Shown: in pieces, positions 1 through 64,000 of the stretch
Layout of the letters: each line of letters opens with the position of its first letter
Numbering within the stretch: position 1 is the first letter of the stretch
Assembly: GCA_041650995.1 (NCBI GenBank)
Contig: JBAZJZ010000002.1
Span: 13,344 to 77,343 of the forward strand
DNA length: 64,000 bases
Origin: Patescibacteria group bacterium
GTDB taxonomy: Bacteria; Patescibacteriota; Patescibacteriia; XYB2-FULL-38-15
Reading direction: 5' to 3'
Position numbers and translations under genes: made by a program
The notes under the pieces: model-generated
What the model saw: the letters and a program-made list of their open reading frames with translations, nothing else
Database searches by the model: none
What the model was told of the DNA's origin: nothing

Positions 1-1370
1 TCCGGAGACTTCAGAGCGAATACGAAAAATTGTTTGAAGAAAAAAATCGTTTGCGCGAGCGGGATATGATGATAAAAAATAAGATGGCGCTTGCCGAGCA
101 TGCGGAACTTGTCCGGCCAATGGCTATGCCAGCCAATGAAATTGAAATGACAGTGGAAGATTTATTTAAAAATTATGAAAATTTTGTTAAAAAATTAGTT
201 AAGGCGGAAGACACGAGCGCCCTAATTGATTTAAAAAAGGAAGCGGAAGGTTTGCGAAAAGAATTTGCGGATTTTTTTGCTAAACTGAAACGCGAGCCGG
301 CGAAAAAAGAAGCAGCGAAAATTGATCCGGCTCTTCCCAAGGAATTGGAAAAAATTGTCGGAGAAATTGAAAATATAAATCGCGCCCTGACCGAGGTTCA
401 GGTAAAAATTGAAAATTTCAACCGTGAGCAGGAAGCCGAACGGCGAAGTTTTTTTGAATTGCAGAGAAATCTTCAGTTAAAACAGCACGAGCTCTATATG
501 TTGTCTTCGGAAATAAACGCGATTCAAGTGGAAACTGCCGGAGCCGCGGCGCGGCGCGAAGATTTGGAACGGGAAATTAGGCAGGAAGTCGGTGATCCGG
601 CGGAACTTGGCGAGCCAGCTGGGTTTGAGCCGGATTGGCACGAGAAAATTTTTAAATTTAAACATCAGCTGGAATTAATTGGCGGTATTGATCCCGAAAC
701 GGAAAAAGAATATAAGGAATCAAGCGAGCGTTACGAATTTTTAAAAACCCAGATTGCCGATTTGCGCGGGGCGATAGATTCTCTAATGAAAGTAATCGGC
801 GAATTGGACGGAATTATTAAAAAACAATTTGATACGGCTTTTGGAAAAATTAATGATGAGTTTGAAAAATATTTTAAAATTTTGTTCGGCGGCGGCAAGG
901 CGCAATTGATTTTAAAAAAAGAAATTAAAGTTGATGAAGATGAAGCAGTAGCCGAAGGAGAAGAAGCGCCGGTTGAAGAAAAGAAAAAGAAAGGCGAAGA
1001 ATTTATCGCTGGAATTGAAGTGGAGGCCACTCCGCCAGGAAAACGGCTAAAAGGAATTGGAATGCTCTCCGGCGGCGAACGAGCGCTGACTTCCATCGCG
1101 CTTCTCTCGGCAATTATTTCCCAGAACCCCGCGCCATTCGTTGTTTTAGATGAAGTTGACGCGGCGCTTGATGAATCAAATTCAATCCGCTTTGCCAATG
1201 TTTTTGACGAGTTGACGGATAAAACCCAATTTATTTTAATCACCCATAATCGCGCTACGATGCAGAAAGCGAATATTCTCTATGGCGTGACCATGGAAGC
1301 GGACGGCGTTTCAAGGCTTCTGAGTTTGAATTTGGAGCAGGCCGAGAGGACGGTAAATATTGACAAGTAA
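1..1370 (+). CDS. smc: Chromosome segregation protein SMC, C-terminal part (5' end lies before window start)
   Basis: Coiled-coil-rich translation followed by ABC signature LSGGERALTSIALL and Walker B VVLDEVDAALDESN; ORF runs off the left edge. Confidence 0.85.
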   Translation, partial: RRLQSEYEKLFEEKNRLRERDMMIKNKMALAEHAELVRPMAMPANEIEMTVEDLFKNYENFVKKLVKAEDTSALIDLKKEAEGLRKEFADFFAKLKREPAKKEAAKIDPALPKELEKIVGEIENINRALTEVQVKIENFNREQEAERRSFFELQRNLQLKQHELYMLSSEINAIQVETAGAAARREDLEREIRQEVGDPAELGEPAGFEPDWHEKIFKFKHQLELIGGIDPETEKEYKESSERYEFLKTQIADLRGAIDSLMKVIGELDGIIKKQFDTAFGKINDEFEKYFKILFGGGKAQLILKKEIKVDEDEAVAEGEEAPVEEKKKKGEEFIAGIEVEATPPGKRLKGIGMLSGGERALTSIALLSAIISQNPAPFVVLDEVDAALDESNSIRFANVFDELTDKTQFILITHNRATMQKANILYGVTMEADGVSRLLSLNLEQAERTVNIDK

Positions 1371-1485
1371 TTGGCTATGAGGCAAGATGGCAGTATAATC
1401 AAAATTACCCAATTACTTAATTACCCAATTACGGCCCGCAGAAAGGTAAATGAGTAATTAAGTAATTAATTGTTTTTATAAAATT

Positions 1486-2034
1486 ATGTTAATGATTAGA
1501 CTATCTCGCACGGGCAAAAGCGCCCAGCCCAGCTATCGCGTGATTGTTTCGGAAAAAAGCAAAGATCCCTGGGGAAAATATTTAGAAATCCTCGGACATT
1601 ATTATCCAAAAAAGGAAGCCAAGCTAGTTGATCTTAAAGAAGAAAGATTAAAATATTGGATAGGAAAGGGCGCTAAACTTTCTGAAACCGTAAACAATAT
1701 TTTAGTTAATCAGGGAGTGATAAACGCGCCGAAAGTTCGAATGGTGAAAATCAGCAAACGGCGCGCGGCTAAGGCGGCGGAAAGTAAAAAAGCCAGCGAA
1801 GCAGCTCCGGCGGTTCCCAAAGCTGAAGCACAGACTGAAGCGGCAAAACCCGAAGAGCCAAAAACTGAAACCGTCGCCGAAGAAAAAAAAGAAGAGCCAA
1901 AGGCTGAGGCGCCAGTTGAAGAGGTGAAAATTGAAGCCTCTGCAGAGGAAGGGAAGACAGAAGAAGCGACCAAGGTTGAAGAGAAACTAGAAGCCCCGGC
2001 CGAGGAAACGAAATCAGAAGAGGCAAAGGCGTAA
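1486..2034 (+). CDS. rpsP: 30S ribosomal protein S16 with Lys/Ala/Glu-rich C-terminal extension
   Basis: N-terminus MLMIRLSRTGKSAQPSYRVIV...GHYYP is canonical S16; synteny rpsP-KH-trmD. Confidence 0.9.
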   Translation: MLMIRLSRTGKSAQPSYRVIVSEKSKDPWGKYLEILGHYYPKKEAKLVDLKEERLKYWIGKGAKLSETVNNILVNQGVINAPKVRMVKISKRRAAKAAESKKASEAAPAVPKAEAQTEAAKPEEPKTETVAEEKKEEPKAEAPVEEVKIEASAEEGKTEEATKVEEKLEAPAEETKSEEAKA

Positions 2035-2145
2035 GGGTTGACAATTTTTGAAAAAAATGTTATTGTAATAATATAAATAGCTCTTCTGTGCATGGTCGAA
2101 CAGCAAAGTAGCTATTTTCTGAACATTAAACAAGAAAAGAAACGT

Positions 2146-2466
2146 ATGGCAGAAAAAGATCAAGAGTTCGTTGAATACATCGTGAAACAGATCGTCAATC
2201 ATCCGGAAGACGTTAAGACCGAAAGAACGGTCGACGAAATGGGAGTTTTAATCACTCTCAAAATTCATCCGGAAGATATGGGTTATGTGATCGGCAAGCA
2301 GGGTCAAACCGCTCGCTCAATCAGAACTCTATTGAAGATCGTCGGCGCGAAGGAAAAAGCCAGAGTCAATTTGAAAATCTACGAACCGGAAGGTTCACGG
2401 ATGAATCGAAGAGGCCCGGCTCCTTCTTCCGATGTTGACGCAGATGTTGAAGACTTGAAAATCTAA
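2146..2466 (+). CDS. KH-domain RNA-binding protein (YlqC/UPF0109-like)
   Basis: GYVIGKQGQTARSIRTLL KH motif; sits between rpsP and trmD as in the conserved rpsP-ylqC-rimM-trmD cluster; start chosen at MAEKDQEF (2146) rather than ORF-track start 2092. Confidence 0.7.
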   Translation: MAEKDQEFVEYIVKQIVNHPEDVKTERTVDEMGVLITLKIHPEDMGYVIGKQGQTARSIRTLLKIVGAKEKARVNLKIYEPEGSRMNRRGPAPSSDVDADVEDLKI

Positions 2467-2637
2467 AACATCAATATATAAAAATAACACACCACAAGTT
2501 GGTGTGTTATTTTATTGGCAAGTGAGTGAGAGAAATGAAAAATTTTTTTCATTTCCGAGCGAGCGCAGCCAACACAGGGCGCATGCCCTTTATTCTGAAA
2601 ACTCGACAGACGGGCCAAGAGATAATACAATTTAAAT

Positions 2638-3300
2638 ATGCTTCAATTTGATATCATCACAATTTTTCCAAAAATTTTTTCCTCTTATTTCTCCGAGAGC
2701 ATAATTTCGCGCGGACAAAAAAAGAAATTGATAAAAATAAATATCCATGATTTACGGAAGTGGACTTCTGATAAGCGCAAAACGGTTGACGACAAGCCGT
2801 ACGGCGGCGGGCCGGGGATGGTTTTAAAAGTTGAGCCGTTCGCCAAGGCACTCCGCGCGATGAAGAAAAATAAAAAAACAAGAGTGATTTTGTTTTCCGC
2901 CGGAGGAAAACAGTTTGATAATACGGTGGCGGCCGAGTTCGCAAAAAAATATGATCGTCTAATTTTAATTTGTGGCCACTACGAAGGCGTGGACGAGCGC
3001 GTGAAAAAAATTATTAAAGAGTTAGGTTTTGAATTTTCGGAAATTTCTATTGGTCCGTACGTTTTGACTGGTGGCGAACTGCCGGCCATGGTTTTGGTGG
3101 ATGCTGTGGCGCGGCAAATCCCCGGAGTTTTAGGAAAGACTGAATCGCTTGAAGAAAAACGTTTAGGCATCGGCGTACCGGTCTACACCCGTCCGGAAAT
3201 TTTTAAATTTCTTAATAAAAAATATCAGGTGCCGAAAGTTTTATTGTCCGGAGATCATAAAAAAATTGAAGAGTGGCGGTTGAAACAAATAAAAAAATAA
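2638..3300 (+). CDS. trmD: tRNA (guanine37-N1)-methyltransferase TrmD
   Basis: MLQFDIITIFPKIF N-terminus, SPOUT fold motifs (DDKPYGGGPGMVL, ICGHYEGVDERV). Confidence 0.9.
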   Translation: MLQFDIITIFPKIFSSYFSESIISRGQKKKLIKINIHDLRKWTSDKRKTVDDKPYGGGPGMVLKVEPFAKALRAMKKNKKTRVILFSAGGKQFDNTVAAEFAKKYDRLILICGHYEGVDERVKKIIKELGFEFSEISIGPYVLTGGELPAMVLVDAVARQIPGVLGKTESLEEKRLGIGVPVYTRPEIFKFLNKKYQVPKVLLSGDHKKIEEWRLKQIKK

Positions 3301-3311
3301 ATTTTTATATA

Positions 3312-3346
3312 AAGGATAGTCCTTGTACAATAAGGACTGTCCTTTT
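3312..3346 (+). terminator. Hairpin terminator after trmD
   Basis: aaggatagtccttgtacaataaggactgtcctttt imperfect inverted repeat plus T run. Confidence 0.5.
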
Positions 3347-3442
3347 GGTTGCCCTTGACTTTTTAAAAATTCATGTTAATATAAAGCGTTGTCCTCAAGG
3401 GTGAGGCAATCTGTCTGGCATTTCGCCGACAGAAAACGGCCA

Positions 3443-3462
3443 GTCCCGCAGTACTGCGGGAC
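3443..3462 (+). promoter_or_regulatory. GC hairpin motif gtcccgcagtactgcgggac upstream of RBS of high-GC gene
   Basis: Perfect 8-bp inverted repeat; same motif recurs at 4811, 38297, 46232. Confidence 0.5.
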
Positions 3463-3487
3463 GAGCCAAAAGAAAGGAGGGCGAGCC

Positions 3488-4288
3488 ATGAAGGCGAGCC
3501 CGACGCTGACCGCCGATTTGCGGCGGGGAGACGAAACCCAGGTGCTCTTGAAACTGCAGCAGGATGGCGTGACGCCGGACGACTACGCCGCAATCGCCGC
3601 GAACGAGGCGATGCGGGCCGACATCGTGGCGGCCATCCAGAAGTACCGTCTTTTCACGCCGCCCGAGGAGCAGGTGAAGATCCTTCTTCGGCTCAACGGT
3701 CTCCTCTGGTGCGATCCGGCCATCACGGCCGAAGCGATCGCCGCTCTGGGGGCCCCGCCCACCGCGCCGGATTCGGGCAAGAACGTCCTTTACGCGGTCG
3801 TCCTGCTCTACGAGACGGGCGACGCGCTCACAACTTTCCAGCGGAACTGGGAGGCCTGCGTCGCGATTCACGGCGAGGAGCGAACCTGGAAGTGGGACGG
3901 CCTCGTCATGACGCCCAAGGGCGTGCGGCCCCGTGAGAAGGCCAAGCCGCGCCCCGCGGGTCTCCGCTGGGCCGTGGCCGAACTCGGTCGCGCCTACCAG
4001 GATATCGCGGTGCGTGACGCGCGCGTCGTTCAGGGTTCCACGGAACTCATGGGCATGGGGCAGGAACTGCCCTTGATCGCGGCTCTGCATCCGCGCTGGG
4101 CCACCTCCATGAACGGCAAGACGATTCCGTTCGTGGACGCGCTCGACCTGGAAGTTGCGCCGGACGGCGAGGGCGAGTTCGGCTACGCTCCGTGCCTCAA
4201 CTTCGACCGCGACTACGGCAAGGTTCACCTCAACGCCGACGACGTCGACAATTCGCTTCGGAACTTCGGTTCGGGTTCCCTTCAGTAG
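3488..4288 (+). CDS. High-GC hypothetical protein (266 aa), no recognisable domain, no signal peptide
   Basis: ORF in about 900 bp island of about 66% GC within about 38% GC flanks; RBS aaggagg 8 nt upstream of ATG 3488; own promoter (ttgact-17-taatat about 3352-3385) and own terminator at 4361-4393. Antisense ORF 3395..4354 judged GC artefact. Confidence 0.5.
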   Translation: MKASPTLTADLRRGDETQVLLKLQQDGVTPDDYAAIAANEAMRADIVAAIQKYRLFTPPEEQVKILLRLNGLLWCDPAITAEAIAALGAPPTAPDSGKNVLYAVVLLYETGDALTTFQRNWEACVAIHGEERTWKWDGLVMTPKGVRPREKAKPRPAGLRWAVAELGRAYQDIAVRDARVVQGSTELMGMGQELPLIAALHPRWATSMNGKTIPFVDALDLEVAPDGEGEFGYAPCLNFDRDYGKVHLNADDVDNSLRNFGSGSLQ

Positions 4289-4360
4289 TGTGTCTCTTGA
4301 CGCCTTGAGTCTTTGGTTCTTTGGAACTTGAGGCCTTGGCGTTTTGGACCACATTCCGCG

Positions 4361-4393
4361 AGGGCAGGTTTCTACGATCTGCCCTCTTTTTTT
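4361..4393 (+). terminator. Rho-independent terminator of high-GC gene
   Basis: gagggcaggtttctacgatctgccctc followed by ttttttt. Confidence 0.6.
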
Positions 4394-4581
4394 ATTTTCA
4401 AATTTTTTATAAAATAATATTATTTAAGATGTCATCCTCGGATTTAATTCGGGGATCCAGTAAATTATTTTTTTTGGATTCCCGCTGGAGTTTACCCCGC
4501 ACTTGATGCGGTACGGGAATGACAAACAAGAAGAATTTTTATTTGAATATTTTAATTGTGGAAAAAGTGTGGAAAAGGGTC

Positions 4582-4610
4582 TTGACACAAAAAATCAAAG
4601 GAGTTAAAAT
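4582..4610 (+). promoter_or_regulatory. rRNA promoter P1 (TTGACA-17-TAAAAT)
   Basis: cttgacacaaaaaatcaaaggagttaaaat, about 260 nt upstream of 16S. Confidence 0.55.
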
Positions 4611-4684
4611 ACACTTGTTCTTGAAAGTTGTTGCGTTTTTTGATTTATAATTAAGCAAAAAACAGCCAAACACATATTTGAAAA

Positions 4685-4713
4685 TTGACAATTTAGAAAG
4701 AACATTGTAATAT
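4685..4713 (+). promoter_or_regulatory. rRNA promoter P2 (TTGACA-17-TAATAT)
   Basis: ttgacaatttagaaagaacattgtaatat; tandem with P1 as typical for rrn operons. Confidence 0.55.
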
Positions 4714-4810
4714 ACTTTTGTCGCTAGAAATAGCGACATTTAGTATCCATTTCTTTGACAACTTAAAGTAATAGAAGTACGCCAATTTGTTCTAGTTCTC
4801 AAACTAGAAC

Positions 4811-4828
4811 ATCCCGCAGAAATGCGGG
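4811..4828 (+). promoter_or_regulatory. GC hairpin motif tcccgcagaaatgcggga in 16S leader
   Basis: Same inverted-repeat family as 3443/38297/46232; preceded by second hairpin gttctagttctcaaactagaac. Confidence 0.5.
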
Positions 4829-4865
4829 ACCTTATAAAGTATTTAGTTTCATCTTGAACAACAAA

Positions 4866-6461
<1,596 letters not shown>

Positions 6462-6668
6462 AGGGAGAAAATAATATTGTCCCCCTCACGGGACAAGATT
6501 GGTCGAAGTTTCATTTATTTGAAACTTTCAACAGTTATTAGGTGTGAAAAAAAGACAGAAAGCCGTACTTCTATTACTTCAAGTCGTCAAAAATAAAAAT
6601 GATTGGTAAACTCTTGCAAGAACCAATCATTTTTGTTATCATTTTAGAAACACTTTTGGTGGGTTTAT

Positions 6669-6745
6669 GGGCGCGTAGCTCAGTCGGTTAGAGCGCGTCA
6701 CTGATAATGACGAGGTCGGAGGTTCGATTCCTCCCGCGCCCACCA
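6669..6745 (+). tRNA. tRNA-Ile (GAU), CCA encoded
   Basis: Cloverleaf: gggcgcg/cgcgccc acceptor, anticodon loop ctgataa, T-loop ttcgatt. Confidence 0.9.
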
Positions 6746-6798
6746 AAGAATTACACCAAAGAATTAAGCAAGGAAATTTTTATATTATATTTTAGTAT

Positions 6799-6870
6799 GC
6801 CGGGGTAGCTCAGTGGTAGAGCGAAGGACTGAAAATCCTTGCGTCGTGAGTCCGATTCTCACCCCCGGCA
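6799..6870 (+). tRNA. tRNA-Phe (GAA)
   Basis: gccgggg/ccccggc acceptor, D-arm gctcagtggtagagc, anticodon loop ctgaaaa, T-arm gtgagtccgattctcac. Confidence 0.85.
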
Positions 6871-6886
6871 TTTCGCGTTTTAAAAC

Positions 6887-6957
6887 CGGGGTGTAGTACA
6901 ACGGTAGTATGCATGCTTTGGGAGCATGAGACCCGGGTTCAATTCCCGGCACCCCGA
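6887..6957 (+). tRNA. tRNA-Pro (UGG)
   Basis: cggggtg/caccccg acceptor, anticodon stem catgc/gcatg with loop tttggga, T-arm ccgggttcaattcccgg. Confidence 0.75.
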
Positions 6958-6969
6958 TTTGGATAAATT

Positions 6970-7548
6970 ATGCTTAAATTTATTAGCGATACAACCTGGG
7001 AAGAGGTTTTTGAAAAATGGAGAAATCGCGAGGCTAATAACCCCGGATGGATTAGGACTGCCACGGAAATTAAAGGTTGGCCGGATTGGGAATCATGGAG
7101 AAGATTTTCAGCCGCACAAATTGACGCAGAAAAACGGGTTTGGAAAATTTATGAATTTACGGATCCTATAAATGATATTTCAGCGATGCTTGTTGGTCCA
7201 TACGGCGGATGGCAAGGAAGATTGCCAGAAAAGAACAAAAATTCCTTTGAAGAATTGCTAAGTATCCCCAAGAATTACGATTTTTTTAGAAATCATGATG
7301 CAGTTGCGGCCTTGGCAAGAAATTTTCCTTGCCCCACGGAATTTATCGGGTTAGTTAGAGAAGATAATGGAAAATTAGTTTGCCTCGAAGGTCATCATCG
7401 GGCGACGGCAATAGCTTTAGTCAAAAAAGAAGGCAGAAAAATTGATTGTAAAAATATAAAAATAGCTGTGACTCGATTACCAAAAGATGAGTGTGAAATT
7501 TTGGAGAAGATCCTCCAACGCGGGACATCGAAAAATTCGGAACTTTAA
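6970..7548 (+). CDS. Hypothetical protein (192 aa) with LEGHHRATAIAL motif, possibly ParB/sulfiredoxin-like fold
   Basis: ORF directly after tRNA cluster; motif resemblance only. Confidence 0.45.
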   Translation: MLKFISDTTWEEVFEKWRNREANNPGWIRTATEIKGWPDWESWRRFSAAQIDAEKRVWKIYEFTDPINDISAMLVGPYGGWQGRLPEKNKNSFEELLSIPKNYDFFRNHDAVAALARNFPCPTEFIGLVREDNGKLVCLEGHHRATAIALVKKEGRKIDCKNIKIAVTRLPKDECEILEKILQRGTSKNSEL

Positions 7549-7553
7549 ATAGT

Positions 7554-7624
7554 GCGGGATTAGTATAGTGGCAGTACGACTCTCTTCCAAGGAGTAGGCG
7601 CCAGTTCGATTCTGGTATCCCGCT
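7554..7624 (+). tRNA. tRNA-Gly (UCC)
   Basis: gcgggat/atcccgc acceptor, anticodon stem actct/ggagt with loop cttccaa, T-loop ttcgatt. Confidence 0.8.
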
Positions 7625-7649
7625 TTTTTGAAAAATAAAGAAATAAAAT

Positions 7650-8393
7650 ATGAATCCCCTGCTTTGGATTATTGGAAGTACAATTATTGTCAGTTTGATC
7701 TCATTGATCGGTGTTTTTACTTTGGCTTTGCGGGAGAAATATTTGGAGAAAATATTGCTTACGCTCGTGGCGTTGGCTTCGGGTGCTCTGATGGGCGGCG
7801 CCTTTATCCACCTTCTTCCTGAGGCGATAGAAAAAGCAGATGGTAAGCCGATTTTTATTTGGGTGCTCGTTGCTTTTGTGGCATTTTTTATTATAGAAAA
7901 AGTTTTACAATGGAGACATTGCCATAAGGAGAAGTGCGAAGTTCACACTTTTGGTTATATGACGCTTTTGGGCGACGGGGCTCACAATTTTATTGATGGT
8001 TTAATCATTGCCGCGGCTTTTGTGGAGGGTACGAGTTTAGGGCTTGTTGTGACGGCTGTAGTTATTTTACATGAAGTCCCTCAAGAAATCGGCGATTTTG
8101 GTACGCTTCTTTATTCCGGTTTTCAAAAGAAAAAAGCTCTTCTTATGAATTTTTTGAGTGCCGTCACGGCAGTGGCAGGCGGAATTATTGGTTATTTTTT
8201 GGCCAATGCCTCGGAAAGTTTTGTCAATGTGTTGATTCCCTTCGCGGCTGGTGGCTTTATTTATATAGGTGCTTCTGATCTTCTTCCTGAAATTAGAAAA
8301 ACTACCAAGATTAAAGAATCAATTGGTACGTTAGCGATGTTCATTTTGGGGGTGGTCATAGTCTATTTAATGAGATTTTTAGATATTGAATAA
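7650..8393 (+). CDS. zupT: ZIP-family zinc/iron permease (ZupT-like)
   Basis: HNFIDGL...LHEVPQEIGDFG signature, 8 TM segments. Confidence 0.85.
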   Translation: MNPLLWIIGSTIIVSLISLIGVFTLALREKYLEKILLTLVALASGALMGGAFIHLLPEAIEKADGKPIFIWVLVAFVAFFIIEKVLQWRHCHKEKCEVHTFGYMTLLGDGAHNFIDGLIIAAAFVEGTSLGLVVTAVVILHEVPQEIGDFGTLLYSGFQKKKALLMNFLSAVTAVAGGIIGYFLANASESFVNVLIPFAAGGFIYIGASDLLPEIRKTTKIKESIGTLAMFILGVVIVYLMRFLDIE

Positions 8394-8396
8394 AAT

Positions 8397-8846
8397 ATGA
8401 AAATAAAAAATGTAATGGTTAAAAAAGTTATCACAGTTAAAAGGGAGCAGACTTTAATTGAAGCGGCTCAAATTTTCGTTAAAAATAATATTAGCGGCGC
8501 GCCAGTCGTTGATGGGCGAGGAAAATTAGTAGGTATGCTTTCAGAAAAAGATTTATTCAGAGCATTGTATCCAGACGTAAGGGATATTTTAAAAGACGTC
8601 CGCCTTTGGCTTGGCAAAGAAAAAATTAAACATCGCGTAGAGGCCAAGCGAGGAATAATGGTAGAAAAATTAATGATTAAAAAAATTATTTCCATTGATC
8701 CCGACGCAGAAATTTTGGAAGCGGGATCAATAATGCTCACTACTAAAATTCATCGCCTGCCCGTTGTAAAAAATAAAAAATTAATTGGTATTGTTAGCCG
8801 CCCTGATATTTTTAGAAATTTATTAAAGGCAGATCTCCAAATCTGA
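8397..8846 (+). CDS. CBS-pair domain protein
   Basis: Two CBS motifs (GAPVVDGRGKLVGMLSEKDL; HRLPVVKNKKLIGIVSRPDI). Confidence 0.8.
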   Translation: MKIKNVMVKKVITVKREQTLIEAAQIFVKNNISGAPVVDGRGKLVGMLSEKDLFRALYPDVRDILKDVRLWLGKEKIKHRVEAKRGIMVEKLMIKKIISIDPDAEILEAGSIMLTTKIHRLPVVKNKKLIGIVSRPDIFRNLLKADLQI

Positions 8847-8883
8847 GATGATTTGCCAGTATGAGGGAGTGAGGGTGAAGGGG

Positions 8884-8912
8884 TTGACAGAATAGCCAAA
8901 ATATGGTATATT
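8884..8912 (+). promoter_or_regulatory. Sigma70-like promoter TTGACA-17-TATATT for 3D-domain gene
   Basis: gggttgacagaatagccaaaatatggtatatt. Confidence 0.5.
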
Positions 8913-8955
8913 AAAAAGTCCCCAAAATGAGGGATTTTTTAAAACTAAAACAAAA

Positions 8956-9465
8956 ATGAAAAAATTATCCAAAATTATGAAATCAAAGAAGCAAAAGCCA
9001 AATGTAGTGCATTTTGCTGTTATTTTAGCCATTTTTGCCGATTTGATGTTTCCTAAGGCCACAGCGGCCGATAGCTTGGTTCCTTCTTTTACCGCCATGG
9101 CCGGTGAGTCTTTTTTGGAAGAAATGGCTTCAAAAGACGAACCGGGTCATCTCGTGCGTGCCGAGGATAAGGAGCCTGTAAAGGTAATTTATGTTACTGT
9201 GACTGCTTACTCCAGTACTCCTGATCAGACTGACGACTCCCCATTTATCACGGCTAATGGTACCTGGGTTCATGACGGAACTTTAGCTGCGAACTTTTTA
9301 CGCTTTGGCACAAAAGTTCGTTTTCCGGATTACTCAGGGGATAAGGTTTATGTAGTTGAAGATCGGATGAATCAACGCTATACTTACCGCGCTGACATCT
9401 GGATGGAAACTCGTGAAGCAGCCAAGCAATTCGGCGTTAGAACTCTTAAAATGGAAATTTACTAA
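8956..9465 (+). CDS. Secreted 3D (Asp-Asp-Asp) domain protein (MltA/YabE-like)
   Basis: Signal peptide; TAYSSTPDQTDDSPFITANGT...YVVEDRMNQRY matches 3D-domain pattern. Confidence 0.7.
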   Translation: MKKLSKIMKSKKQKPNVVHFAVILAIFADLMFPKATAADSLVPSFTAMAGESFLEEMASKDEPGHLVRAEDKEPVKVIYVTVTAYSSTPDQTDDSPFITANGTWVHDGTLAANFLRFGTKVRFPDYSGDKVYVVEDRMNQRYTYRADIWMETREAAKQFGVRTLKMEIY

Positions 9466-9489
9466 GACGAAAAATAAAGAAGAAATATA

Positions 9490-9517
9490 AAAAGGGTTGC
9501 CAAAGGCAGCCTTTTTT
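9490..9517 (+). terminator. Rho-independent terminator
   Basis: gggttgccaaaggcagcc hairpin plus tttttt. Confidence 0.5.
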
Positions 9518-9582
9518 GTTAAATTGAAAGTGCCGGGTAATTTATCCGGCACTTTCATCCCGAGCAATATCGAGGGATCCCT

Positions 9583-9657
9583 GGCCACGTAGCCAAGTGG
9601 TAAGGCAGGAGTCTGCAAAACTCCTATGCGCCGGTTCAATTCCGGCCGTGGCCTCCA
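9583..9657 (+). tRNA. tRNA-Ala (UGC), CCA encoded
   Basis: ggccacg/cgtggcc acceptor with G3-U70, anticodon loop ctgcaaa, T-loop ttcaatt. Confidence 0.85.
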
Positions 9658-9686
9658 GGTTTTATTGGAATTTTTAGTTTTGATTC

Positions 9687-10601
9687 ATGGCAAATAAATT
9701 TATTATTATTGACGGCAATGCGATTCTTCATCGCGCCTGGCATGCCTTGCCGCCGCTCACAACGCCAACTGGCGAAATGGTAAATGCCGCGTATGGCTTC
9801 ACTTTGATTTTGATGAAGGCGTTGAAAGATATCCAACCAAAATATGCGGCCGTAACTTTTGACAGGAAAGAAAAAACCTTCCGCCACGAAATGTATACTG
9901 AATATAAAGCTACCCGCGTGAAGCAACCAGATGAACTTTATGCTCAAATTCCAATTATTAAAAAAATTGTCACGGCGTTTGGGATGCCGATTTATGAGAA
10001 AGAACGTTTTGAGGCCGATGACGTGATTGCCACGATTTGTAAAAATAAAGAAGTTAACAAACCTGACGTGGAGTCAATTGTCGTTACGGGCGATATGGAC
10101 ACATTGCAGTTGGTAGATGACAATACAAAAGTTTACGCTTTGCGCAAAGGTATCACGGATACGGTTATTTATGATGAAGGTGCGGTTTTGAAAAAATATG
10201 AGCTTAGACCAGATCAATTAAATGATTTTAAGGCGATGCGCGGTGACCCGTCGGATAATATTCCCGGCGCGAAGGGTATTGGCGATGTCGGCGCGGCCGC
10301 GCTCATCAAAGAATTTGGGTCAATTGAGAAAATGTATGAAGCTATAGAAAAAAATGATACTCGCTTGGAAAAGTTCAAACCGCGATTAATAGAAATTTTG
10401 AAAAAAGAAAAAGATAATGTTTTTTTAGGTAAAAAGTTGGTGACACTAGTTTCAGATGCGCCGGTAGATTTTTATCTTGGAGACTGCAAAATAAAAATTG
10501 ATCCGGGCTCAGTGGCGAAAATTTTTAAAGATTTGGGTTTTATGTCACTTCTTAAAAAAGTTGATGAATTAGCCGGTGGCGCGCAGAGTAATTTATTATG
10601 A
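9687..10601 (+). CDS. 5'-3' exonuclease (stand-alone DNA pol I N-terminal domain)
   Basis: MANKFIIIDGNAILHRAWHALPP start and FEN/53EXO motifs (GDMDTLQLVDD, GIGDVGAAALIKEFGS H3TH). Confidence 0.85.
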   Translation: MANKFIIIDGNAILHRAWHALPPLTTPTGEMVNAAYGFTLILMKALKDIQPKYAAVTFDRKEKTFRHEMYTEYKATRVKQPDELYAQIPIIKKIVTAFGMPIYEKERFEADDVIATICKNKEVNKPDVESIVVTGDMDTLQLVDDNTKVYALRKGITDTVIYDEGAVLKKYELRPDQLNDFKAMRGDPSDNIPGAKGIGDVGAAALIKEFGSIEKMYEAIEKNDTRLEKFKPRLIEILKKEKDNVFLGKKLVTLVSDAPVDFYLGDCKIKIDPGSVAKIFKDLGFMSLLKKVDELAGGAQSNLL

Positions 10602-10629
10602 AAATTAAATCGTCTTCACTGCGGTTAAT

Positions 10630-12414
10630 ATGATCAAGGTAGAAATAATTGATAGCCAGAAAAAAATAGAAGATTTCGCAAAAAAGCTCGCTCAACAAAG
10701 AGCTTTTGTTTTTAATATTGAAACAGAGGGGCAGTCCCCTTCCATTTCGAAAATTTTTGGTGTAAGTTTTTGTTTTGAAGAAGGAAAATCTTTTTACATC
10801 CCTTGCTCTAAATCAGAAATTTTAAATTTTAAATCTATTTTTGAAAATTCAAAGATTTTTAAATACGGCCATGATTTGAAACGCGGCATAGAGGTCTTAT
10901 ATGAAAAGGAAATTCAACTCGCGGCCGCGAGTTTTGACACAATGATCGCCGCTTATCTTTTAAATCCCGGCGCTAAAACCTATGAACTTTCCGATCTAAC
11001 TTCGGCGAAAGTTGGAGAAAAAATAACAACAATTGAAGAATCAATCGGTAAGGGAAAAGGGGGGAAAAATCTCGAAGAAGTGGGTCGGGAAAAAATAGCT
11101 GCCTACTCTGGTGAACGGACAGAAGCGATTTGGCGTTTGGTCAAAATTTTTAAAGAAGAGTTAAGAGAAAATAATCTTTTAAAACTTTTTGAAAATCTGG
11201 AAATGCCTTTGCTTCCGGTTTTGGCCCAAATGGAAACTGACGGAGTAAAAATTGATGCGGCAATTCTAAAGAAATATTCTAAAAAAGCAGAGAAGGAGTT
11301 ATCAAGAATTTCGGAAAAAATTTTTAAGTTAACCAAGATAAAATTTAACCTTGACTCCCCTATCCAGCTTCGGGAAGTTCTTTTCCAAAAATTAAAAATT
11401 CAGACGGCTGGACTTTCCCGCGGAAAAACCGGAATTTCCACAGCCGCTAGTGAACTGCAAAAGTTAAAGGGAGCGCATCCCGTCATTGATTTAATTTTGG
11501 AATATCGCGAATTGGCAAAATTAAATTCCACATATCTGCAAGCGCTACCAAAACTTATAAATCCCAAGACCGGTAGAATTCATACTAGCTTTAATCAAAC
11601 AATTACCGCGACCGGTCGCCTTTCTTCCTCAAACCCAAATTTACAAAATATTCCCGCCAAGGGTGAGTTGGCGGAAGCGGTCAGAAAGGCTTTTGTCGCG
11701 CCTCGCGGTTTTAAAATTCTAGCCGCAGATTATTCCCATATTGATTTGCGGGTAATTGCCTCGCTTGCTGATGACAAAAATATGATTAAATCTTTTCGGG
11801 CCGGAGCCGACATTCATCAGGAGACCGCTTCGCAGATTTGGAATGTTTCTCCGGAAAAAGTGACGCCCCAATTACGGCAGGCGGCGAAAACCATTAATTT
11901 TGGCGTAACTTATGGTATGGGCGCCCGAGCGCTCGCTTCTGGCGCCGGAATAACGATTGATGAAGCAAAACAGTTTATTGGCAAATATTTTACTGTTTAT
12001 GAAGGCGTCAGAAATTTTTTGGAAGAGACGCGCCAAAAGGCTCGCGACTTAGGATATGTGGAAACACTTTTCGGCCGCCGCCGATATTTGCCGGAAATTT
12101 ATTCCCCTGTTCCCCAGATTGCCGCCGAAGCCGAACGGATGGCTATTAATATGCCTGTCCAAGGCACGGCTGCGGATATTATGAAATTGGCAATGATTAA
12201 AATCGCCGCGGGACTGCCGAAAATTAGCCCTACCTCAAAAATGATTTTACAAGTTCATGATGAATTAGTTTTTGAAGTTGCCTCTTCTGATATAAAAAAG
12301 GTCGCGAATTTTGTTAAAGAAACTATGGCGGAGGCGGTAAAACTTAAAGTGCCGCTTACTTCTCAAATTGAAGTCGGAGAAAATTGGGGTGAGATGAAAA
12401 AATATAAAATATAA
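10630..12414 (+). CDS. polA: DNA polymerase I, 3'-5'-exo-like plus polymerase domains (Klenow-like; 5'-exo encoded separately)
   Basis: Family A motifs: DYSHIDLRVIASLADD, RQAAKTINFGVTYGMG, QVHDELVFE. Confidence 0.9.
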   Translation: MIKVEIIDSQKKIEDFAKKLAQQRAFVFNIETEGQSPSISKIFGVSFCFEEGKSFYIPCSKSEILNFKSIFENSKIFKYGHDLKRGIEVLYEKEIQLAAASFDTMIAAYLLNPGAKTYELSDLTSAKVGEKITTIEESIGKGKGGKNLEEVGREKIAAYSGERTEAIWRLVKIFKEELRENNLLKLFENLEMPLLPVLAQMETDGVKIDAAILKKYSKKAEKELSRISEKIFKLTKIKFNLDSPIQLREVLFQKLKIQTAGLSRGKTGISTAASELQKLKGAHPVIDLILEYRELAKLNSTYLQALPKLINPKTGRIHTSFNQTITATGRLSSSNPNLQNIPAKGELAEAVRKAFVAPRGFKILAADYSHIDLRVIASLADDKNMIKSFRAGADIHQETASQIWNVSPEKVTPQLRQAAKTINFGVTYGMGARALASGAGITIDEAKQFIGKYFTVYEGVRNFLEETRQKARDLGYVETLFGRRRYLPEIYSPVPQIAAEAERMAINMPVQGTAADIMKLAMIKIAAGLPKISPTSKMILQVHDELVFEVASSDIKKVANFVKETMAEAVKLKVPLTSQIEVGENWGEMKKYKI

Positions 12415-12417
12415 AGT

Positions 12418-13410
12418 ATGATTTTTTTTCTTTACGGTGAAGACAATTATCGTTCGCGCAAAAAATTGAAGCAGATTGAAGAAAAATTTAAAAAAGCCGA
12501 CAAGAGCCGCGTTAATTTTATTAGAATAGATGGAGAGAAAAATTTGTGGAAGAATATAGAAAAAGAAATTTTAGCAGCACCTTTTTTATATGATAAAAAA
12601 TTAGTAGTCGTTGAAAATTTTTTAAAAAAACGCGGCCAAAAATTTGATGAGGTAGTTGCTTTCTTAAAAGAAAAAAGAATTTCTGACGGAACGGTTGTCA
12701 TTTTTTGGGAGGATAAAAAACCCGACGAAAGAACGGCGATTTTTAAATTTTTGGCCAAGCCGAAACAGGCGGAGAGGTTTGATTTGCTCGACGCGCCAAA
12801 ATTGCGGAAATGGATTGCCGAGGCGGTGGCGGAAAAAAATTTAAAAATTGATGCACGAGCCGCGGAGGCGCTTATTGGTTTGGTCGGTTCTGACCTCTGG
12901 CAAATGAGCAGCGAACTTGATAAATTGGCTGCTTATGTTGGGCAAAGGAAAGAAAAAAATGGTCTAATCACTGTCGCAGATGTCGAGCTTTTTGTCAAAG
13001 GAAAGTTTGATGAAAATATTTTTTCTTTAACTGACGCTCTTGGTACTAAAAATAAAAGATTAGTTTTCAAAATTTTAAACGAACAAATAGAAGCCGGCCT
13101 CGGAGAGGGATATATTTTTGCGATGCTTGTGAGACAGTTCAGAATTTTATTACAAATAAAAGAATTAGTTGCCCTTGACTTCCCTTTTCTTTCCGCGGGA
13201 GATCCTGGCGTAAAACAAAAAATTTCTCTGGAACTAGGACTCCACCCATACGTTGTTCAAAAAACTCTTTACCAAATAAAAAATTTTTCTCTGCCGGAAT
13301 TAAAAAAAATATATGGTAAGTTGCTGGCCATTGACAGGAAAATGAAAAGAGGAAATTTCAATCCCCGGGCGTTCTTGGAGTTATTTATTGCCGAAGTTTG
13401 TTTAACGTAA
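12418..13410 (+). CDS. holA: DNA polymerase III delta subunit
   Basis: MIFFLYGEDNYRSRKK N-terminus and overall HolA-like length/position after polA. Confidence 0.7.
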   Translation: MIFFLYGEDNYRSRKKLKQIEEKFKKADKSRVNFIRIDGEKNLWKNIEKEILAAPFLYDKKLVVVENFLKKRGQKFDEVVAFLKEKRISDGTVVIFWEDKKPDERTAIFKFLAKPKQAERFDLLDAPKLRKWIAEAVAEKNLKIDARAAEALIGLVGSDLWQMSSELDKLAAYVGQRKEKNGLITVADVELFVKGKFDENIFSLTDALGTKNKRLVFKILNEQIEAGLGEGYIFAMLVRQFRILLQIKELVALDFPFLSAGDPGVKQKISLELGLHPYVVQKTLYQIKNFSLPELKKIYGKLLAIDRKMKRGNFNPRAFLELFIAEVCLT

Positions 13411-13462
13411 TAAAATAAATATAGAATAAAACTTTTATTTATTAGTAAATTTTAATAGCCGT

Positions 13463-13804
13463 ATGACAGTTTTTTTCTTTTTGGAGTTAGCCTTCATTGC
13501 TCTTCTAAACGCTTCGGCGCAAATTTTTATTAAAAAGGCAAGCATTATCAGTTGGTTGGAGTGGTCCACTCTTTTTAACAAAAATTTATGGTTAGGAGGG
13601 TTGCTTTATGTGGTCGGATTTTTTCTGTGGGTCAAGGCTCTAAATCAAGGTGAACTCACTTTTGTTGTTCCCTTCACTACTAGCTTGATGTACATTGCCA
13701 CGGTATTTTTTGGTTGGTATTTTTTCAAAGAGCAAATCACGGCAATTAGAATAGCGGGGATTTTCGCTATTTGTTTTGGGATGTTTTTAGTTATGAAAAA
13801 ATAG
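13463..13804 (+). CDS. Small 4-TM membrane protein, DMT/SMR (EamA/ArnE-like) superfamily
   Basis: 113 aa, four hydrophobic helices, size typical of SMR/ArnE half-transporters. Confidence 0.5.
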   Translation: MTVFFFLELAFIALLNASAQIFIKKASIISWLEWSTLFNKNLWLGGLLYVVGFFLWVKALNQGELTFVVPFTTSLMYIATVFFGWYFFKEQITAIRIAGIFAICFGMFLVMKK

Positions 13805-13824
13805 AAGTTAGTCGTAAATAATTT

Positions 13825-13856
13825 AAAACCGCCCCGAGTCATTGGGGCGGTTTTTT
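13825..13856. terminator. Bidirectional rho-independent terminator
   Basis: aaaaccgccccgagtcattggggcggtttttt; between convergent genes. Confidence 0.7.
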
Positions 13857-13868
13857 ATTTAATATTTT

Positions 13869-14138
13869 TTACTTTTTTAAGAGCGTATTAAGTTTTTTCA
13901 TGAGCCTAGATTTTTTTCTGGCTCCGGTGTTTTTTTTGATAATACCTTTCGAGATTGCTCGATCTATCTCCTTGATTGATTGTTTAATTATTTTTTGGGC
14001 TTCCTCCGCTTTTTTTGCCTCAATCAATCTGCGCCCCTCTTTAGTAGTTTTTTTTAGGATGTTTTTTATTTTTAAATTGCGAGCCATCCTTTTTTTGCTT
14101 TGTCTTAAGTCTTTAAAACTTGCTTTCTTAATCGGCAT
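13869..14138 (-). CDS. rpsT: 30S ribosomal protein S20
   Basis: MPIKKASFKDLRQSKKRMARN canonical S20 N-terminus; start taken at MPIKK inside ORF 13869..14153. Confidence 0.85.
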   Translation of the reverse strand: MPIKKASFKDLRQSKKRMARNLKIKNILKKTTKEGRRLIEAKKAEEAQKIIKQSIKEIDRAISKGIIKKNTGARKKSRLMKKLNTLLKK

Positions 14139-14270
14139 GTTCCTTTGTTTCACTCAGTCAAATTTAAAATGCAAAGTGCAAAATGTAAAATGTCTGAGAG
14201 AATATTGATTTATCAAATAATTAGTAGTGTTATTTTACCAAATGGCTATTTTTTGTCAATGCTTTACTGA

Positions 14271-15317
14271 CTACTCAATTTTAGGTTTTTCAATTAGAAG
14301 CGGCTCTATCTGACTTTCGCCACCAGCAATTTTAATAACATCTTTATCAATTTTTTTTAATTCCGTAGAAGCGGTATTATAAGCGCCAACTGTAGTGCCA
14401 AGATGATTGCCGAGTTTTATAAAATATTCATCGTAGGCATTTAAATGTTTTCCTAAATCCCCTACTCTTTTGATAATATCTTTTACCGATTCGCTGATTT
14501 TCATTCGACGCAGACCTTCGGCGAAGAGTTGGAGGTAAACATGAAAGGTGGTTGGCGAAACAATAATCACGTGCTTTTCGCGATTAGCATATTCAACGAG
14601 ATCGCGAGTGTTAATTTTTACCGCGCCAATTTGATTTACTAGAAGATCATAATAAATTGCTTCCGCAGGGATAAACATAAACGCGTATTCAACAGTCCCT
14701 TCTTCTGTCCGTACGTATTTAGCGGTTTCGTCAATTCGGTTTTTGAGATCTTGCTTGAAAAGTTTTTCTAATTTTTCTCGCTCATTTGGATCGCGTTCTT
14801 CAACAATTCTATTATAGTTTTCCAAGCTGAATTTTGAATCAATTGGGATAATCTGTTCGCCTAAAAAAATGACAGCATCAACTATTTCTCCGTCTTTAAA
14901 TTTATGCTGCATTTGATACGCGGTTGGTGGAAGAACATTTTTTAAAACTGTTTCTAAATAATATTCGCCGAGAATTCCTCGCTGTTTTGGATTTTTTAAA
15001 ATATCCTCAAGGCTCTGAAGTTGTCCGGCAAAATTCACGATTTGCTTTCCAGTCTCATCAAGTTTAGTTAATTTTTCCGTGACATCTTTAATAATTTTAC
15101 TGCTCTCGCCAAATTGGGTTTGAACGGCCCGGTGACTTTCAGTAAGTTTAGCGTCTACTGCCTTGGTTAGTTCACTGATTTGATTTTGGAGAAGGATGAG
15201 AGATTGGTCATTGCGACTCCCTTCTTTTAATTCTTTAATTTTTCGATTAAGGAAATAAAAAATAGTTGCCAGGGCGGCAATAATTATGGCGGCAGCGATA
15301 AATAAATAAATCTCCAT
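14271..15317 (-). CDS. rmuC: DNA recombination protein RmuC
   Basis: N-terminal TM, long coiled coil, C-terminal RmuC nuclease-like region (FIPAEAIYYDLL...LGNHLGTTVGAYN). Confidence 0.8.
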   Translation of the reverse strand: MEIYLFIAAAIIIAALATIFYFLNRKIKELKEGSRNDQSLILLQNQISELTKAVDAKLTESHRAVQTQFGESSKIIKDVTEKLTKLDETGKQIVNFAGQLQSLEDILKNPKQRGILGEYYLETVLKNVLPPTAYQMQHKFKDGEIVDAVIFLGEQIIPIDSKFSLENYNRIVEERDPNEREKLEKLFKQDLKNRIDETAKYVRTEEGTVEYAFMFIPAEAIYYDLLVNQIGAVKINTRDLVEYANREKHVIIVSPTTFHVYLQLFAEGLRRMKISESVKDIIKRVGDLGKHLNAYDEYFIKLGNHLGTTVGAYNTASTELKKIDKDVIKIAGGESQIEPLLIEKPKIE

Positions 15318-15534
15318 TTTGACTTTTCGTTAATTCTTTATTAAGATTATATCAGAAAATAAGCATAGTCGTAAAGAGCTTATTTTAAGAATAAGAAAAT
15401 ATTTGTAGTAATTATTATAAGATTAAGGTGAAAAAGAGGAAAAAGCGAGCATTTATATTTTACGACACTTGATTTCTTTTTATTTTAGGGAAAAATAAGA
15501 AAATATTTCTATATCTATAAAAATACTATCCCCT

Positions 15535-15606
15535 GTCCCCGTAGCTCAACGGATAGAGCAAACCCGTCCTAAGGGTGAGATGGGGGTTCAATTCCCTCCG
15601 GGGGCA
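15535..15606 (+). tRNA. tRNA-Arg (CCU), tentative (A27-G43 mismatch, G32)
   Basis: gtccccg/cgggggc acceptor, D-arm gctcaacggatagagc, loop gtcctaa, T-arm gggggttcaattccctc. Confidence 0.55.
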
Positions 15607-15643
15607 TGTAAAACGTCTTTAAGGCAAGTGTTTTTTAATTTTT

Positions 15644-15690
15644 GTGCACCTATAGTAAAGCGGTATTACGGCTGCACGGCAGCTTATCTA
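15644..15690 (+). pseudogene. Degenerate tRNA 5'-fragment (acceptor plus D-arm like tRNA-Ala at 15769)
   Basis: gtgcacctatagtaaagcggtattacggc resembles 5' part of downstream tRNA (ctcatagtaaagtggtattacgcc) but anticodon arm cannot fold. Confidence 0.4.
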
Positions 15691-15768
15691 AAATTAAATT
15701 TATAAAAAATAGGCATTTATTTTAAATATTTAACGTTTTTTTAAAAAATCAATGATTTGGGTGGACCT

Positions 15769-15839
15769 GGGCTCATAGTAAAGTGGTATTACGCCGCATT
15801 CGCATTGCGGAGGCGGGAGTTCGATTCTCCCTGGGTCCA
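15769..15839 (+). tRNA. tRNA-Ala (CGC)
   Basis: gggctca/tgggtcc acceptor with G3-U70 and A73 (Ala identity), D-arm gtaa-agtggta-ttac, anticodon stem ccgca/tgcgg with loop ttcgcat, T-arm gggagttcgattctccc. Confidence 0.6.
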
Positions 15840-15860
15840 CCTAAATTATTGATACTGGCT

Positions 15861-15895
15861 ATTGCGGAGGCGGGAGTTCGATTCTCCCTGGGGTA
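15861..15895 (+). repeat. Direct repeat: duplicated 3' half of tRNA-Ala(CGC) (attgcggaggcgggagttcgattctccctggg)
   Basis: 33/34 nt identical to 15804-15836, 22 nt downstream of the intact tRNA. Confidence 0.7.
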
Positions 15896-16133
15896 AATCT
15901 CCTTGGAGCGATTTAGGGAAAATAGCCAAAGATTTCTGAAATCTTAACAAAAGCAGAAGAAGGGGATTAGCTTGGAAGAAGAAAATGTTTTTTGGAGAGA
16001 TGAAATGGAATTTCCTGATGGTAGAAACGAACAAGTAGATATAAAGATTTGGAAAAGAAAATTTAGTTCAGGGCAAGCTTCAATAGATTTATGGATCTGG
16101 CCAAAAGCAAAAAAATATTATCAAAAAAACGAA

Positions 16134-16162
16134 AAAACGCCCTAAAATAAAGGGCGTTTTTT
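16134..16162 (+). terminator. Rho-independent terminator
   Basis: aaacgccctaaaataaagggcgtttttt. Confidence 0.55.
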
Positions 16163-16206
16163 AAAAATGTTTCACGCTAAACATTTTGTTGCCCGGTGAA
16201 ACACTT

Positions 16207-16555
16207 TTAGAGAAACCCATATAACCAGTTTTCTTCTCGCTGTTCAAATTTTTTCTTCCAATCTTCAAATTGAATTTTTTTCATGCCAAAAAGACGGCCT
16301 TCAAGCAATGGGATAATTTTTTCATTTATCGTTTTTCTTTTTCTAACCAAAAGTAGGGCATAATGACGATTTTGATGATTATAGATATGTATTGTTTTCC
16401 TTTAAATTTAATCCATCACGAACCATTTTAACCAGATCTTTATCCGAGGCGTGCATTTTTAATTGGAAAACGGGAACTTCTTGATTATTTTGTTTTACCC
16501 ACATAAAAGAACCCTCTCCAACAATTAGACCAGCAATAAAATCGAGTGAAAGCAT
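16207..16555 (-). pseudogene. Frameshifted LAGLIDADG homing endonuclease gene
   Basis: Hand translation of minus strand: MLSLDFIAGLIVGEGSFMWVKQNNQEVPVFQLKMHASDKDLVKMVRDGLNLKENNTYL then stop. The +1 frame continues ...RHYALLLVRKRKTINEKIIPLLEGRLFGMKKIQFEDWKKKFEQ. DFIAGLIVGEGSF is a classic LAGLIDADG dodecapeptide. Confidence 0.55.
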
Positions 16556-16807
16556 AATTCATTAAAAATTAATTTATTATGTTTTTTAATTTTATCATAA
16601 AATGAGTGACGGAAATTAATTTTTGTGGATAACTGCTGAGAAATTTATTGGTGTAGGAGGAAATAGACGAGTATTGGTGTTGTAAGGATGGGGTGATCCC
16701 CGAGGGACGCAGTAGTTAGTATGATTAAAAAGTAAATAATAATCTTAACATTGTGTATATATTAATTTACACATATCCCTTGAACTAAAATTTGTTCACA
16801 TTTGTAA

Positions 16808-16836
16808 TTGACTTTTTTAAAAAATAATGGTATAAT
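16808..16836 (+). promoter_or_regulatory. Consensus sigma70-like promoter TTGACT-17-TATAAT, about 240 nt upstream of surface-protein cluster
   Basis: ttgacttttttaaaaaataatggtataat. Confidence 0.5.
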
Positions 16837-17075
16837 AATAATGTAAATAAGATAATTAATTTAGAAAAGCAACCCGGTTCTTTTATCTATATAATTATCT
16901 AAACAATTTAATATTAAGGGAAGTAGAGATTAAGGTTTCTTTCCCAATTAGTACCTAAGTACCCTTGCCCCACGCCAATTTGTGTGGGAGGTGTACTTTG
17001 TGCCCTCAGAAGGTACTTGTACCCTTGGAACAGAAATTTTAGTCTTAGGCTTTACCTTGAAATAGGTGATCGACG

Positions 17076-17759
17076 TTGTTTATGAAAAAAATTTTCATAA
17101 AAGTCATTATAATCACTCTTGTTTTTATTTCTCTTGTTGCTTTTTGGAGAGCGCCTCTTAGCTTGGCATTAATGAATTCTGAAAGTTACATTAACTGGAT
17201 GGATTCTCTAAATTTTGGCGGAGAAGAAACTTCCTTTTCGGCAAGTTATAAAATTCAAGATACCTTGGGGGAAATTGGCACAGGAAAAATAACAAGTACT
17301 AGCTACGCTGGCTTAATAGGGTTTCGTCAGGCAGAAGCAGACCCCAAAATGACTTTTGATATTTCTAAAACTTCAATTGATTTTGGTACGTTGACCACAA
17401 ACGCCGTTTCTTCAGATAGCATCACTATCACAACTACAACTAATGCTGTGAATGGATATGTCACAACAATTCATGAGGAAGAAAATTTAAAAACTGTAGG
17501 CGGGGCGGATATTGATGATGTGGCAGACGGAACAGTTTCTCCCGGCGCAGAAGAATATGGGGTTAGAACGTCTGGCGCGGCGGGACAGATGAACGGAGCA
17601 GACACGGCTATTACAATTTCTCCACAAGCAGTCGCATTATATAGCAGTTGGGTAAATGGAAGCACAGTGACAGTTACTTTTAAAGCAGCAATTTCCTCGA
17701 TGACAGCGGCCGGAGCCTATGCCCATTCAGTCACATTGATTTCCACAGGAAGATTTTAA
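17076..17759 (+). CDS. Secreted protein, family A (paralogue of 17816 C-terminal region)
   Basis: Signal peptide; shares ...TTTNAVNGY(V/T)TT... and C-terminal ...ISTG(R/T)F with next ORF. Confidence 0.65.
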   Translation: MFMKKIFIKVIIITLVFISLVAFWRAPLSLALMNSESYINWMDSLNFGGEETSFSASYKIQDTLGEIGTGKITSTSYAGLIGFRQAEADPKMTFDISKTSIDFGTLTTNAVSSDSITITTTTNAVNGYVTTIHEEENLKTVGGADIDDVADGTVSPGAEEYGVRTSGAAGQMNGADTAITISPQAVALYSSWVNGSTVTVTFKAAISSMTAAGAYAHSVTLISTGRF

Positions 17760-17815
17760 AAAATTATTTATAAAAAAGTTATTTATTAACGATCTGTTCA
17801 GCAGATCCTAAAAAT

Positions 17816-18901
17816 ATGAAGAACAGAAGTGTCCATAAAAAAATTGTTCAAATCACCGCGGTGAGTATGATTTTGTTCGCCGCTTTTCCGCTTTTGTCAG
17901 TGCATGCCGCGGCTATGACGAGTATCACGGACACACTGACTCGTCTAAAAGCCAGTACGGCTGCAAATCATACTATTAAGTTTGTTCAACTTACTGGCGT
18001 AGGGGCTGGACAAAAAATAAAAGTCACTTTTCCCACGGGGTTTGCCATGGGTTCAGTAGATTACACGGATGTGGATTTGGCTGTGGGTGACAGTAACAAT
18101 TGCTCCACGGCATCCTTTACGGACAAAACTTTAGCAGCGGCAGCTTCGGGGGCAACTTGGGGCGCGACTGTTGGCGGGCAAGTTCTCACTTTTGTTTCTG
18201 ACTCGGATACAATTACTGCCGATAGATGCGTTTTGATTGAAGTGGGAACCAACGCGACGGCAGGAGAAGCCGGCGATCAACAAGTGACAAACTCCACGGC
18301 CGGGAACGATAAGCTAATGACTTTAGCCACAACTACGGCAGCCGACGCAGAGATTGATGCAGGCTCTTTGGCTCTCTCAATAATTTCAGATGATCAAGTA
18401 ACAGTAACAGCCACAGTTAACGCGACTTTTACTTTTGAAATTTCTTCCAACTCTTGCGCCCTGGGGACTCTTTCAACCGCAAATGTCCAGACTTGCAGCG
18501 TAACTTTGACTACAAGCACTAATGCTGTTGGCGGCTACACCACCACAGTAGTAGGAACAGCTACGGGCGCTGAATTGATTCACTCTAATTTAACAGATAA
18601 TATTGATAATGCCACCGGCATAGAGGTTAACGCTGGTTCAGAAGAATTTGGAATTGGCACGAGTGATACGGGTGTTGACATAGTTACTGAATCAGATTGT
18701 GCTGGAGCTGACGGCACTATCGTGGCAGACGCGGAATCAATTGATACAATCGGAGACAATACGCCAGCTTCGATGGCAACGGCTTCTGGTCCGGTTTCCT
18801 CTGACGCGACAACAGCATGTTTTGCCGCGTCTATCGCGGCAACAACCGTTGCCGGTTCTTATACGGCCACAACGACATTTATTTCCACCGGAACCTTTTA
18901 A
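17816..18901 (+). CDS. Secreted protein, family A/B (N-terminal domain paralogous to 20141 ORF)
   Basis: Signal peptide; N-terminal DTLTRLKASTAANHTIKF...VTFPTGF matches DTLSRLKISTAANHDIRF...ITFPAGF of ORF 20141; Thr/Ala-rich. Confidence 0.65.
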   Translation: MKNRSVHKKIVQITAVSMILFAAFPLLSVHAAAMTSITDTLTRLKASTAANHTIKFVQLTGVGAGQKIKVTFPTGFAMGSVDYTDVDLAVGDSNNCSTASFTDKTLAAAASGATWGATVGGQVLTFVSDSDTITADRCVLIEVGTNATAGEAGDQQVTNSTAGNDKLMTLATTTAADAEIDAGSLALSIISDDQVTVTATVNATFTFEISSNSCALGTLSTANVQTCSVTLTTSTNAVGGYTTTVVGTATGAELIHSNLTDNIDNATGIEVNAGSEEFGIGTSDTGVDIVTESDCAGADGTIVADAESIDTIGDNTPASMATASGPVSSDATTACFAASIAATTVAGSYTATTTFISTGTF

Positions 18902-18970
18902 CTTTAAATTATTTTTTAAAATAACAAACAAGTCGCGATAATTTTATTCTCGACCTGTTAGGGGGAAGAT

Positions 18971-19975
18971 ATGAAAAAAATTTTTTTCGTGAGTTCGCTT
19001 GCCGCTTTAATTTTTGCGTTAGCGCCGATTTCCGTATCTGCCATAACGGTTTCCCCGCCAATCATTGAATTTGACGCGCGGCCAGGAGACACGATTGTTG
19101 ACACCATTAAATTGTATAACGAAACAAGGGAAGCGCAGACTTTGACTGGCGCAGTACAAAGTTTTAAGGCGTTGAATGAAACTGGAGCGCCAGCCTTTCT
19201 TCCTCCTGAAGAATCGACTGATTTGGCGACTTGGCTAAAGCTTGATGAATCTACGGTTTCCTTGGCGGCCGATGAAAGAAAAGATATTTTATTTAGCATC
19301 GCCGTTCCCCTCAATGCGGAACCTGGTGGCCACTACGCCGGAATTCTTTGGACACCGGGCGGCTCGACCACGCTTCAAGGAAGCGGCGTTGGCGTTACCA
19401 TTAAAACCGGAACATTAATTTTAGTCAGAGTCGCGGGGGACATTACTGAGACGGGCAGATTAGTCAGTTTCACGGCAGACAGATCCTCTTATAATTATTT
19501 GCCCGCGAATTTTTCTTTTCGTTTTGAAAATTTGGGCAATGTTCACTTAAAACCAGTCGGCGCGATTGAAATTAGTAATTTATTGGGGAGAAAAGTTACA
19601 TCTCTTCCGGTGAACGGAGATTTATCAAATGTCCTTCCAGAGTCAATTAGAAAATTTGACGCGACTTGGCAGAAAACAGAAGTTCCTCGCGGCGCGTCCG
19701 AGTGGCAAAAAGAAAGAGAAAATTTTGCTTGGGGTAAATATACAGCAACTCTCATTTTGGATTACGGGATAGACGGACAAGAAACCACGGCATCGCTTGT
19801 CTTTTGGGTTTTTCCATGGCGCGTAACACTTTTCTATCTGGCCATAGCTCTGATCATTATTCTTCTCGTTGTTTTAGGCATCAAAAGTTATAATAAGTGG
19901 CTTATCAAAAAATATAGCCAGCAAAATAAACCAGAAGATAATCAGAAAATTGAAGATCAAAAAATTGAAGAGTAA
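18971..19975 (+). CDS. Membrane-anchored surface protein (signal peptide plus C-terminal TM anchor; DUF916-like architecture)
   Basis: N-terminal signal, C-terminal hydrophobic helix LFYLAIALIIILLVVLGI followed by charged tail. Confidence 0.55.
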   Translation: MKKIFFVSSLAALIFALAPISVSAITVSPPIIEFDARPGDTIVDTIKLYNETREAQTLTGAVQSFKALNETGAPAFLPPEESTDLATWLKLDESTVSLAADERKDILFSIAVPLNAEPGGHYAGILWTPGGSTTLQGSGVGVTIKTGTLILVRVAGDITETGRLVSFTADRSSYNYLPANFSFRFENLGNVHLKPVGAIEISNLLGRKVTSLPVNGDLSNVLPESIRKFDATWQKTEVPRGASEWQKERENFAWGKYTATLILDYGIDGQETTASLVFWVFPWRVTLFYLAIALIIILLVVLGIKSYNKWLIKKYSQQNKPEDNQKIEDQKIEE

Positions 19976-20140
19976 TTCAATTATTTCATTGATGTCCTCT
20001 GATTTTTCGGAGGACAAAACGAGTTCGTTGAATTTTCAAAAAACAAAAAACAAAAATCAAAAGTCAAAATTTGAATTTTAAAGTTTCACTTTTAATTTTT
20101 TGACGTTTGTCTTTTGAGTTTTGAATCTAGAAGGAGGCGC

Positions 20141-22405
20141 ATGAAAAAAATAATCAAAAGAAAAGGCGTCGTAATTTTAATCGCGGTTTTTGTTTTAACT
20201 AGCCTTTTTACCATATTTAATAATCAATCGGTCGCCAGCCAGCTTTCTTCAGTGAGCGATACGTTGAGCCGGTTAAAAATTAGCACAGCCGCGAATCATG
20301 ATATTAGATTCGCGACTCCGACCGGCGTTGACGCCCCAACAGACACAGTCACGATTACTTTTCCGGCAGGTTTTAATCTTGGGACGATTGCTTTCGGCGA
20401 CATGGATTTGAATGTTGACGCGGCTTGCGACGGTGTTTATGAAATTTCAAAAACTTTAGCGGCCGCTCCGGGGCTAAGTCCAATTTGGGGGGCAGTGGCT
20501 GCAGGCCAGATAGTTACTTTAACTGCGCCAACTGATGCCGCAGCTGGAGAAATTGTTGCTGCATCTTGCGTCCAAATTTTGATTGGTACAAACGCGACAG
20601 GAGGTGTTAGCCAAATTACAAATCCAGCGAGTATTGGAAGTCACGTAGTTCATATTGGCGGAACTTTTGGGGATTCAAGCAATATTGCCGTGGCCATTGT
20701 TACAAATGACCAGATCGGCATTGGCGCGAATGTTAACGCGCCGACCGGAGGAGGCGCGCCGGGTACTGGCGCTACGCCGCCGATTGTTTCAAATATTAGA
20801 GTTGTAAATATTTTACAAACTTCAGCCTCTGTTCTTTGGGATACTAACGAGCCCGCTACTTCAAGAGTGAATTATGGCTTGTCTGACAGTTATGGATCTA
20901 CGGAAACCGGCGATGGCGGCGGGTTGGTAACGAGCCATAGAGTTGATTTATCAGGATTAACCGCAGATTCAATTTATCATTTCCAAATAGTGACGGCCGA
21001 CGCGGAAGGCGCCACGACTACCACGGCCGATGACATTTTCCAAACTCTTTCAGGTTCAGACATAACTGCTCCCATAATTTCTGACATTCAAGTTATAAAT
21101 ATCACAGAGACTGGAGCGACTATAATTTGGACAACAGACGAACCGGCAAATTCAAAGGTAGAATATGGTTTAACCGACTCATATGAATTAGGCGAAGTAA
21201 GCTCCACCGATTTTGCTACTTCTCATAGTTTGGTTATTTCCGGGCTTTTAGGGAATACCACTTATCATTTTCGCGTGACTTCGGCCGATTCCTCCGGCAA
21301 CGCGGCGGTTTCCGGCGATGATACTTTTACGACTTTAGCCCCACCCGACTCGGATCCTCCCATTATTTCAAATATCAGAGTTATCAATATTACTGAAACG
21401 TCGGCAACTGTGACCTGGGAAACGAATGAACGGTCTACTTCTCGCGTGAGATATGGGCTAACCGGAGCGTATACCACGGGAAATATTTTTTCTGCCGATT
21501 TAGTAACAACACACAGCATCAATTTAATTTCTCTGACTCGCAGCACGCTTTATCATTTTGAAGTTTCTTCATCTGACGGGTCCGGAAACACGGCAACTTC
21601 GGGTGATCAGATTTTTACCACTTTGCCGGACGCCGTCCCTCCAGCTAATGTTACGGATTTCACGGCGGTCCCAACCGCGGATTTAACAATTCTTTTGAAC
21701 TGGGTTAATCCAACTGACCCAGACTTTGGCGGAGTTTTGATAAAACGAAGTTTTACAACTTATCCAACAAATCCGGCTGAGGGCGAAATAGTCTTTGATG
21801 GGGTGGCTACTTCATTTGAAGATACTGGTATTACTTCCGCAAATTATAATCAGCCAATTTATTATACAGCTTTTGCTTATGACGCGGCCGGAAATTTTGC
21901 TTCAGGAGCAATGGCAGAAGCAACAATTTCAGTTGAGATTACTTTGGACATTAAAGCTTGGCCGGAAAAAAGATGGCCGCGGAGCGGGAATTGGTCAACA
22001 ATAGGTTTGGTTGATTTAAGGGAACCAATAACCGGAACTATCGCAGATGAAGGATCGGTTACAACTTCTTCTCTTGGGCAGGGCGCGGTTCAGTTTACTT
22101 CAATTTCCGGCGGAAATTATGACATAGGTTTTAAAGGTCTATCTCATTTACGAAAAATTTTGCGCGACATACCGCTTTCTAACGGCGTAAATTCAGTGGA
22201 CTTTACCTTAGGAAATATTTTTTATCTTTTAGCCGGAGATGTTCATCGTTCATCTGATAATATGGTAAACGCCCTGGATATTTCCACCCTTTTAGGTGCG
22301 CTATCCACGGGAAACGAAGTTACTGATTTAAATCGTGATACTGGCGTCAACTCTTTGGACATTAATATTTTGTTGGCGAACCTGATGAGAGTAGGGGACA
22401 ATTAA
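20141..22405 (+). CDS. Cell-surface protein: family-B N-domain, 4x fibronectin-III-like repeats, C-terminal dockerin-like domain
   Basis: RBS aaggagg before ATG 20141; four repeats (PIVSNIRVVNI...YHFQIVTAD etc.); C-terminal DLNRDTGVNSLDINILLANL and DNMVNALDISTLLGAL dockerin-type repeat pair. Confidence 0.7.
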   Translation: MKKIIKRKGVVILIAVFVLTSLFTIFNNQSVASQLSSVSDTLSRLKISTAANHDIRFATPTGVDAPTDTVTITFPAGFNLGTIAFGDMDLNVDAACDGVYEISKTLAAAPGLSPIWGAVAAGQIVTLTAPTDAAAGEIVAASCVQILIGTNATGGVSQITNPASIGSHVVHIGGTFGDSSNIAVAIVTNDQIGIGANVNAPTGGGAPGTGATPPIVSNIRVVNILQTSASVLWDTNEPATSRVNYGLSDSYGSTETGDGGGLVTSHRVDLSGLTADSIYHFQIVTADAEGATTTTADDIFQTLSGSDITAPIISDIQVINITETGATIIWTTDEPANSKVEYGLTDSYELGEVSSTDFATSHSLVISGLLGNTTYHFRVTSADSSGNAAVSGDDTFTTLAPPDSDPPIISNIRVINITETSATVTWETNERSTSRVRYGLTGAYTTGNIFSADLVTTHSINLISLTRSTLYHFEVSSSDGSGNTATSGDQIFTTLPDAVPPANVTDFTAVPTADLTILLNWVNPTDPDFGGVLIKRSFTTYPTNPAEGEIVFDGVATSFEDTGITSANYNQPIYYTAFAYDAAGNFASGAMAEATISVEITLDIKAWPEKRWPRSGNWSTIGLVDLREPITGTIADEGSVTTSSLGQGAVQFTSISGGNYDIGFKGLSHLRKILRDIPLSNGVNSVDFTLGNIFYLLAGDVHRSSDNMVNALDISTLLGALSTGNEVTDLNRDTGVNSLDINILLANLMRVGDN

Positions 22406-22424
22406 TTAAGTATCTATATATTGT

Positions 22425-25052
22425 ATGAGGAGGATAATTTGTACAATCGCCGCAATCGGATTTAGTTTTCTTCTCGGCCATTTTGCGCTCGCCGCTCGTT
22501 TTGAATTGTCTCCGGCTTCCACGGGGTTTATTATTGGTTGTGATTCGGCGGTGAATATTGAAATAGATACCGCAGGAGAAACCTCTGACGCCGCTAATAT
22601 TTTAATTCGTTATAATCCCGCGCAAATTGAAATCCGCGACGCTAATCCATCAGCAAGCGGAATCCAAATAAGAAATGGCAACGCTTACGAAGCCTATGCT
22701 GATAATATTGTTTTGCCGGGGGAAGGGTTGATCCGCCTGACGGGATTTTCTTTTTTAGAACAACTCACGGGCAGAGCCACTTTTGGCACAATTATTTTTC
22801 GTCCGAGAGCAGGTGCGGTTGGCACTGCGTTGACCGTAGAATATGTTGCCGGCAGCACGATTGATAGTAACATTGCCGAATATTTGACAAGTGACGATCT
22901 TTTGACCGGCGTGACAAATGGTTCTTACACCTTTAGCGGCGGTTCTTGCGTGGCTGATGTTACGCCACCGAGCGTGTTAAACCCCGATCCAACGCCGGAC
23001 GAACGCGACGTACCCCTTGATACAAATGTTATTTTTGATATTCGTGACAGTCAGTCAGGAGTTGATTTGGATAGTTTAACGGTAAACGTGGATGGTATAA
23101 TTTACACGCGAGGAGGAATAAATAGATTTTCTTTTGTCGGGACTCCGGAGTCATACGCCGTGGCGATAAATCCGGACACAGATTTTACTCCGGGTGTGCC
23201 AGTACTTGTGGAAATAAACGCGGCAGATTTATCCGGAAATAGGATGACGCCTTATCGCTATATTTTTAATCAGCCAGCTGCCCCACCGCCCGAGCCGCCG
23301 TCTTGCGAAGCGCTTGGGTGTATTTCACCAGCCACTTGCACGGCCGAGCCTGTTTTGCCAGAAGAAATTACTGAAGAGCCGACCGTTCCGGAGTCACAGA
23401 GGTTAAATCTTGGAGATTTTTCATTTTATATTGCCGACGGAACCCTTCAAATTTATCCAAATAGAAATGATGAGCTTACGACTTTACAAAATTCACCACT
23501 TATAATTTCTATTTCAGAAAATAAATTTCCTCGAGAGGTGGAAAGAATAGTTTTAACCTTAAATAGTTTTTCTTACCTTTTGGGTTATAATGAAATTTCC
23601 GACGCACGGCAAACGACAATCCAAACGCCCTCTACTGCGGGAAAATTATCAAGCGTGATTTTAGTTGATTATAAAGATGGCTCTCATGACAGAATTCTTG
23701 GAACGCTTTCGCTTTTGTCGCGCGGTTTTATTTGGCAGGGAACAGCAGCAAATAAATTGTCCGGCGCCAAGGTGACGCTTTATGAGAGCACGGCGGGTTC
23801 CAGAGTTTGGGATGCCACTCCTTATCATCAAATCAATCCACAAATAACGGACGCTTCTGGTCAGTTCGCTTTCCTGGTTCCGCCGGGGCGATATTATTTA
23901 CTTGTCCAAAAGGACGACTACCGTGATCAAACCACATCGGTTTTTGAAATAGCAAACAACGTTGTTAATCAAAGTGTAGAAATTCTTATAAAACCGCCGT
24001 CGCTTTCCGAAGTTTGGAACCCCGAAGGGCCGATTACTGAAAATATCCAGAATGTTGCGAAAAATTTAGGAGAAAAAACAATTTACGCCTCTGAGATTGT
24101 CCGCAAAGATGTTTTGGACAATCCTGAAGTAGAAAAAAATAATGAAAGTATTGCCGTGCCGACCGTAGCCGCGGTCGCGATCGTAAGTTATGGAACAGCA
24201 ATTTCTCTTGGCTCGCTTTTACCATTTTTACAATTGATTTTTACCCAGCCGCTTCTCCTTCTTTTCCCAAAACGAAGAAAAGGTTGGGGCATTGTTTATC
24301 ATTCTTTATCAAAAATGCCGGTTGATCTGGCAATAGTTCGTTTGTATGAAAAAGTGACAAACCGCCTGGTCCAAACTCGCGTCACGGATAAGGAAGGCCG
24401 TTTTGCTTTCTTTGTCCAGCCGGGTCAATATTTTATCAAGGTTGTTAAACCAAATTTTGCTTTCCCGTCCAATTTTGTAAAAGATATAAAAGAAGATGTT
24501 AAATATTTAGATATTTATCACGGCGAAGAAATTACGGTGACGGAAAAAAATACGCTCGTGACGCCGAACATTCCGATTGATCCGGTAGAGGGCACAGCTA
24601 AACCTGATAAAAAAATTGTTCTCGCGCATTTTGGAAGAAAGGCACAAAACATCATCGCGCCGCTCGGCATTCTTGCTGCTGCTATTTCGGTTTTAATTTC
24701 GCCGCAACTTTGGATGGTCGCGGTTCTGGCTGGCCACTGCCTTCTGTACGCACTTTTTAGACGTTTGGCCAGAAGCAAAAAACCAAAGAGCTGGGGCATT
24801 GTTTACGAAAATCAAACAAAGGCGCCGGTGGGGCTCACAGTGGCAAGAATTTTTGAAACGGAATACAATAAGCTTTTGGAAACTCAAGTTACGGACGGTC
24901 GCGGGCGATATTCGTTCTTGGTTGGCAATAATGCTTATTATGTGACATTCAGCAAGCCTGGCTTTGCGCCGAAACGGACTGAGACGATTGATCTTCGCGG
25001 GAGAAAAGAAGGCGCGGCCGTAGGGTTGGATGTGGGGTTGGATAAAGTATAG
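22425..25052 (+). CDS. Large surface protein: N-terminal cohesin-like beta-sandwich, three carboxypeptidase-regulatory-like (CarboxypepD_reg) domains, two internal TM segments
   Basis: Signal peptide; repeated WGIVY...VTD(K/G)(E/R)GR(F/Y)(A/S)F...PG.Y modules at about 23760, 24290, 24790. Confidence 0.55.
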   Translation: MRRIICTIAAIGFSFLLGHFALAARFELSPASTGFIIGCDSAVNIEIDTAGETSDAANILIRYNPAQIEIRDANPSASGIQIRNGNAYEAYADNIVLPGEGLIRLTGFSFLEQLTGRATFGTIIFRPRAGAVGTALTVEYVAGSTIDSNIAEYLTSDDLLTGVTNGSYTFSGGSCVADVTPPSVLNPDPTPDERDVPLDTNVIFDIRDSQSGVDLDSLTVNVDGIIYTRGGINRFSFVGTPESYAVAINPDTDFTPGVPVLVEINAADLSGNRMTPYRYIFNQPAAPPPEPPSCEALGCISPATCTAEPVLPEEITEEPTVPESQRLNLGDFSFYIADGTLQIYPNRNDELTTLQNSPLIISISENKFPREVERIVLTLNSFSYLLGYNEISDARQTTIQTPSTAGKLSSVILVDYKDGSHDRILGTLSLLSRGFIWQGTAANKLSGAKVTLYESTAGSRVWDATPYHQINPQITDASGQFAFLVPPGRYYLLVQKDDYRDQTTSVFEIANNVVNQSVEILIKPPSLSEVWNPEGPITENIQNVAKNLGEKTIYASEIVRKDVLDNPEVEKNNESIAVPTVAAVAIVSYGTAISLGSLLPFLQLIFTQPLLLLFPKRRKGWGIVYHSLSKMPVDLAIVRLYEKVTNRLVQTRVTDKEGRFAFFVQPGQYFIKVVKPNFAFPSNFVKDIKEDVKYLDIYHGEEITVTEKNTLVTPNIPIDPVEGTAKPDKKIVLAHFGRKAQNIIAPLGILAAAISVLISPQLWMVAVLAGHCLLYALFRRLARSKKPKSWGIVYENQTKAPVGLTVARIFETEYNKLLETQVTDGRGRYSFLVGNNAYYVTFSKPGFAPKRTETIDLRGRKEGAAVGLDVGLDKV

Positions 25053-25114
25053 GAAATAGGAAAAACAAAAAACAAAAAAGTTAAAACAGAAAGCAAAAAC
25101 AAAAAGTACCCAAT

Positions 25115-28100
25115 ATGTTTAGTTCAGGAGAAGAAAAACCGAATATTAGAATACCATCCCAAGGCGGAACCAACTTGACTCTGTTGGTGTTTGTCTTGGG
25201 TATTTTGTCATTAACAAGTATTGGGATAATGACGCTTTCTGTTGTGAAACAACTCCGGCCAACAGCTTTTACGGCGATTAATAAGCAATTAAACTATCAA
25301 GGTAAATTACAAAATAGCGGAGGGATTACGGTGGCGGATGGTAATTACTTAATGAAGTTTTCTATTTATGATGCGGCTTCCGGTGGGTCGCGGCTTTGGA
25401 CAGAATGTGGGACGACCGGTACGCCGACTGCCCGTACAGTCGCGGTCGCGAACGGGGTTTTTTCCGTAATGCTTGGCGATACAAATTCCGATTCTTGTCC
25501 GGGTGGAACCGATTCAAACGCCATCAATTTAGATTTTAATAGTGATAGTTATTATCTTGGTCTAACCGTGGAATCGGATGCGGAAATGGAACCAAGAAAA
25601 AGAGTTGGCGCTTCGGGCTACGCTTTCAACGCCGATTTATTGGATGGACTTAACACTTCCGCCGCCGGCGGTTCGTTCGCTTTTGTGCCGGTGACAGACG
25701 GAAGCGGACATTTAACTTTGACGCAAAATTTAACTTTGGGTGGAGTGATGAAGGCGAGTGACGGCGCTGTCGGCGCTCCGAGCTATACATTTACAAGCGA
25801 CCTTGATACGGGGCTTTACTATTCAGCAACACAAATAAATGTTGGTGTTGGCGGAGCAGCGGTGGCAAACGTAAGTGCTTCAGGATTAGCCGTAGACACG
25901 GTCAAAACTTTAACCGCAACAACATTAACTTTAAAAGGTACTGTTGCCGACGGTGGAACTGCGGTTGGTGCAACAATTGGTTCCAACAATACTCTTTCCA
26001 CTGCCGGGGCGAAACTTGTTAGTTTTGTAAATAACACTACCGAAAAAGCATATATTGATAAAGACGGCGTGGGGTATTTTTCTGGTGGAAATTTTTCCGG
26101 CCTCTCTGCTTCATCCGCGGTCTATACTGACGCTTCAAAAAATTTAACTTCAACTGCTCCGACTTCCGGCTCAATCGGATACTGGTCTCGCACGAGCACA
26201 ACTTTGTCTCCGGCGACGGCGAATGATGTTGTCGCAGTTACTGGTAATTCCGGAGATCTCTTAACTTTAACTTCAACTGCCACGGGTGCGGACAACAAGG
26301 CTTTAAACATTGCCGCCTCTGGCGCGACAACTGGCACAGACTACGGCGCATACATTTCAAACACCGGCGCGGGGACAACAAATGTGGGCCTCTATGTCAC
26401 GGCCTCTGGTGCGGTGACAAATAATTACGCCGCGATTTTCGCCGCAGGAAATGTTGGTGTTGGTATAACTTCGCCGGCTTACACTCTTGATGTTTCCTCA
26501 TCGGGTACGAGAGCAGTTAATGCTATCACATCAAACAATAGCGGTTATGCAATTTACGGAACAGCTTCCGCCACCGGCGCAGTCACAAACTATGGTGTTT
26601 ACGGCGCGACGGCTGGTGATAGTGGCCGCGGCGTTTATGGTACTGCTTCAGCCACTGGCGCAGTCACAAACTACGGCGGATATTTTTCTTCCGCGGGAAA
26701 TAGTGGCCGCGGCGTTTATGGTACTGCTTCTGCTACCGGCGCAGTCACAAACTACGGCGGTCTTTTTTACGCAGCAGGAAATACCGGGTATGGTGTTTAT
26801 GGTCACGCTACGGCTACCGGCGCAGTAGGTAATACAGGAGGTTATTTTAGGGCTGACGGAGGTAGTGGCGTTGGCGTAACAGGCACAGCCCCAACCACCG
26901 GCGCAGTCACAAACTACGGCGGATATTTTTCTTCCGCGGGAAATAGCGGTCGAGGTATTTCAGCAGTCGCCACGGCCACTGGCGCGGTTACAAACATAGG
27001 CGGTGCTTTTTCCTCTGCTGGCGACACAGGCATTGGCGTGCAGGGCTCGGCAACGGGTAGTGGAGGTGTAAATTACGGTGTGTATGGTACCACATCTTCC
27101 GCTACCGGCTGGGGTGGTTATTTTTCCGGCGGGCTTGGTTTGTATGCCTCTGCAGCTCGCATCAATTCTCTTACCGCCTCCTCTGCAGTTTACACTGATG
27201 CCTCAAAAAATTTAACTTCAACAGCTCCGACTTCCGGCGCGCTTGGATATTGGTCTCGCACAGGCACGGTTTTAAGCCCAACAACTTCTGGCGATACTGC
27301 TACAGTGGCGGGGTTGAACGTTAATTTTGGTCCAATCACCAATGCTTACGTCGCCATTAACCCCTGGTATCAAAATTCTATTGGTTCCGCAAATGGCATA
27401 GGTCTTCCAATGAATCGTTTGCTTGGTTCCAATACCGGCCGCCACACAGTCACAACTACTGGTTTTTCCGGCGGAACTAGTGTTTTATACGACAGTTTTT
27501 ATGATTCCGCGGCAATAATTCCTTATGGGGGAACCGGTACGGTGGAAGTTGACTTTAATCCCCAAATGGGATGGACAGATAATACGGCAAGTCCGAGTTT
27601 TACCTACGAGAATGGTATGCTCGTGATGAGTTTTTATTACACTTATTTTCCGACTAATATTACGGTGGAAATGTATCATTATAATTCCGTCTCGCTCGTG
27701 GATGAGTGGACTACAATTTATACCACGGCAAGCAATAATAAAAATCCGTTAATTGTTAATACATCACCGACAATTACTTATATTAAAAAGATCAAATTTA
27801 CTTTTTCCGGTGGTGGTGACCCGGGTTTGGGCATAAGAATTGCTGAGCTAGAATGGTTCCCAACTCGTGAAAGTTCGGCGAATCAGTTGGCCGTTATCCC
27901 AAAATATTATAATCAGAACATGGATGTTTCTTGGACGAATTTGAATATGAAAAAGACGACTGATTGGAGCACGACCGCGACAATTTCAAATGCCGGGGCC
28001 GCGTACTTTGTCGGACCAGTCGGCATTAATGATACTTCCGCGGACGCATCTTTAGAGGTTGTCAATGACGGTTCGGGAGATTCGTTCTTGGTCGCCGACA

Positions 28101-31100
28101 CAAACGACGGCGACACTACGCCATTTGTTATTCAGGCGGACGGAGATGTTGGCATTGGTACGGCGGCTCCGGTTAGTTTGTTACATTTAGTAAAAGATTC
28201 AACTTATAACAGTGAAAATACGGGAGCTATTAAAATAACAGACTCAACTTTGACTGACACAGGTCTTATTATAGGAACGGATGCGACTAATGATATTGGT
28301 TACATTCAATCCCTAGACCCCGGAACGAGTTATACAACTCGGCCATTGATATTAAATCCAAACGGGGGTTATGTCGGCATCAGTGATATTTCTCCCGCTG
28401 CGCTTTTTACTGTTGGTAGTGGCGACCTTTTTCAGGTTAATTCTTCCGGCGCTATCGCCGCGGCAACGGGCATTATTTCCAGCGGCACAATTCAGTTTAC
28501 TGGCCTCACGGCTTCTTCCGCCGTCTACACTGACGCTTCAAAAAATTTAACTTCCACCGCTCCGACTTCCGGCGCGATCGGATATTGGTCTCGGAGCGGA
28601 ACAACTTTATCTCCGGCAACGGCCAACGATGTTGTTTCAGTTTCGGGTACCGGCGCGATCGCGATTACCGGGACAAGTTCGGCAGCTGGTGGATATGGTA
28701 TTTACGGCACTGCCACAGACGCAACAGCAGTAGCAAATTACGGCGGATATTTTATAGCCGCAGGAACGGGGAGCGGCACAGCAGGTGTTTACGGCGAATC
28801 TACAGCGACAGGCGGTTTTAGTCCATTTTATGGTGGTTATTTTACCGCGGCTGGTAATCTTGGAGTCGGTGTCCAGGGCGTGGCTACGGCCACAGCCTTT
28901 GCTACAAATTATGGCGTTTACGGTCAGGCTGATGGAGATACGGGCGTTGGTGTTAGGGGTTTAGCCAGCGGGACTGAGGGGATAAATTACGGCGGTTATT
29001 TTTGGTCAAATGGTCCGGGCGGCTATGGAGTTTATGGCCGGGCTAACTCTGGTACGGGTACAACTTATGGTGTTTATGGCGAAGTCATTTCTTCAAGCGG
29101 TTGGGCGGGATATTTTGACGGCGGGCTTGGTTTGTACGCTTCCGCGGCGAGAATAGATTCTCTCTCTGCCTCCTCCGCCGTCTACACTGACGCTTCAAAA
29201 AATTTAACTTCCACCGCTCCGACTTCCGGCGCGATCGGATATTGGTCTCGGAGCGGAACAACTTTATCTCCGGCAACGGCCAACGATGTTGTTTCAGTTT
29301 CGGGTACCGGCGCGATCGCGATTACCGGGACAAGTTCGGCAGCTGGTGGATATGGTATTTACGGCACTGCCACAGACGCAACAGCAGTAGCAAATTACGG
29401 CGGATATTTTACCGCGGCTGGGACAGGCACTTTGACTGCCGGAGTGTATGGTGAAGTTACTGCCACAGCGGACAATATTGCCGGAGTTTACGGGAAAGCC
29501 ACCAACACTGGCGCTTACATAAATTACGGCGGCGCGTTTTTTGCCAATGGTGAAAATGGTCGTGGTGTTTATGGCGAGGCGGTTTCCAATGCCGCAGCTA
29601 CAAATTATGGAGGGTACTTTGTCGGCGGCGGCACAGCTGCCAACACAGCTGGCGTTTACGGACAGGCGACAAATACTGGCGCGGTAGCGAACTACGGTGG
29701 GTATTTTTTGGCGGAAGGTACGGGTTCTGCCGCGGCTGGCATCTATGGCGAAGCTTCTGGCGCCGGCTCGGTTTATGGTGTTCAAGGAGCTGCAACTGAT
29801 ACTGGTGCAGTAGCAAACTATGGCGGATATTTTACCGCAGCAGGAACAGTAACTGGAGCAACCGGGGTTTATGGCGAAGCAAGTGGCGCAACAAATTTAG
29901 CATTGGGTGTTCATGGAGTTGCTTCAGCCACTGGCGCAGTCACAAACTACGGCGGTGTGTTTACCGGTGCCGGCAATACGGGACGCGGCGTTTATGGCGA
30001 AGCCACGGCCACCGGCGCTTACACAAACTACGGCGTTTATGGCATGGCTGTTGGCGATACTGGCAGGGCTGTTTATGGAACGGCCCAGGCCACTACTAGC
30101 GCAGTGAATTATGGAGGTTATTTTGTGACGCACGGAGATGGCACTTTTGCAGCTGGTGCTTATGGCGAAGCTTCTGGCGCCGGCTCGGTTTTCGGCGTTA
30201 TTGGTTATGCTTCAAACAGCGGCGCGGTCACAAATACTGGCGGAGCATTTACGGCCAACGGTGAAACTGGCCGGGGCGTTTATGGCCAGGCTTCAAATTC
30301 TGCTGCCACTGTAAACTATGGTGGTTATTTTATAGCAGATGGTGCAGGCGCAGGAACAGCTGGTGTTCGTGGCATTGCAAACGGAGGGGCCGCAGTGTAT
30401 GGCGTCTATGGTTCTACTATAAGTGCGAATACTGGTGCAAGCGGTGTCTATGGCGAGGCTTCTGGCGCGGCCAGCGAGGTTATTGGCGTTCAGGGCGCAG
30501 CATCCAGTTCTGGCGCAGTAGCAAATTACGGCGGATATTTTGCTGCATTTGGGTCGGGTACTGGTGCAAGTGGTGTTTATGGCTTAGCCACGGCTGTTGG
30601 TATAGTCTATGGCGTTCAGGGGCGAGCGTCGGCTGTTGATAATGCTACAAGTTATGGTGGATATTTTACAACAGAAGGATATACCGGTCGCGGTGTTTAC
30701 GGTTACGCTGAGTACATCGGCGCCACAGTAAACTACGGCGGTTATTTTGAAGCAAATGGTGCAGGCGCGGGCACAGCCGGCGTGCGCGGTATTGCAAATG
30801 CTAATGCCGCTGTTTACGGCGTCTATGGTTCAACCTCTGGCCAAGCTTCTGGCGCAGTTGGTGTCTATGGCTTGGCTTCTGCTGCAGCAGATGTTATTGG
30901 CGTCCAAGGCGCAGCAACAAGTGCCGGCGCTTATGAAAACTACGGCGGATATTTTTATGCTGCGGGTAATTCGGGTAGGGGTGTTTATGGAACGGCAGTA
31001 GCCTCAGGCGCGGTTACAAACTACGGTGGATATTTTCAGGCAAGTGGTAATTCCGGCAGCGCTGTCTATGGATTAGCATCTGCCACTGGCGCAGTCACAA

Positions 31101-34100
31101 ACTACGGCGGGAATTTTCGGGCTGATGGAGATTTAGGTATTGCTGTTTCTGGTTGGGCTTCTGCAAGTAGCGCAACAGCGAATTATGGTGGGAAATTTTT
31201 AGCAGGGGGTACGGGAGGAGCATATGGGGTATATGGCGAAGCAACTGGCCTTTCGGGTACAAATTATGGTGTTTATGGGAAAGGTTCAGTAGGTGTTTAT
31301 GGTTATGTTAGCGCAACGCAGTATGGTTATTTAGGGGATTCCACCTACGGCGTTTATGGCCGCGGTACAATTGGTGTTTATGGAACAGACGGGACTAGAT
31401 ATGGACAATTGGGGTATGCTTCGGCAGGTGTTTATGGAACAGACGGGACTAGATATGGACAATTGGGTACGGGAAGTTATGGTGTTTATGGTTATTATGA
31501 CGCCACGCATTCAGGCTATATTGGTGGCGCGAGTTATGGAATTTACGGAACCGGTGCTGATGGCGAGGGGGTGCACGGCGAAGCAACGACTGGTTATGGC
31601 GTTCGCGGTAATGCAACAACCGGTTATGGTACGTCAGGATTTTTGTCTGGTGAAACGGGACGAGCAGTTTGGGGTTCTGCTTACAACGCGAGCGGTACAA
31701 CAACTTATGGTGGATATTTTAGTTCGTCCGGCACTTCTGGTTATGGTGTTTATGCGGAAGCAACTGCGAAAAGCACTGTTTATGGTGTTTACGGGGTTGC
31801 TTCAGATGCAGGAGCGGGCACAAGTTACGGAGGGTATTTCACATCTGCTGGCACGACAGGCCGCGCAGTTTACGGCTCAGCCTCAACTACTGGAGCAACA
31901 ACAGCTTATGGCGGTTATTTTACATCTGCTAGTGATTACGGTCGTGGTGTTTATGGTGAGGCTACTGATACTGCCGCAGTTCAAAATTATGGCGGTTATT
32001 TCTCCGCCGCGGGCGGGGCGGGCATTGGCGTTTATGGTGTAGCTTCTGCCGCAAGTACTGTTTATGGCGGCTATTTTGAAGCTACGAATACAGGAGCTGT
32101 GACAAATTACGGCGTTTATGGGAAAGCCGCCGGAGACACCGGTTATGGAGTTAGGGGTGAGGCTTCTGACACGGGCGCGGTAGCAAATTATGGCGGATAT
32201 TTTTCCGCAGCTGGAACAGGTGGCGGAGTGGGTATTTACGGGTCCGCGACGGGCGCTTCTGGTACAAACTATGGAGTCTACGGCGCGGTGACTTCAGCCG
32301 CTGGCTGGGCAGGGTATTTTACCGGGGGCTATGGTTTGTATGTCAGCGGTTCAGCTAGTCAAATGACCGGTGCCGCTTCTGGCCCGACTTTAACGGTTGC
32401 TGCAACCTCCGTCTCCGCAAATAATATTGCTTTAAAAGTTACTTGGGCTGACAGTTATCTCACAACCACCGACGGCGGCCCTTTAAAAATCGTTTCCACA
32501 ACTGACACCGGTTTTACCACTACGGGTGATGCCGCGACCAGACGCGTTGGTTTAATCCAGGTTGACGCGAATGTTACTTCAGCCTCAAGCGGAAATTTTA
32601 TTGCCTTTAACTCTGATGTTAATGGCACTCCGGACGCAGAATTCAGGGTGTCAATGGCTGGTGCGACTTATGCTGATGGCGCTTATTCATCGGCTGGCGC
32701 TGACTTAGCCGAAGTTTTTGATGTGAGTGATTTATCTTTATCTTTGGGAGATTTGGTGGTGGTTGACAATGTTACTGGTAAACTTAAAAAATCATCCGCT
32801 GCTTATGAAGAAGGATTAGTTGGGATCGTGACTGATGCGACAATGGCAGCTTTTATCGGCGGAGATTCAGATGGTGACCTCGGCCCGGATCAAAGAGTTA
32901 TTACTTTAATTGGTAGAATGTCTTTGACAAAAGTTAATGATGAAAATGGCACAATTAATCCGGGAGATTTGTTAACGTCTTCATCAATGCCTGGCGTAGC
33001 AATGAAAGCCACAAAACCCGGTTCGGTGATTGGTCGGGCATTAGCGTCATGGAGCGGCCCGGGGCAAGGAACGATTGAAGTTTATGTTAATCAAAAATGG
33101 CATTCAGGCGGAACGATTACTACTGATGGCACGATTTCTTTTTTCAATGATGATTTTACTTTCAATAAAACAGAAACAGCGACAGAAATTATTCAGGGTT
33201 ATAACTCCAAAGGTTTAACTTTTCGCGGTTCTGGTTGGGATGGCGCTACGGCGCAAAATGTGGAAATGAAAATTAATAATGTTGTCGCGAGCGCGTCAAA
33301 TTACAAATTAGCAGTTTTAAATAATGCAGGGCAGGAAGTTGCTTATCTTGATCAGGCCGGCGCGTTTGGTCTTTCCGGGAAATTTTATCCGGCCTCGCCA
33401 ACAGGCGCGCAAACCGATGCTTACATTTTCTATCGTAACAATCGCATAAGAACGAACGCCGCTGGATGGGCGACAGGCTCGTTTGATTTTGCCGAAATGT
33501 TCTTATCGCACGAATTGCTTGAGGCTGGAGACGTGGTTGTGTTAGACGAGGCGACAAATGAGTATGTAAAAAAATCAACCACTACTTATAATAATATGGC
33601 GCTCGGCATTGTTTCTACTGAGCCGGGATTTTTAGCCGGAGCCAATGTTGATTTTGACGACCCTTCGGCCGATCAAGGTTATCCGATCGCCCTGGCTGGC
33701 CGCGTGCCGACAAAAGTTTCTGCGGAAAACGGTCCGATTCGGCCTGGCGACTTTTTAACAACTTCCGCGACGCCTGGCGTGGCCATGAAAGCGACTGAGT
33801 CGGGTTTGATTATTGGAACAGCGCTTGAAAGTTTTGATGGCCCTGGTGTTGGTTTAGTGAAAGTTTTCGTTAATCTCTCTTGGTATAACGTTATGGGGGA
33901 GACGACGCCAGTCGGAGAATTGGCACAGCTCACACTTACTGGTGATTTAAATATGAATGGCAATTATATTTTAAATGTCGGGAAGATTGTTGGGTTGGAT
34001 GAAAAATGGAGCATTGATGAAAATGGTATCTTGAAAGTAAAATTAATTGCTGAGGACGCGGGCGAGAAAGAGATGTTTGGAGTAACTTCAGATAAAGTAG

Positions 34101-34570
34101 AATTAACTTTGTCCGGATCTTCGCGGTTGGAGAACGGAACAAAGATGATTGATCTAAGTTTACTTGACCCAGAGTTTATCAAACATATTTCCGCGGAGAC
34201 TGCTCTAAAAATAATTGTGACATTAACCGAACCGGCTAACGGCGTCTATGTCGCGGAAAAAACTGCTTATAGTTTCCGAGTAGCGGAATTGAATGCCGGA
34301 ACTTCTGACGCGGCCTTTGATTGGATTGTGATTGCGAGACGAAAGGGCTACGAAGATCCGCCAACAACACCCGCGCCAAGCGAACCAGCGCCGTCTGCTC
34401 CAAGCGAACCCCCACCAAGCGAACCAGCGCCAGAAACTCCTCCTTCTGAACCAGCTCCGTCAGAGCCTGTGCCAACTGAGCCAACTCCAGAAGTTCCTCC
34501 AGTAGAATCTGCCCCAAGTGAACCGGCACCGTCTGAACCGGCGCCAAGTGAGCCAGCGCCAGCGCCGTAG
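25115..34570 (+). CDS. Giant (3151 aa) membrane-anchored YG-repeat fibre protein with 4 repeated modules and two C-terminal chaperone-like modules; Pro/Glu/Ser-rich tail
   Basis: N-terminal signal-anchor. About 60 degenerate G(V/I)YG...NYGGYF repeats. Module-start motif SASSAVYTDASKNLTSTAPTSG at 26100, 27180, 28500, 29160. C-terminal PxEP-repeat tail. Confidence 0.8.
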   Translation: MFSSGEEKPNIRIPSQGGTNLTLLVFVLGILSLTSIGIMTLSVVKQLRPTAFTAINKQLNYQGKLQNSGGITVADGNYLMKFSIYDAASGGSRLWTECGTTGTPTARTVAVANGVFSVMLGDTNSDSCPGGTDSNAINLDFNSDSYYLGLTVESDAEMEPRKRVGASGYAFNADLLDGLNTSAAGGSFAFVPVTDGSGHLTLTQNLTLGGVMKASDGAVGAPSYTFTSDLDTGLYYSATQINVGVGGAAVANVSASGLAVDTVKTLTATTLTLKGTVADGGTAVGATIGSNNTLSTAGAKLVSFVNNTTEKAYIDKDGVGYFSGGNFSGLSASSAVYTDASKNLTSTAPTSGSIGYWSRTSTTLSPATANDVVAVTGNSGDLLTLTSTATGADNKALNIAASGATTGTDYGAYISNTGAGTTNVGLYVTASGAVTNNYAAIFAAGNVGVGITSPAYTLDVSSSGTRAVNAITSNNSGYAIYGTASATGAVTNYGVYGATAGDSGRGVYGTASATGAVTNYGGYFSSAGNSGRGVYGTASATGAVTNYGGLFYAAGNTGYGVYGHATATGAVGNTGGYFRADGGSGVGVTGTAPTTGAVTNYGGYFSSAGNSGRGISAVATATGAVTNIGGAFSSAGDTGIGVQGSATGSGGVNYGVYGTTSSATGWGGYFSGGLGLYASAARINSLTASSAVYTDASKNLTSTAPTSGALGYWSRTGTVLSPTTSGDTATVAGLNVNFGPITNAYVAINPWYQNSIGSANGIGLPMNRLLGSNTGRHTVTTTGFSGGTSVLYDSFYDSAAIIPYGGTGTVEVDFNPQMGWTDNTASPSFTYENGMLVMSFYYTYFPTNITVEMYHYNSVSLVDEWTTIYTTASNNKNPLIVNTSPTITYIKKIKFTFSGGGDPGLGIRIAELEWFPTRESSANQLAVIPKYYNQNMDVSWTNLNMKKTTDWSTTATISNAGAAYFVGPVGINDTSADASLEVVNDGSGDSFLVADTNDGDTTPFVIQADGDVGIGTAAPVSLLHLVKDSTYNSENTGAIKITDSTLTDTGLIIGTDATNDIGYIQSLDPGTSYTTRPLILNPNGGYVGISDISPAALFTVGSGDLFQVNSSGAIAAATGIISSGTIQFTGLTASSAVYTDASKNLTSTAPTSGAIGYWSRSGTTLSPATANDVVSVSGTGAIAITGTSSAAGGYGIYGTATDATAVANYGGYFIAAGTGSGTAGVYGESTATGGFSPFYGGYFTAAGNLGVGVQGVATATAFATNYGVYGQADGDTGVGVRGLASGTEGINYGGYFWSNGPGGYGVYGRANSGTGTTYGVYGEVISSSGWAGYFDGGLGLYASAARIDSLSASSAVYTDASKNLTSTAPTSGAIGYWSRSGTTLSPATANDVVSVSGTGAIAITGTSSAAGGYGIYGTATDATAVANYGGYFTAAGTGTLTAGVYGEVTATADNIAGVYGKATNTGAYINYGGAFFANGENGRGVYGEAVSNAAATNYGGYFVGGGTAANTAGVYGQATNTGAVANYGGYFLAEGTGSAAAGIYGEASGAGSVYGVQGAATDTGAVANYGGYFTAAGTVTGATGVYGEASGATNLALGVHGVASATGAVTNYGGVFTGAGNTGRGVYGEATATGAYTNYGVYGMAVGDTGRAVYGTAQATTSAVNYGGYFVTHGDGTFAAGAYGEASGAGSVFGVIGYASNSGAVTNTGGAFTANGETGRGVYGQASNSAATVNYGGYFIADGAGAGTAGVRGIANGGAAVYGVYGSTISANTGASGVYGEASGAASEVIGVQGAASSSGAVANYGGYFAAFGSGTGASGVYGLATAVGIVYGVQGRASAVDNATSYGGYFTTEGYTGRGVYGYAEYIGATVNYGGYFEANGAGAGTAGVRGIANANAAVYGVYGSTSGQASGAVGVYGLASAAADVIGVQGAATSAGAYENYGGYFYAAGNSGRGVYGTAVASGAVTNYGGYFQASGNSGSAVYGLASATGAVTNYGGNFRADGDLGIAVSGWASASSATANYGGKFLAGGTGGAYGVYGEATGLSGTNYGVYGKGSVGVYGYVSATQYGYLGDSTYGVYGRGTIGVYGTDGTRYGQLGYASAGVYGTDGTRYGQLGTGSYGVYGYYDATHSGYIGGASYGIYGTGADGEGVHGEATTGYGVRGNATTGYGTSGFLSGETGRAVWGSAYNASGTTTYGGYFSSSGTSGYGVYAEATAKSTVYGVYGVASDAGAGTSYGGYFTSAGTTGRAVYGSASTTGATTAYGGYFTSASDYGRGVYGEATDTAAVQNYGGYFSAAGGAGIGVYGVASAASTVYGGYFEATNTGAVTNYGVYGKAAGDTGYGVRGEASDTGAVANYGGYFSAAGTGGGVGIYGSATGASGTNYGVYGAVTSAAGWAGYFTGGYGLYVSGSASQMTGAASGPTLTVAATSVSANNIALKVTWADSYLTTTDGGPLKIVSTTDTGFTTTGDAATRRVGLIQVDANVTSASSGNFIAFNSDVNGTPDAEFRVSMAGATYADGAYSSAGADLAEVFDVSDLSLSLGDLVVVDNVTGKLKKSSAAYEEGLVGIVTDATMAAFIGGDSDGDLGPDQRVITLIGRMSLTKVNDENGTINPGDLLTSSSMPGVAMKATKPGSVIGRALASWSGPGQGTIEVYVNQKWHSGGTITTDGTISFFNDDFTFNKTETATEIIQGYNSKGLTFRGSGWDGATAQNVEMKINNVVASASNYKLAVLNNAGQEVAYLDQAGAFGLSGKFYPASPTGAQTDAYIFYRNNRIRTNAAGWATGSFDFAEMFLSHELLEAGDVVVLDEATNEYVKKSTTTYNNMALGIVSTEPGFLAGANVDFDDPSADQGYPIALAGRVPTKVSAENGPIRPGDFLTTSATPGVAMKATESGLIIGTALESFDGPGVGLVKVFVNLSWYNVMGETTPVGELAQLTLTGDLNMNGNYILNVGKIVGLDEKWSIDENGILKVKLIAEDAGEKEMFGVTSDKVELTLSGSSRLENGTKMIDLSLLDPEFIKHISAETALKIIVTLTEPANGVYVAEKTAYSFRVAELNAGTSDAAFDWIVIARRKGYEDPPTTPAPSEPAPSAPSEPPPSEPAPETPPSEPAPSEPVPTEPTPEVPPVESAPSEPAPSEPAPSEPAPAP
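28497..28760 (+). repeat. About 260-bp near-perfect intragenic direct repeat, copy 1 (copy 2 at 29157-29420)
   Basis: Identical spurious ORFs 28585..28821 and 29242..29454 in ORF track; identical nucleotide strings beginning ctcacggcttcttccgccgtctacactgacgcttc. Confidence 0.85.
29157..29420 (+). repeat. About 260-bp near-perfect intragenic direct repeat, copy 2
   Basis: See copy 1. Confidence 0.85.
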
Positions 34571-34794
34571 TGGTTATTAAAAATTGTAAACGAGTTGTGC
34601 CTTCGGGTACGGGCCATAACTCGTATATAATAGCAGCTCCCCACCGCAAGGTGAGGAGTTGTTGTATTTATTGATTTTTTATAAATCAACTGATTAAAAT
34701 TATTTAATTTTTGTGGTATAATTAAAAAGGAAGAGGTTGGGGAAAGAAGCAGATCCCTAACTTTGAATATCTATCTCCTAATATTTATAATTGT

Positions 34795-37266
34795 ATGTTT
34801 GATTCAATTCAAAACAGTCACCCTCATAAACAAAATGGCAGGAATAAAAATTCTTTGCGCCCGTTAGTTTTAATCTTGGGATTTTTTGCTATTGCGAGCC
34901 TTGGCGTTATTGGTTTTGCTTTGTTGCAAAAATGGAGTCCTCCAGTTTCTGCCGCGCCGGGAATTTATAAAGTTTTAAATTACCAAGGAAAGCTGGAGGA
35001 CTCTGGCGGCATTACCGTGGCTGATGGAGCGTATAATATAAAATTTACGATTTATAATGCCCCCGCGGGCAATGTTGTCCTTTGGACCGCGCGTGAATCA
35101 GACGCTTGCGGCGCTCCTTTTAATCCTTCGGCAAAATCAGTCACAACTTCGCTTGGTATTTTTTCCACTCAACTTGGCGAGTCGGGTGATTGTCCAATAA
35201 ATTTAGATTTTAATGATGATTCATATTATCTTGGCATAACTGTTGGCGCGGATTCGGAAATGACGCCGAGAAAAAGAATCGGGGCAGCTGGGTATGCTTT
35301 TAACGCGGATTTAATGGATGGTCTGGATTCTTCTGAAATTGGAGGCGCAACTGCTTTTGTTCCGGTAACAGATTCAAGCGGGAATTTTGTTTTAACTGGC
35401 AATGTTACTTTTGATACAAATACTTTTTTTCTTGATTCCACAAATGACAATATTGGAATTGGTACGGCCGCCCCGGATACTGATCGGACCGTAGATTTAA
35501 CGACTGCTAAAAAATACGGAGTTTATTCCGTGACAAGTTCGGCGGCAAAGAACACTGTAGCAGTTTATGGTCAGTCAACTGATGCAACTAACAATACTAG
35601 ATACGGTGGATATTTTACTGCGGCAGGTGGCGGAGGTCGAGGCGTTTTTGGTGAGGCTTCAGAGTCAGGAAATCCAATGATTGCAAATTATGGCGGTTAT
35701 TTTACCTCGGCGGGAGATTGGGGGTTGGGCGTTTATGGAGAAGCTTCTGCGAGCGGTTTGGGGACAAGTAATACGGGGGGATCTTTTACTGCGGCGGGAG
35801 ACACTGGTTACGGAGTTAGAGGTGTAGCTTCCGGGACAGCCGGGGTAAATTATGGTGGCTATTTTATATCATACGGGCCCGGCGGATATGGAGTTTATAG
35901 CTGGGCGAATGATACCAGCGCCGCGGCGAATTACGGAGGGTATTTCCGGGCTAGCGGCCAAGGCGGATATGGAGTTTATGGTATAGCATCAGATACGACT
36001 GCCACGGCTAATTACGGTGGATATTTCACCGCGGCTGGCACAGGTGCTTTATCAAGCGGTGTCTATGGTGAGGCATCTGGTTCTGGAACCGTTATAGGTG
36101 TGAGGGGATATGCCCCAGATCTTACTGCAGGAGTTACAAACTACGGCGGTTATTTTTCCGCCCAAGGCGGCACAGCCCAAGCTGTTTTTGGTGATGCTAC
36201 AAATACCGGAGCCGAAATAAATTACGGTGGTTATTTTACTGCGCGCGGTTCAGGGGCTGGAACATCAGGAGTCTATGCCGAGGCAAGCGGGGCAGCATCT
36301 GTTTACGGCGTCTATGGGCTTGCTTCCGATAGTACTGCGGTTACAAACTATGGTGGATATTTTACCGCGGCTGGCACAGGCGCGGGCACAAGCGGTGTTT
36401 ACGGTTTAGCCTCGGGAGCAGCTAGCGTTTACGGTGTTAGAGGCGAGGCCCCGGCTACTGGCGCGGTACAAAATTTTGGTGGATATTTCACCGCGGCTGG
36501 CGATACAGCCATAGCGGTTTATGGTGCGGCTACGGCCATAGCTGGAGCAAGTAATATGGGAGGATTTTTTAAAGCAGACGGCAACGCAGCTGATTCCTAC
36601 GGCGTTTATGCCCTTGCTAGTGGATCCGGAAACAATTATGGTATTTTTGCCTCAACCCTTTCTGTGACTGGTTGGGCAGGATTTTTTAATGGAGGCCGAG
36701 GAATTTATGCTTATCGTTTTTCAATCAACGACGGAATTACGGCGGTTGATTATAACACAATTGGTCCAGCACTCGCAGGCCATACCGGCGGAGGAGAAAT
36801 TACAGATCAGAACGATCTTTTTATCAATGGTAGCTTGGAAGTTGACGGAGAGGCCTGGCTTGATGGCGGTCATACTGACTTAGCGGAAATGGTTGCTTAC
36901 AGCGGCGAGGGCGAGGCTGGTGATGTTATTGTCATTGATGATCAAAATGATAATTCGGCAAAACTTGCAACCAAACCTTATGATCAAAGTGTTCTTGGGA
37001 TTATCTCTACCAAGCCAAGTTTAATTATCACAGGCGACATTAGAGAGGGAAAACTTTTGGCCGTCGCTGGCCGCGTGCCGACAAAAGTAACAAATATCAA
37101 TGGTATGATTCATCGTGGAGATTTGCTGACAACCTCTTTGATCCCTGGCCACGCCATGAAAGCGACTGCGCCAGGTCCGATTGTTGGTAAAGCTTTGGGT
37201 GAATGCAACGAGGGTCAGTGTGTTATTTGGGTTTTTCTAAATGTGAGTTGGTACGGTGGGATATAA
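34795..37266 (+). CDS. YG-repeat fibre protein paralogue (823 aa) sharing N-terminal anchor domain and C-terminal module with giant ORF
   Basis: N-terminal (L/V)NYQGKL..SGGITVADG.Y..KF.IY and DSYYLG.TV..D.EM.PRKR.GA.GYAFNADL.DGL conserved with 25115 ORF; C-terminal DLAEMV...GRVPTKV...PGHAMKATAPG module. Confidence 0.8.
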   Translation: MFDSIQNSHPHKQNGRNKNSLRPLVLILGFFAIASLGVIGFALLQKWSPPVSAAPGIYKVLNYQGKLEDSGGITVADGAYNIKFTIYNAPAGNVVLWTARESDACGAPFNPSAKSVTTSLGIFSTQLGESGDCPINLDFNDDSYYLGITVGADSEMTPRKRIGAAGYAFNADLMDGLDSSEIGGATAFVPVTDSSGNFVLTGNVTFDTNTFFLDSTNDNIGIGTAAPDTDRTVDLTTAKKYGVYSVTSSAAKNTVAVYGQSTDATNNTRYGGYFTAAGGGGRGVFGEASESGNPMIANYGGYFTSAGDWGLGVYGEASASGLGTSNTGGSFTAAGDTGYGVRGVASGTAGVNYGGYFISYGPGGYGVYSWANDTSAAANYGGYFRASGQGGYGVYGIASDTTATANYGGYFTAAGTGALSSGVYGEASGSGTVIGVRGYAPDLTAGVTNYGGYFSAQGGTAQAVFGDATNTGAEINYGGYFTARGSGAGTSGVYAEASGAASVYGVYGLASDSTAVTNYGGYFTAAGTGAGTSGVYGLASGAASVYGVRGEAPATGAVQNFGGYFTAAGDTAIAVYGAATAIAGASNMGGFFKADGNAADSYGVYALASGSGNNYGIFASTLSVTGWAGFFNGGRGIYAYRFSINDGITAVDYNTIGPALAGHTGGGEITDQNDLFINGSLEVDGEAWLDGGHTDLAEMVAYSGEGEAGDVIVIDDQNDNSAKLATKPYDQSVLGIISTKPSLIITGDIREGKLLAVAGRVPTKVTNINGMIHRGDLLTTSLIPGHAMKATAPGPIVGKALGECNEGQCVIWVFLNVSWYGGI

Positions 37267-37286
37267 AAATTTTAGTGATTTAAATA

Positions 37287-37316
37287 AAATCCCGCCCCAA
37301 GGCGGGGTTTTTATTT
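37287..37316 (+). terminator. Rho-independent terminator after fibre-protein genes
   Basis: aaaatcccgccccaaggcggggtttttatt. Confidence 0.7.
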
Positions 37317-37326
37317 GGCGGCACAG

Positions 37327-37385
37327 TTGACAAAGAGGTAAAATTATGCTATTATAAATTGTAAAATTAGAGGTGGAGATTAGGC
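37327..37385 (+). promoter_or_regulatory. Cassette promoter module copy A (TTGACA-17-TATTAT plus conserved downstream box)
   Basis: ttgacaaagaggtaaaattatgctattataaattgtaaaattagaggtggagattagg; about 90% identical to 38182-38240. Confidence 0.6.
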
Positions 37386-37439
37386 GAGATTTGTTTTAAA
37401 ACAAGCCAATTTCGGGTGATCTTCACTTTTCGAAGAACC

Positions 37440-37458
37440 GTCTCGGCAGCGCCGAGAC
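37440..37458 (+). promoter_or_regulatory. GC hairpin gtctcggcagcgccgagac immediately upstream of RBS
   Basis: 8-bp perfect inverted repeat, 6 nt before aaggag RBS. Confidence 0.45.
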
Positions 37459-37472
37459 AAGGAGTTTGACAA

Positions 37473-38075
37473 ATGAAGACAACGATGATCGCGGTGTTCG
37501 TTTCCCTGTTCGTGGTTGGGTGCTACGGGAGCTACCAGAACTACGGTACGGACGATGTGGCGCTCGAGACCTGCGAAGTGCGAGTGACGACGAACGCGAC
37601 GAACGCTTCCGTCACGGTGGACGGCGTCGCGGTCGGCAGCGTGGCGGAACTCGCGATGGGCGAGCACACCTTCGCCGCTACGGCTCCCGGTTATTTTCCG
37701 GCGAGCGTAGTGGTGGGGGTGGACGAGGCGTGCGCCCCGGTTGCGCTTCAGCTTTTCCCCGACCTGAATGGAGACTACGATCTTGTGCTGCATAACACGC
37801 TCTACGATCGTCTCCTGCTGCACCTCGACCAGGACGAGGAAGGAAATCTCGTCGGCTACGACTGGTACGCCGACGACCCGGGACACAGCTTCCAGGAATT
37901 CACCGGCACTGTTTCGTTCGATGGAGAGGTTTATCTCCTCTCGGACGATTCGGTTCGGCTGAGTCTTTCGGGGCAGTGGACTCCGCCGAGAATTGGCGGC
38001 GTCTCTCGGATCGTCGGCACCTGGACTTCCGCCGCGGGCGGCGACGGAGAGTGGCTCGCCGAGTCGCGACCGTAG
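37473..38075 (+). CDS. High-GC lipoprotein with PEGA-like domain (200 aa)
   Basis: Lipobox LFVVGC; VRVTTNATNASVTVDGVAVGSVAELAMGEHTFAATAPGYFPASVVV resembles PEGA domain; about 66% GC; antisense ORFs rejected. Confidence 0.6.
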   Translation: MKTTMIAVFVSLFVVGCYGSYQNYGTDDVALETCEVRVTTNATNASVTVDGVAVGSVAELAMGEHTFAATAPGYFPASVVVGVDEACAPVALQLFPDLNGDYDLVLHNTLYDRLLLHLDQDEEGNLVGYDWYADDPGHSFQEFTGTVSFDGEVYLLSDDSVRLSLSGQWTPPRIGGVSRIVGTWTSAAGGDGEWLAESRP

Positions 38076-38085
38076 CGTCGACTGC

Positions 38086-38150
38086 GCTCGAACCGGCATC
38101 TGGCAGAAATCGTGAAGAACGATTCTCTGTCAGGTGCCGGTCTTTTTATT
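38086..38150 (+). terminator. Cassette terminator module copy 1 (long hairpin accggcatctggcaga...tctgccagatgccggt plus T run)
   Basis: gctcgaaccggcatctggcagaaatcgtgaagaacgattctctgtcaggtgccggtctttttatt; three near-identical copies (also at about 38996 and 40793). Confidence 0.65.
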
Positions 38151-38181
38151 AAGGGCGAAATTTTTCTTGGTTTAAACGAGA

Positions 38182-38240
38182 TTGACAAAAGGGTAAAAAT
38201 GTGTTATTATAAATTGTAAAATTAAAGGTGGAGATTAGGT
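38182..38240 (+). promoter_or_regulatory. Cassette promoter module copy B
   Basis: ttgacaaaagggtaaaaatgtgttattataaattgtaaaattaaaggtggagattagg. Confidence 0.6.
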
Positions 38241-38296
38241 GAAAAAGCCTTACTGCTAAAACTTTTTCAGGTAATTTTCACTTTTTGTGAATAGCC

Positions 38297-38315
38297 GTCC
38301 CGCAAGACTGCGGGC
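38297..38315 (+). promoter_or_regulatory. GC hairpin motif gtcccgcaagactgcgggc upstream of RBS
   Basis: Member of the tcccgcag...ctgcggga family. Confidence 0.45.
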
Positions 38316-38331
38316 AAGGGAGGGGTTAACA

Positions 38332-38994
38332 ATGAAGGCGACGATCGCAATGTGCGCAATGAGCGTGGCGCTCACGGGCTGCCTTGGCATGGAGCTCGGC
38401 AATCCCGAGCCGTTTGAGTTCAGTCTTTCGACTGACTGGAGCAACCCGGAAGACGAGGTGCTCCGCGAGGCGGCTGAGATTTGGGAAAGGATGACCTGCC
38501 TGGACCTCTTCAATGACCAGGGCTACGAACCGCACGACGGGGGTTGGACTCGACCGAAGTTGAACGATCACAAGGATGTGGTCTATCCGTTTTCCCAGAT
38601 CGATACCACACCCGACATCGAAGACTACCTTGAGATGACAGGCGGGTTTGCCGGTTACTTCTGCGGCGACATCCTGATCATGCGGGGGGCGTATCTGCGC
38701 TCCGTGGACGATCAGATTTGTTTTTACAGCAGAGAGGGCGATCCTTCTCGTTGCTTGTCCGAAGAGGAGGCAAGGGAGGACTTTGTCTTCCAGTTCAATC
38801 TAGAGTTGGTCAAGAGAACCGCCATCCATGAATTCGGGCACGCGCTCGGTCTGGATCACAACGACTCCGCTCCTTCTGTGATGGGTACAGATGCATCTCC
38901 GCCCGAGTTCTATTCGGTAGAACCAACGGCGGCGGACATCGACAACCTCTGTCGACTGTACGACTGTCCGGCGGATTGTCCAACGCGACCATGA
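38332..38994 (+). CDS. High-GC lipoprotein zinc metalloprotease (metzincin/matrixin-like, 220 aa)
   Basis: Lipobox ALTGC; HEFGHALGLDHNDSAPSVM = HExxHxxGxxH plus Met-turn; start at MKAT (38332) after RBS gggagggg; ORF-track start 38287 (GTG) overlaps hairpin. Confidence 0.65.
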   Translation: MKATIAMCAMSVALTGCLGMELGNPEPFEFSLSTDWSNPEDEVLREAAEIWERMTCLDLFNDQGYEPHDGGWTRPKLNDHKDVVYPFSQIDTTPDIEDYLEMTGGFAGYFCGDILIMRGAYLRSVDDQICFYSREGDPSRCLSEEEAREDFVFQFNLELVKRTAIHEFGHALGLDHNDSAPSVMGTDASPPEFYSVEPTAADIDNLCRLYDCPADCPTRP

Positions 38995-38995
38995 G

Positions 38996-39060
38996 CTCGA
39001 ACCGGCATCTGGCAGAAATCGTGAAGAACGATTCTCTGCCAGGTGCCGGTCTTTTTATTT
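38996..39060 (+). terminator. Cassette terminator module copy 2
   Basis: gctcgaaccggcatctggcagaaatcgtgaagaacgattctctgccaggtgccggtctttttatttt. Confidence 0.65.
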
Positions 39061-39100
39061 TGTTTTAATTTAAAATTTACAAAGATCCACTTGACTTTTA

Positions 39101-39130
39101 AGACATAATATATATATATGATAACGGCAG
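39101..39130 (+). promoter_or_regulatory. Promoter of third cassette (TTGACT, AT-rich -10)
   Basis: ttgacttttaagacataatatatatatatg; followed by hairpin tcggctaaaggaaagccga (39137-39155) and RBS ggaggag. Confidence 0.4.
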
Positions 39131-39174
39131 AACTGGTCGGCTAAAGGAAAGCCGAGCCGAGGAGGAGAAAGAAG

Positions 39175-40704
39175 ATGAAGGAGAAAATCGGAAAGTTCAT
39201 GGGATTCTTTTTGACCGTCTTCGTGGCGGCCACGATGTTCGCCTACGCCGCGTGCGGTGATGATGACGAGACGGCCAGGATCTGCGACCCCGGCTCGACG
39301 CAGGATTGCTCCTGCGGCGGCGGACGGACCGGTTACCAGATTTGCGATTACACCGGTCTCGCCTGGGGCACCTGCGAGTGTGACTGCGTCCCCAACTGCA
39401 CCGGCCGCGAATGTGGCTCGGATGGTTGCGGTGGCTCGTGCGGATCGTGTTCGGGTTCCGAGATATGTACTCCTGGCGGGGTCTGCGATACGACTGCGCC
39501 GAACTGTCCGGCAGATCGCGATTGCACCGGCCGTGAGTGCGGACCTGATCCGGTCTGCGGTACTTCCTGCGGCACGTGCTCGGGATCCGAGACGTGCAAT
39601 GCGTCGGGTAGATGCGATTGCACCCCCAACTGCTCCGGCCGTGAATGCGGCTCGGATGGCTGCGGAGGTTCTTGCGGTTCGTGCTCGGGATCCGAGACGT
39701 GCAATGCGTCGGGTACGTGTGTCCCAGGCACGGATCCGTGTTCATCGAGCTCCTCATGTTCGGCGTGTACGCCGCGAGGTGGATGCGGCTGGTGCCAGTC
39801 GACGGGAGTTTGCGTTTCGGGTATTAGTTCCGGACCAACAAGCGGAACCTGCGGTGACTGGCGTTGGACCCCAGGCGACTGTTGCACCCCCAACTGCTCC
39901 GGCCGTGAATGCGGCTCGGATGGCTGCGGAGGTTCTTGCGGTTCGTGCTCGGGATCCGAGACGTGCAATTCTTCAGGAAGGTGTGAATCCACGGTGTCCT
40001 GCGGAAACGGGCGTTGCGATTCGGGCGAAACGTGCGCTACGTGTCCGGCCGACTGCGGCGCTGGCGACGGATGTCTCCCTGGTTCTTCAGGGCCGTGTTC
40101 TAACTCGTGTGGAGCAGGCACGCGTATCTGCGACTCCAGTTGCCGGTGGGGAACTTGCGTTGTTTCTTCTGGCAGCGCCACGGTCCGGGTCACAGACGCA
40201 ACTTGGGTTTACCAGGCGTACCCGACAGTGAACAACTGCCACTCAGCTGTCCTATGGGTCGGCGTGAATCCAACGGACTTCCGGTATTACTACTCGTTCT
40301 TTGCACTCAATACGAGTGATCTTGACGCAATTCCGTCAGGCGCGGTCGCGACCATCACGAGCGCGAATTTACGGTTGCGCGTCCGGGATCGTCTAGGAGC
40401 AGCGCCAACGCTTGGTGTCTATCAAGTTACGTCTTCCTATTCGTGTGCGGCGACCACATACCGCAGCATGCCGTCGTTTTCTCTACCTGCATATGCTACG
40501 TGGCTTGCCAACCAGTCATCTGGGTCGTGGGTTTCGGTGCCTATTGTGGGATTCATTGAGTACGTGCGTTCAGCTGCTGTTGTCAATCCGACCTTGGCGT
40601 TGGGGATAGGCACCGGCGACATCGGGGTCGTCGAGTACATTGCTCCCGGCGGTGGCGGTACAGTTGATGACCCGACGATTACTGTGACATGGACGTGCCC
40701 ATAG
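39175..40704 (+). CDS. High-GC Cys-rich repeat lipoprotein (509 aa): 4x CxxNCxGRECGSDGCGGSCGSCSGSETC repeats, PSI-like CGWC module, C-terminal DNRLRE-like beta domain
   Basis: Lipobox AYAAC; four near-identical 30-aa Cys repeats; CSACTPRGGCGWCQSTGVC; C-terminal VRVTDATWVYQ...SFFALNTSDLDAIPSGAVATITSANLRLRV. Numerous overlapping ORFs on other frames rejected. Confidence 0.65.
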   Translation: MKEKIGKFMGFFLTVFVAATMFAYAACGDDDETARICDPGSTQDCSCGGGRTGYQICDYTGLAWGTCECDCVPNCTGRECGSDGCGGSCGSCSGSEICTPGGVCDTTAPNCPADRDCTGRECGPDPVCGTSCGTCSGSETCNASGRCDCTPNCSGRECGSDGCGGSCGSCSGSETCNASGTCVPGTDPCSSSSSCSACTPRGGCGWCQSTGVCVSGISSGPTSGTCGDWRWTPGDCCTPNCSGRECGSDGCGGSCGSCSGSETCNSSGRCESTVSCGNGRCDSGETCATCPADCGAGDGCLPGSSGPCSNSCGAGTRICDSSCRWGTCVVSSGSATVRVTDATWVYQAYPTVNNCHSAVLWVGVNPTDFRYYYSFFALNTSDLDAIPSGAVATITSANLRLRVRDRLGAAPTLGVYQVTSSYSCAATTYRSMPSFSLPAYATWLANQSSGSWVSVPIVGFIEYVRSAAVVNPTLALGIGTGDIGVVEYIAPGGGGTVDDPTITVTWTCP

Positions 40705-40792
40705 TTGCGGCTCAGTTCGAATAGTGCCTCGCGCGCACAAGAACACCGCAGCGTTAATTTCCGCGCTTGTCCGTGACGCAGACACGCATCGT

Positions 40793-40855
40793 TGAACCGG
40801 CATCTGGCAGAAATCGTGAAGAACGATTCTCTGCCAGATGCCGGTCTTTTTATTT
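40793..40855 (+). terminator. Cassette terminator module copy 3
   Basis: ttgaaccggcatctggcagaaatcgtgaagaacgattctctgccagatgccggtctttttattt. Confidence 0.65.
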
Positions 40856-40975
40856 AATTTTTTTATCTTACTGTGGATGAAATTTTTTTATAATCAGTTT
40901 TTGTGCTATAATTAACTAATTAATTTAAACGCTTATTCTCGAAAGTGAGTCTTTTGGGAAAAGTAAAATCTAACT

Positions 40976-43327
40976 ATGAACACAATTGCTAACATTTGTG
41001 ACAAATTGGTTAAAATTTGTCTGTCCCTTTTGGTTTTTGTTTTACCGGTTTTTTTTCTGCCGTGGACTTTTGAAGCTCTGGATTTTAACAAACAAAATTT
41101 ACTGGTTATTGTGACGCTTTTGGCAGGGCTTGCCTGGCTTGGAAAAATGGTTGCTTCAAGGCAAGTTATTTTGCGCCGCAGTTTTTTGAATGTTCTTGTT
41201 TTATTGTACGTGGCGATTTACACCCTCGCGACGATTTTTTCCTTGGATAAAATCAGGAGTTTTGTCGGAGCTTCGGGATTGGAAAAAGAAGGGCTCGTAA
41301 CGGTTCTTTGTTTTGTTATTTTATATTTTGTCATCATCAACAATTTTCGCGACATGAAGGCAGTAAAGAATTTACTTTACTCGTACCTTTTGGGCGCGGG
41401 GGTTGTGACCGTCTGGACAGCGTTTGTTTTTTTAGGAGTATTACCTGCCACGCTCGTCCCCAGCCAAGCTCTAAATTCAGTTGGAACCTTGAACGGTTTG
41501 GGAATTTTTTTGGGAGCCGCGTTCGTTTTGCTTTGCCCATTATTTTTAGGGGATGGGGCAGAAAAGGGTAAGGCCAGTAAAAAGAATTTAGTTATGAGAA
41601 TTGTGATGGCTGTTGTCGCCGCGCTTATGCTTTTTCTTCTGGCGACGATTGATAATTGGATAGTTTGGGCGATTTTTGTTCCGGCTATTGCTTTTGTTTT
41701 GGCTTTCGCAATAATTAGGGCTCATGAAATTAAAAATTTAGGGTGGTTGGCTCTGCCCATGGCAGCTTTTGTCGTTGCAGTCTTATTATTTTTTATTAAT
41801 ACGCCAATTGTTTCGCGATTGCCGGCGGAAATTATGCCGTCTTTTTCCGCGTCAAGCGGGATTGCCAGGCAATCTTTGCAAGAAGCGCCACTTTTGGGTT
41901 CTGGGCCAAGTACGTTTGTTTTTGATTATGCGAAATATAAGCCAGCCGGCGTAAATGAGACACAACTTTGGGATGTTAAGTTTGATCGCTCTGCTTCAAG
42001 GGTTTTAACCATGCTTACAACTACTGGGCTTTTTGGAATTATTTCGTGGTTATTTGTGGCGGTGTTTTTGGCCGTTTTACTTGTTTCAAATTTAATCAAA
42101 GAAAAATCTGGAGCACTATGGCTGAATCAGTTGGCAGTTGGCGCGGCTTGGCTTGCCTTACTTCTCGGTAAATTTCTTTATTCTTCCAATTTAACTTTGG
42201 AATTTTCCTTTTGGATTTTAACGGCAATTTTGGTAGTTATAACTTCACATAAATTTTGGGAGATTTCTTTGGGCAGCGCCCCGCGCGTTTCCCTGATTTT
42301 GTCTTTTCTTCTGGCAATAGGTTTGATTTTGACTGTTTCGTCTTTTTATCTCGTGGGCGAGCGTTACGCAGCTGATGCGAAATTTATGCAGGCTTTGGAC
42401 TCCTTTAATAAAGGAGAGGATTTGAGCAAGGCAACAGGGCTTTTGGATCAAGCTGTGTCTTTAAACCAACGCAACGACATTTATCTTAGAAATTTGGCGC
42501 AAAGTTTGCAGGCGCAAATTAATCAAGAGCTAGCGGCTACGCCGACCGAAGAGGGCGCTAAAAAAATCCAAGAACTTATCGCGGCGGACATTAATGTGGC
42601 AAAGCGCGCGACAGAAATTTCTCCGAAAAATTCAACTAACTGGGCAACACTGGCGTCAATTTACCAGACAATTATGTCGATAATTCCGGGAGCTGACGAA
42701 TGGGCTGTAAGTTCTTGGCAGAAAGCGATTGAATTTGAGCCGGCAAATCCGTATCTTTATACAGAATTAGGAAAAACCTACGCGGCAATGGCTGATTTGC
42801 TTGCTCCAAATCTTCAGTCAAAAGATGATAAAGTAAAAGCTGAGGCAGAAACAAAAGTTAAAGAAAATTTAGACAAAGCCGAGGAACAACTTAACAAAGC
42901 TATCACGACTAAAGCAGATTATGCGCCAGCTCATTTTGAATTGGCGTTAGTTTATAGCCGACAAGGAAAAGTCAATGAGGCGATTAGTAAATTAGAAGAA
43001 ATTAAGGCCGATTTGCCAAATGATATTGGGGTGGCCTTCCAGCTCGGTTTGCTTTACGCGCAAAATAAAGAATTAGACAAGGCTGTTGCCGAATTGGAAC
43101 GAGTAGTTGGGCTCGCGCCGAGCTTTGCTAACGCCCGTTGGTATCTCGCGGCGATTTACGAAGAGCAAGGTAAAAAAGATTTAGCGCTTGGCGAACTGGA
43201 AGAAATTTTAAAGACCAACCCTGACAATGAAATTGTTAAACAGAAAATTGATTCTTTAAAAAACCCGTCCACTGGAGAGCCAGCGGTTTTACCGACCCCA
43301 ATTCCTGAAACGGTTCCAGCGCAGTAA
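40976..43327 (+). CDS. O-antigen ligase (Wzy_C/WaaL/PglL)-family polytopic membrane protein with C-terminal TPR repeats
   Basis: About 12 TM helices in first 450 aa, then TPR-like repeats (YTELGKTYAAMADLL, HFELALVYSRQGKVNEAI, ARWYLAAIYEEQGKKDLALGELEEILK). Confidence 0.65.
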   Translation: MNTIANICDKLVKICLSLLVFVLPVFFLPWTFEALDFNKQNLLVIVTLLAGLAWLGKMVASRQVILRRSFLNVLVLLYVAIYTLATIFSLDKIRSFVGASGLEKEGLVTVLCFVILYFVIINNFRDMKAVKNLLYSYLLGAGVVTVWTAFVFLGVLPATLVPSQALNSVGTLNGLGIFLGAAFVLLCPLFLGDGAEKGKASKKNLVMRIVMAVVAALMLFLLATIDNWIVWAIFVPAIAFVLAFAIIRAHEIKNLGWLALPMAAFVVAVLLFFINTPIVSRLPAEIMPSFSASSGIARQSLQEAPLLGSGPSTFVFDYAKYKPAGVNETQLWDVKFDRSASRVLTMLTTTGLFGIISWLFVAVFLAVLLVSNLIKEKSGALWLNQLAVGAAWLALLLGKFLYSSNLTLEFSFWILTAILVVITSHKFWEISLGSAPRVSLILSFLLAIGLILTVSSFYLVGERYAADAKFMQALDSFNKGEDLSKATGLLDQAVSLNQRNDIYLRNLAQSLQAQINQELAATPTEEGAKKIQELIAADINVAKRATEISPKNSTNWATLASIYQTIMSIIPGADEWAVSSWQKAIEFEPANPYLYTELGKTYAAMADLLAPNLQSKDDKVKAEAETKVKENLDKAEEQLNKAITTKADYAPAHFELALVYSRQGKVNEAISKLEEIKADLPNDIGVAFQLGLLYAQNKELDKAVAELERVVGLAPSFANARWYLAAIYEEQGKKDLALGELEEILKTNPDNEIVKQKIDSLKNPSTGEPAVLPTPIPETVPAQ

Positions 43328-43500
43328 AATTGGTTGACCACGTACAAAGTAAAGGTGAATCAATATGTGTTCAGTAAACAATGAAGGTAAATATAGTTTT
43401 TGCTCTGCCGGGCGCAAAGAAACCTAAACTTTGTATCGTAGTTGACAAAATTATAAATTGTTGTAACCTTAAAAAATCTCCCGCCTGGATTTATGGTTTT

Positions 43501-43574
43501 GGGCCTATAGTATAGTAGTAAAACGCCTCCATGGCATGGAGGAGTCGAGGGTGCGATTCCCTCTAGGTCCACCA
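43501..43574 (+). tRNA. tRNA-Ala (GGC), CCA encoded, embedded in 10-bp inverted repeat atctcccgcc/ggcgggagat
   Basis: gggccta/taggtcc acceptor (G3-U70), anticodon stem cctcc/ggagg with loop atggcat, T-arm gagggtgcgattccctc; upstream ttgacaaaattataaattgt promoter-like box. Confidence 0.8.
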
Positions 43575-43629
43575 AAAATTCCGGCGGGAGATTTTAGTTG
43601 ATTTTTATTTTAAATAAAAAATAAAGAGT

Positions 43630-44724
43630 ATGTCTTTTAAAGTGGGAATTGTTGGTCTGCCAAACGTGGGGAAGTCAACCCTTTTTAAAGCGTTGACTCG
43701 AAAACAAGTAGACATCGCCAATTATCCTTTTTGCACTATTGAACCAAATGTGGGGACGGTTGCCGTGCCCGATTTCCGTTTACAAAAATTAAATGATTTT
43801 TATAATTCGGCGAAAATTGTTCCGACCGTGATTGAATTTGTAGACATTGCCGGTCTTGTGAAAGGCGCCCACGAAGGTCAGGGTTTGGGCAATAAATTTT
43901 TGTCGCATATTAGGGAAGTAGACGCTATCTGCCAGGTGATTCGGGCTTTTGAAGATCCTAATGTCATTCATGTAGATGGAAAAATTAATCCCATTTCTGA
44001 TTTAGAAGTTATAAATTTGGAATTAATTTTTGCCGATCAAGATACAGTTAAAAAAAGACTCACGAGTTTGGCTGGCGAACTTAAGGGTGGCAAAGAAAAA
44101 ATACTTCTTAAGACCAATGAAACACTTTTAAAAATTAGCGATGCTTTGGAAAAGGGAATAATGGCTGCAGCACTTGGCCTTGACGAGGAGGAAAAATTTT
44201 TGGTTAAAGAATTGAATTTATTATCTTTAAAGCCGACGTTTTACGCCTTAAACGTGGCAGAAGCTGATATAAAAGCCGATAAAAAAGAAATTTTGAAAAA
44301 GTTTAATTTGCCACTTGATCCGGAAAAAGTAATTTTAGTTTCGGCAAAAATTGAGTCGGAATTAGCAGAACTTCCGCCAGAAGAGGCAAAAAATTATTTG
44401 AAAGAGTTGGGTCTGGAAGAATCCGGTTTGGACAAATTGATCAGGGCGAGTTATTATGAACTCAATTTGATCACCTTTTTTACGGCCGGACCAAAAGAAG
44501 CACATGCCTGGACAATAGCCCGAGGAACTCTGGCGCCACAGGCTGCCGGTAAAATTCATACTGATTTTGAACGCGGGTTTATCGCGGCTGAAGTTATAAA
44601 TTGGAAAGATTTGTTAGATTCCGGCGGAGACGTTGGGGCGAAAGAGAAGGGATTAATTCGGCTGGAAGGAAAAGAATACGTGATGCAAGACGGCGATACG
44701 GTAGAATTTAGATTTAATGTGTAA
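43630..44724 (+). CDS. ychF: Ribosome-binding ATPase YchF
   Basis: MSFKVGIVGLPNVGKSTLF G1 motif, TGS-domain C-terminus. Confidence 0.9.
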   Translation: MSFKVGIVGLPNVGKSTLFKALTRKQVDIANYPFCTIEPNVGTVAVPDFRLQKLNDFYNSAKIVPTVIEFVDIAGLVKGAHEGQGLGNKFLSHIREVDAICQVIRAFEDPNVIHVDGKINPISDLEVINLELIFADQDTVKKRLTSLAGELKGGKEKILLKTNETLLKISDALEKGIMAAALGLDEEEKFLVKELNLLSLKPTFYALNVAEADIKADKKEILKKFNLPLDPEKVILVSAKIESELAELPPEEAKNYLKELGLEESGLDKLIRASYYELNLITFFTAGPKEAHAWTIARGTLAPQAAGKIHTDFERGFIAAEVINWKDLLDSGGDVGAKEKGLIRLEGKEYVMQDGDTVEFRFNV

Positions 44725-44725
44725 T

Positions 44726-44757
44726 AAAAAAATCCTTGCCATTTTGCGAGGATTTTT
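44726..44757. terminator. Bidirectional terminator between ychF and methyltransferase gene
   Basis: aaaaaaatccttgccattttgcgaggattttt. Confidence 0.55.
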
Positions 44758-44767
44758 AAATTTTTAT

Positions 44768-45994
44768 TTAAAGAGAAAAAATAAAAATTTCCCGCCAGAC
44801 GAATTGGTCGGGCCGGGAGTAGAGAATAGAATTACGCGGCGTAATTTCTAAAAATGGATATTTTTTAAAATCTTTTGGTAGAAGGTCGGTCGCAGAAAAG
44901 CCGATTTTTTTTATTTCGTCCAGAATCGGTAAAAATAAATCTTGTTTTTCTGTATGAAAAACAGGGAAGAGAATTGCAATTCGGCCGTCGGATTTTATAA
45001 TTTTTTTAAATTCTCGGAAAGCGGCAAGATAAAGGTCGGAAAGTTCTCTGATAATTTGTTGGATTTTTTCTTGAGGTTCGTCGCCATGGAGAGGTGGACC
45101 AAGGTATGGTTCAGTGATAATCGCATCGATTGATTGCGAGGGAAATTTTTTTGAAATTTCCTTGGCGTCAGCTTCTAATAATTTATAATTTTTTGTTTCC
45201 AGGTTATAATTTTTTTTCAACCATTCTAAGTTTTCTTTTGCTCCGGATAAAGTTTCGGGGTTAATATCCGTGCCAATTAAATTTTCGTAGCCCCAAAGCA
45301 GCGCTTCTTCCAAAATTGTGGCAAAGCCGCAGAACGGATCTAAAAGAGCAGAGTGTTTGTCTATTCGCGCTAAATTAAGCATAATTTTAGCAAGTTTCGG
45401 CGGCATTAATCCGACTCGCATGCTTCGGGCGGGTCTGCCATAATCGCGGAAACTCAGATCTTCAAATTCTTGGACTGCCAAAGTTTTACCGAGATAATTT
45501 TTTTCTTTGCCAATCAAAAAAACTAATTCGGCGCCGGCCTCGGTCAGCAATTTATTTTTCTTTACTACGACTGAACTTAAATTTTTTTCTTTTGAAGTTA
45601 CCCACCTAGCCTGGATTTTCGCCTCCTTGAGCAGGTTTTTTATTTCCATGGCTAGATTTTTTATTTTTTGAGTTCCCTTGTTTAAGCGCGCGACAGAAAC
45701 ATCTTCATCTAATTTATAAAAACTAAAGCCAAAATAAATTTTTTTAGCCGAAGAATTTTTCAAAATTTCAGCGATGTCTTCGGCCGCGAATTCGTCCGGC
45801 ATTTCAAGGATTTCCCCAAATTTAACCGTACCCCCGAGGCGCGGCATGATTTCATTAGCAGAAAGTTCACCTTCAATATCGGCTACAATGGCTTCGTTTG
45901 AAAGGTGGTTAAAAATAGCTTGTTCGTCCAAAACGGCGGCTAGCTCCGCGCTTGACAAAGTTGGATTTCTGCCTAAAATAAAGAAGTATTTCAT
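44768..45994 (-). CDS. Class I SAM-dependent RNA methyltransferase (Trm11/RlmL-like, THUMP-associated family)
   Basis: DPFCGFATILEEA (motif I) and ITEPYLGPP (motif IV variant of NPPY). Confidence 0.5.
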   Translation of the reverse strand: MKYFFILGRNPTLSSAELAAVLDEQAIFNHLSNEAIVADIEGELSANEIMPRLGGTVKFGEILEMPDEFAAEDIAEILKNSSAKKIYFGFSFYKLDEDVSVARLNKGTQKIKNLAMEIKNLLKEAKIQARWVTSKEKNLSSVVVKKNKLLTEAGAELVFLIGKEKNYLGKTLAVQEFEDLSFRDYGRPARSMRVGLMPPKLAKIMLNLARIDKHSALLDPFCGFATILEEALLWGYENLIGTDINPETLSGAKENLEWLKKNYNLETKNYKLLEADAKEISKKFPSQSIDAIITEPYLGPPLHGDEPQEKIQQIIRELSDLYLAAFREFKKIIKSDGRIAILFPVFHTEKQDLFLPILDEIKKIGFSATDLLPKDFKKYPFLEITPRNSILYSRPDQFVWREIFIFSL

Positions 45995-46231
45995 ATTTTT
46001 TAAGTTTTACGAGTATCGGCTGGATTTTGGTTTATTATATCACATCTTGCCTCATTAGAAATTCTTGGCAAAATTTTTTATAAAATTTTTGTTTCAATGT
46101 GTCCACGAAACAAGCCATAAAATATTTTCTTAAAATAGGCATTTTAAAATAAAAATAAATTTTTAACGGGGCTTGCGTAAATTTTAGCCCTGTGCTAAAC
46201 TTTTAGAAACTTTATTATCCAGCGAGTGCGA

Positions 46232-46249
46232 TCCCGCAGTACTGCGGGA
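46232..46249 (+). promoter_or_regulatory. GC hairpin motif tcccgcagtactgcggga in rpsF leader
   Basis: Identical to the motif at 3443; 38 nt upstream of rpsF ATG. Confidence 0.5.
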
Positions 46250-46286
46250 CGACGAGCGCAGGTAAATACCTTATTTAAACAGTTTT

Positions 46287-46727
46287 ATGAAACATTACGA
46301 ATTATTGTTCATCATTCCTGGAAAATATACCGAGGAAGAGATGGAAGCTATCAGCGGAAAAATCAATGAAACAGTTAAAAAATACGGAGGGGAAATAACC
46401 TCAACCGATAATTTGGGTTCCAAAAAATTGGCCTACCCGATTGCCGATGTCCAGGTTGGGAACTATCTTGTGATTGAGTTTAACAGCGAAGCAGAAAAAA
46501 TCAAGGAGCTTGAGGGTGAATTAAAGTTAACCCAAGAAGTTTTAAGGTTTAGCATCACTTTGAAAAAACTTAAAACCCAAGAAGATATAGAGGCGGAAAA
46601 AATCAGAAAAGAAAAAATGGTTCAAAAGCAGAAGGCGGAAGAAGTAAAGGCAGAGCCTGCGCCAAAAGTTAGTCTTGAGGAATTAGATAAAAAACTTGGG
46701 GAAATTCTTGAAGGCGACATTATCTAA
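46287..46727 (+). CDS. rpsF: 30S ribosomal protein S6
   Basis: MKHYELLFIIPGKYTEEE canonical S6 start; rpsF-ssb-rpsR synteny. Confidence 0.9.
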   Translation: MKHYELLFIIPGKYTEEEMEAISGKINETVKKYGGEITSTDNLGSKKLAYPIADVQVGNYLVIEFNSEAEKIKELEGELKLTQEVLRFSITLKKLKTQEDIEAEKIRKEKMVQKQKAEEVKAEPAPKVSLEELDKKLGEILEGDII

Positions 46728-46750
46728 AATAATACATAATTAGAAAAAGT

Positions 46751-47191
46751 ATGAATTTAAATAAAGCAATGATCATTGGAAATCTGACCCGCGATCCGGA
46801 AGTAAAAACAACTCCCTCGGGACAAAATGTGGCGTCTTTTTCCGTGGCGACGAACCGTGTTTGGACAAATGCTCAAGGACAAAAACAAGAAGCGGTGGAA
46901 TACCACAATATCGTCGCTTGGGGAAAATTGGCAGAAATTTGCGGCCAGTATTTGAATAAAGGTAAAAAAATTTATATTGAAGGGCGGCTTCAGACAAGAG
47001 ATTGGCAAGGGCAAGACGGAGTAAAAAGATATAAAACAGAAATTGTCGCGGAGAACATGATTATGCTAGACCGTGGCGGCTCGTCTGGTGGCCAGGGATC
47101 AGCGCCAGCAGTAAGTCAGTCCATGGAAGAACAGGGTCCAGCCGAAGAGCCGCAAGAAGAAGAAATTAAAGTTGAAAATATTCCTTTTTAA
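46751..47191 (+). CDS. ssb: Single-stranded DNA-binding protein
   Basis: OB-fold motifs (MIIGNLTRDPE, HNIVAWGKLAE), Gly/Gln-rich linker, acidic tail ending IPF. Confidence 0.9.
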   Translation: MNLNKAMIIGNLTRDPEVKTTPSGQNVASFSVATNRVWTNAQGQKQEAVEYHNIVAWGKLAEICGQYLNKGKKIYIEGRLQTRDWQGQDGVKRYKTEIVAENMIMLDRGGSSGGQGSAPAVSQSMEEQGPAEEPQEEEIKVENIPF

Positions 47192-47210
47192 ACAGATCTT
47201 TAATTAAACT

Positions 47211-47450
47211 ATGATGAGACAACAAAGTGCAAGCACAACAATCGCCGGACGAAAGACCTGCCATTTCTGCGCTAATAATGTTAAGGAGATTGATTTTAAA
47301 GACGAGCCAACTCTTAGAAAGTTTATATCGTCTTACGGTAAAATTGTTCCGCGTCGAAAAAGCGGCGTTTGTTCCAAGCATCAACGCAAGTTGGCGTTGG
47401 CGATAAAACGGGCAAGAATCCTGGGGATTTTACCTTTCACGAACAAGTAA
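47211..47450 (+). CDS. rpsR: 30S ribosomal protein S18
   Basis: CHFCANNVKEIDFKD...KHQRKLALAIKRARILGILPF. Confidence 0.9.
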   Translation: MMRQQSASTTIAGRKTCHFCANNVKEIDFKDEPTLRKFISSYGKIVPRRKSGVCSKHQRKLALAIKRARILGILPFTNK

Positions 47451-47523
47451 ATATGGCGAAGTGATAAAATCCACTCTTTGAAACCAGAGTGGATTTTGTA
47501 ATGATAAGAGGAAGTATCAATTT

Positions 47524-48585
47524 ATGACGCCTAATTGGACGATTTTAAAAAAAGAGAAAGAGAGACAAAAAAAGTTTTTTTTGAGGGCAAAAATTATTTT
47601 ATTGATTAGGGATTTTTTTTCTAGGGAAAATTTTTTAGAAGTAGAAACGCCAAGTCTTGTAAAACTTCCGGGGATGGAACCATCTCTTGACCCCGTTAAG
47701 GTAACCCTTTCGATTTTAGGCGGAAGGCGCGAGACATATCTTATAACTTCTCCTGAGTACGCGATGAAGAAAATTTTAGCGGCCGGATTTCCGAAAATTT
47801 TTCAGATCTGTAAAAGTTTTCGCGGGGGAGAGGCCATGGACGATTTACATAATCCCGAGTTCACTATCTTGGAATGGTACAGGACGCACGCAGACTATAA
47901 GGATATTATGGACGATGTAGAGAAAATGATAATGTTTGTTGGCGCTAATCTGAAAAATAAAAAACGCGTAACTATCCCCAAAAAAAATAAAAGTTTAAAA
48001 ATAAAATACCAGGGGAAAATAATTGATTTAACGCCGCCGTGGCCGAGACTGACTGTCAGGGAAGTATTTTCTAAATATGCCGAGATTGATTTAGATAAAG
48101 TGCTAGAAAGAGATCAAATAGAGCGCGCGGCCGTAAAGAAGGGTTATGTTATTTCAAAAAACGATAGTTTTGACGATATTTTCTTTAAAATATTTTTAAA
48201 CGAGATTGAGCCTTATCTGGGCCAAGGAAAACCAACAATCCTTTATGATTGGCCAGCCCAGATGGCGGCGCTTTCGCGTCAGAAAAAAATCGATCCACGC
48301 TATGCTGAAAGGTTTGAAGTTTATATTGGTGGTTTGGAGCTAGGAAACGCCTTTTCAGAATTAGTTGATCCGGACGAACAAAGAAGGCGGCTTGTCGGGG
48401 AAAGAAATTTGAGAAAGGCGCTGGGAAAAGAAATTTATGATATTGATGAGGATTTTTTGAAAGCCCTTCGTGAAATTCCGCCGTCTGGGGGTATTGCCAT
48501 GGGGGTAGACAGGATTGCGATGCTCTTCGCGGACGCTAAAAGTCTTGATGAAGTTATTTTTTTTCCAGCCAAACAAAATTTATAA
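47524..48585 (+). CDS. epmA: EF-P--(R)-beta-lysine ligase EpmA (class II LysRS paralogue, PoxA/GenX)
   Basis: Class II aaRS catalytic-core-like, about 350 aa without anticodon-binding domain, immediately upstream of efp. Confidence 0.7.
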   Translation: MTPNWTILKKEKERQKKFFLRAKIILLIRDFFSRENFLEVETPSLVKLPGMEPSLDPVKVTLSILGGRRETYLITSPEYAMKKILAAGFPKIFQICKSFRGGEAMDDLHNPEFTILEWYRTHADYKDIMDDVEKMIMFVGANLKNKKRVTIPKKNKSLKIKYQGKIIDLTPPWPRLTVREVFSKYAEIDLDKVLERDQIERAAVKKGYVISKNDSFDDIFFKIFLNEIEPYLGQGKPTILYDWPAQMAALSRQKKIDPRYAERFEVYIGGLELGNAFSELVDPDEQRRRLVGERNLRKALGKEIYDIDEDFLKALREIPPSGGIAMGVDRIAMLFADAKSLDEVIFFPAKQNL

Positions 48586-48610
48586 AATTTAAGATTATAA
48601 TCCTAAATTT

Positions 48611-49177
48611 ATGGCTTCAACACAAGACATTAAAAGAGGTGTGGTAATTTCATGGAAAAATGATCCACATCTTGTGACTGAATTTCAACACATTATGCCG
48701 GGCAAGGGCTCCGCATTTGTGCGCACAAAATTAAAAAACTTAAAAACAGGAAAAGTTTTGGAAAACACTTTTAAGGTGGGAGAAAAAATTGATTTGGTTG
48801 ATTTGGAAAAAAGAAAAGTTCAGTATCTTTATGCGAGCGGCGAAAAATTCGCCTTTATGGATAACAACACTTACGAGCAGTTTGAATTGGGAGTTGAGGT
48901 TTTGGCTGGTTTTGAAAAATATTTGAAAGAAGGATTAGAAGTTGTTTTACTTTTCTCCGATGGGACACCCATTACCGTGGAGTTTCCAAAAAAAGTTTCT
49001 TATAAAGTTACCGAGGCTGAGCCGGGCGTAAAAGGCGATACGGCTTCCGGCAGGGTGACAAAAGAAGTGTCCCTTGAAACTGGTTTAAAAATTCGTGTGC
49101 CTCTTTTTATTAAAGAGGGCGACACGGTTATTATCAACACAGAAACTGGTGAGTACGCCGAGAGAGCGACGGAGTAA
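48611..49177 (+). CDS. efp: Elongation factor P
   Basis: MASTQDIKRGVVI...MPGKGSAFVRTKLKN with conserved Lys in the KPGKG loop. Confidence 0.9.
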   Translation: MASTQDIKRGVVISWKNDPHLVTEFQHIMPGKGSAFVRTKLKNLKTGKVLENTFKVGEKIDLVDLEKRKVQYLYASGEKFAFMDNNTYEQFELGVEVLAGFEKYLKEGLEVVLLFSDGTPITVEFPKKVSYKVTEAEPGVKGDTASGRVTKEVSLETGLKIRVPLFIKEGDTVIINTETGEYAERATE

Positions 49178-49194
49178 AAATTTTAGCGTAATTA

Positions 49195-49227
49195 AAAAAC
49201 CCGCCGATGAGGCGGGTTTTATTTTTT
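49195..49227. terminator. Bidirectional terminator between efp and recA
   Basis: aaaaacccgccgatgaggcgggttttatttttt. Confidence 0.7.
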
Positions 49228-49232
49228 ATGTT

Positions 49233-50276
49233 TTATTCAGCGACGGGGCCATTTTCGTCGTTTTCCGCGGCGGCTTCTGACGCACTTATAACCTTTTTTC
49301 GTATTTCGGCCATTAATTTTGGATTTTCTTTTAGAAATCTTTTCGCCGTTTCTCGGCCGACGCCGAGTTTTGTTTCGCCATAGTTGTAGGAATTCCCGCT
49401 TTTATTTATTACTTTATAAACCACGGAGGTATCGAGTAAATCTCCGGAAAGAGAAATTCCTTCATTATACATAATATCAAACTCGCAAAATCTAAAGGGA
49501 GGCGCGACCTTGTTTTTTACAATTTTTGCTTTGACTCGGTTGCCGATAATTTGATCGCCTTGTTTTATTTGCGCGGCGCGGCGCACTTCAATGCGGACCG
49601 AAGAATAAAATTTAAGGGCCATTCCGCCGGTTGTGGTTTCGGGGTTTCCAAAAACAATGCCGATTTTATGTCTGATTTGGTTAATGAAGATAAGGGCGGT
49701 CTTAGTTTTAGAAATAACGCCGGTCAGTTTACGTAAGGCCTGCGACATTAATCTCGCCTGAAGCCCCATATGTTGATCGCCCATCTCGCCTTCAATTTCC
49801 GCTTTTGGCACGAGCGCGGCGACCGAATCTACAACGATTACATCAACACCGCCAGAACGGACTAGGGTTTCCACAATTTCTAAAGCCTGCTCGCCTGTGT
49901 CAGGCTGGGAAATTAAGAGTTCTTCAATATTGACGCCGATTTTTGAAGCGTACTCTGGATCAAGAGCGTGCTCGGCGTCGACAAAAGCAGCAATACCTCC
50001 GGCTTTTTGAATTTCCGCCACGACATGTTGAGCTAGGGTCGTTTTTCCACTCGCCTCTGGACCGAAAATTTCAATAATTCTTCCGCGCGGCATCCCGCCA
50101 ATACCCAACGCCAAATCTAAAGATAAACAGCCAGAGGGGACAGACTCAACTTCCATTCTCTTCGCCTCTCCCAGTTTCATAATTGAGCCATCGCCGAATC
50201 GTTCTTTAATTTGGTCGATTGCCTCCTGGGCCGCTTTAAATTTTTCTGAGACTTTTTCTTTATTCTCTTTAGTCAT
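49233..50276 (-). CDS. recA: Recombinase RecA
   Basis: [16 protein letters not shown] Walker A, L1/L2 loops, overall RecA collinearity. Confidence 0.95.
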
Positions 50277-50293
50277 ATTTTTTATGATTTAAA

Positions 50294-50953
50294 TTATTTT
50301 AAAATAACTTGTCTATAAATTATATTTTCTCGACTGCGTTTTTTGGCCGCGGAAACCTTAATAATATTTAAACCAGTTTTAAGACTAATTGTTTCGTTGA
50401 AATTGCCCGCGGCGTCGGTTTGGATGGCCTGGTCATTTATTTTAACATTTACTTCTTTTTCCGTATAGCCCGATACCGTAATAGTGGGAGCTTCGGTGGT
50501 TAAGTTATTTTCCGGACTAAGCAAAGAAAGATTTGGTGGAGAAAAAATATTGTTTATTTCAAAACCAAGGTAGGTAAGAAGCAAAATGACAAAAACAGCG
50601 GCGACGGAAATTTCAATTAAACGAGGGGTGACAATAAAATTTTTTGAAGAAATTTTTTGAAGAAAAGCGGCTTTTTTTATTCGCTTACTAGTTAAATTTT
50701 CTTTTTCAAAAATTTTTTTTAGCCCGGTAAGATCCAAATTCAAAAAATTGGCGTAATTTTCCAAAATTTTTTCAGAATAAACTCCGCCGGGCAGATTTTC
50801 ATAATCTCCAGCCTCGAGGGCGGTAAGGTGGGTTAGTCTTAAGCGGGTAACATCTGCCACCTCCTCGAGAGAAAGATTTTGTTCCCGGCGGGCTTCAGAA
50901 AGAATTTCGCCAACAGTTTTATTTTTTATTTGAGTAACGGAAAATTTATACAT
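50294..50953 (-). CDS. RodZ-like HTH (XRE) domain membrane protein
   Basis: N-terminal HTH (LSLEEVADVTRLRLTHLTALE), single TM, C-terminal beta domain. Confidence 0.55.
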   Translation of the reverse strand: MYKFSVTQIKNKTVGEILSEARREQNLSLEEVADVTRLRLTHLTALEAGDYENLPGGVYSEKILENYANFLNLDLTGLKKIFEKENLTSKRIKKAAFLQKISSKNFIVTPRLIEISVAAVFVILLLTYLGFEINNIFSPPNLSLLSPENNLTTEAPTITVSGYTEKEVNVKINDQAIQTDAAGNFNETISLKTGLNIIKVSAAKKRSRENIIYRQVILK

Positions 50954-53171
50954 TTTCTTCAGAGTTTTCTTCCTCCTCTATAAGATTGTCATTTTCAATT
51001 TCTTTGGGAGCGGCTACTGCGCCGGCAATCAAGATATCGCGCGGTTTAGCGCCATCTGCTGGCCCAATTATTCCTTGTTCTTCCATAAGATCAAGCAGAC
51101 GTGCGGCTCGGGCATAACCAACTTTCAGTCGTCGTTGAAGAAGAGAGGCCGAAGCTTTTCCAGCCTGAACAATAACTTCTTTCGCATCAGAAAGTAATTC
51201 ATCATCAGAATCATTTCCCAAATCAAGACCAGGAACAGAAATGCCAAAAGCGGGTTTTTGGGTAACTTCTTCAAGATATTCTGGTTCATCCTGATTTTTT
51301 AGATAATCAATAACTTTTTTAATTTCGTGATCTCGAACAAGCGCGCCCTGCAGCCGTTTTGGCTTTCCGAGATCCGGACAAGTGTAAAGCATATCGCCGC
51401 GGCCTAAAAGTTTTTCCGCGCCAGAAGTATCCAAAATTGTTCGCGAATCAGTGTTTGAGGCCACGGCAAAAGCGATGCGGGTTGTGATATTGGCTTTGAT
51501 TAAACCAGTAATAATATTAACTGATGGTCGCTGTGTCGCCAAAATTAAATGAATGCCAACGGCGCGGGCCATTTGTGCCAAGCGGATAATCGCCGCTTCT
51601 ACTTCTGCCGCAGCCACCGCCATCAAATCTGCCAACTCATCAATAATCAAAACAAGGTATGGCATTTTTTCTCCGCTTTCACGGTTGAAAGCGCCGATGT
51701 CGCGCTTCCCATGTTTAGATAATAATTCAAACCGGCGATCCATTTCTCCAATCACCCATTTTAAGGCGTTCACGGTTTTGACTGTATCTGTAATAACCGG
51801 CGTTAAAAGATGGGGGATGCCGTTGTAAACCGTAAATTCAACGCGTTTTGGGTCAACCATAATTAAACGCAAATCGTCTGGGCTATTTTGATAAAGTAAG
51901 CTCACAATCACAGTGTTTAAACAGACGCTTTTGCCCGAACCGGTTGAGCCGGCCACTAGTAAGTGGGGCATTTTCCCCAAATCTGAAACCCACACTTTTC
52001 CGGAAACATCTTTTCCAAGCGCGACCGTGAGATTTGTTTTTCTTTGTTTAAATTCCGGTGCCCGCAAAATTTCTTTTAAATTTACGGCGGCAACTTTTTG
52101 GTTTGGGACTTCAATTCCGACAAGGGATTTCCCCGGAATTGGGGCCTCAATTCTAATAGGGTGAGCGGCCAGAGCCAAGGAGAGATCATTATGAAGACTT
52201 GTGATTTTTGTGAGCTTCACGCCGTCAGCCGGTTTTAAAGTATATTGTGTTACCGTCGGTCCAACCGAAATGTCTCCCATTTCCACAATAATACCAAAAT
52301 TTTCTAAAGTTTTTTGGATAATGTTCATCTGGGTTTTAATATCACCGCTTGTCGGCTTTTCAGATTGGTCATCTAAAAGATCAATGGGCAAGTCGATTTT
52401 TTTCCGTTCAGTCTTAACGACAAGAGGAATCATTTCAGGAGTAGGTTGTGTCTCCGCTCCGGCGGGCAAATTTTTTGTTTCAAAAGAAGGGGCGGCTGTG
52501 ACTGAAGCCTCAGCCGGTTCTTGTCCTGGTTCAATATTTTCCGCAGTTTCTTCTTGCGGTTTTCCGCTAAACTTCATGCCCAAAAACAAGAGTTTGATTT
52601 TTTGATAAATTTTTCTCCAAAAATTTCCTTTTTCCGCGATTGTGTGGAGCGAGGTATTGAAAGTTAAGAGAATAGAAGAAATAAAAACGGCAAAAATAAT
52701 CAGAATGGTTGCCACCTGACCCAAGGAAATTAAAAGGGGGTAAGAAAGAATTAGCCCTAAATATCCGCCGCCGCTTCGGAGGCCGGCGAAAGAAAATGGA
52801 TCATCATAAGAAAATCCAAGATGGAGAAGACTTTCTATAGAGAGAACCAAAAAGAAAAGACCGACATAATTTGAAATGCCGAGTTCATATTTTTCTCCAT
52901 TCAAAATAATATAGCCCAACCCCAGAAGAATAATCGGGATAACAAAGCGGCCTAAACCGAAAAATGAAGAAAGGGCGCTTTCTATCCGTATTCCCGCCGC
53001 GCCGGCTAAATTAAAAAGACTAAGAATACTGATGCCAGCCAAGGCAAAAAGAAAGATAATTACGATACCCTTTTTAGTATCCGGATTAATTTTTCCATTA
53101 TTTCTTCTGCCGTTTTTCCGCCCCTCATTTTTTTCCTCTTTTGTATATTTTATTTTAGGCATACCTCCCAA
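50946..53171 (-). CDS. ftsK: DNA translocase FtsK/SpoIIIE
   Basis: N-terminal TM helices, Walker A AGSTGSGKSVCLN, RecA-like motor, gamma domain. Confidence 0.9.
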   Translation of the reverse strand: MGGMPKIKYTKEEKNEGRKNGRRNNGKINPDTKKGIVIIFLFALAGISILSLFNLAGAAGIRIESALSSFFGLGRFVIPIILLGLGYIILNGEKYELGISNYVGLFFLVLSIESLLHLGFSYDDPFSFAGLRSGGGYLGLILSYPLLISLGQVATILIIFAVFISSILLTFNTSLHTIAEKGNFWRKIYQKIKLLFLGMKFSGKPQEETAENIEPGQEPAEASVTAAPSFETKNLPAGAETQPTPEMIPLVVKTERKKIDLPIDLLDDQSEKPTSGDIKTQMNIIQKTLENFGIIVEMGDISVGPTVTQYTLKPADGVKLTKITSLHNDLSLALAAHPIRIEAPIPGKSLVGIEVPNQKVAAVNLKEILRAPEFKQRKTNLTVALGKDVSGKVWVSDLGKMPHLLVAGSTGSGKSVCLNTVIVSLLYQNSPDDLRLIMVDPKRVEFTVYNGIPHLLTPVITDTVKTVNALKWVIGEMDRRFELLSKHGKRDIGAFNRESGEKMPYLVLIIDELADLMAVAAAEVEAAIIRLAQMARAVGIHLILATQRPSVNIITGLIKANITTRIAFAVASNTDSRTILDTSGAEKLLGRGDMLYTCPDLGKPKRLQGALVRDHEIKKVIDYLKNQDEPEYLEEVTQKPAFGISVPGLDLGNDSDDELLSDAKEVIVQAGKASASLLQRRLKVGYARAARLLDLMEEQGIIGPADGAKPRDILIAGAVAAPKEIENDNLIEEEENSEENV

Positions 53172-53613
53172 ATAAATGATAATTTATTCTTAAATTATAG
53201 TATTATTTAGAGGAAAAGTAAATCCCCACACCAGCAACTATTGGTATGAGAGTAAATCCTCTTGACAAAGAGGGGTTTTTTTCTTAGAATGACAAAAACC
53301 CCGCGCTTTAGAGTGAAAGCACGGGGCAGAATAGCAGAGAAAGAACTGGAGGCAGTGAGCTCGGCTTGGTCCCGTCATTCGACAGGACGCCGGACCCGGG
53401 ATTGGTTAAAGTGAAAAATTGAGTGTGCACCCGATTTTTACTATTCCAATCCTTCCCGACCCCCATTTCTTTCTTGGCTATTTTTGTTTAAGGTTAGGGC
53501 TTTTTTAGCACTAACATTGAAGTATATCATAAAATTAGAATTTTGTCAAGAGTTATTGACAAAACCGCCATTAAAGGCGGTTTTTTAGTTTATTTCAGGT
53601 TTTATAAAGATTA

Positions 53614-55227
53614 TCAATTTTTTACTTTATAAATTATCACTTCATTGTTTTGATAAACATTTTCTAGATATTTATCTTCGTCGGGATTAAAATTAGCTGC
53701 GTTTTTTTCTTCGGGGCCGAAAAAGAGGTAATCGATTTTATTTATTTTTAAGAAAGTGGCCCTTGTTTGGCTATTAAAGCGGGAAAAATAATATTTTAGC
53801 CACTCAGTCTTTATTGTTTGCGCGGCAGTTAAACCCCACTGGCCAACATAAACCGAGCGCAAGGAAATAGCAGGAATGAGATTGCCGTTTGGCGGGGAAG
53901 TTAGGATAACACTTTCTTCGGCAGTATTATTTTTAAGCCAGATCATCGCTTCATTTTTATTCTTTGATAAGTAAGGTGCATAGATCTGAGGAGGAGCTGA
54001 ATAGTAGACTAAGTCGTCAATGATTAAGAAATAATTAGAAAGACTAAAAACAATAAAAATAAACCATAACAAAATTTTTTTTCTATCAAACAATTTTTTA
54101 AAGATGGTATTTGTGTCAAAAAGGTAAAAAAATCCATTCATAGCCAGGAGAGCCATCACTATTTGTAAACCGGTGGTCATGCGACGCGCGAAATTAACCG
54201 GCGCGTAAATTAAGATTATTTGAGCGAAAAACCAGGCGAGAAGGAAAAAAGATTTATCATTTTTTTCTTTTTTTAATAAAATAAAGGTTCCGAAACAAGC
54301 CGAAAGAAAAAGAAAGCCATAGCTTAAAAATGTTACGCTGAGATTGGGAATAAGGCAAATGTTTTGGAGAGCAAATTGTTGGCGGGTCCAGAAATTTTTT
54401 AAAGTCCAGATATGATAAATAATCGCAGGGAGAGAAATTGTTAGTAAAATAAAATAATGTTTCAAAACATCCCATTTAATTTTTTTATTTTTCAAACATA
54501 AAAATATAAAATATACTCCCAAAATGCCAGCGAGAGCAGGCGCGTTGTAAGGATGAAATTGGAAAAGGAAAAGAGCTGTGAGGCCAGCTAAGAGGCTGTA
54601 ATTTTTTTTATTTTTTTCAATTGCAAGAAGAGTTAAAAACAAAACCGCGATAAAGAGAGTGAGTGAGGCGATAAAATGAGGAGAGTTGTAGAGTGTTGAA
54701 AAAGTGAAGGCCTCGGGAACCCAAAGATCCATGGGCCAGGCCGACGGGGTTATGGAAAAAATTTTGGAAATTAACCAGACAAGCCAGCCTAATCCCGAAG
54801 CAAAAATTAAAAAAAGAAAACAGGGTTTTCTTTTTTTTTCTTCCTTAAAAAAATGGGAAATAAAAATGTAGGCGACGGCTAAAAAAACAGGGATTAAAAA
54901 AATTCTAGAGAGTTGATAAACAGCGAAACTTGAGAGAGAAAATATTTTAGCGAAAAGCCCGACACCGAGCCAGAAAGGATCAAAGATAAAACGTCCTTCC
55001 GACTCGGAAGTAAATAAATTTTTAAAAATAATGTGACCACTTTTTACTTGTTCAATCCAAGAATAATAAACTGGCGTGTCAGCATGATCAATAAGTTGAA
55101 AGCCGAGAAAAAGACTATCTTCTGGAGTAGAAAAAAATCCGAATAAGATCGGAAGAGAAGTGACGATTACGAGCAGTAAGCTCACAAGCCCGATAAATTT
55201 CCATTCCTTTGAATTAATTTCCGGCAT
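53614..55227 (-). CDS. GT-C fold polytopic membrane glycosyltransferase (ArnT/PMT family-like)
   Basis: About 13 TM helices over 537 aa; adjacent GT2 polyprenyl-phosphate sugar synthase. Confidence 0.5.
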   Translation of the reverse strand: MPEINSKEWKFIGLVSLLLVIVTSLPILFGFFSTPEDSLFLGFQLIDHADTPVYYSWIEQVKSGHIIFKNLFTSESEGRFIFDPFWLGVGLFAKIFSLSSFAVYQLSRIFLIPVFLAVAYIFISHFFKEEKKRKPCFLFLIFASGLGWLVWLISKIFSITPSAWPMDLWVPEAFTFSTLYNSPHFIASLTLFIAVLFLTLLAIEKNKKNYSLLAGLTALFLFQFHPYNAPALAGILGVYFIFLCLKNKKIKWDVLKHYFILLTISLPAIIYHIWTLKNFWTRQQFALQNICLIPNLSVTFLSYGFLFLSACFGTFILLKKEKNDKSFFLLAWFFAQIILIYAPVNFARRMTTGLQIVMALLAMNGFFYLFDTNTIFKKLFDRKKILLWFIFIVFSLSNYFLIIDDLVYYSAPPQIYAPYLSKNKNEAMIWLKNNTAEESVILTSPPNGNLIPAISLRSVYVGQWGLTAAQTIKTEWLKYYFSRFNSQTRATFLKINKIDYLFFGPEEKNAANFNPDEDKYLENVYQNNEVIIYKVKN

Positions 55228-55933
55228 GGGATTTTTTTAATCGCCAAATTTCTTTTAAATATCCAAGGGAAACTTTTATAAAATTCACTCGGCTCTTGCG
55301 TCCGATTTTTTTGTGTTCGGTCCAGATGACGGGGATTTCTTTTACGCGATAATTTTGTTTTTCCGCAAGGACAATCATTTCAGTATCAAAAAACCATTCA
55401 TTATTTTTTATTTGTGGAAGAATATTTTTAATAACTATATGATTTACGGCCTTAAAACCGCAGGGAGCATCTTTTGTTTTAAGTTTTAGTGTAAGGTATA
55501 AAATAATTCGATAAATTCTAGAAACAATTTTTCTAATTAAGGAGCGTTTTACTTTAGATTCTGGGAGAAAACGCGCACCGGCAGCGAGGTCATAATTTTC
55601 CCGGCTGACCGCGGCGATGAGGGCGGGGAGGGCGGAAAGATTAGTTGCCAAATCTGCATCCATAAAAGCATAAACATCAGCCTTCTCCCTTTCCCAGGCC
55701 GTGCGAATGGCCCATCCCTTTCCTTTTTGCGGGAGATGCAAATATTTTATTTCTACAAAATTTTTTTCCAAATTTTTACCAATCTCTCCGGTGCGATCAC
55801 TGGAATTATTATCGGCGATGACAATTTGCCAATTGTCTGTGATATTTTTTTTCAAAAAATCATAAAGCTTAAGAGCATTCTCCTTTAAAATTGATTCCTC
55901 ATTATAAACCGGGAGCGCTACCAATATTTTCAT
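55214..55933 (-). CDS. GT2 glycosyltransferase, polyprenyl/dolichyl-phosphate sugar synthase-like (DPM1/ArnC-like)
   Basis: MKILVALPVYNEE...ADNNSSDRTGEI...FMDADL motifs. Confidence 0.8.
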   Translation of the reverse strand: MKILVALPVYNEESILKENALKLYDFLKKNITDNWQIVIADNNSSDRTGEIGKNLEKNFVEIKYLHLPQKGKGWAIRTAWEREKADVYAFMDADLATNLSALPALIAAVSRENYDLAAGARFLPESKVKRSLIRKIVSRIYRIILYLTLKLKTKDAPCGFKAVNHIVIKNILPQIKNNEWFFDTEMIVLAEKQNYRVKEIPVIWTEHKKIGRKSRVNFIKVSLGYLKEIWRLKKSHAGN

Positions 55934-55981
55934 AAATTTAACTTACGACAAATAATTTACAATTTGTCTGGTTGTATGTTG

Positions 55982-57577
55982 TCAGTCGTTTATTAACTTA
56001 TAAATTTTCCCTTCATCATCCTTATAAACCATTTGAAAATGTCCATCACTTTTCAAATTATTTTCTAAAGCAATATGGTCTTTATCCACAAAAACATATT
56101 CAGAGTGAAAATCATTTTTAACAATTTCAGAAATATTTGCCCTCCGGCCGGTTGTAATATCAACCCAAACCTTATGCAGGTCTTTATTATAATCATACAT
56201 AAAAGTTGGATCAAGTCCTGCAATATAGTAGTTATGAGTATTATAATAAAAAAGGGCGGGAAAATCATCCCAATCATTATGAAAAATAATGGCCCTTTCC
56301 GACGTATTATTTTTTAACCATTCGGCCACGCCGCGGTATTTATAGATAGAGCCACCGGAAAGATAGAGTTGTTTTATGGACCAGATATTTCGTACGGAAG
56401 TAAACGGGATCATAATTAAGACGTAAACAAGGATGAGGCTAAAAAAAATTTTTCTTTTTTGCCGCCAAACATTAATCGCGGGCAGATATTTTTTTATTAA
56501 AGACAGAGGCTCGTTTAAAACAAAAGCGGAAGCAAGCGCAGCAAAGGGGATGAAATATTCAACATTGCGACGAGAGCGCAAAGTTAAGGCCAAAAAAAAG
56601 AGTGCAAGAAGAGTTAAGGAAAAAATTTGAGTTTTTGTTTTTGGATCTTGGGCGGCAAGTCTTTCTTTAGTGGAAAATTTTTTAAGAAAATTTATAAAAA
56701 TTACAGTGAAAGAAAGAATTAGTAAAATAAAAACAAAAGAAGAGTTGGCAATTAAGTCGCCCAAGCCATAAGGATACCATTCTGCCCCCACGCCGATTTT
56801 ATCCTGATAATTTATGACAGCGATTTTAATTATTTGTTGCCAGTAAAAAAATAAATTTTTAGGGAAAAACGGATTGATGACAATTCCAGCCGCAAGGCCA
56901 CCAAAACATGCTAAAAAAAGTTTAACATTTTCTTTGGAAAAAATATTTTTAAAGAAATTTTTTATAAATAATTTTATTCCCGTGAAATTATCAGTGGCGT
57001 TTATGACAGCTTCGGCAAAGATATAGAATAAAGTTAAAACTAAAATGAGCGGCCATCCGCCGTAAGTCCACACATATATAAATGATAAAAGAAAAAGCGG
57101 CCAAAGTTTTCGGCGGAAAATAAAATAAAGACCAAGAAGTAAGATTATAAGTGAAAAGGACGCGGCTTTGGCTAGATTTATTCTAAAAACAAGAGGGCTT
57201 GAAACTAGGAGAACTAAAGAATACAAAAACGCGCCTTTGATTTGAAATTTTTTCAGAAACCAATAGAAAACTAAAATCAAAAGCGCGGCGGAAAGCGCGG
57301 TAAAAAGCTTTATTCCGACCAGCGGGTCGAGAAAGGTGACAAAAGGAATGAGAGCGACATGATATAAAAAATGGTGGTCGGCGAAATTATTTTTTAAAAC
57401 AGTAAATTGCAACCATGGGAAGTCTCTAACAATTCCTTGGTCGCGGGTTAAGACAGCCATCTTGGCGTGGTAAAAAGAATCTGGGTCGGGAAAGGTCGGG
57501 GAAATTTGAAAGTATGAAAAAAGAGAAAACGCGACGATGAAAAGTAAAAAATATTTTAATAATTCTATTTTTTTCAT
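55982..57577 (-). CDS. GT-C fold polytopic membrane glycosyltransferase (second ArnT/PMT-like paralogue)
   Basis: 531 aa, more than 12 TM helices, FPDPDSFYH extracytoplasmic-loop motif near N-terminus. Confidence 0.55.
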   Translation of the reverse strand: MKKIELLKYFLLFIVAFSLFSYFQISPTFPDPDSFYHAKMAVLTRDQGIVRDFPWLQFTVLKNNFADHHFLYHVALIPFVTFLDPLVGIKLFTALSAALLILVFYWFLKKFQIKGAFLYSLVLLVSSPLVFRINLAKAASFSLIILLLGLYFIFRRKLWPLFLLSFIYVWTYGGWPLILVLTLFYIFAEAVINATDNFTGIKLFIKNFFKNIFSKENVKLFLACFGGLAAGIVINPFFPKNLFFYWQQIIKIAVINYQDKIGVGAEWYPYGLGDLIANSSFVFILLILSFTVIFINFLKKFSTKERLAAQDPKTKTQIFSLTLLALFFLALTLRSRRNVEYFIPFAALASAFVLNEPLSLIKKYLPAINVWRQKRKIFFSLILVYVLIMIPFTSVRNIWSIKQLYLSGGSIYKYRGVAEWLKNNTSERAIIFHNDWDDFPALFYYNTHNYYIAGLDPTFMYDYNKDLHKVWVDITTGRRANISEIVKNDFHSEYVFVDKDHIALENNLKSDGHFQMVYKDDEGKIYKLIND

Positions 57578-57607
57578 CGGATAGGTTTCCTCCTTTAGAA
57601 GTTTTGA

Positions 57608-58633
57608 TTAGCCAAGTTGTTTTTTAAAGAAATCAACCCAGGGAACAGGGGAGGGATCTAAATTATAATTTATTGCGAGATGAAAACTAAGATAACTTCC
57701 AAAAACCAAGGCTTCAAAAGATTGCAGTATTTTAGTTTTTGATTTTGGAGCGTATTCAATAAAATTAATTTTATTTTTTGCGAGTACGGTTTTTAATATT
57801 TTGTATCTTTTTTGGTCGCGCGGCAGATAAAGATTTGAATTTATAAGAAGAAAAACAAGATTTTTCTGGTTAGTCGCCGGATTTTTTAATCCTTCCATTA
57901 AATGATGATTTAATTCAGGAAGTTCGAAATAGGCGGCAAAACATTTTGCATTTTCATTTATTTGATTTGCCATTATATGGGCATTGCCAGAGAGAAATTC
58001 TGAAGCGACAAGAATCGGAGCTTTGTTTTTCAATTTTGCCGCGAAAGTTGCGGTCGAGTTTTCTTTATTTTGGAGAACGTTTAAAGTTTTTTCGATCTCT
58101 TTATTATCAACGTTTAAAACGCCACATTTTTTAAGAAGTCCAATCTGTCCGAAGATTGAATATCCCAAGCCCATACGAGGTTGGTTTGAGGGGTTGTAAG
58201 TCGTTTCAAAAATATAAGCAGGATATTTATTAGCGCGTAAAAAAGTAGCTAGTTTTCCGCCGGCGGCAATACCTACAATTTTCGCTTTCCTTTTTTTTGC
58301 TTCAGCGGCGCAAGATAATGTTTCTTCAGTATTTCCGGAGTAACTTGAAAGGATGACCAAAGTTGTTGGACCAACGTAGGCCGGGAGTTTGTAGCCGCGG
58401 ACGATTTCCAGCGGCTTTTTCAATTTGTCGGCGAAAAGAGATTGAATCAAGTGACCGCCAAGCGCTGAACCGCCCATGCCCGAGATGACAATATTTTCCA
58501 CGCCACGATAGGCGACTGGAATTTTCATTTTTTTAACCTCTCGCCAAGCCGCCTCACATTGCTTGCCTAAAAGTTCGATTGACCCGAGCAAATTTGATTT
58601 GTCTAATTTTTTGATTTGTTGAGGAATAATCAT
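57608..58633 (-). CDS. Bifunctional phosphoglucose/phosphomannose isomerase (SIS-domain PGI/PMI family)
   Basis: Two SIS-domain arrangement, about 340 aa. Confidence 0.7.
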   Translation of the reverse strand: MIIPQQIKKLDKSNLLGSIELLGKQCEAAWREVKKMKIPVAYRGVENIVISGMGGSALGGHLIQSLFADKLKKPLEIVRGYKLPAYVGPTTLVILSSYSGNTEETLSCAAEAKKRKAKIVGIAAGGKLATFLRANKYPAYIFETTYNPSNQPRMGLGYSIFGQIGLLKKCGVLNVDNKEIEKTLNVLQNKENSTATFAAKLKNKAPILVASEFLSGNAHIMANQINENAKCFAAYFELPELNHHLMEGLKNPATNQKNLVFLLINSNLYLPRDQKRYKILKTVLAKNKINFIEYAPKSKTKILQSFEALVFGSYLSFHLAINYNLDPSPVPWVDFFKKQLG

Positions 58634-58724
58634 GTTTATAAGGTCATTATTTTATTTCTTTATTCTAACATTTTTAATATAAATAAAAAAGCCCGGACAT
58701 AAGCCGGGCTAAAACGCGCTTAAT

Positions 58725-60044
58725 TTATTTATTGAACATTTTTTTTCGGCGCAGAAGTCTGTGATAGCCAATAGCAAAACGGTGGGCTTCGTCGCGGACT
58801 CGGAGCAAAATATCTTTGTGCAGTTCGGCGACGCGGACAAGCTCGGGGTTGTCTTTATTGGCAATCAGCCGGTCTTGCTTTCGGTCAAAACCTTTGGCAA
58901 TGCCAAGAACAGGAATTTTTAATTTATGTTCATCAAGAATTTCCCGGACGGCATTAATTTGTCCCCAGCCGCCGTCAACCAGAATTAAATTTGGCAAAGG
59001 CCAAATTTTTGAATTATGAAGTATGAAGTATGAATTATGGTTTTTGGGTTCCTTAATTTTTGATTCATAATTCTTGATTCTCCGTAATCTGCGCGACAAA
59101 ACTTCTCTTATCATCGCTACATCATTTGCTCCACTAACCGTCTTAATCTTGAACCTGCGGTATGCATTTTTGTTTGGCTTGCCATCTTCAAAAACAACCA
59201 TACTTCCCGTCGCCGCAGTACCGCTGATGTTGGAAATATCATAACCTTCAACTCGGCCGAAAACATTAATGCCAGATTCTCGGTTTTTAAATTTTGATTC
59301 TTCTTTGATGACGGCCACGTCCTGAATATGCTCCAAAGAAAAAACTTGATTGCGAAGTCGCGCAGCTATTTCAAAGCCTTCATGCCGGCTCGCGGCGGCC
59401 ATTTCTTTTTTTAAATTTTTAATGATTTTTTCTTTTTTTCCTTCAAAAAATAAAATCAAATTGCGGATAAGGCGGCGATAATCTTTAGATGAAATAAGAT
59501 CAGCGCAGGGTGCCGGGCATTGTTTTAAATGGTAATGCAAACAGGACAGTTTTGGCATAACGACGCAATCGCGGAAAGGGAAAATGCGGCGGCGTAAGAT
59601 ATCTAACGCGGCGCGAAGAGAAGAGGCGCTGGTGTACGGACCAAAAAGTTTAGAGATTTGTTTTTTTTCTTTGGGCGTCATTCTCTCCAATTCCAAACCG
59701 CGCAATAAAAATATTCTCGGAAATTTTTCTTTGGTAAAAGCTACGTATAAAAACGATCTGTCGTCTTTTTCCTTTACATTATATTTTGGCAAATATTTTT
59801 TAATAAGATTGGCTTCCAAAATCAATGCTTCAATTACAGTGGGAGTTTTTTTATAATCAATATCCGCTATTTCTTGAACCAATTTTTCAATTCTAACATC
59901 GTGCGGCCGATCAAAATAACTTTTGACGCGATCGCGGAGAGAAGTGGCCTTGCCGACATAAATAATTTTCCCCGCGGCATTTTTCATTAAATACGCGCCT
60001 GGGGTTTTGGGGAATTTTTTTATTTTGTTTTTTAATTCTGACAT
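58725..60044 (-). CDS. uvrC: Excinuclease ABC subunit C (UvrC), start at MSELKNKIKK
   Basis: GIY-YIG motif PKTPGAYLMKNAAGKIIYVGKATSLRDRV; ORF-track N-terminal 123 aa (to 60413) rejected as read-through across the high-GC insert. Confidence 0.8.
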   Translation of the reverse strand: MSELKNKIKKFPKTPGAYLMKNAAGKIIYVGKATSLRDRVKSYFDRPHDVRIEKLVQEIADIDYKKTPTVIEALILEANLIKKYLPKYNVKEKDDRSFLYVAFTKEKFPRIFLLRGLELERMTPKEKKQISKLFGPYTSASSLRAALDILRRRIFPFRDCVVMPKLSCLHYHLKQCPAPCADLISSKDYRRLIRNLILFFEGKKEKIIKNLKKEMAAASRHEGFEIAARLRNQVFSLEHIQDVAVIKEESKFKNRESGINVFGRVEGYDISNISGTAATGSMVVFEDGKPNKNAYRRFKIKTVSGANDVAMIREVLSRRLRRIKNYESKIKEPKNHNSYFILHNSKIWPLPNLILVDGGWGQINAVREILDEHKLKIPVLGIAKGFDRKQDRLIANKDNPELVRVAELHKDILLRVRDEAHRFAIGYHRLLRRKKMFNK

Positions 60045-60095
60045 ATTGACATTTTTATTTTTTTGTTTCAAGATTGATTTTAGAGGAGGAGACAA

Positions 60096-60365
60096 ATGAA
60101 AGTTGTATACATAAAGGAGAGAAAGCCGTGGGGGTATGTTCTTTCCCTCGTCGAGGTTGGGAGAGGTATTTCCGTTTCTACTGCCCAGGATACATTGGTG
60201 ATTGTCGGAGACGAGACGAAAGAAGCTCGCCTGCTGAAGTCGGCGATCGACCAGTTTCAGAGAATCGCGCCGGTCGCCGGTATCACTAGGGAGTTGAAGG
60301 ACCAGTGCGAAAGGTTCGGCATTGTGATCAGCTCGGGATGGAAGGTGTATCACTTTCCTTCGTAG
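60096..60365 (+). CDS. Small high-GC hypothetical protein (89 aa)
   Basis: RBS gaggaggag 6 nt before ATG; about 55% GC island; own terminator 60406-60432; lies between uvrC and uvrA on opposite strand. Confidence 0.4.
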   Translation: MKVVYIKERKPWGYVLSLVEVGRGISVSTAQDTLVIVGDETKEARLLKSAIDQFQRIAPVAGITRELKDQCERFGIVISSGWKVYHFPS

Positions 60366-60405
60366 CGATCCTGTCGTAGAATGTTCGTAGAACGTGTCCG
60401 CGCAC

Positions 60406-60432
60406 AAGACCACACTAGTGTGGTCTTTTTTT
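60406..60432 (+). terminator. Rho-independent terminator of small high-GC gene
   Basis: aagaccacactagtgtggtc plus ttttttt. Confidence 0.6.
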
Positions 60433-63019
60433 ATTTCAAAACTTTTTTCAAATATTGTCCGGTGTATGACTTTGGATTTTTTGCCAATTCTTCCGGCGTG
60501 CCGGATGCGATCAATTGTCCGCCCGCGTCTCCCCCATCTGGTCCAAGATCAATAATCCAGTCAGCTGTTTTAATAAAATCTAAATTATGTTCAATGACAA
60601 TCACGGTATTTCCCAAACTAACCAAGCGATGTAGAACTTCCAATAATTTTTCCACATCAGCGTAGTGTAAACCGACAGTCGGCTCATCCAGAATATAAAT
60701 CGTCCGGCCGGTGGAACGGCGAGCTAATTCCGCGCCAAGTTTTATTCTTTGCGCTTCGCCGCCTGATAAAGTCGTTGCGGCTTGTCCGAGGGTCAGATAT
60801 TGTAAGCCAACTTCGCGTAAGATTTTCAGACGATCATAAACCGGAGGAATATTTCGAAAAAATCCTTCCGCTTCTTCTATGGTCATTTGCAAGATGTCAT
60901 GAATATTTTTTTCTTTATATTTTATGGCTAATGTTTCCCGGTCAAAACGAGTTCCTTTGCAAACTGGGCAAGTGACATAAACCGCCGGCAGGAAATGCAT
61001 TTCAATTTTAATCAATCCGGCGCCTTCGCAATTTTCGCAACGTCCCCCCGGCACGTTAAAACTGAATCGCCCTGGCTGGTAGCCACGGGCGCGAGATTCT
61101 GGCATGGCGGCAAAAAGTTCGCGAATGTGCGTCCATGCACCAGTATAAGTTACTGGGTTAGAACGCGGCGTGCGGCCAATAGGAGATTGATCAATCACGA
61201 TAACTTTATCCAAATAATCCAATCCTTCAATTCGAGCGTGTTTTCCAATCTGCCAGTTGGTGTGATTAAGTTTATTGGAAAGTCCTTTGTAAAGAATGTC
61301 ATTTACCAAAGTGCTTTTACCCGAGCCGGAAACGCCGGTGACACAGACAAAACGCTTGAGCGGGATTCTGACATCAATATTTTTTAAATTATTTTCCGTG
61401 GCGCCGACAATTTTTATCTGCCCTGAAGAAAAATATTTATTTTTTTCATCAACATGGCGGCGTTTCTCCGGAATTTTAATAACTTTATCTCCGCGTAAAT
61501 ACGCCGCGGTCAAAGATTTTTTATCTTGCAAGACGTCGGGCATGGGACCGGCCGCGACAATTTCTCCGCCGTGCACGCCGGCGCCGGGCCCGAGATCAAC
61601 CAAATAATCAGCCATCCAAATTGTTTCCGGATCGTGTTCCACGACAATAACCGTATTGCCGATATCTCGTAAGTTCGCGAGCGTCGCCAATAATTTTTCA
61701 TTATCTTTTGGGTGTAAACCAATTGTTGGTTCATCCAAAATATAAAGCGCGCCAACTAAGCGTGAACCAACTTGCGAGGCAAGTCGGATACGCTGGGCTT
61801 CACCGCCGGAAAGTGTGCCGGCCGTGCGGCCAAGCGTTAAATATCCCAAACCAACATTTAACATAAATTCCAGCCGGTTCGTAATTTCTTTTAAAACGGT
61901 TTCCGCGATTTCAAGTTCAGTGTCATTTAATTTTTGTACAAATAATTTTGTTTTTTCTTTACCGGTTAGAGCAGTAAAAAAACTACGCGCCTCTTCAATA
62001 GACATTGTTGTCACTTCCACAATATTTTTTTTGCCAACAAAAACATGCAAACTTTCTTTTCTAAGCCTGTCTCCGCCGCAATCGGGGCAAGGTTTTTCAG
62101 AAAACAAAGATTCAGTGCCAAGGCCGTGGCAAATGGGGCAAGCGCCATAAGGGCTATTAAACGAGAAGAGACGAGGTTCAATTTCCGGAAAAGAAAAACC
62201 ATCGTCCGGGCAAGAATACTTTGATGACATTACTACTTCTTCACCATTATCCAAAATTACCGTCGCGACGCCTTCGCCGTGTTTTAAAGCTGTTTCCATA
62301 GCTTCGGCCAAGCGCGCGCGTAGGCCTTTATTATTTTCTAATGGCCAACCGAGAGTAATTTTATCCACGAGCAAATCAATATTATGTTGTTTGTATCGGG
62401 CAAGGACGATTTTGTTTCTAAGTTCTCTAAATTTTCCGTTGACGCGGACTTCGGAAAATCCGTCGTTGTATAAGTTATATAGTAATTGGTAATATTCACC
62501 CTTTCTTCCACGGACGACTGGCGCGAGAATGGCAATGCAATCACTTGATTTTGCCGCAGAAGGTTTATTTTCCCTGTGAATTTCTGAAGTTTTTTTCAAA
62601 ATCAAATCAACCATTTCTTCAACGGTCATTTTTTTAATTTCTTTCCCGCAGACCGGACAATATGGTTTGCCGACGCGGGCAAAGAGCACGCGAAGATAAT
62701 CGTAAATTTCCGTGATGGTGGCAACCGTGGAACGGGGATTAGCGCTATGGGCTTTTTGGTCAATGGAAATAGCCGGGGATAATCCTTCAATTTCATCAAC
62801 ATCGGGTTTATCCATTTGTCCTAAAAATTGTCGAGCGTAAGCCGAGAGGGACTCAACATAACGGCGTTGGCCTTCGGCAAAAATGGTATCAAAAGCCAGA
62901 CTAGATTTTCCCGAACCAGAAAGTCCGGTAAAAACCGTTAATTTATTTCTTGGGATTTCCAGAGAAACATTTTTTAAATTATGTTCCCTAGCTCCTTTTA
63001 TAATTATTTTATCTTGCAT
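60431..63019 (-). CDS. uvrA: Excinuclease ABC subunit A (UvrA)
   Basis: Two ABC modules ([14 protein letters not shown]; [15 protein letters not shown]), zinc-finger Cys pairs, LSGGEAQRI signatures. Confidence 0.95.
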
Positions 63020-63126
63020 ATATCGTTGACATTTTTTAATTTATTTGGAATAATTTTATTGTACGGTTTTGGTTTGCTGTTTCGGCGAACCACCGTCCGA
63101 GGAAAGAAGGAGGTGGAAAGACGGAG

Positions 63127-63201
63127 ATGGGCAAGGGGTTCTCGCGGTTCGGCTCGCAGATGGCGGGCGAGGTGACGGCGCAGGTCAAGAAGACGGCGTG
63201 A
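63127..63201 (+). CDS. Possible 24-aa high-GC peptide MGKGFSRFGSQMAGEVTAQVKKTA
   Basis: RBS gaaggaggtgg 8 nt upstream; within about 280-bp island of about 62% GC between uvrA and uvrB; followed by hairpin plus T run (about 63340-63380). Confidence 0.25.
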   Translation: MGKGFSRFGSQMAGEVTAQVKKTA

Positions 63202-63326
63202 CGCGGTGATCCCGCTGGAGGTGAACGTCGGGGTGCCCCTGACACGGGACGGAGATCGTCGGTTTAGCGGCAAAGCGTCGCTACAGAAATGTGAACCGGC
63301 GAAAATTCCGGCAGCCCTTAAGAGAA

Positions 63327-64000
<674 letters not shown>

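Follow-up and report, generated by a model that had tools for sequence, protein, structure and literature searches.

A giant repeat protein and its paralogue as candidate tail-fibre-like surface adhesins of a Patescibacterium

The 64,000-nucleotide stretch of Patescibacteria DNA analysed here (the window) holds a gene for a 3151-aa repeat protein beside one for an 823-aa paralogue, raising the question of what such proteins do in a tiny bacterium that is probably host-dependent. The reading that we favour, and consider reasonably probable, is that both are trimeric, tail-fibre-like cell-surface adhesins, analogues of the MAT fibres of Bdellovibrio. The anatomy given for the two genes in an earlier note on this DNA was confirmed apart from three details (an exact duplicate, a tandem period and the shared termini), and its interpretation was supported in part.

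Architecture of the two proteins

The open reading frames lie exactly at 25115-34570 for the giant and 34795-37266 for the paralogue, both on the forward strand like every feature given below. Both are open, the giant without internal stop over 9.4 kb, and its orthologues were intact in L003, L004, L005, L006, P0273 and P0277. A Kyte-Doolittle scan found a single N-terminal hydrophobic segment in each protein, agreeing with the signal-anchor predicted before (aa ~18-45 of the giant, with 25172..25249 covering aa ~20-45, and ~20-46 of the paralogue), and no second TM-like segment in the giant. The conserved N-terminal domain already recognised was placed at aa ~55-190 (25277..25684) and is a beta-sandwich common to the paralogue (34966-35364), the equivalent residues of which (60-165) were modelled with pLDDT 80-89; no Pfam or PDB relative was found for it. 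The fibre-like region that follows (aa 191-331, 25685..26107) is conserved together with the N-domain (68-89% among orthologues).

In the stalk of the giant a junction motif (L[ST]ASSAVYTDASKNLTSTAPTSGx[IL]GYWSR) occurs four times in almost identical form, starting at aa 331, 687, 1132 and 1351 (26105..26194, LSASSAVYTDASKNLTSTAPTSGSIGYWSR; 27173..27262; 28508..28597; 29165..29254), in agreement with the four modules said to open with SASSAVYTDASKNLTSTAPTSGxIGYWSR, and the motif recurs at 73-88% identity in tail-fibre-like proteins from other phyla. The many degenerate YG repeats described were also found, with 30 [YFIT]GGxF anchors at a dominant period of 27 aa (81 nt), and they form arrays at aa 481-687 (26555..27175; 27-aa units of consensus VYGxAxxxGAVxNYGGYFxAxGxxGxG with the cap WGGYFSGGLGLY at the end), aa ~1190-1351 (28682..29167, with cap) and, over about 1000 residues, aa ~1409-2410 (29339..32344, ending in the cap WAGYFTGGYGLY). 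A globular insert (aa 720-960, 27272..27994) is lineage-specific, occurring only in the close orthologues P0277, L014, L003, L005 and L013, and its profile had no match in Pfam or PDB. Because no relative of known structure was found for the YG stalk, and its AlphaFold monomer model showed short strands at low confidence (pLDDT 50-63), we simply assume that the stalk is a trimeric beta-helix or solenoid.

The C-terminal cassette of the giant begins with a G2-type intramolecular chaperone domain (aa 2530-2665, 32702..33109, starting D2530-L-A-E2533) and continues with a small beta domain (aa ~2680-2780, 33152..33454; pLDDT ~90-96 and strongly conserved in orthologues), a second G2-type domain (aa 2791-2925, 33485..33889, starting D2791-F-A-E2794; 80-88% identical among orthologues) and a C3 domain that is beta-rich with short helices (aa ~2955-3080, 33977..34354; conserved at ~80%). 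The Pro/Glu/Ser-rich PxEP tail is present as reported (aa 3091-3151, 34385..34567), and neither a hydrophobic segment nor a sorting motif was found after it. In the homologue P0122 the tail region is Extensin_1-like. The paralogue consists of signal-anchor, N-domain, YG repeats (35527-36714), cap and a single terminal G2-type domain (36877-37263, starting D695-L-A-E698) homologous to both internal G2 domains of the giant. The two proteins had been said to share both termini; they share signal-anchor, N-domain and YG repeats, but the last ~230 aa of the giant (C3 domain and PxEP tail) are absent from the paralogue.

Chaperone domains and known fibres

To our knowledge, G2-type and S74 chaperones are known solely from the ends of trimeric phage-type fibres and spikes. 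The G2 domain profile matched the phi29 pre-neck appendage (tail spike) gp12 in the PDB (6qz9_A, E 1.2e-6; 3gqh_A, E 1.7e-6), and the D-[LF]-A-E of the G2 domains aligned to DFAEYFES of gp12. The structure 3gqh is that of the cleaved gp12 fragment and its first residue is exactly the aligned Asp, while chain 3suc has DFAQ at this position. The corresponding Pfam family PF11962 (Peptidase_G2; 3GQH, 3SUC, 6QZ9) was matched by 18 of 28 G2 domain members and spans the motif in homologues of the giant's C-terminus, and DxAE or DxSE is kept in 243 of the 256 G2 domains of the family representatives; the window's own G2 domains scored below the Pfam gathering score of 25 (best 16.1 bits, E 0.0078), and scans at full length matched nothing. 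Among 650 homologues found with the paralogue, distant ones (P0025, P0086) have the N-domain and YG repeats followed by a Peptidase_S74 tail-fibre chaperone at the end. The fibre nature proposed for both proteins is thus supported, indirectly, as they carry gp12-type chaperones at their ends and distant homologues end in S74, both of which are fibre-terminal types.

The C-terminal domain of gp12 is an intramolecular chaperone that is cleaved away once folding is done (PMC3357383). In the layout proposed here, each chain would be exported and retained in the cytoplasmic membrane by its signal-anchor, N-terminus in and C-terminus out, with the ~135-aa conserved beta domain as a cell-proximal base, followed by a long Gly/Ala/Thr/Tyr-rich stalk of 27-aa repeats broken by the junction motifs and, in the giant, additionally by the globular insert. 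The chaperone terminating the chain (one in the paralogue; in the giant the cassette of G2, small beta domain, second G2, C3 and Pro-rich tail) would, by analogy with gp12, set off trimer formation and the folding of the stalk, and autocleavage before the Asp of D-x-A-E (D2530 and/or D2791 in the giant, D695 in the paralogue) would then remove it. The gp12 model leaves the tandem chaperones and the conserved ~230-aa C3/Pro-rich tail unexplained, and the cassette may also serve another purpose, one kept in the mature protein.

The resemblance to gp12 is that of an auto-chaperone domain by which a long, beta-rich fibre is terminated at its C-terminus, but gp12 is part of a virion whereas the window proteins appear cellular and membrane-anchored, and they lack a pectin-lyase-like beta-helix body. 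A shared plan, in which a chaperone at the C-terminus serves a trimeric fibre, is also the likeness to Peptidase_S74 fibres and spikes (K1F endosialidase, T5 pb1) and to bacterial “tail fiber domain-containing proteins”, although neither window protein has an S74 domain or its SDxxxK motif. Trimeric autotransporter adhesins of the YadA type have a comparable long, repetitive, Gly-rich beta stalk, and YadA_head repeats stand beside YG repeats in the distant homologues P0054 and P0064; however, the window proteins have no YadA_head match and no C-terminal beta-barrel anchor, their YG unit differs from that of YadA_head, and their bacterium has no outer membrane for insertion.

The closest described analogue is the mosaic adhesive trimer (MAT) fibre of Bdellovibrio bacteriovorus (PMC10769870). 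Like MAT fibres, the window proteins are bacterial, predicted to be surface-exposed and phage-tail-fibre-like, with a ~130-aa conserved beta-rich domain right after the export signal (a likeness of description), a mosaic, variable body and a C-terminal self-cleaving chaperone, found in many MATs and predicted here; S74 ends MATs and the distant homologues of the paralogue, and the Patescibacterium, like Bdellovibrio, probably lives on other bacteria. They differ from MAT fibres in the G2 type of the chaperone, doubled in the giant, in the TM-segment anchor, in the stalk of 27-aa Gly/Tyr repeats and in a size of up to 3151 aa. Attachment to host cells, as suggested in the earlier note, is plausible, fitting both this analogy and the adjoining Pam-like pilus genes.

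Stalk plasticity and exact repeats

A G2-like profile search returned 31,920 cluster representatives, and family statistics were taken from the best 126 new ones among these. They are typically 1-5.8 kaa long (median 1890 aa, longest 5766 aa), with two G2 copies in 122 of the 126 and an N-domain that falls inside the first 120 residues in 95; an N-terminal TM-like segment is present in 88 of the 113 family representatives with complete N-termini. The giant belongs, as an oversized member, to a protein family that is very large and unstudied. Seven orthologues, all intact, range from 1894 to ~3272 aa, having conserved ends (68-89% identical) and a reshuffled middle in which junction motifs number 0-4 and YGGxF units 7-30, and that of L003 has an exact repeat of its own, of 446 nt. 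The idea of a hot spot for recombination and copy-number change thus gains support between species, and the stalk would evolve as modules are duplicated in frame, lost or changed by gene conversion, altering its length and surface from lineage to lineage. Classical phase variation, also suggested earlier, gained no support: the repeat offsets are all in frame, and neither a homopolymer >7 nt nor a usable simple-sequence tract was found.

It is possible, though rather unlikely, that the proteins are instead general envelope, matrix or S-layer-type structural components serving spacing, biofilm formation or particle adhesion without recognising host cells. The huge Gly/Ala/Thr/Tyr-rich stalk with its extensin-like Pro-rich tail, the constitutive-looking chromosomal position of the locus and the great abundance of the family in CPR bacteria, as expected of a basic envelope component, would all suit such a role, and domain and profile searches found no recognisable lectin or receptor-binding domain. 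A middle that changes fast between species while the ends are conserved is, however, the pattern of a receptor-binding fibre rather than a scaffold, and the linkage to pilus-like genes and the binding of prey glycans by MAT fibres (PMC10769870) also point to adhesins.

The giant gene had been credited with an exact duplication of about 260 bp (28497-28760 = 29157-29420). An exact direct repeat is present, but of 238 bp (28517-28754 = 29174-29411), at an offset of 657 nt or 219 codons; the former positions imply an offset of 660 and so are out of register, with only 80 of 264 bases matching. The 238-bp block lies within 300 nt of 92% identity, and in its right flank 22 of 56 bases are mismatched, 16 of these at codon position 3. 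The supposed tandem 42-bp duplication is likewise real, but consists of a 41-nt sequence present in two exact copies (31373-31413, 31427-31467) with a spacing of 54 nt and an 18-aa unit (GVYGTDGTRYGQLG...), TRF giving a period of 54 and 2.2 copies. The repeats in the giant are far beyond chance, as every offset is a multiple of 3 and the reading frame stays open.

Repeat copy number is as assembled and verifiable with reads only, and the fragility of assembly foreseen in the earlier note was evident: in seven short-read metagenome contigs of relatives (L012-L017, L020) the frame was traced onward from the N-terminus of the orthologue, and every one of these contigs stops within the gene, one exactly at a junction motif. 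This would be expected if repeats had been collapsed, expanded or homogenised and neither the 3151-aa length nor the 238-bp block were real, as would the conspicuous identity of that block against 60-80% among the other repeats and the lack of a database record of the exact protein elsewhere. Such a partial artefact is nonetheless rather doubtful given the 9.4 kb of open frame with in-frame offsets, orthologues of 3118 and ~3272 aa whose parts follow each other in the same way (an 886-kb single-contig chromosome carries one of these orthologues) and the independent exact repeat in L003.

The locus and its Pam-like genes

The fibre genes close a conserved locus that opens with a PamT-like gene (17076..17759; NF058579, E 4.1e-17 at 62 bits, the cut-off being 240) and a gene with a Pam-pilin-like C-terminal domain (17816..18901; NF058581, E 3.9e-10, 40 bits against 55), all Pam-like matches being below the curated NCBIfam cut-offs. 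Next come a secreted protein whose C-terminus carries a TM helix (18971..19975), an architecture described for the PamC/PamD chaperones (bioRxiv 10.64898/2026.03.03.709456) and suggesting a similar assignment, a secreted protein that is rich in fn3 and pilin-like at its N-terminus (20114..22405) and a CarboxypepD_reg-repeat secreted protein (22425..25052), which in every related locus directly precedes the fibre gene. L004, L005 and L016 keep the whole gene order (PamT-like, pilin-like, chaperone-like, fn3, CarboxypepD_reg, giant, paralogue). A tail fibre-like protein consistently co-localised with pam operons has been described (same preprint) and is similar by description; the lineage of the window is Falkowbacteria-like, in contrast to the Saccharimonadia or Microgenomatia of the Pam system. 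As the fibre genes end a locus that begins with Pam-pilus-like genes, the fibres probably act with the pilus in contacting other cells.

The same gene order, and the co-localisation noted in the preprint, might mean that the fibre is a physical component of the pilus, such as its tip or anchor. This is unlikely, since the Pam pilin C-domain model matched neither the giant nor the paralogue, the fibres have their own membrane anchor and the logic of a trimer assembled with the help of a chaperone is not that of donor-strand exchange; a scan that performed no better than chance also placed, between giant and paralogue, a promoter-like site and a hairpin resembling a terminator that would separate the two. 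That the genes encode a prophage or tailocin tail fibre is very improbable, for although phage tail fibres and decoration proteins are the origin of the G2 and S74 chaperones, of the junction motif and of all fold matches, neither protein matched a PHROG family, both have the N-terminal anchor, capsid, portal and terminase genes were not found near the locus, and at least 7 CPR genomes have the locus in synteny on the chromosome, flanked by housekeeping genes (RmuC, tRNAs, YchF, S6, SSB, EF-P, RecA).

Surface adhesins acting beside a pilus would also be consistent with the loci of three more distant CPR genomes, which hold the set in a shorter form, with a PamT-like gene, a ~270-320-aa ORF, a CarboxypepD_reg protein, a double-G2 protein and a protein with 12 TM-like segments and C-terminal TPRs. 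The gene for the latter lies directly after the fibre gene in L050-L052, and a few genes downstream in L001 and in the window (40976..43327).

Two probable fibre proteins and their putative C-terminal chaperone domains

The giant fibre-like protein described in an earlier note on this DNA is encoded by an open reading frame that runs without interruption from 25115 to 34570 on the + strand (3151 amino acids); its paralogue (823 amino acids) is encoded at 34795-37266, also on the + strand. The feature is real and the description in that note was largely right. A single hydrophobic segment at the N-terminus of the giant (aa ~18-45) agreed with the proposed signal-anchor, a Pro/Glu/Ser tail was indeed found to cover aa 3091-3151, and the four proposed modules correspond to four near-identical junction motifs, L[ST]ASSAVYTDASKNLTSTAPTSGx[IL]GYWSR, from aa 331, 687, 1132 and 1351 (ASSAVYTDASKNLTSTAP at 26105-26194, which is aa 331-360, and at 27173-27262, 28508-28597 and 29165-29254). 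The paralogue had been said to share both termini with the giant; the N-terminus is common to the two and the terminal domain of the paralogue also occurs in the giant, but the last ~230 residues of the giant are absent from it. As assembled, the stalk of the giant contains 30 [YFIT]GGxF anchors with a dominant spacing of 27 aa (81 nt in the DNA) and a unit consensus of VYGxAxxxGAVxNYGGYFxAxGxxGxG, and is arranged as three repeat arrays, each closed by the cap W[AG]GYFxGGxGLY. The junction motif is conserved far above the surrounding sequence, and proteins that resemble tail fibres, with annotated origins in Elusimicrobia, Bacteroidales and other phyla, have it at 73-88% identity.

The giant can be placed in a very large Patescibacteria (CPR) family of tail-fibre-like, putatively self-chaperoning surface proteins, among which its size is exceptional, and it is encoded in a locus resembling that of the CPR pilus system Pam. 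The C-terminal region of the giant (aa 2411-3090) had 626 homologues, mainly from Uhrbacteria or unassigned Patescibacteria, many of which carry Pfam PF11962 (Peptidase_G2, the phi29 gp12-type intramolecular chaperone domain, hereafter G2), and in these the PF11962 match spans a motif D-[FLI]-A-E. The window proteins themselves gave no Pfam PF11962 match in full-length or C-terminal scans; their best G2 domain (aa 2766-2930 of the giant) scored 16.1 bits (E 0.0078), under the PF11962 gathering score of 25 bits, and homologues at 35-43% identity exceed that score (P0122 at 37.1 bits, P0146 at 37.0 and P0134 at 33.7). As the window's domains score under the Pfam gathering score, their G2 membership rests on profile and fold evidence and not on a curated threshold. 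A phmmer search of PDB sequences with the C-terminal region of the giant gave no match; a G2 profile made from 28 domain sequences, three of them from the window, matched phi29 gp12 in the PDB (6qz9_A, E 1.2e-6; 3gqh_A, 1.7e-6; 3suc_A, 4.7e-5). The cleavage-site motif of gp12 (D-FA-E, in DFAEYFES) aligned with D2530-LA-E2533 and D2791-FA-E2794 of the giant and with D695-LA-E698 of the paralogue. The motif Asp is the first residue of 3GQH, the crystallised cleaved C-terminal fragment of gp12, and in the 3SUC chain Gln replaces the motif Glu; this Asp and Glu presumably make up the catalytic pair in MEROPS family G2. Modelling of aa 2411-3090 of the giant with AlphaFold (from 75 sequences) gave a mean pLDDT of 80, rising to ~95 across both G2 domains, and the window's G2 domains were found to have the fold of the gp12 C-terminal fragment; the next-ranking structure matches were decoration and cement proteins of phages, which share this fold, and the Foldseek result was concordant.

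The C-terminal domain of gp12 is an intramolecular chaperone, without which the chains aggregate, and it is cleaved away once the trimeric spike has folded (PMC3357383). The C-terminal G2 chaperone or chaperones of the window proteins would likewise drive trimer folding and would then probably be removed at the D-x-A-E sites. The gp12 model gives no account of what the giant's doubled cassette and tail are for.

In an hmmsearch of 1.84 billion cluster representatives with the G2 profile, 31,920 proteins passed E <= 1e-3, of which 5,138 also passed E <= 1e-30. Among the best 126 new representatives of these 31,920 matches, 122 have exactly two G2 copies and the median length is 1890 aa (51 are at least 2000 aa and 13 at least 3000 aa long, with a maximum of 5766 aa). 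The N-domain lies inside the first 120 residues in 95 of the 126, a TM-like segment is found at the N-terminus in 88 of the 113 with complete N-termini, and DxAE or DxSE is retained in 243 of their 256 G2 domains, which were found without use of the motif, while the YG stalk occurs in only 5 of the 126. The family thus has conserved ends and an exchangeable middle. The same principle is seen again, with another chaperone, among the 650 homologues of the paralogue, where P0025 and similar proteins have the N-domain and YG repeats joined to Peptidase_S74, the chaperone of tail fibres and endosialidase. A 2860-aa relative (locus L018, 10001-18580) with the same N-domain, a Peptidase_S74-like C-terminus and YG repeats that are nearly absent is a further case of conserved ends and exchangeable middle.

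The YG repeat matched no Pfam family (E <= 0.01, both proteins) and no PDB sequence (phmmer, YG region). It is not the YadA_head repeat; one homologous protein, P0064, has the two types, each in a region of its own. The glucan-binding "YG repeat" (CW_binding_1, PF01473, a ~20-aa choline/glucan-binding unit) gave no Pfam match, the unit here being 27 aa, and the use of "YG repeat" in the earlier note should not be taken to mean the CW_binding_1 family. An AlphaFold monomer model of the stalk showed short strands at regular spacing with a pLDDT of only 50-63, which would be expected, without being proof of it, if the true structure were an intertwined trimer. If its ~1370 repeat residues formed 13.5-residue coils with a rise of 4.8 Å, we infer only that the stalk would be ~50 nm long. 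The paralogue model, which was too poor across the stalk, had no more than marginal Ig-like matches when compared in full with the PDB by Foldseek. The insert in the giant (aa 720-960) was considered as a discoidin or carbohydrate-binding jelly-roll, from its sequence "IRIAELEWF", but a 5-sequence profile had no PDB or Pfam match; the insert is confined to close orthologues and so a deep alignment was impossible. Nothing usable came from Pfam, NCBIfam or PHROG, either for the full proteins or for four sub-regions, the sole match being a sub-threshold DUF929.

Repeats and length variation in the giant gene

Seven orthologues, including the giant, are all intact ORFs, with lengths of 3151, ~3272, 3118, 2953, 2412, 2214 and 1894 aa, 0-4 junction motifs and 7-30 YGGxF units; identity among them is 68-89% across the N-terminal 331 aa and 79-88% across aa 2701-3090. 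The exact duplication of ~260 bp described previously does exist in the giant gene, but it is 238 bp long and in another register (28517-28754 = 29174-29411, an offset of 657 nt), as the coordinates first proposed imply an offset of 660, at which 80 of 264 bases match. Similarly, a local tandem repeat is present, not with the 42-bp unit reported but as two exact 41-nt copies, 54 nt apart. The 238-bp identical block falls within junction modules three and four; its right flank has 22 mismatches over 56 bases, of which 16 fall at third codon positions, and farther out the copies are unrelated in register. Such a pattern is typical of an older duplication that gene conversion has in part homogenised, unless the block was made by the assembler. 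In one orthologue (L003, 5310-6172) there is an exact repeat of 446 nt with an offset of 417 nt, an overlapping tandem that is independent of the window's 238-bp repeat, and the other orthologues have no exact repeat longer than 38 nt.

Phase variation, which the earlier note had also raised, was not upheld. Every repeat offset is a multiple of 3, homopolymers do not exceed 7 nt and no usable microsatellite or simple-sequence tract is present, and so length variation is plausible and on/off phase variation is not. The closest relative from a metagenome scan for population variants was at 88% identity, and a promoter and terminator scan gave no excess over the shuffled expectation. All seven short-read metagenome contigs that were followed from an orthologous N-terminus (L012-L017 and L020) end within the gene, one of them at a junction motif, and the family assignment accounts for the routine breakage of such genes in short-read assemblies.

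Comparison with known fibres and possible host contact

Among described systems the closest is that of the mosaic adhesive trimer (MAT) fibres of Bdellovibrio. These lie on the cell surface and have mosaic bodies and an N-terminal domain of ~130 aa that is conserved; 13 of 21 members have a self-cleaving S74 chaperone and one member binds prey glycans (PMC10769870). A similar beta-rich domain follows the export signal in the window proteins, the likeness being one of size, position and secondary structure only; the N-domain profile found no relative in the PDB or Pfam, and the MAT N-terminal domain is also said to be without a PDB relative (PMC10769870). Unlike in MAT fibres, the chaperone here is G2-type and is doubled in the giant, where a conserved C3 domain and the Pro-rich tail lie behind it, and there is a TM anchor, a YG stalk and a genetic link to Pam-like pilus genes. 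The S74 chaperone of MAT fibres (SDxxxK; PF13884) is in neither window protein but is present in distant homologues. A trimeric autotransporter adhesin (YadA) was not indicated, as the window proteins had no PF05658 and no anchor match, and their only hydrophobic segment is N-terminal.

The best-supported reading is that the giant and its paralogue would each be a membrane-anchored, tail-fibre-like surface fibre, for which a function in host contact can reasonably be inferred. How ultrasmall CPR bacteria locate and grip their hosts is, to our knowledge, largely unknown, with only type IV pili and the Pam pili, newly described, implicated so far. This locus points to a second conserved component, tail-fibre-like proteins with a recognisable, putatively self-cleaving chaperone, whose genes in several CPR lineages come directly behind those of a Pam-like pilus. 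Their G2-like domain occurs in tens of thousands of protein clusters. The assignment provides testable handles in the predicted D-x-A-E cleavage sites, the conserved base domain and the variable stalk, and if the fibres bind host envelopes then the modular stalks would be the obvious place for host-range determinants. The fibres may have a purely structural role in the envelope, and if there is no host binding they would be a well-annotated case of a very common, ordinary envelope protein family.

A wider reading, which we consider doubtful, is that there is an undescribed and very large Patescibacteria superfamily of phage-derived, self-chaperoning fibres, linked to Pam-like loci, which would be the main host-recognition device, with host range altered by module duplication and gene conversion and with a two-step doubled cassette. 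Its members may have in common a signal-anchor, a conserved base domain, a stalk that is freely exchanged and, with a Pro-rich tail, a cassette in which the gp12-type chaperone is doubled. Were this true, the fibres would be to CPR what receptor-binding proteins are to phages and MAT fibres are to Bdellovibrio, host-range change would be driven by the duplication of modules in frame and by gene conversion, as in the giant, and the doubled cassette would act in assembly or release by a new mechanism of two steps, and not as a simple chaperone that is cleaved off. That the fibre genes originate from a prophage is unlikely: PHROG gave no match, the locus keeps its chromosomal synteny and it is flanked by housekeeping genes.

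Pam-like genes and the surrounding locus

The order of the five genes upstream of the giant (17076-25052) is kept in three related loci (L004, L005 and L016). The first is PamT-like (NF058579, E 4e-17, 62 bits vs a cut-off of 240), and the second (17816-18901) has a Pam pilin C-domain (NF058581, E 4e-10, 37-40 bits vs a cut-off of 55). The third encodes a secreted protein with a C-terminal TM helix, a candidate Pam chaperone from its architecture alone, the fourth (20114-22405) an fn3-rich protein with a pilin-like N-terminus, and the last a CarboxypepD_reg-repeat protein. The set resembles a divergent Pam pilus operon, with all NCBIfam scores under their cut-offs. [quoted passage not shown] The giant and paralogue themselves matched no NCBIfam model, including NF058581 for the Pam pilin C-domain and its donor-strand-exchange fold. 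The mature N-terminus of the fn3-rich protein, SDTLSRLKISTAANH..., is common to the pilin-like gene at 17816-18901, and its C-terminal end is a dockerin-like Asp/Asn-rich repeat, DLNRDTGVNSLDINILLANL.

Three more distant CPR genomes (L050-L052) have a shorter locus, in which a PamT-like gene (E 6e-7 to 2e-8) is followed by a ~270-320-aa ORF and then by genes for a CarboxypepD_reg protein, for a protein of 900-1080 aa that has the same C-terminal cassette, and for a TPR protein with 12 TM segments. In the window a 783-aa protein (40976-43327) has ~12 TM-like segments and C-terminal TPR repeats, and this protein adjoins or stays near the fibre gene in L001 and L050-L052. No catalytic family was recognised in it and a glycosyl- or oligosaccharyl-transferase-like role is only a guess. 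Its gene lies directly 3' of the fibre gene in other CPR loci; in the window, a GC-rich stretch (38001-40704; 0.56 vs 0.35-0.48 in the surroundings) lies between it and the paralogue. This stretch, which could be an island that was inserted, carries genes for a metzincin that is lipoprotein-like (38287-38994; Peptidase_M10, E 4.7e-7) and for a protein with a DNRLRE domain (39175-40704).

The nearest relatives of the fibre genes are on contigs labelled Patescibacteria group bacterium and Candidatus Falkowbacteria, and on OZ246416.1 (L005), an 886-kb single-contig chromosome that is syntenic with the CPR window and is titled "uncultured Gammaproteobacteria bacterium", a label which is probably wrong. 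In this chromosome (as L001, 9352-9978) the giant and the paralogue are separated by an insertion, which consists of a 23S_rRNA_IVP-family gene (PF05635) and an ORF of 76 aa. The window lineage is Falkowbacteria-like and is not among the classes in which Pam pilins reportedly predominate. There is no 23S gene within the window and therefore the rRNA genes are unlinked; the bacterial 16S rRNA gene (4870-6459) is 1590 nt long vs a 1533-position model, ~57 nt extra, and is followed by tRNA-Ile, tRNA-Phe and tRNA-Pro (6669-6957).

Follow-up and report, generated by a model that had tools for sequence, protein, structure and literature searches.

Variable surface lipoproteins are encoded in the Mollicutes by multigene families such as the Mycoplasma vlp, vsp and vsa loci. 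Phage morons are autonomous promoter-ORF-terminator insertions with a deviant composition. Gene exchange is common in groundwater Patescibacteria, where it takes place mostly among Patescibacteria and is often not recent (PMC12455944). This exchange pattern fits the cassettes analyzed here, which are common to several lineages. No mention is made in PMC12455944, however, of promoter, leader and terminator modules that are reused, of a variable locus at a fixed site, or of lipoprotein cassettes that stay GC-rich.

We analyzed a 64-kb stretch of DNA (the window) from a Patescibacteria (CPR) bacterium with a small genome, close to Candidatus Falkowbacteria. The initial annotation had claimed three modular cassette genes in this window, which was confirmed with corrections; the ORFs, repeats and GC3 values are given in Table 1. 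We favor, with moderate confidence, reading the locus as a recombining chromosomal array in which each cassette autonomously expresses a surface protein from an imported ORF.

As in the vlp, vsp and vsa loci, surface lipoprotein genes lie in tandem on the same strand in a small-genome, host-dependent bacterium, and divergent mature proteins are preceded by the same highly conserved 5′ region (promoter, leader and signal peptide). Internal repeats occur in some members, one promoter type has a simple repeat between −35 and −10, and the arrays of strains differ through recombination. Unlike those loci, whose products are paralogous repeat proteins, the array encodes mature parts of unrelated folds (a binder, a protease and a Cys-rich/DNRLRE protein), its ORFs have a foreign composition, and a long-hairpin terminator module is reused as well. 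No invertase was found here. The cassettes resemble phage morons in that each gene has a sigma-70 promoter and an intrinsic terminator to itself, differs in base composition from the surrounding genome and is inserted between conserved genes. However, the array lies in the core chromosome and not in a prophage, the viral collections searched contain no relatives, and its regulatory modules recur from unit to unit and are conserved among species. Integron arrays likewise are unidirectional, hold one ORF per cassette and vary in content among relatives; a conserved imperfect palindrome, homogeneous within a genome, ends each cassette. In contrast, the present cassettes have their own promoters and imprecise junctions, the array lacks an integrase, attI and attC core sites, and the palindrome acts like a terminator in the sense-strand RNA.

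Table 1 Features of the cassette array and its flanks (positions in the window).
Feature	Position	Strand	Description
Upstream flank gene	34795..37266	+	823-aa Gly-rich fibre-like surface protein; native composition, GC3 0.35
Fibre-gene terminator	37294..37316	+	Short, putative intrinsic; GCCCCAAGGCGGGG + T-run
Promoter A copy 1	37327..37355	+	Predicted; TTGACA-17-TATTAT with TG, 11/12 consensus
Leader A copy 1	37356..37472	+	Putative structured 5′ UTR; covariation, 124.8 bits
Cassette 1 ORF	37473..38075	+	200-aa predicted lipoprotein, lipobox VVGC; GC3 0.77
Terminator T1	38083..38150	+	Predicted; hairpin 38092-38141, then CTTTTTATT
Promoter A copy 2	38182..38210	+	Predicted; TTGACA-17-TATTAT with TG
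Leader A copy 2	38211..38331	+	Architecture as in copy 1; 116.5 bits
Cassette 2 ORF	38332..38994	+	220-aa predicted lipoprotein, lipobox LTGC, matrixin-like metzincin; GC3 0.69
Terminator T2	38992..39059	+	Predicted; hairpin 39001-39050 + T-run
Promoter B	39091..39122	+	Predicted; TTGACT, spacer with (TA)n run, TATGAT
Leader B	39123..39174	+	Short; putative hairpin GGTCGGCT..AGCCGAGCC abutting RBS GAGGAGGAG
Cassette 3 ORF	39175..40704	+	509-aa predicted secreted protein; GC3 0.63
Terminator T3	40787..40854	+	Predicted; hairpin 40796-40845 + T-run
Downstream flank gene	40976..43327	+	783-aa polytopic membrane protein, C-terminal TPR repeats; native composition

Each cassette is one predicted transcription unit composed of an AT-rich 5′ module, a GC-rich ORF and a 3′ module. 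The 5′ module begins with predicted promoter A or B, of sigma-70 type, continues with a structured leader whose GC hairpin directly precedes a strong Shine-Dalgarno sequence, and includes the first signal-peptide codons; the 3′ module is a 22-bp hairpin followed by a U-run. Promoter, leader and terminator functions, as well as lipidation, are predictions from the nucleotide and protein sequences. The claimed promoter module common to cassettes 1 and 2 was recovered as 61 nt (37327-37387 and 38182-38242, 89% identical) with an extended −10 TG, and its two copies are the best sigma-70 matches of the region. The spacer of promoter B is 20 nt in the window versus 16 nt in the copies of four relatives, and an alternative −10, TATATA, is located at 16 nt.

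In copy 1 of leader A, a covarying hairpin is enclosed by the long-range stem GGAGATTA/TGATCTTC, and the GC hairpin GTCTCGGCAGCGCCGAGAC lies directly 5′ of the AAGGAG RBS. The corresponding GC hairpin of copy 2 is GTCCCGCAAGACTGCGGGC, followed by the RBS GGGAGGGG. Compensatory changes were observed in 10 of the 29 pairs of the consensus fold, and leader A is a candidate new structured leader RNA. The leader design was also seen in other high-GC single-gene islets of these genomes.

The domain types proposed for the three proteins were largely borne out by profile searches. The cassette 1 protein consists of an N-terminal PEGA beta-sandwich (Pfam, 21.5 bits; cut-off, 20.8) and a C-terminal eight-stranded beta-barrel. 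Cassette 2 encodes the HExxHxxGxxH metzincin, with HEFGHALGLDH, an SVM Met-turn and a matrixin score of 30.5 bits (cut-off, 24). The cassette 3 protein has four Cys-rich repeats (CxPNCxGRECGxDGCGGSCGxC), which contain an internal 104-nt duplication with 95% identity, and a C-terminal DNRLRE domain (NCBIfam, 39.3 bits; cut-off, 34), but the PSI domain also assigned to it was not detected in the cassette proteins by the domain profile search. One public annotation gives this gene as 323 aa in the wrong frame. By inspection, the lipoboxes VVGC and LTGC follow the usual rule. In the third proposed lipobox, at the signal peptide end AYAAC, position −3 is Y, and an AXA signal-peptidase-I site would be an equally good reading.

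The near-identical hairpin terminator reported for all three cassettes is a 68-nt repeat (88–97% identical, with a 40-nt identical core); the window contains no further copy, and the chance expectation is 0. In each copy, a T-run follows a 22-bp stem (−36 to −40 kcal/mol; z, −8 to −10), and 96% of the cells of the fold are paired. The commonest state of the stem includes two G.U wobbles, which pair in the sense RNA only, placing the function of the hairpin on the sense RNA strand. There, it would terminate transcription intrinsically and protect the 3′ end, and each cassette would thereby be insulated from neighboring units. Terminator copies differ by 3.4 within genomes versus 6.7 between genomes (P = 0.0003); thus, they are homogenized within genomes by concerted evolution.

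The cassette genes are compositionally foreign at synonymous sites, as supported by GC3, which is 0.30–0.43 in all other genes of the window (Table 1). Codon preferences are inverted between the cassettes and the other genes (AAG, 0.88 vs 0.20; TTC, 0.70 vs 0.14; CAG, 0.93 vs 0.34). The block had been described as about 65% GC in a genome of about 38%; this anomaly stands at synonymous sites but not in magnitude, as the whole block is 56.3% GC (ORFs, 57–62%; spacers, 40–43%) and the window outside it is 42% (40% in the 41–64 kb part). In overlapping triplets analyzed by parsimony and a simple F81 simulation, GC-to-AT versus AT-to-GC changes at third positions of the PEGA gene were 23:5, 25:12, 32:7 and 23:2 (P against stationarity, 0.003, 0.068, 0.001 and <0.001, respectively), and those of the metzincin gene were 45:22 (P = 0.013), whereas changes in the flanking gene were balanced. 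This net drift fits imported genes still undergoing amelioration. Foreign-type codon usage together with ongoing GC loss suggests that the cassette ORFs would be imports from high-GC bacteria, which after import would be domesticated downstream of native-type promoters.

Homology bears unevenly on the horizontal acquisition claimed initially. The composition and the drift agree with it, whereas donor-type homology supports it in the case of the Cys-rich protein, gives weak support for the metzincin and none for PEGA. Relatives of the Cys-rich repeats are named Myxococcota, Bradymonadales or Deltaproteobacteria, and the closest one examined lies on a contig of 69% GC (GC3, 0.9). The top NCBIfam match of the metzincin is a myxobacterial protease family, far under the cut-off. 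Thus, a Myxococcota-like donor may be proposed for the Cys-rich protein, and a weaker lead points the same way for the metzincin. No high-GC donor was found among the 20 relatives of PEGA or the 8 of the metzincin; these are Patescibacteria wherever the source is named, and all contigs examined are low-GC. We consider it unlikely that the genes are native and lineage-specific, in an array that still recombines, and that selection maintains their GC-rich coding sequence, acting for instance on codon-dependent translation or on the structure or stability of the mRNA. In favor of native genes, neither family was found outside Patescibacteria among 5.8 billion clustered proteins or by exhaustive profile search, orthologues at only 45–55% identity keep high GC3 while flanking dS is saturated (1.0–1.7), and the leader design is shared with the other high-GC islets. 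Against it, PEGA and the metzincin lose GC while the flank is stationary, and the Cys-rich repeats have relatives in high-GC Myxococcota-type genomes. Moreover, cassette dS is mostly below flank dS and the histories of cassettes and flanks are uncoupled, which fits later spread, not ancient residence.

Comparison with relatives demonstrated that cassette number, order and alleles vary at this site, where one to three cassettes are found. The arrays of loci L007, L015 and L026 contain PEGA only; the others carry PEGA with a Cys-rich cassette (L012), with two Cys-rich cassettes (L014) or with an Lcl_C-like cassette (L017), a metzincin-PEGA operon (L019), or the metzincin followed by PEGA (L023). 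PEGA identity does not correlate with flank identity across loci (r = −0.03). Between L007 and L026, the flanks share 95% protein identity (dS, 0.35) but PEGA only 53% (dS, 1.06), and the drop in identity is delimited by the promoter and terminator modules. This uncoupling indicates that cassettes were replaced between lineages. In L014 and L017, the PEGA 3′ end (CCGTAGCATCGGCYGCGCTYGA) stands ahead of the hairpin in non-PEGA cassettes, two cassettes of L014 encode an identical 30-aa signal peptide, and the 509-aa gene of the window is a mosaic of two L014 cassettes. Modules and ORFs are joined variably, with 7 to ~190 nt between stop codon and hairpin. Variable junctions with PEGA 3′ remnants point to ordinary homologous recombination between the repeated modules, not site-specific capture, as the explanation of the cassette anatomy. 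RecA-type recombination would use the repeated 5′ and 3′ modules as substrates, giving tandem duplications, deletions, gene conversion and mosaic genes, and would swap whole-cassette alleles between related lineages. Such module-based recombination would account for one to three cassettes in differing order at the same site.

These patterns also bear on a dedicated, integron-like or hairpin-guided capture platform, with the hairpin as the recombination site for foreign ORFs. The same long imperfect palindrome ends every cassette, the arrays are unidirectional and variable at a single site, and the hairpins within a genome are near-identical, like attC sites of chromosomal integrons. Nevertheless, this explanation is improbable, because no tyrosine or serine recombinase, integrase or transposase was found among annotated ORFs of at least 150 aa in the 64-kb window, and an exact 20-mer scan of the two related genomes containing the hairpin located it nowhere but here. 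The imprecise junctions, the cassettes' own promoters, the sense-strand-only wobbles and the U-run after the stem, as in terminators, further argue against it. Thus, the initial proposal is supported in that the genes are autonomous units of promoter, leader, ORF and terminator assembled from modules used more than once, but a dedicated cassette system is not supported.

It is very unlikely that the locus derives from a decayed prophage or another mobile element with moron-like genes beside tail-fibre-like proteins. The deviant promoter-ORF-terminator units do match the definition of phage morons, and giant fibre-like proteins lie upstream, but the neighboring genes belong to the core chromosome (16S rRNA, PolA, RecA, FtsK, UvrABC and ribosomal proteins) with no phage genes detected. 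Neither protein nor the hairpin has a relative among 2.9 million viral contigs, blastn gave no match in phage or plasmid collections, and the locus is syntenic in many genomes. An assembly chimera or contamination, suggested by abrupt GC switches, by repeats able to mislead assemblers and by Logan contigs that end at the terminator repeats, is effectively ruled out by an independent MEGAHIT contig with 100% identity over 19.7 kb across both GC boundaries, by Logan contigs spanning the left one, and by syntenic loci in other Patescibacteria genomes and metagenomes, including ~9 contigs from different samples with the same high-GC genes between the same low-GC flanks (67–89% identity).

In relatives, the recombining array keeps its borders, a fibre-like gene on the left and the TPR membrane gene on the right. 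The latter had been called O-antigen-ligase-like, but only TPR repeats and many membrane helices were found, with no ligase domain at E ≤ 0.1. It was upheld that secreted or surface proteins are encoded beside giant fibre genes. The predicted products, secreted proteins or lipoproteins, are a binder of PEGA and beta-barrel type, a matrixin-like protease and a DNRLRE protein rich in Cys. Judging from these domain types and the gene neighborhood, the array would likely diversify the cell-surface and secreted repertoire that mediates contact with a host or partner, a task in which the giant fibre proteins next to it would take part.

The block comprises three autonomous expression units that reuse promoter and terminator modules, and variable arrays of such units occupy the same chromosomal site in related Patescibacteria. 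The window is bacterial chromosome in a core-gene setting: a 16S rRNA gene and eight tRNA genes are present, and its ORFs of at least 150 aa, examined using Pfam and precomputed annotations, encode PolA, FtsK, UvrA/B/C, ribosomal proteins, and similar core proteins. Among species-representative genomes, a Candidatus Falkowbacteria MAG and a second Patescibacteria MAG come closest.

Features of the cassette array, arrays in relatives, and other elements. L007 to L026 are loci of related Patescibacteria; PA and PB, promoters A and B; T, terminator module.
Feature	Locus	Positions	Strand	Setting
Fibre-like gene (left flank)	window	34795-37266
Cassette 1 ORF (PEGA lipoprotein, protein 1)	window	37473-38075	+	between fibre-like and TPR membrane genes
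Cassette 2 ORF (metzincin, protein 2)	window	38332-38994	+	between fibre-like and TPR membrane genes
Cassette 3 ORF (Cys-rich DNRLRE, protein 3)	window	39175-40704	+	between fibre-like and TPR membrane genes
TPR membrane gene (right flank)	window	40976-43327
Terminator copies T1, T2, T3	window	38083-38150, 38992-39059, 40787-40854
C-terminal codons, PEGA and metzincin	window	38060-38075, 38980-38994
(TA)n run	window	39106-39119		promoter B spacer
Internal duplication, Cys-rich gene	window	39618-39721, 39882-39985
Shadow frame (example)	window	39257-40231
Shadow frame (example)	window	37380-38099	-
PA-PEGA-T	L007, L015, L026			same two flanking genes
PA-PEGA-T, PB-Cys449-T	L012 (JBAZEY01 contig likewise)			same flanks
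PEGA-T, PB-Cys466/DNRLRE-T, PB-Cys243-T	L014			same flanks
PA-PEGA-T, PB cassette (386-aa Lcl_C-like protein) with terminator	L017			same flanks
PA-metzincin-PEGA-T, single operon	L019			same flanks
PA-metzincin-T, PA-PEGA	L023			same flanks
Giant repeat-protein gene	window	25115-34570
Exact 141-nt repeat	window	28614-28754, 29271-29411		within giant gene
89-nt non-coding element	window	34581-34669
Fourth high-GC islet	window	3340-4395		between trmD and 16S rRNA gene
Islet ORF	window	3488-4288
Small lipoprotein cassette	L026, L019	8250-8930, 7650-8200		between YchF GTPase and methyltransferase genes
Metzincin homologue	L020	8380-9200		unrelated site

The GC content was 56% for the block, 57-62% for the ORFs, 40-43% for the spacers, and about 30% for the promoter modules, against 42% for the remaining window. 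The high-GC block described in the initial annotation is thus present, but its figures of 65% (block) and 38% (genome) were somewhat overstated. GC3 was 0.77, 0.69, and 0.63 for cassette ORFs 1 to 3 and 0.30-0.43 for all other genes in the window. The proposed codon-usage check showed that codon choice in the cassettes was inverted relative to the other window genes (AAG, 0.88 vs 0.20; TTC, 0.70 vs 0.14; CAG, 0.93 vs 0.34). The compositional anomaly is at synonymous sites. Amino-acid composition as the cause of the high GC content was ruled out because the signal lies in GC3; in the upstream fibre genes, by contrast, GC2 alone was raised, owing to their Gly/Ala-rich composition. ORFs in other frames of the block, including the minus strand, are shadow frames arising from GC-rich DNA. 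One public gene call took such a frame for cassette 3; homologues and a domain match identify the 509-aa frame as the real one.

All cassette ORFs in the arrays had a GC3 of 0.62-0.81, and their flanks 0.30-0.45. The modules did not end cleanly at the gene borders. The 5' module common to the PEGA and metzincin genes comprised promoter A, the leader, the ribosome-binding site (RBS), and the first codons (MKTTMIA), and two L014 cassettes had promoter B and an identical 30-aa signal peptide in common. In two non-PEGA cassettes the 3' module contained the final PEGA codons with their stop (CCGTAGCATCGGCYGCGCTYGA), and the distance from stop codon to hairpin ranged from 7 to about 190 nt. Protein 3 of the window was a mosaic, its N-terminal part resembling the third L014 cassette and its C-terminal part the second. 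The junctions are imprecise and contain such remnants. The PEGA and metzincin proteins of the window both end in Arg-Pro (ESRP and PTRP) with similar codons (CGCGACCGTAG and CGCGACCATGA), and the shared 3' module may therefore begin within the coding sequence.

The PEGA, metzincin, and DNRLRE assignments made earlier all scored above their Pfam or NCBIfam cut-offs. The PEGA domain of protein 1 (PF08308) is marginal but real (21.5 bits, cut-off 20.8), and a family profile matched about 690 PEGA-repeat proteins over residues 34-97. The AF2 model of this protein (pLDDT 84) was all-beta, consisting of a PEGA sandwich and an eight-stranded beta-barrel; the fold search gave only weak matches to streptavidin- and calycin-type barrels (E ≥ 1e-3), so no specific function could be assigned. 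Protein 2 is a matrixin-like metzincin (PF00413, 30.5 bits, cut-off 24) with the HExxHxxGxxH site and Met-turn of Peptidase_M10. Its HEFGHALGLDH and Met-turn SVM were invariant in eight homologues, and MMP-14 and MMP-16 aligned with its profile at their zinc sites; the AF2 model (pLDDT 47) was too poor for use. Protein 3 contained a DNRLRE domain (NF033679, 39.3 bits, cut-off 34, residues 342-460) in addition to four Cys-rich repeats, and the PSI domain suggested for it was not detected. Lipoprotein signals had been assigned to all three proteins. By inspection, VVGC of protein 1 and LTGC of protein 2 fit the lipobox, with Cys invariant in homologues, but the signal peptide of protein 3 ends in AYAAC; its Y at -3 departs from the canonical lipobox, and the site is possibly a signal-peptidase-I AXA site. 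The Cys-rich gene contained a 104-nt internal duplication (95% identical), and the repeat number varied among orthologues (509, 466, and 449 aa), indicating recent intragenic repeat expansion.

We compared the divergence of PEGA with that of the adjacent TPR gene, and the two were uncorrelated (r = -0.03). Between L007 and L026, the TPR proteins were 95% identical (dS 0.35) and the PEGA proteins 53% (dN 0.37, dS 1.06), the identity trough beginning after the promoter-leader module and ending at the terminator. In most genome pairs, flank dS was saturated (1.0-1.7) and PEGA dS was lower (0.45-1.1). The cassettes are thus uncoupled from their flanks and have their own history of allelic replacement and spread between lineages.

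Outgroup-polarised GC-to-AT and AT-to-GC changes at PEGA third positions numbered 23:5, 25:12, 32:7, and 23:2. Stationarity simulations reproduced the parsimony bias but not the excess (P = 0.003, 0.068, 0.001, and <0.001, respectively). The metzincin counts were 45:22 (P = 0.013), and changes in the flanking gene were balanced. These results suggest that the cassettes are still losing GC; the evidence is suggestive and not conclusive, because overlapping triplets and a simple model were used. The horizontal acquisition previously considered probable is supported by this GC loss, by the foreign codon usage, and by the Cys-rich repeats, which had thousands of relatives, the named ones belonging to Myxococcota, Bradymonadales, or Deltaproteobacteria. 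The closest Cys-rich relative examined lay on a contig of 69% GC with a GC3 of about 0.9. The best NCBIfam match of the metzincin was a myxobacterial protease family, far under the cut-off. Alternatively, the GC content of the cassettes may be maintained by selection and not reflect import. The main support for selection is that relatives were otherwise confined to Patescibacteria contexts both for the PEGA/beta-barrel family (20 found) and for the metzincin family (8 found), none being identified as a donor; the import hypothesis is weakest on this point.

Each cassette has its own predicted near-consensus sigma-70 promoter. The promoter module said to be common to cassettes 1 and 2 was found as promoter A, which has the form TTGACA-17-TATTAT with TG; its two copies match sigma-70 better than any other site in the region. 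Downstream lies leader A, of about 115 nt, whose ten copies at eight loci are conserved. Its predicted fold is a long-range stem that encloses a hairpin, with a GC hairpin next, immediately before the Shine-Dalgarno sequence; 10 of its 29 pairs showed compensatory changes. This covariation supports leader A as a candidate new structured leader RNA, which may control transcript stability or translation. No Rfam family matched the leader or the hairpin at the gathering score in the window, and matches at E up to 10 over 37270-39180 were at chance level. A conserved leader peptide was rejected, as the start codons were not conserved. Cassette 3 is preceded by a different promoter and leader (B). 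The (TA)n run in the promoter B spacer was two units longer than in four related copies (spacer of 20 vs 16 nt), which shifts the hexamer able to serve as the -10 box and may reflect variation in promoter strength or phase variation.

The terminator module is 68 nt long, and its three copies were 88-97% identical with a 40-nt invariant core; no further copy was found elsewhere in the window (0 expected by chance). The predicted fold of each copy was a 22-bp stem interrupted by one bulge (-36 to -40 kcal/mol, z -8 to -10), with CTTTTTATT directly downstream. This is a sense-strand GC-rich stem-loop directly before a U-run, as in a Rho-independent terminator, although the stem is unusually long for one. 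Nine loci supplied 15 copies for an alignment, in which 96% of cells were paired and double changes occurred at two pairs. The commonest state carried two G.U wobbles, which are mismatches on the opposite strand; pairing in the sense strand only places the function of the hairpin in sense-strand RNA. The hairpin is probably an intrinsic terminator and 3' end-stabilising element, which would end transcription and stabilise each transcript. Copies differed by 3.4 positions within one genome and 6.7 between genomes (permutation P = 0.0003); the terminator evolves in concert, indicating gene conversion or recent duplication.

The repeated modules would act as portable homology arms for RecA-dependent recombination, and recA is encoded within the window. 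For example, an ancestral PA-metzincin-PEGA-T operon, as in L019, would duplicate, and reciprocal deletions, with the repeated RBS/MKTTMIA and 3' segments as end points, would give the order in the window and that in L023. It is much less probable, and in our view quite unlikely, that the 5' and 3' modules form a dedicated domestication platform, in which a hairpin-recognising activity encoded elsewhere in the genomes inserts foreign ORFs, taken up from prey or hosts of high GC content, between an existing promoter with riboregulatory leader and a terminator; leader A would then be a new cis-regulatory RNA (a riboswitch or a leader that binds protein) co-regulating all of the imported secretome. 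The dedicated cassette system envisaged in the initial annotation was not borne out: no recombinase was detected among window ORFs of at least 150 aa (Pfam and precomputed annotations, with a few ORFs lacking a Pfam match), the junctions are imprecise, and the hairpin belongs to the sense strand.

Integrons possess an adjacent IntI tyrosine recombinase, attI, and Pc, and their cassettes are generally promoterless and driven by Pc. attC consists of R''/L''-L'/R' boxes with a GTTRRRY core and recombines as a folded bottom strand at a precise position. The likeness of the present array is superficial: no adjacent IntI with attI and Pc was found (annotated window ORFs of at least 150 aa), attC core sites are missing, and its cassettes have their own promoters. 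GTTRRRY was not conserved in the hairpins (GTTGAAC in T3 only; CTCGAAC in T1 and T2). Integron-like site-specific capture was rejected, given the lack of a recombinase among the annotated ORFs, the individual promoters, the imprecise junctions, and the sense-strand hairpin with its wobble pairs.

MITE- and REP-type palindromes are scattered through a genome in many copies without regard to gene ends; the terminator module had three copies in the window. A hairpin 20-mer was present, as exact matches, in this clade alone and at this locus alone, and a dispersed repeat or genome-wide terminator was thus ruled out. Two related species-representative genomes with the exact 20-mer had only the array copies, although diverged copies escape exact matching; the reuse of the terminator holds for the three window copies but did not extend outside the array. 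Seven other 20-mer matches in high-GC genomes or contigs did not extend past the 20-mer and were regarded as chance matches. Phage morons are built alike, as autonomous promoter-ORF-terminator units of deviant composition, but they reside in phages or prophages, and the present locus fails that definition because it lies in the core chromosome. No viral relatives of the cassettes were found, and a phage, plasmid, or synthetic-construct origin gave no matches. Chimeric assembly, named earlier as a possible refutation, was ruled out on two grounds, synteny and agreement with independent assemblies: another assembly (ENA ERZ27247363) was 100% identical over 19.7 kb spanning both GC transitions, Logan contigs of SRR8542065 were identical, with one crossing the left boundary and others breaking at the terminator repeats, and about nine other contigs from other samples had the same arrangement. 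De Bruijn assemblers break at repeats.

Variable surface-lipoprotein families of Mollicutes are closest in working to this locus, which likewise has tandem genes whose shared 5' region extends into the predicted lipoprotein signal peptide. Mycoplasma-type families undergo high-frequency phase or size variation through a promoter repeat tract, an invertase, or in-frame repeats; here the (TA)n spacer and the Cys-rich repeat number differ between relatives, and no invertase was found.

Other elements were observed in the window and in relatives. The ORF of the fourth islet encodes 266 aa (GC 0.66, GC3 0.84) with no signal peptide and no Pfam or NCBIfam match. This single-gene islet has its own AT-rich promoter, an AGGAGG RBS, a leader GC hairpin (GTCCCGCAGTACTGCGGGAC) closely resembling that of cassette 2, and its own terminator differing from T, and it was arranged identically in an independent assembly. 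The small high-GC lipoprotein cassettes (GC3 0.72) of L026 and L019 lie between two genes that are directly adjacent in the window. Their leaders, distantly related to leader A, were weakly matched by its covariance model (27 and 22 bits), and the L026 terminator has the outer ACCGGC/GCCGGT stem in common with the array terminator. The L020 metzincin (about 58% identity, GC3 0.67) lies between a metallo-beta-lactamase-fold gene and one of 514 aa. It comes with an individual promoter, a leader with a short hairpin, and a terminator other than T. The 89-nt element follows the giant gene in the window and an 823-aa-type fibre gene in relatives. It was 91-97% identical in L007, L015, and L017, far above the neighbouring genes, and recognisable in L019 and L026. 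Its two nested or adjacent hairpins (ACGAGTT..AACTCGT, then GCAGCTCCCCACCGCAAGGTGAGGAGTTGTTG) had no Rfam match, and it may be a small RNA or regulatory element. The giant gene encodes a 3151-aa Gly-rich repeat protein. An independent MEGAHIT contig begins exactly at the second copy of its 141-nt repeat, and the repeat count may therefore be uncertain in assemblies.

Frequent gene exchange has been reported among groundwater Patescibacteria (PMC12455944), and the architecture of this locus does not appear in that work. New here are the leader RNA motif with its covariation support and the fact that, across species, GC-rich coding sequence of foreign appearance has persisted behind modules of native type. 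CPR/Patescibacteria are believed to live in attachment to other cells and are mostly uncultured; to our knowledge, their partner-contact genes are largely unknown and the phylum has no genetic tools. The locus is a compact, easily recognised hotspot in which secreted binders and a protease of foreign composition stand behind standard regulatory parts, beside giant fibre genes. Since whole cassettes are swapped between species, it offers a handle for tracking surface-repertoire turnover in metagenomes, as well as natural portable promoter, leader, and terminator parts for Patescibacteria, and it raises the evolutionary question of why GC-rich genes persist in AT-rich genomes.

Follow-up and report, generated by a model that had tools for sequence, protein, structure and literature searches.

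Where a short open reading frame fills the gap between two well-characterised genes, on the strand opposite to both, it is natural to ask whether it is a gene at all and, if so, what its product might do and how long it has been there. The question is raised here by the junction between uvrC and uvrA in a stretch of 64,000 nucleotides from a Patescibacteria group bacterium (contig JBAZJZ010000002.1; the whole of this stretch is referred to below as the window). Patescibacteria are ultra-small bacteria, with tiny genomes containing many orphan small genes that are usually ignored, and a small gene that can be established as real offers a tractable test case.

Layout of the locus

The local gene order is uvrB, uvrA, small gene, uvrC, the small gene lying on the plus strand and the uvr genes on the minus strand. 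As located from the ORF list and the sequence, the small frame (60096–60365, plus strand) runs from an ATG at 60096 to a TAG at 60363–60365 and encodes 89 residues, its product appearing in the NCBI record as hypothetical protein WC445_03450. It diverges from uvrC (58725–60044, minus strand), which starts at 60044 (MSELKNK...) and encodes a protein of 439 residues with GIY-YIG, UVR and UvrC_RNaseH Pfam domains and no C-terminal (HhH)2 domain, and it converges with uvrA (60431–63019, minus strand; a UvrA_inter Pfam match is found in the orthologous genes), the stop codon of which is at 60431–60433.

Evidence for a protein-coding gene

One way to read the locus is that it contains no gene, the frame being a chance opening in a GC-rich spacer, a shadow cast by a UvrC with an N-terminal extension, or part of a non-coding RNA. 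The frame antisense to it is indeed open and continuous with uvrC, and for this reason the mechanical ORF list ran uvrC out to a GTG at 60413, giving 562 residues, or 123 codons too many; GC-rich stretches in AT-rich genomes are, moreover, often structured RNAs, and one such stretch adjoins (63060–63385). The open antisense frame can be explained by composition, because a high G+C content at third codon positions (GC3) is enough to eliminate TTA, CTA and TCA, codons read as stops on the other strand. That the extension of uvrC is false, as the preliminary description had proposed, is supported by the called UvrC proteins of relatives, which are 396–442 residues long, and by the upstream open frame not being conserved (in L015–L018 it meets stops 39–150 nt upstream of uvrC), which rules out a long UvrC isoform. 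There is a lesson for annotation here, in that gene callers can be led astray to this extent by an open frame on the antisense strand. As to a structured RNA, which would be expected to give either an Rfam match or a folding energy well below that of shuffled sequences, the small-gene region gave no Rfam match and its folding z-scores against shuffled controls were −0.77 (sense, the mRNA having no excess structure) and −1.75 (antisense), both unremarkable; on these results an RNA gene was rejected.

The evidence for translation is of several kinds. All indels among the aligned homologues are in frame, dN/dS ranges over 0.09–0.48, with a value of 0.167 in the least saturated pair, so below 1 throughout, and the pattern GC3 > GC1 > GC2 is seen at the small gene in the plus-strand frame only. 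Since there are homologues, purifying selection and a confidently predicted fold (see below), the frame can, on this comparative evidence, be taken as a genuine protein-coding gene of an uncharacterised family; the proposal that there is no gene conflicts with what conservation and selection show and is scarcely credible.

Expression signals and antisense arrangement

Upstream of the small gene is a promoter-like block (60046–60074, plus strand) consisting of TTGACA (60046–60051), a T-rich spacer of 17 nt and CAAGAT (60069–60074). It begins just 2 nt past the start codon of uvrC, so that read on the other strand it forms the 5′ leader of that gene, which has no Shine-Dalgarno sequence, and the complete 29-mer occurs once within the window. 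A consensus promoter scanner failed to call it because CAAGAT fits the consensus at only three of six positions; all the same, the arrangement TTGAC[AT]-17-[CT]AAGAT (AAGCT in one case) is kept in 17 of 17 distinct cassettes, even where the encoded proteins are less than 25% identical. A Shine-Dalgarno sequence, gaggaggag (60083–60091, plus strand), stands 4 nt upstream of the ATG, and all 17 likewise have a GGAGG-type sequence, which in a few cassettes takes the form GGAGA or GGGAGG. Downstream, a predicted intrinsic terminator (60406–60432, plus strand) is made up of a AAGACCACACT/AGTGTGGTCTT hairpin at 60406–60427 with perfectly complementary 11+11 stems, followed by TTTTT, the T-run overlapping the uvrA stop codon; a hairpin with T-run was found in every one of the 17 distinct cassettes. 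The earlier claim of a separate small plus-strand frame with its own ribosome-binding site and terminator in this gap thus holds, in its coordinates as in its signals. Promoter and terminator function are nevertheless only putative, the −10 element (CAAGAT) being a poor match to consensus, and the expression of the gene, in particular its transcription against the direction of the uvr genes, is likewise predicted from the sequence.

Taken as a unit, then, the cassette would consist of a TTGACA-17-YAAGAT promoter at the uvrC start, a strong Shine-Dalgarno sequence, and a hairpin-and-T terminator that here abuts the uvrA stop. In the minus-strand direction UUGUGCGCGG, and not a U-run, comes after the hairpin, which would be expected to terminate plus-strand transcripts only; a promoter scan of 60045–60430 found no sigma-70-like site for minus-strand transcription. 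Because uvrC has no Shine-Dalgarno sequence, and no promoter-like site for it was seen in the cassette, and because the hairpin would act on the plus strand alone, read-through from uvrA to uvrC may occur, in which case it would run antisense through the cassette, and transcription of the small gene would oppose expression of uvrC. It is possible, therefore, that uvrA, the small gene and uvrC form a noncontiguous operon.

Base composition

The preliminary description put the G+C content at about 55%; the distinct composition is real and the figure slightly too high, as the frame itself has 51.5% and windows of 150–200 nt peak at 54–57%. The difference is clearest at third codon positions, where the small gene has a GC3 of 0.64 and every ordinary gene in the window lies at 0.29–0.46. 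Those orthologues that were measured have GC3 values of 0.49–0.69, as against 0.35–0.44 in their uvrC and uvrA genes. The locus had also been described as the fourth of a kind, high-GC inserts on the plus strand, and this is broadly right: GC3-rich plus-strand cassettes are present at 3488–4288, 37473–38075, 38287–38994 and 39175–40704, and near uvrA there is a GC-rich, RNA-like unit on the same strand (63026–63385, taking in the stretch already mentioned). It may be remarked in passing that the other GC-rich cassettes of the window share promoter and terminator modules. That the small gene, after so long in these genomes, still looks foreign in its codon composition is a puzzle.

Homologues and conserved position

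A phmmer search of 1.84 billion representative sequences returned four small homologues (E-values from 2e-18 to 9e-6), and profile searches enlarge the family to about 25 clusters (90% identity), with lengths of 84–106 residues and no domain fusions. All are unannotated, and all come from one Falkowbacteria-like clade of Patescibacteria. Two much longer candidates (P0005 and P0007, 528 and 1231 residues, with 7–9 repeated stretches) were rejected as low-complexity repeat proteins, their E-values being inflated because the repeats are summed. The small protein gave no match above noise in Pfam, NCBIfam, PHROGs, PADLOC or PDB sequence libraries (the best PDB profile match, with an E-value of 0.054, was to the SMCR8 longin region and falls short of significance), no homologue was found on viral contigs, and literature searches on the gene found nothing.

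The preliminary description had allowed that the frame might be spurious and lack conserved homologues, and had asked whether any homologues would be found beside uvr genes or in other islands. Homologues do exist, and in every family locus whose context was read (over 20) the order is uvrC(−), small gene(+), uvrA(−); in one lineage (L005/L095) the slot contains two complete tandem cassettes, and in L020 and several outgroups uvrA and uvrC abut or the slot is filled by unrelated genes. The carrier genomes are close relatives that share their whole gene order, for which reason the conserved position says little about any functional tie to nucleotide excision repair (NER).

These observations also bear on the idea that the cassette is a recently acquired foreign insert, or genomic islet, specific to this genome. 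Its atypical GC3 (0.64 against about 0.38), the direct abutment of uvrA and uvrC in L020 and several outgroups, and the other GC-rich cassettes in the window would fit. Against it, the gene occupies the same slot in every sampled genome of the clade except L020, with flanks that have diverged to a uvrC dS above 1, and no homologue outside the clade was found that could be a donor; nor were mobility genes, tRNA genes, convincing flanking direct repeats or a viral-contig carrier found, the search for flanking repeats yielding only an imperfect T-rich repeat of 23 nt at the two edges, too low in complexity to interpret. Of the usual marks of a genomic island, then, atypical composition is present, while absence from relatives, repeats with tRNA or mobility genes, and a donor are not seen. 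Recent acquisition by this genome is accordingly very improbable. On the comparative evidence the gene is not a recent insert, and relative to outgroups it occupies a variable uvrA–uvrC slot; an insertion long ago, when the clade arose, would be compatible with the data. The word insert, used in the preliminary description, is therefore apt on a deep timescale, given that L020 and outgroups have no such gene in the slot, and not in the sense of something island-like or peculiar to one genome.

Hypervariability and allelic types

The most unusual property of the small gene is how far it differs among genomes that are otherwise close. Between genomes, UvrC is 66–89% identical (78–89% if L021 is left out) while the small protein is 15–84% identical, and nucleotide identity falls from 75–97% in the flanks to 25–55% inside the cassette, the change being abrupt on both sides, by the promoter and by the uvrA stop. 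The proteins fall into roughly four allelic types (at least four), about 15–36% identical to each other, and across all of these the promoter, Shine-Dalgarno sequence, terminator and high GC3 are kept. The types are incongruent with the UvrC phylogeny: UvrC identity is 81.8% both within and between types (P = 0.41), and in one pair of genomes (L010 and L015) UvrC is 92% identical and the small proteins only 26%. Part of this incongruence could be due to recombination inside uvrC, and part to a star-like radiation, the latter being possible because nearly all pairs have UvrC identities of about 80%.

Such a pattern suggests that alleles may be exchanged by recombination, or that the gene may be under diversifying selection; dN/dS speaks for purifying selection within types, and between types synonymous sites are saturated. 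A recent transfer of the cassette was considered and rejected, since in a sliding-window comparison of one within-type pair (L006/L019) cassette and flanks show no difference in divergence, and in another pair (L006/L013) the dS of 0.47 for the small gene, low beside the 1.25 for uvrC, may be an effect of codon bias. That the gene differs so much more than its neighbours among close relatives suggests a rapidly changing interaction in place of a housekeeping role.

Predicted fold

AlphaFold models computed from an alignment of 11 sequences are confident (five models with pLDDT 76–88, the best having 87.9 and a pTM of 0.76) and give a compact alpha/beta fold with the order beta-beta-beta-alpha-beta-alpha-beta. 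The protein is predicted to be soluble with a pI of 9.2, and the family is mostly basic (pI 8.8–9.7 in 20 of 25 members) and cytoplasmic. Foldseek searches against the PDB and BFVD gave only weak matches (best E-values 4e-3 and 2e-2, TM-scores 0.45–0.58), nearly all of them to RNase H-like proteins, among them RuvC, RNase H, the RNase H and connection domains of HIV reverse transcriptase, a terminase nuclease domain, Hsp70, glucokinase and the C-terminal half of UvrC. No significant profile match of the small protein to any member family of the RNase H-like group was found in Pfam, NCBIfam or PDB profiles. Among the 25 aligned members the only invariant residue is G62, with L47 and W82 conserved in more than 90%, and there is no conserved acidic or histidine column of the kind needed for a DEDD, DDE or DDH catalytic site. 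What is predicted for the small protein, then, is a compact alpha/beta module of RNase H-like type in which no catalytic residue is conserved. For want of such a residue it would probably work as a binder of nucleic acid or of some protein partner, not as an enzyme. The structural likeness is the one signal of family membership, and it does not in itself indicate a function.

Weighing the explanations

The account that seems to us reasonably probable is that the junction of uvrC and uvrA is occupied by a polymorphic, self-contained, opposite-strand cassette, and our best guess as to its product is a non-catalytic binding protein. Two more specific proposals compete with it. The protein might be of a conflict or immunity type, unrelated to NER, its polymorphism maintained by an arms race and its location no more than a slot that tolerates such genes; candidates of this kind include an orphan antitoxin resembling the N-terminal part of HicB, an anti-phage factor or a host-directed factor. 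A hypervariable coding region set in conserved flanks, types shuffled among close relatives, the tandem paralogue in L005/L095, strong and conserved expression signals, a slot that varies across Patescibacteria and a small product with no catalytic motif are all what such a gene might be expected to show. Set against these are the absence of matches in PADLOC, PHROGs and Pfam and of homologues on viral contigs, a slot with no partner toxin gene, a list of the top 50 Foldseek matches in which HicB does not appear, and purifying selection within types, so that the proposal is unlikely.

The other proposal would tie the protein to its neighbours, as an NER accessory or a UvrC-derived pseudo-nuclease: a degenerate miniature copy of the RNase H-like endonuclease domain of UvrC, or an HhH-like module, that works with the short UvrC lacking (HhH)2 and binds damaged DNA or UvrC/UvrA. 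The gene always adjoins and diverges from uvrC, the UvrC encoded here has no HhH domain, and the family is basic. When the family HMM was run against 9022 ORFs from the fetched loci, the sole matches outside the family were to UvrC, always in the same segment (E 0.01–0.15), residues 31–66 aligning with LILVDGGxGQ...IPVLGIAK, which we take to be the beta4-alpha2-beta5 part of the nuclease domain. The same segment was found by hhalign (P = 0.01; score 22.5, against 12.6 for a reversed-sequence control), a score attained by one of 40 column shuffles, and the Foldseek matches to the C-terminal half of UvrC (2nrx, 2nrt) have an E-value of 0.06. Yet the hhalign probability is only 4%, over 34 matched residues, and RuvC outscores UvrC as a match; the high GC3 argues against local duplication of an AT-rich host gene, outgroups with an equally short UvrC have no small protein, unrelated genes occupy the slot elsewhere, and a range of 15–84% identity would not be expected of a housekeeping partner of the highly conserved UvrC. 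A resemblance to HhH, noticed by eye, found no support from any tool. Descent from the UvrC nuclease domain may be regarded as a weak lead, and a role of either kind in NER as distinctly doubtful.

The most elaborate version of events would combine several of these elements. In it, invariant signals would frame interchangeable GC3-rich alleles of a dead, miniature RNase H-like protein, perhaps derived from UvrC, as a polymorphic plug-in cassette, exchanged under diversifying selection, that tunes or gates NER through protein binding and antisense transcription, and the other GC-rich cassettes would belong to the same modular system; so specific a combination must be considered improbable.

Implications

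Whichever account proves correct, this is a small gene fixed inside the only complete DNA-repair cluster and strongly signalled for expression, with alleles that either greatly predate the surrounding genome or evolve much faster than it does, and why a streamlined episymbiont should maintain such a locus is a puzzle. If the protein, or transcription antisense to uvrC, were to modulate UvrC, this would amount to a novel mode of control over nucleotide excision repair in bacteria; if the gene is of a conflict type, it would open a way into the defences and interactions of the phylum, about which little is known.

Comparison with known systems

In its predicted strand and helix order the small protein may agree with RNase H-like nucleases such as RuvC and the endonuclease domain of UvrC (PDB 2nrt/2nrx), which have a three-layer alpha/beta fold, and folds of this class make up most of the Foldseek matches in both of the independent libraries. 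It differs from them in being about half the size and in having no conserved Asp, Glu or His for metal-ion catalysis, while none of the scores reaches significance (best E 4e-3, highest TM 0.58) and no Pfam or PDB sequence match accompanies them.

The N-terminal domain of HicB antitoxins is a partial RNase H fold, a small beta-beta-beta-alpha module that binds rather than catalyses and evolves fast. The small protein shares with it such a module, fast evolution and, presumably, a binding mode. In contrast to HicB, it has no accompanying HicA gene (the slot contains the small gene or its tandem paralogue), no RHH or HTH DNA-binding tail at 84–106 residues and no HicB Pfam match even at E ≤ 1 to 10, and, as already seen, HicB is missing from the 50 best Foldseek matches; a HicB-like identity, suggested by a resemblance noticed by eye, was rejected for want of these features and of support from any tool.

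Pherotype, immunity and specificity cassettes are polymorphic loci that lie between core genes and are exchanged by homologous recombination. The present locus resembles them in the sharp drop in identity at the cassette edges, in its discrete types independent of the phylogeny of the flanks and in its conserved expression signals; here the cassette is found without a partner gene, a secretion signal or a known specificity function.

Lastly, noncontiguous operons and excludons are arrangements in which a gene on the opposite strand lies between co-oriented, related genes (PMC11034616, PMC7154746), and the small gene, placed between co-oriented genes of one functional unit, has just this layout. 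The likeness extends to a downstream gene, uvrC, with no evident promoter or Shine-Dalgarno sequence of its own and to a directional terminator in between, co-transcription of uvrA with uvrC and mutual interference being, in the present case, predictions from sequence. The difference lies in the embedded gene, which in the described examples (PMC11034616, PMC7154746) is not a hypervariable allele, as it is here.

The gene and its signals

Between uvrC and uvrA, and on the strand opposite to both, lies an ORF that begins with ATG, runs from 60096 to 60365 (+) and encodes 89 amino acids. It is preceded by the Shine–Dalgarno (SD) sequence gaggaggag (60083–60091, +) and followed by a terminator consisting of a perfect 11 + 11 hairpin (60406–60427, +) and a T-run, the latter overlapping the stop codon of uvrA (60431–60433). 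The uvrC gene (58725–60044, −), which encodes GIY-YIG, UVR and UvrC_RNaseH domains, starts 51 nt to the left of the small gene and runs in the opposite direction, while uvrA (60431–63019, −) converges on it from the right. The ORF, its SD sequence, its hairpin and its opposite-strand setting had all been recognised in the preliminary description and are present in the sequence, and the statement made there that uvrC had been over-extended by 123 codons is exact, since the mechanical ORF list carries uvrC to a GTG at 60413 (562 rather than 439 aa). The figure of about 55% GC quoted for the ORF was too high, the measured value being 51.5%; the real compositional anomaly lies at third codon positions, with a GC3 of 0.64 as against 0.29–0.46 in every ordinary gene of the window.

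All 17 distinct cassettes (the small gene with its own putative promoter, SD sequence and terminator) share TTGAC[AT] and [CT]AAGAT (AAGCT in one) separated by 17 T-rich nucleotides, a GGAGG-type SD sequence and a hairpin plus T-run terminator; in most, the window's included, the promoter block begins one or two bases past the uvrC start codon. L005/L095 (such numbers denote loci from relatives or outgroups) has a tandem pair of complete cassettes. In L015 the uvrC start and the promoter that would otherwise abut it are separated by an extra segment of about 130 nt, bounded by a long inverted repeat (ccccgttagaagtc ... gacttctaacgggg); this segment resembles a short palindromic insertion of MITE-like type. 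L003, L005, L006, L013, L014, L017 and L019, though not the window, carry a further conserved element of about 60 nt (aagcgagcgagatcc...hairpin...gagcgcagataac) in the interval from the cassette terminator to the uvrA stop; it may be a minus-strand uvrA terminator or a small repeat element. At both edges of the window's cassette there is an imperfect T-rich direct repeat of 23 nt (60058–60080 and 60426–60448, 78% identical; TTTTTTTGTTTCAAGAT... at the promoter, TTTTTTTATTTCAAAAC... at the terminator and uvrA stop), which may be left over from the original insertion or be a low-complexity chance similarity.

Evidence for a genuine protein gene

A word-indexed search matched only the small protein itself, a hypothetical protein of a Patescibacteria MAG. 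An exhaustive phmmer search of 1.84 billion representatives added four small homologues (35–56% identity), two repetitive proteins that it also returned being discounted as homologues. Profile searches enlarged the family to about 25 homologous clusters, which disposes of the possibility, raised in the preliminary description, of a spurious ORF with no conserved homologues. All members are of 84–106 aa, unfused to any other domain and unannotated, and the family was not found in any curated library. Every indel of the family alignment keeps the reading frame, dN/dS is 0.167 in the least saturated pair (0.09–0.48 overall), and the pattern GC3 > GC1 > GC2 holds in the plus-strand frame only; the ORF at 60096–60365 (+) is a real protein gene.

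Two other readings of the same DNA were rejected. A structured RNA would be expected to fold better than shuffled controls, and the mRNA does not (z = −0.77; −1.75 for the antisense strand), nor did Rfam give any family match for the region. An extended UvrC would require the open antisense frame to be conserved; it is not conserved in the relatives L015–L018, and UvrC in relatives is of 396–442 aa. That open frame upstream of uvrC is a by-product of high GC3.

Variation of the small protein

The small proteins fall into at least four types, about 15–36% identical between types, while UvrC of the same genomes is 66–89% identical (78–89% without L021). When the window was compared with L015 and L010 in sliding windows, the flanks were 75–97% and the cassette 25–55% identical, with identity recovering exactly at the uvrA stop. 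The distribution of types is independent of UvrC similarity: UvrC identity is 81.8% both within and between types (P = 0.41), for 10 of 16 genomes the closest UvrC belongs to a genome of another type, and L010 and L015, whose UvrC proteins are 92% identical, have small proteins that are just 26% identical. Within types selection is purifying (dN/dS about 0.15), and divergence between types is far above that which this value and the flanks would predict; we infer that old alleles have been exchanged through recombination at the conserved flanks, or else that diversifying selection has acted in episodes. With UvrC about 80% identical in almost all pairs, however, the clade appears star-like, and such a radiation, or recombination inside uvrC itself, could partly account for the incongruence between type and UvrC. 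High GC3 (0.49–0.69) is retained in all orthologues measured, despite a uvrC dS above 1.

Distribution and the uvrA–uvrC slot

In every member whose context was read, the small gene occupies the uvrC–uvrA gap on the strand opposite to both genes, which answers the question, posed in the preliminary description, of whether homologues adjoin uvr genes. The gene order is the same at each locus read (glycosyltransferase, 531-aa protein, PGI, uvrC, small gene, uvrA, uvrB). The description of the gene as an insert, if taken to mean a recent event, does not survive this constancy of position. Among 80 loci scanned with UvrC as query, one genome per species, matches to the family HMM were confined to the seven closest relatives (UvrC identity 67–82% by tblastn; some are named Candidatus Falkowbacteria), one of which, L020, has a spacer of about 75 nt and no small gene. 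None of the Uhrbacteria-like outgroups in the scan has the gene, and no relative of it was found in viral contigs.

Outgroups commonly have uvrA and then uvrC in one orientation, with a junction that differs between loci: in several the two genes abut directly, in many (L044, L050, L063, L071, L072, L078, L089 and L090) the gap holds an unrelated cupredoxin-like lipoprotein gene on the opposite strand, and in others it is filled by same-strand genes of NUDIX, PaaX-like or M23 type. The junction is a recurrent insertion slot, and the small gene is an old, clade-restricted occupant of this permissive site. The outgroup lipoproteins are of 160–200 aa with a cupredoxin-like C-terminus (...GFHTFVIDE...YCDIGSHRAxGMEGTLIVK).

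Other GC-rich units in the window

The preliminary description had noted several GC-rich plus-strand loci, and cassette-like genes of high GC3 are indeed found at 3488–4288 and within 37473–40704 (37473–38075, 38287–38994 and 39175–40704; all +). Their GC3 is 0.63–0.82, as against about 0.38 for host genes; each sits behind an AT-rich TTGAC promoter, and the products are a 266-aa protein, a PEGA-domain lipoprotein-like protein, a matrixin-like metalloprotease (HEFGHALGLDH) and a Cys-rich repeat protein. One 68-nt terminator occurs in three copies (38083, 38992 and 40787; 88–97% identical) and a 61-nt promoter/leader in two (37327 and 38182; 89% identical). Since modules are reused in this way, it seems that modular AT-rich expression frames carry the GC-rich coding inserts. 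A 16S rRNA gene, followed by tRNA-Ile, tRNA-Phe and tRNA-Pro (4870–6957 in all), has directly upstream of it a 1-kb block of up to 73% GC (3361–4391); no 23S or 5S gene occurs in the remaining 57 kb of the window, so the rRNA genes are unlinked.

A second plus-strand unit (63026–63385) occupies the uvrA–uvrB spacer, with a near-consensus promoter (63026–63054, +; TTGACA-17-(TG)AATAAT, 11/12 matches) and a 16-bp terminator (63341–63376, +). It specifies a GC-rich RNA of about 320 nt whose predicted fold is more stable than those of shuffled controls (z = −3.18). Eight other distinct relatives (L001, L003, L006, L010 and L015–L018) conserve the 5′ and 3′ domains of this RNA, with compensatory changes in 9 of 79 predicted pairs; the unit is absent from L007, where uvrA and uvrB abut. 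A conserved SD sequence and ATG, in partial pairing with a CCACC upstream of them, precede a variable ORF of 16–24 codons. Rfam gave no family match to this RNA even at E ≤ 10, and it resembles a structured or dual-function RNA that is as yet unclassified. The last 17 or so codons of the uvrB ORF (63327–63376) are the reverse complement of the unit's terminator hairpin; this stretch is either a short tail of uvrB that is not conserved or an over-extension of the annotated gene.

Predicted fold and possible relatives

All five AlphaFold models, built from an alignment of 11 sequences, converged (pLDDT 76–88; the best 87.9, with pTM 0.76) on the order beta-beta-beta(-beta)-alpha-beta-alpha-beta. 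Foldseek searches against PDB and BFVD gave weak scores only, despite which the lists consist almost entirely of RNase H-like folds (RuvC, RNase H, the RNase H/connection domain of HIV RT, a terminase nuclease domain, Hsp70, glucokinase and the C-terminal half of UvrC). Among 25 aligned members G62 is the sole invariant residue, L47 and W82 are conserved in over 90%, and no catalytic constellation is present; the proteins are soluble, without any long hydrophobic segment, and mostly basic (pI 8.8–9.7 in 20 of 25). The model is consistent with a non-catalytic binding module, possibly for nucleic acid.

UvrC in the clade and in Uhrbacteria-like outgroups is short (about 400–445 aa), having GIY-YIG, UVR and RNase H-like domains and no C-terminal (HhH)2 DNA-binding domain.

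Interpretation and comparison with known systems

What occupies the slot is a real, positionally fixed, strongly signalled and hypervariable small protein gene; its existence and its unusual evolution are well supported, and readings as a recent insert or as no gene at all are essentially excluded. As to how it works, the small gene would be transcribed from its conserved promoter as far as the hairpin, and its product would bind rather than catalyse, with a surface that would change fast because its partner does. There may also be an effect in cis on uvrC expression. The uvrC gene has no SD sequence, and its leader is the small gene's promoter in reverse complement. A search of the cassette's minus strand gave no sigma-70-like site, and the hairpin has no U-tail on that strand, so that uvrC is probably expressed by read-through from uvrA, which would run antisense to the small gene. 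This overall picture, of an expressed, polymorphic binding-protein cassette with a cis effect on uvrC, is one that we consider reasonably probable.

A conflict-type role unrelated to NER seems unlikely, and a direct role in NER, or one derived from UvrC, distinctly improbable. The fixed position is weak evidence for an NER role because the carriers are all close relatives sharing the whole gene order. As regards descent, the only non-family matches of the family HMM among 9022 ORFs were UvrC proteins (E 0.01–0.15), which match in the 'VDGG...PVLGIAK' stretch of their nuclease domain, and hhalign recovered the same 34 residues (P 0.01, probability 4%); the reversed sequence scored far lower and 1 of 40 column shuffles attained the observed score. 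This is a weak lead, insufficient to establish descent from UvrC, and a local duplication of uvrC is opposed by the high GC3 of the small gene.

Among known systems, the family differs from RNase H-like nucleases in lacking their catalytic residues and any significant profile match to them, and every test for HicB was negative. In a noncontiguous operon or excludon an embedded gene and the operon around it mutually interfere (PMC11034616, PMC7154746), and on gene order uvrA–small gene–uvrC would be of this kind. The locus is best described as a polymorphic cassette, embedded antisense, that codes for an orphan small protein.
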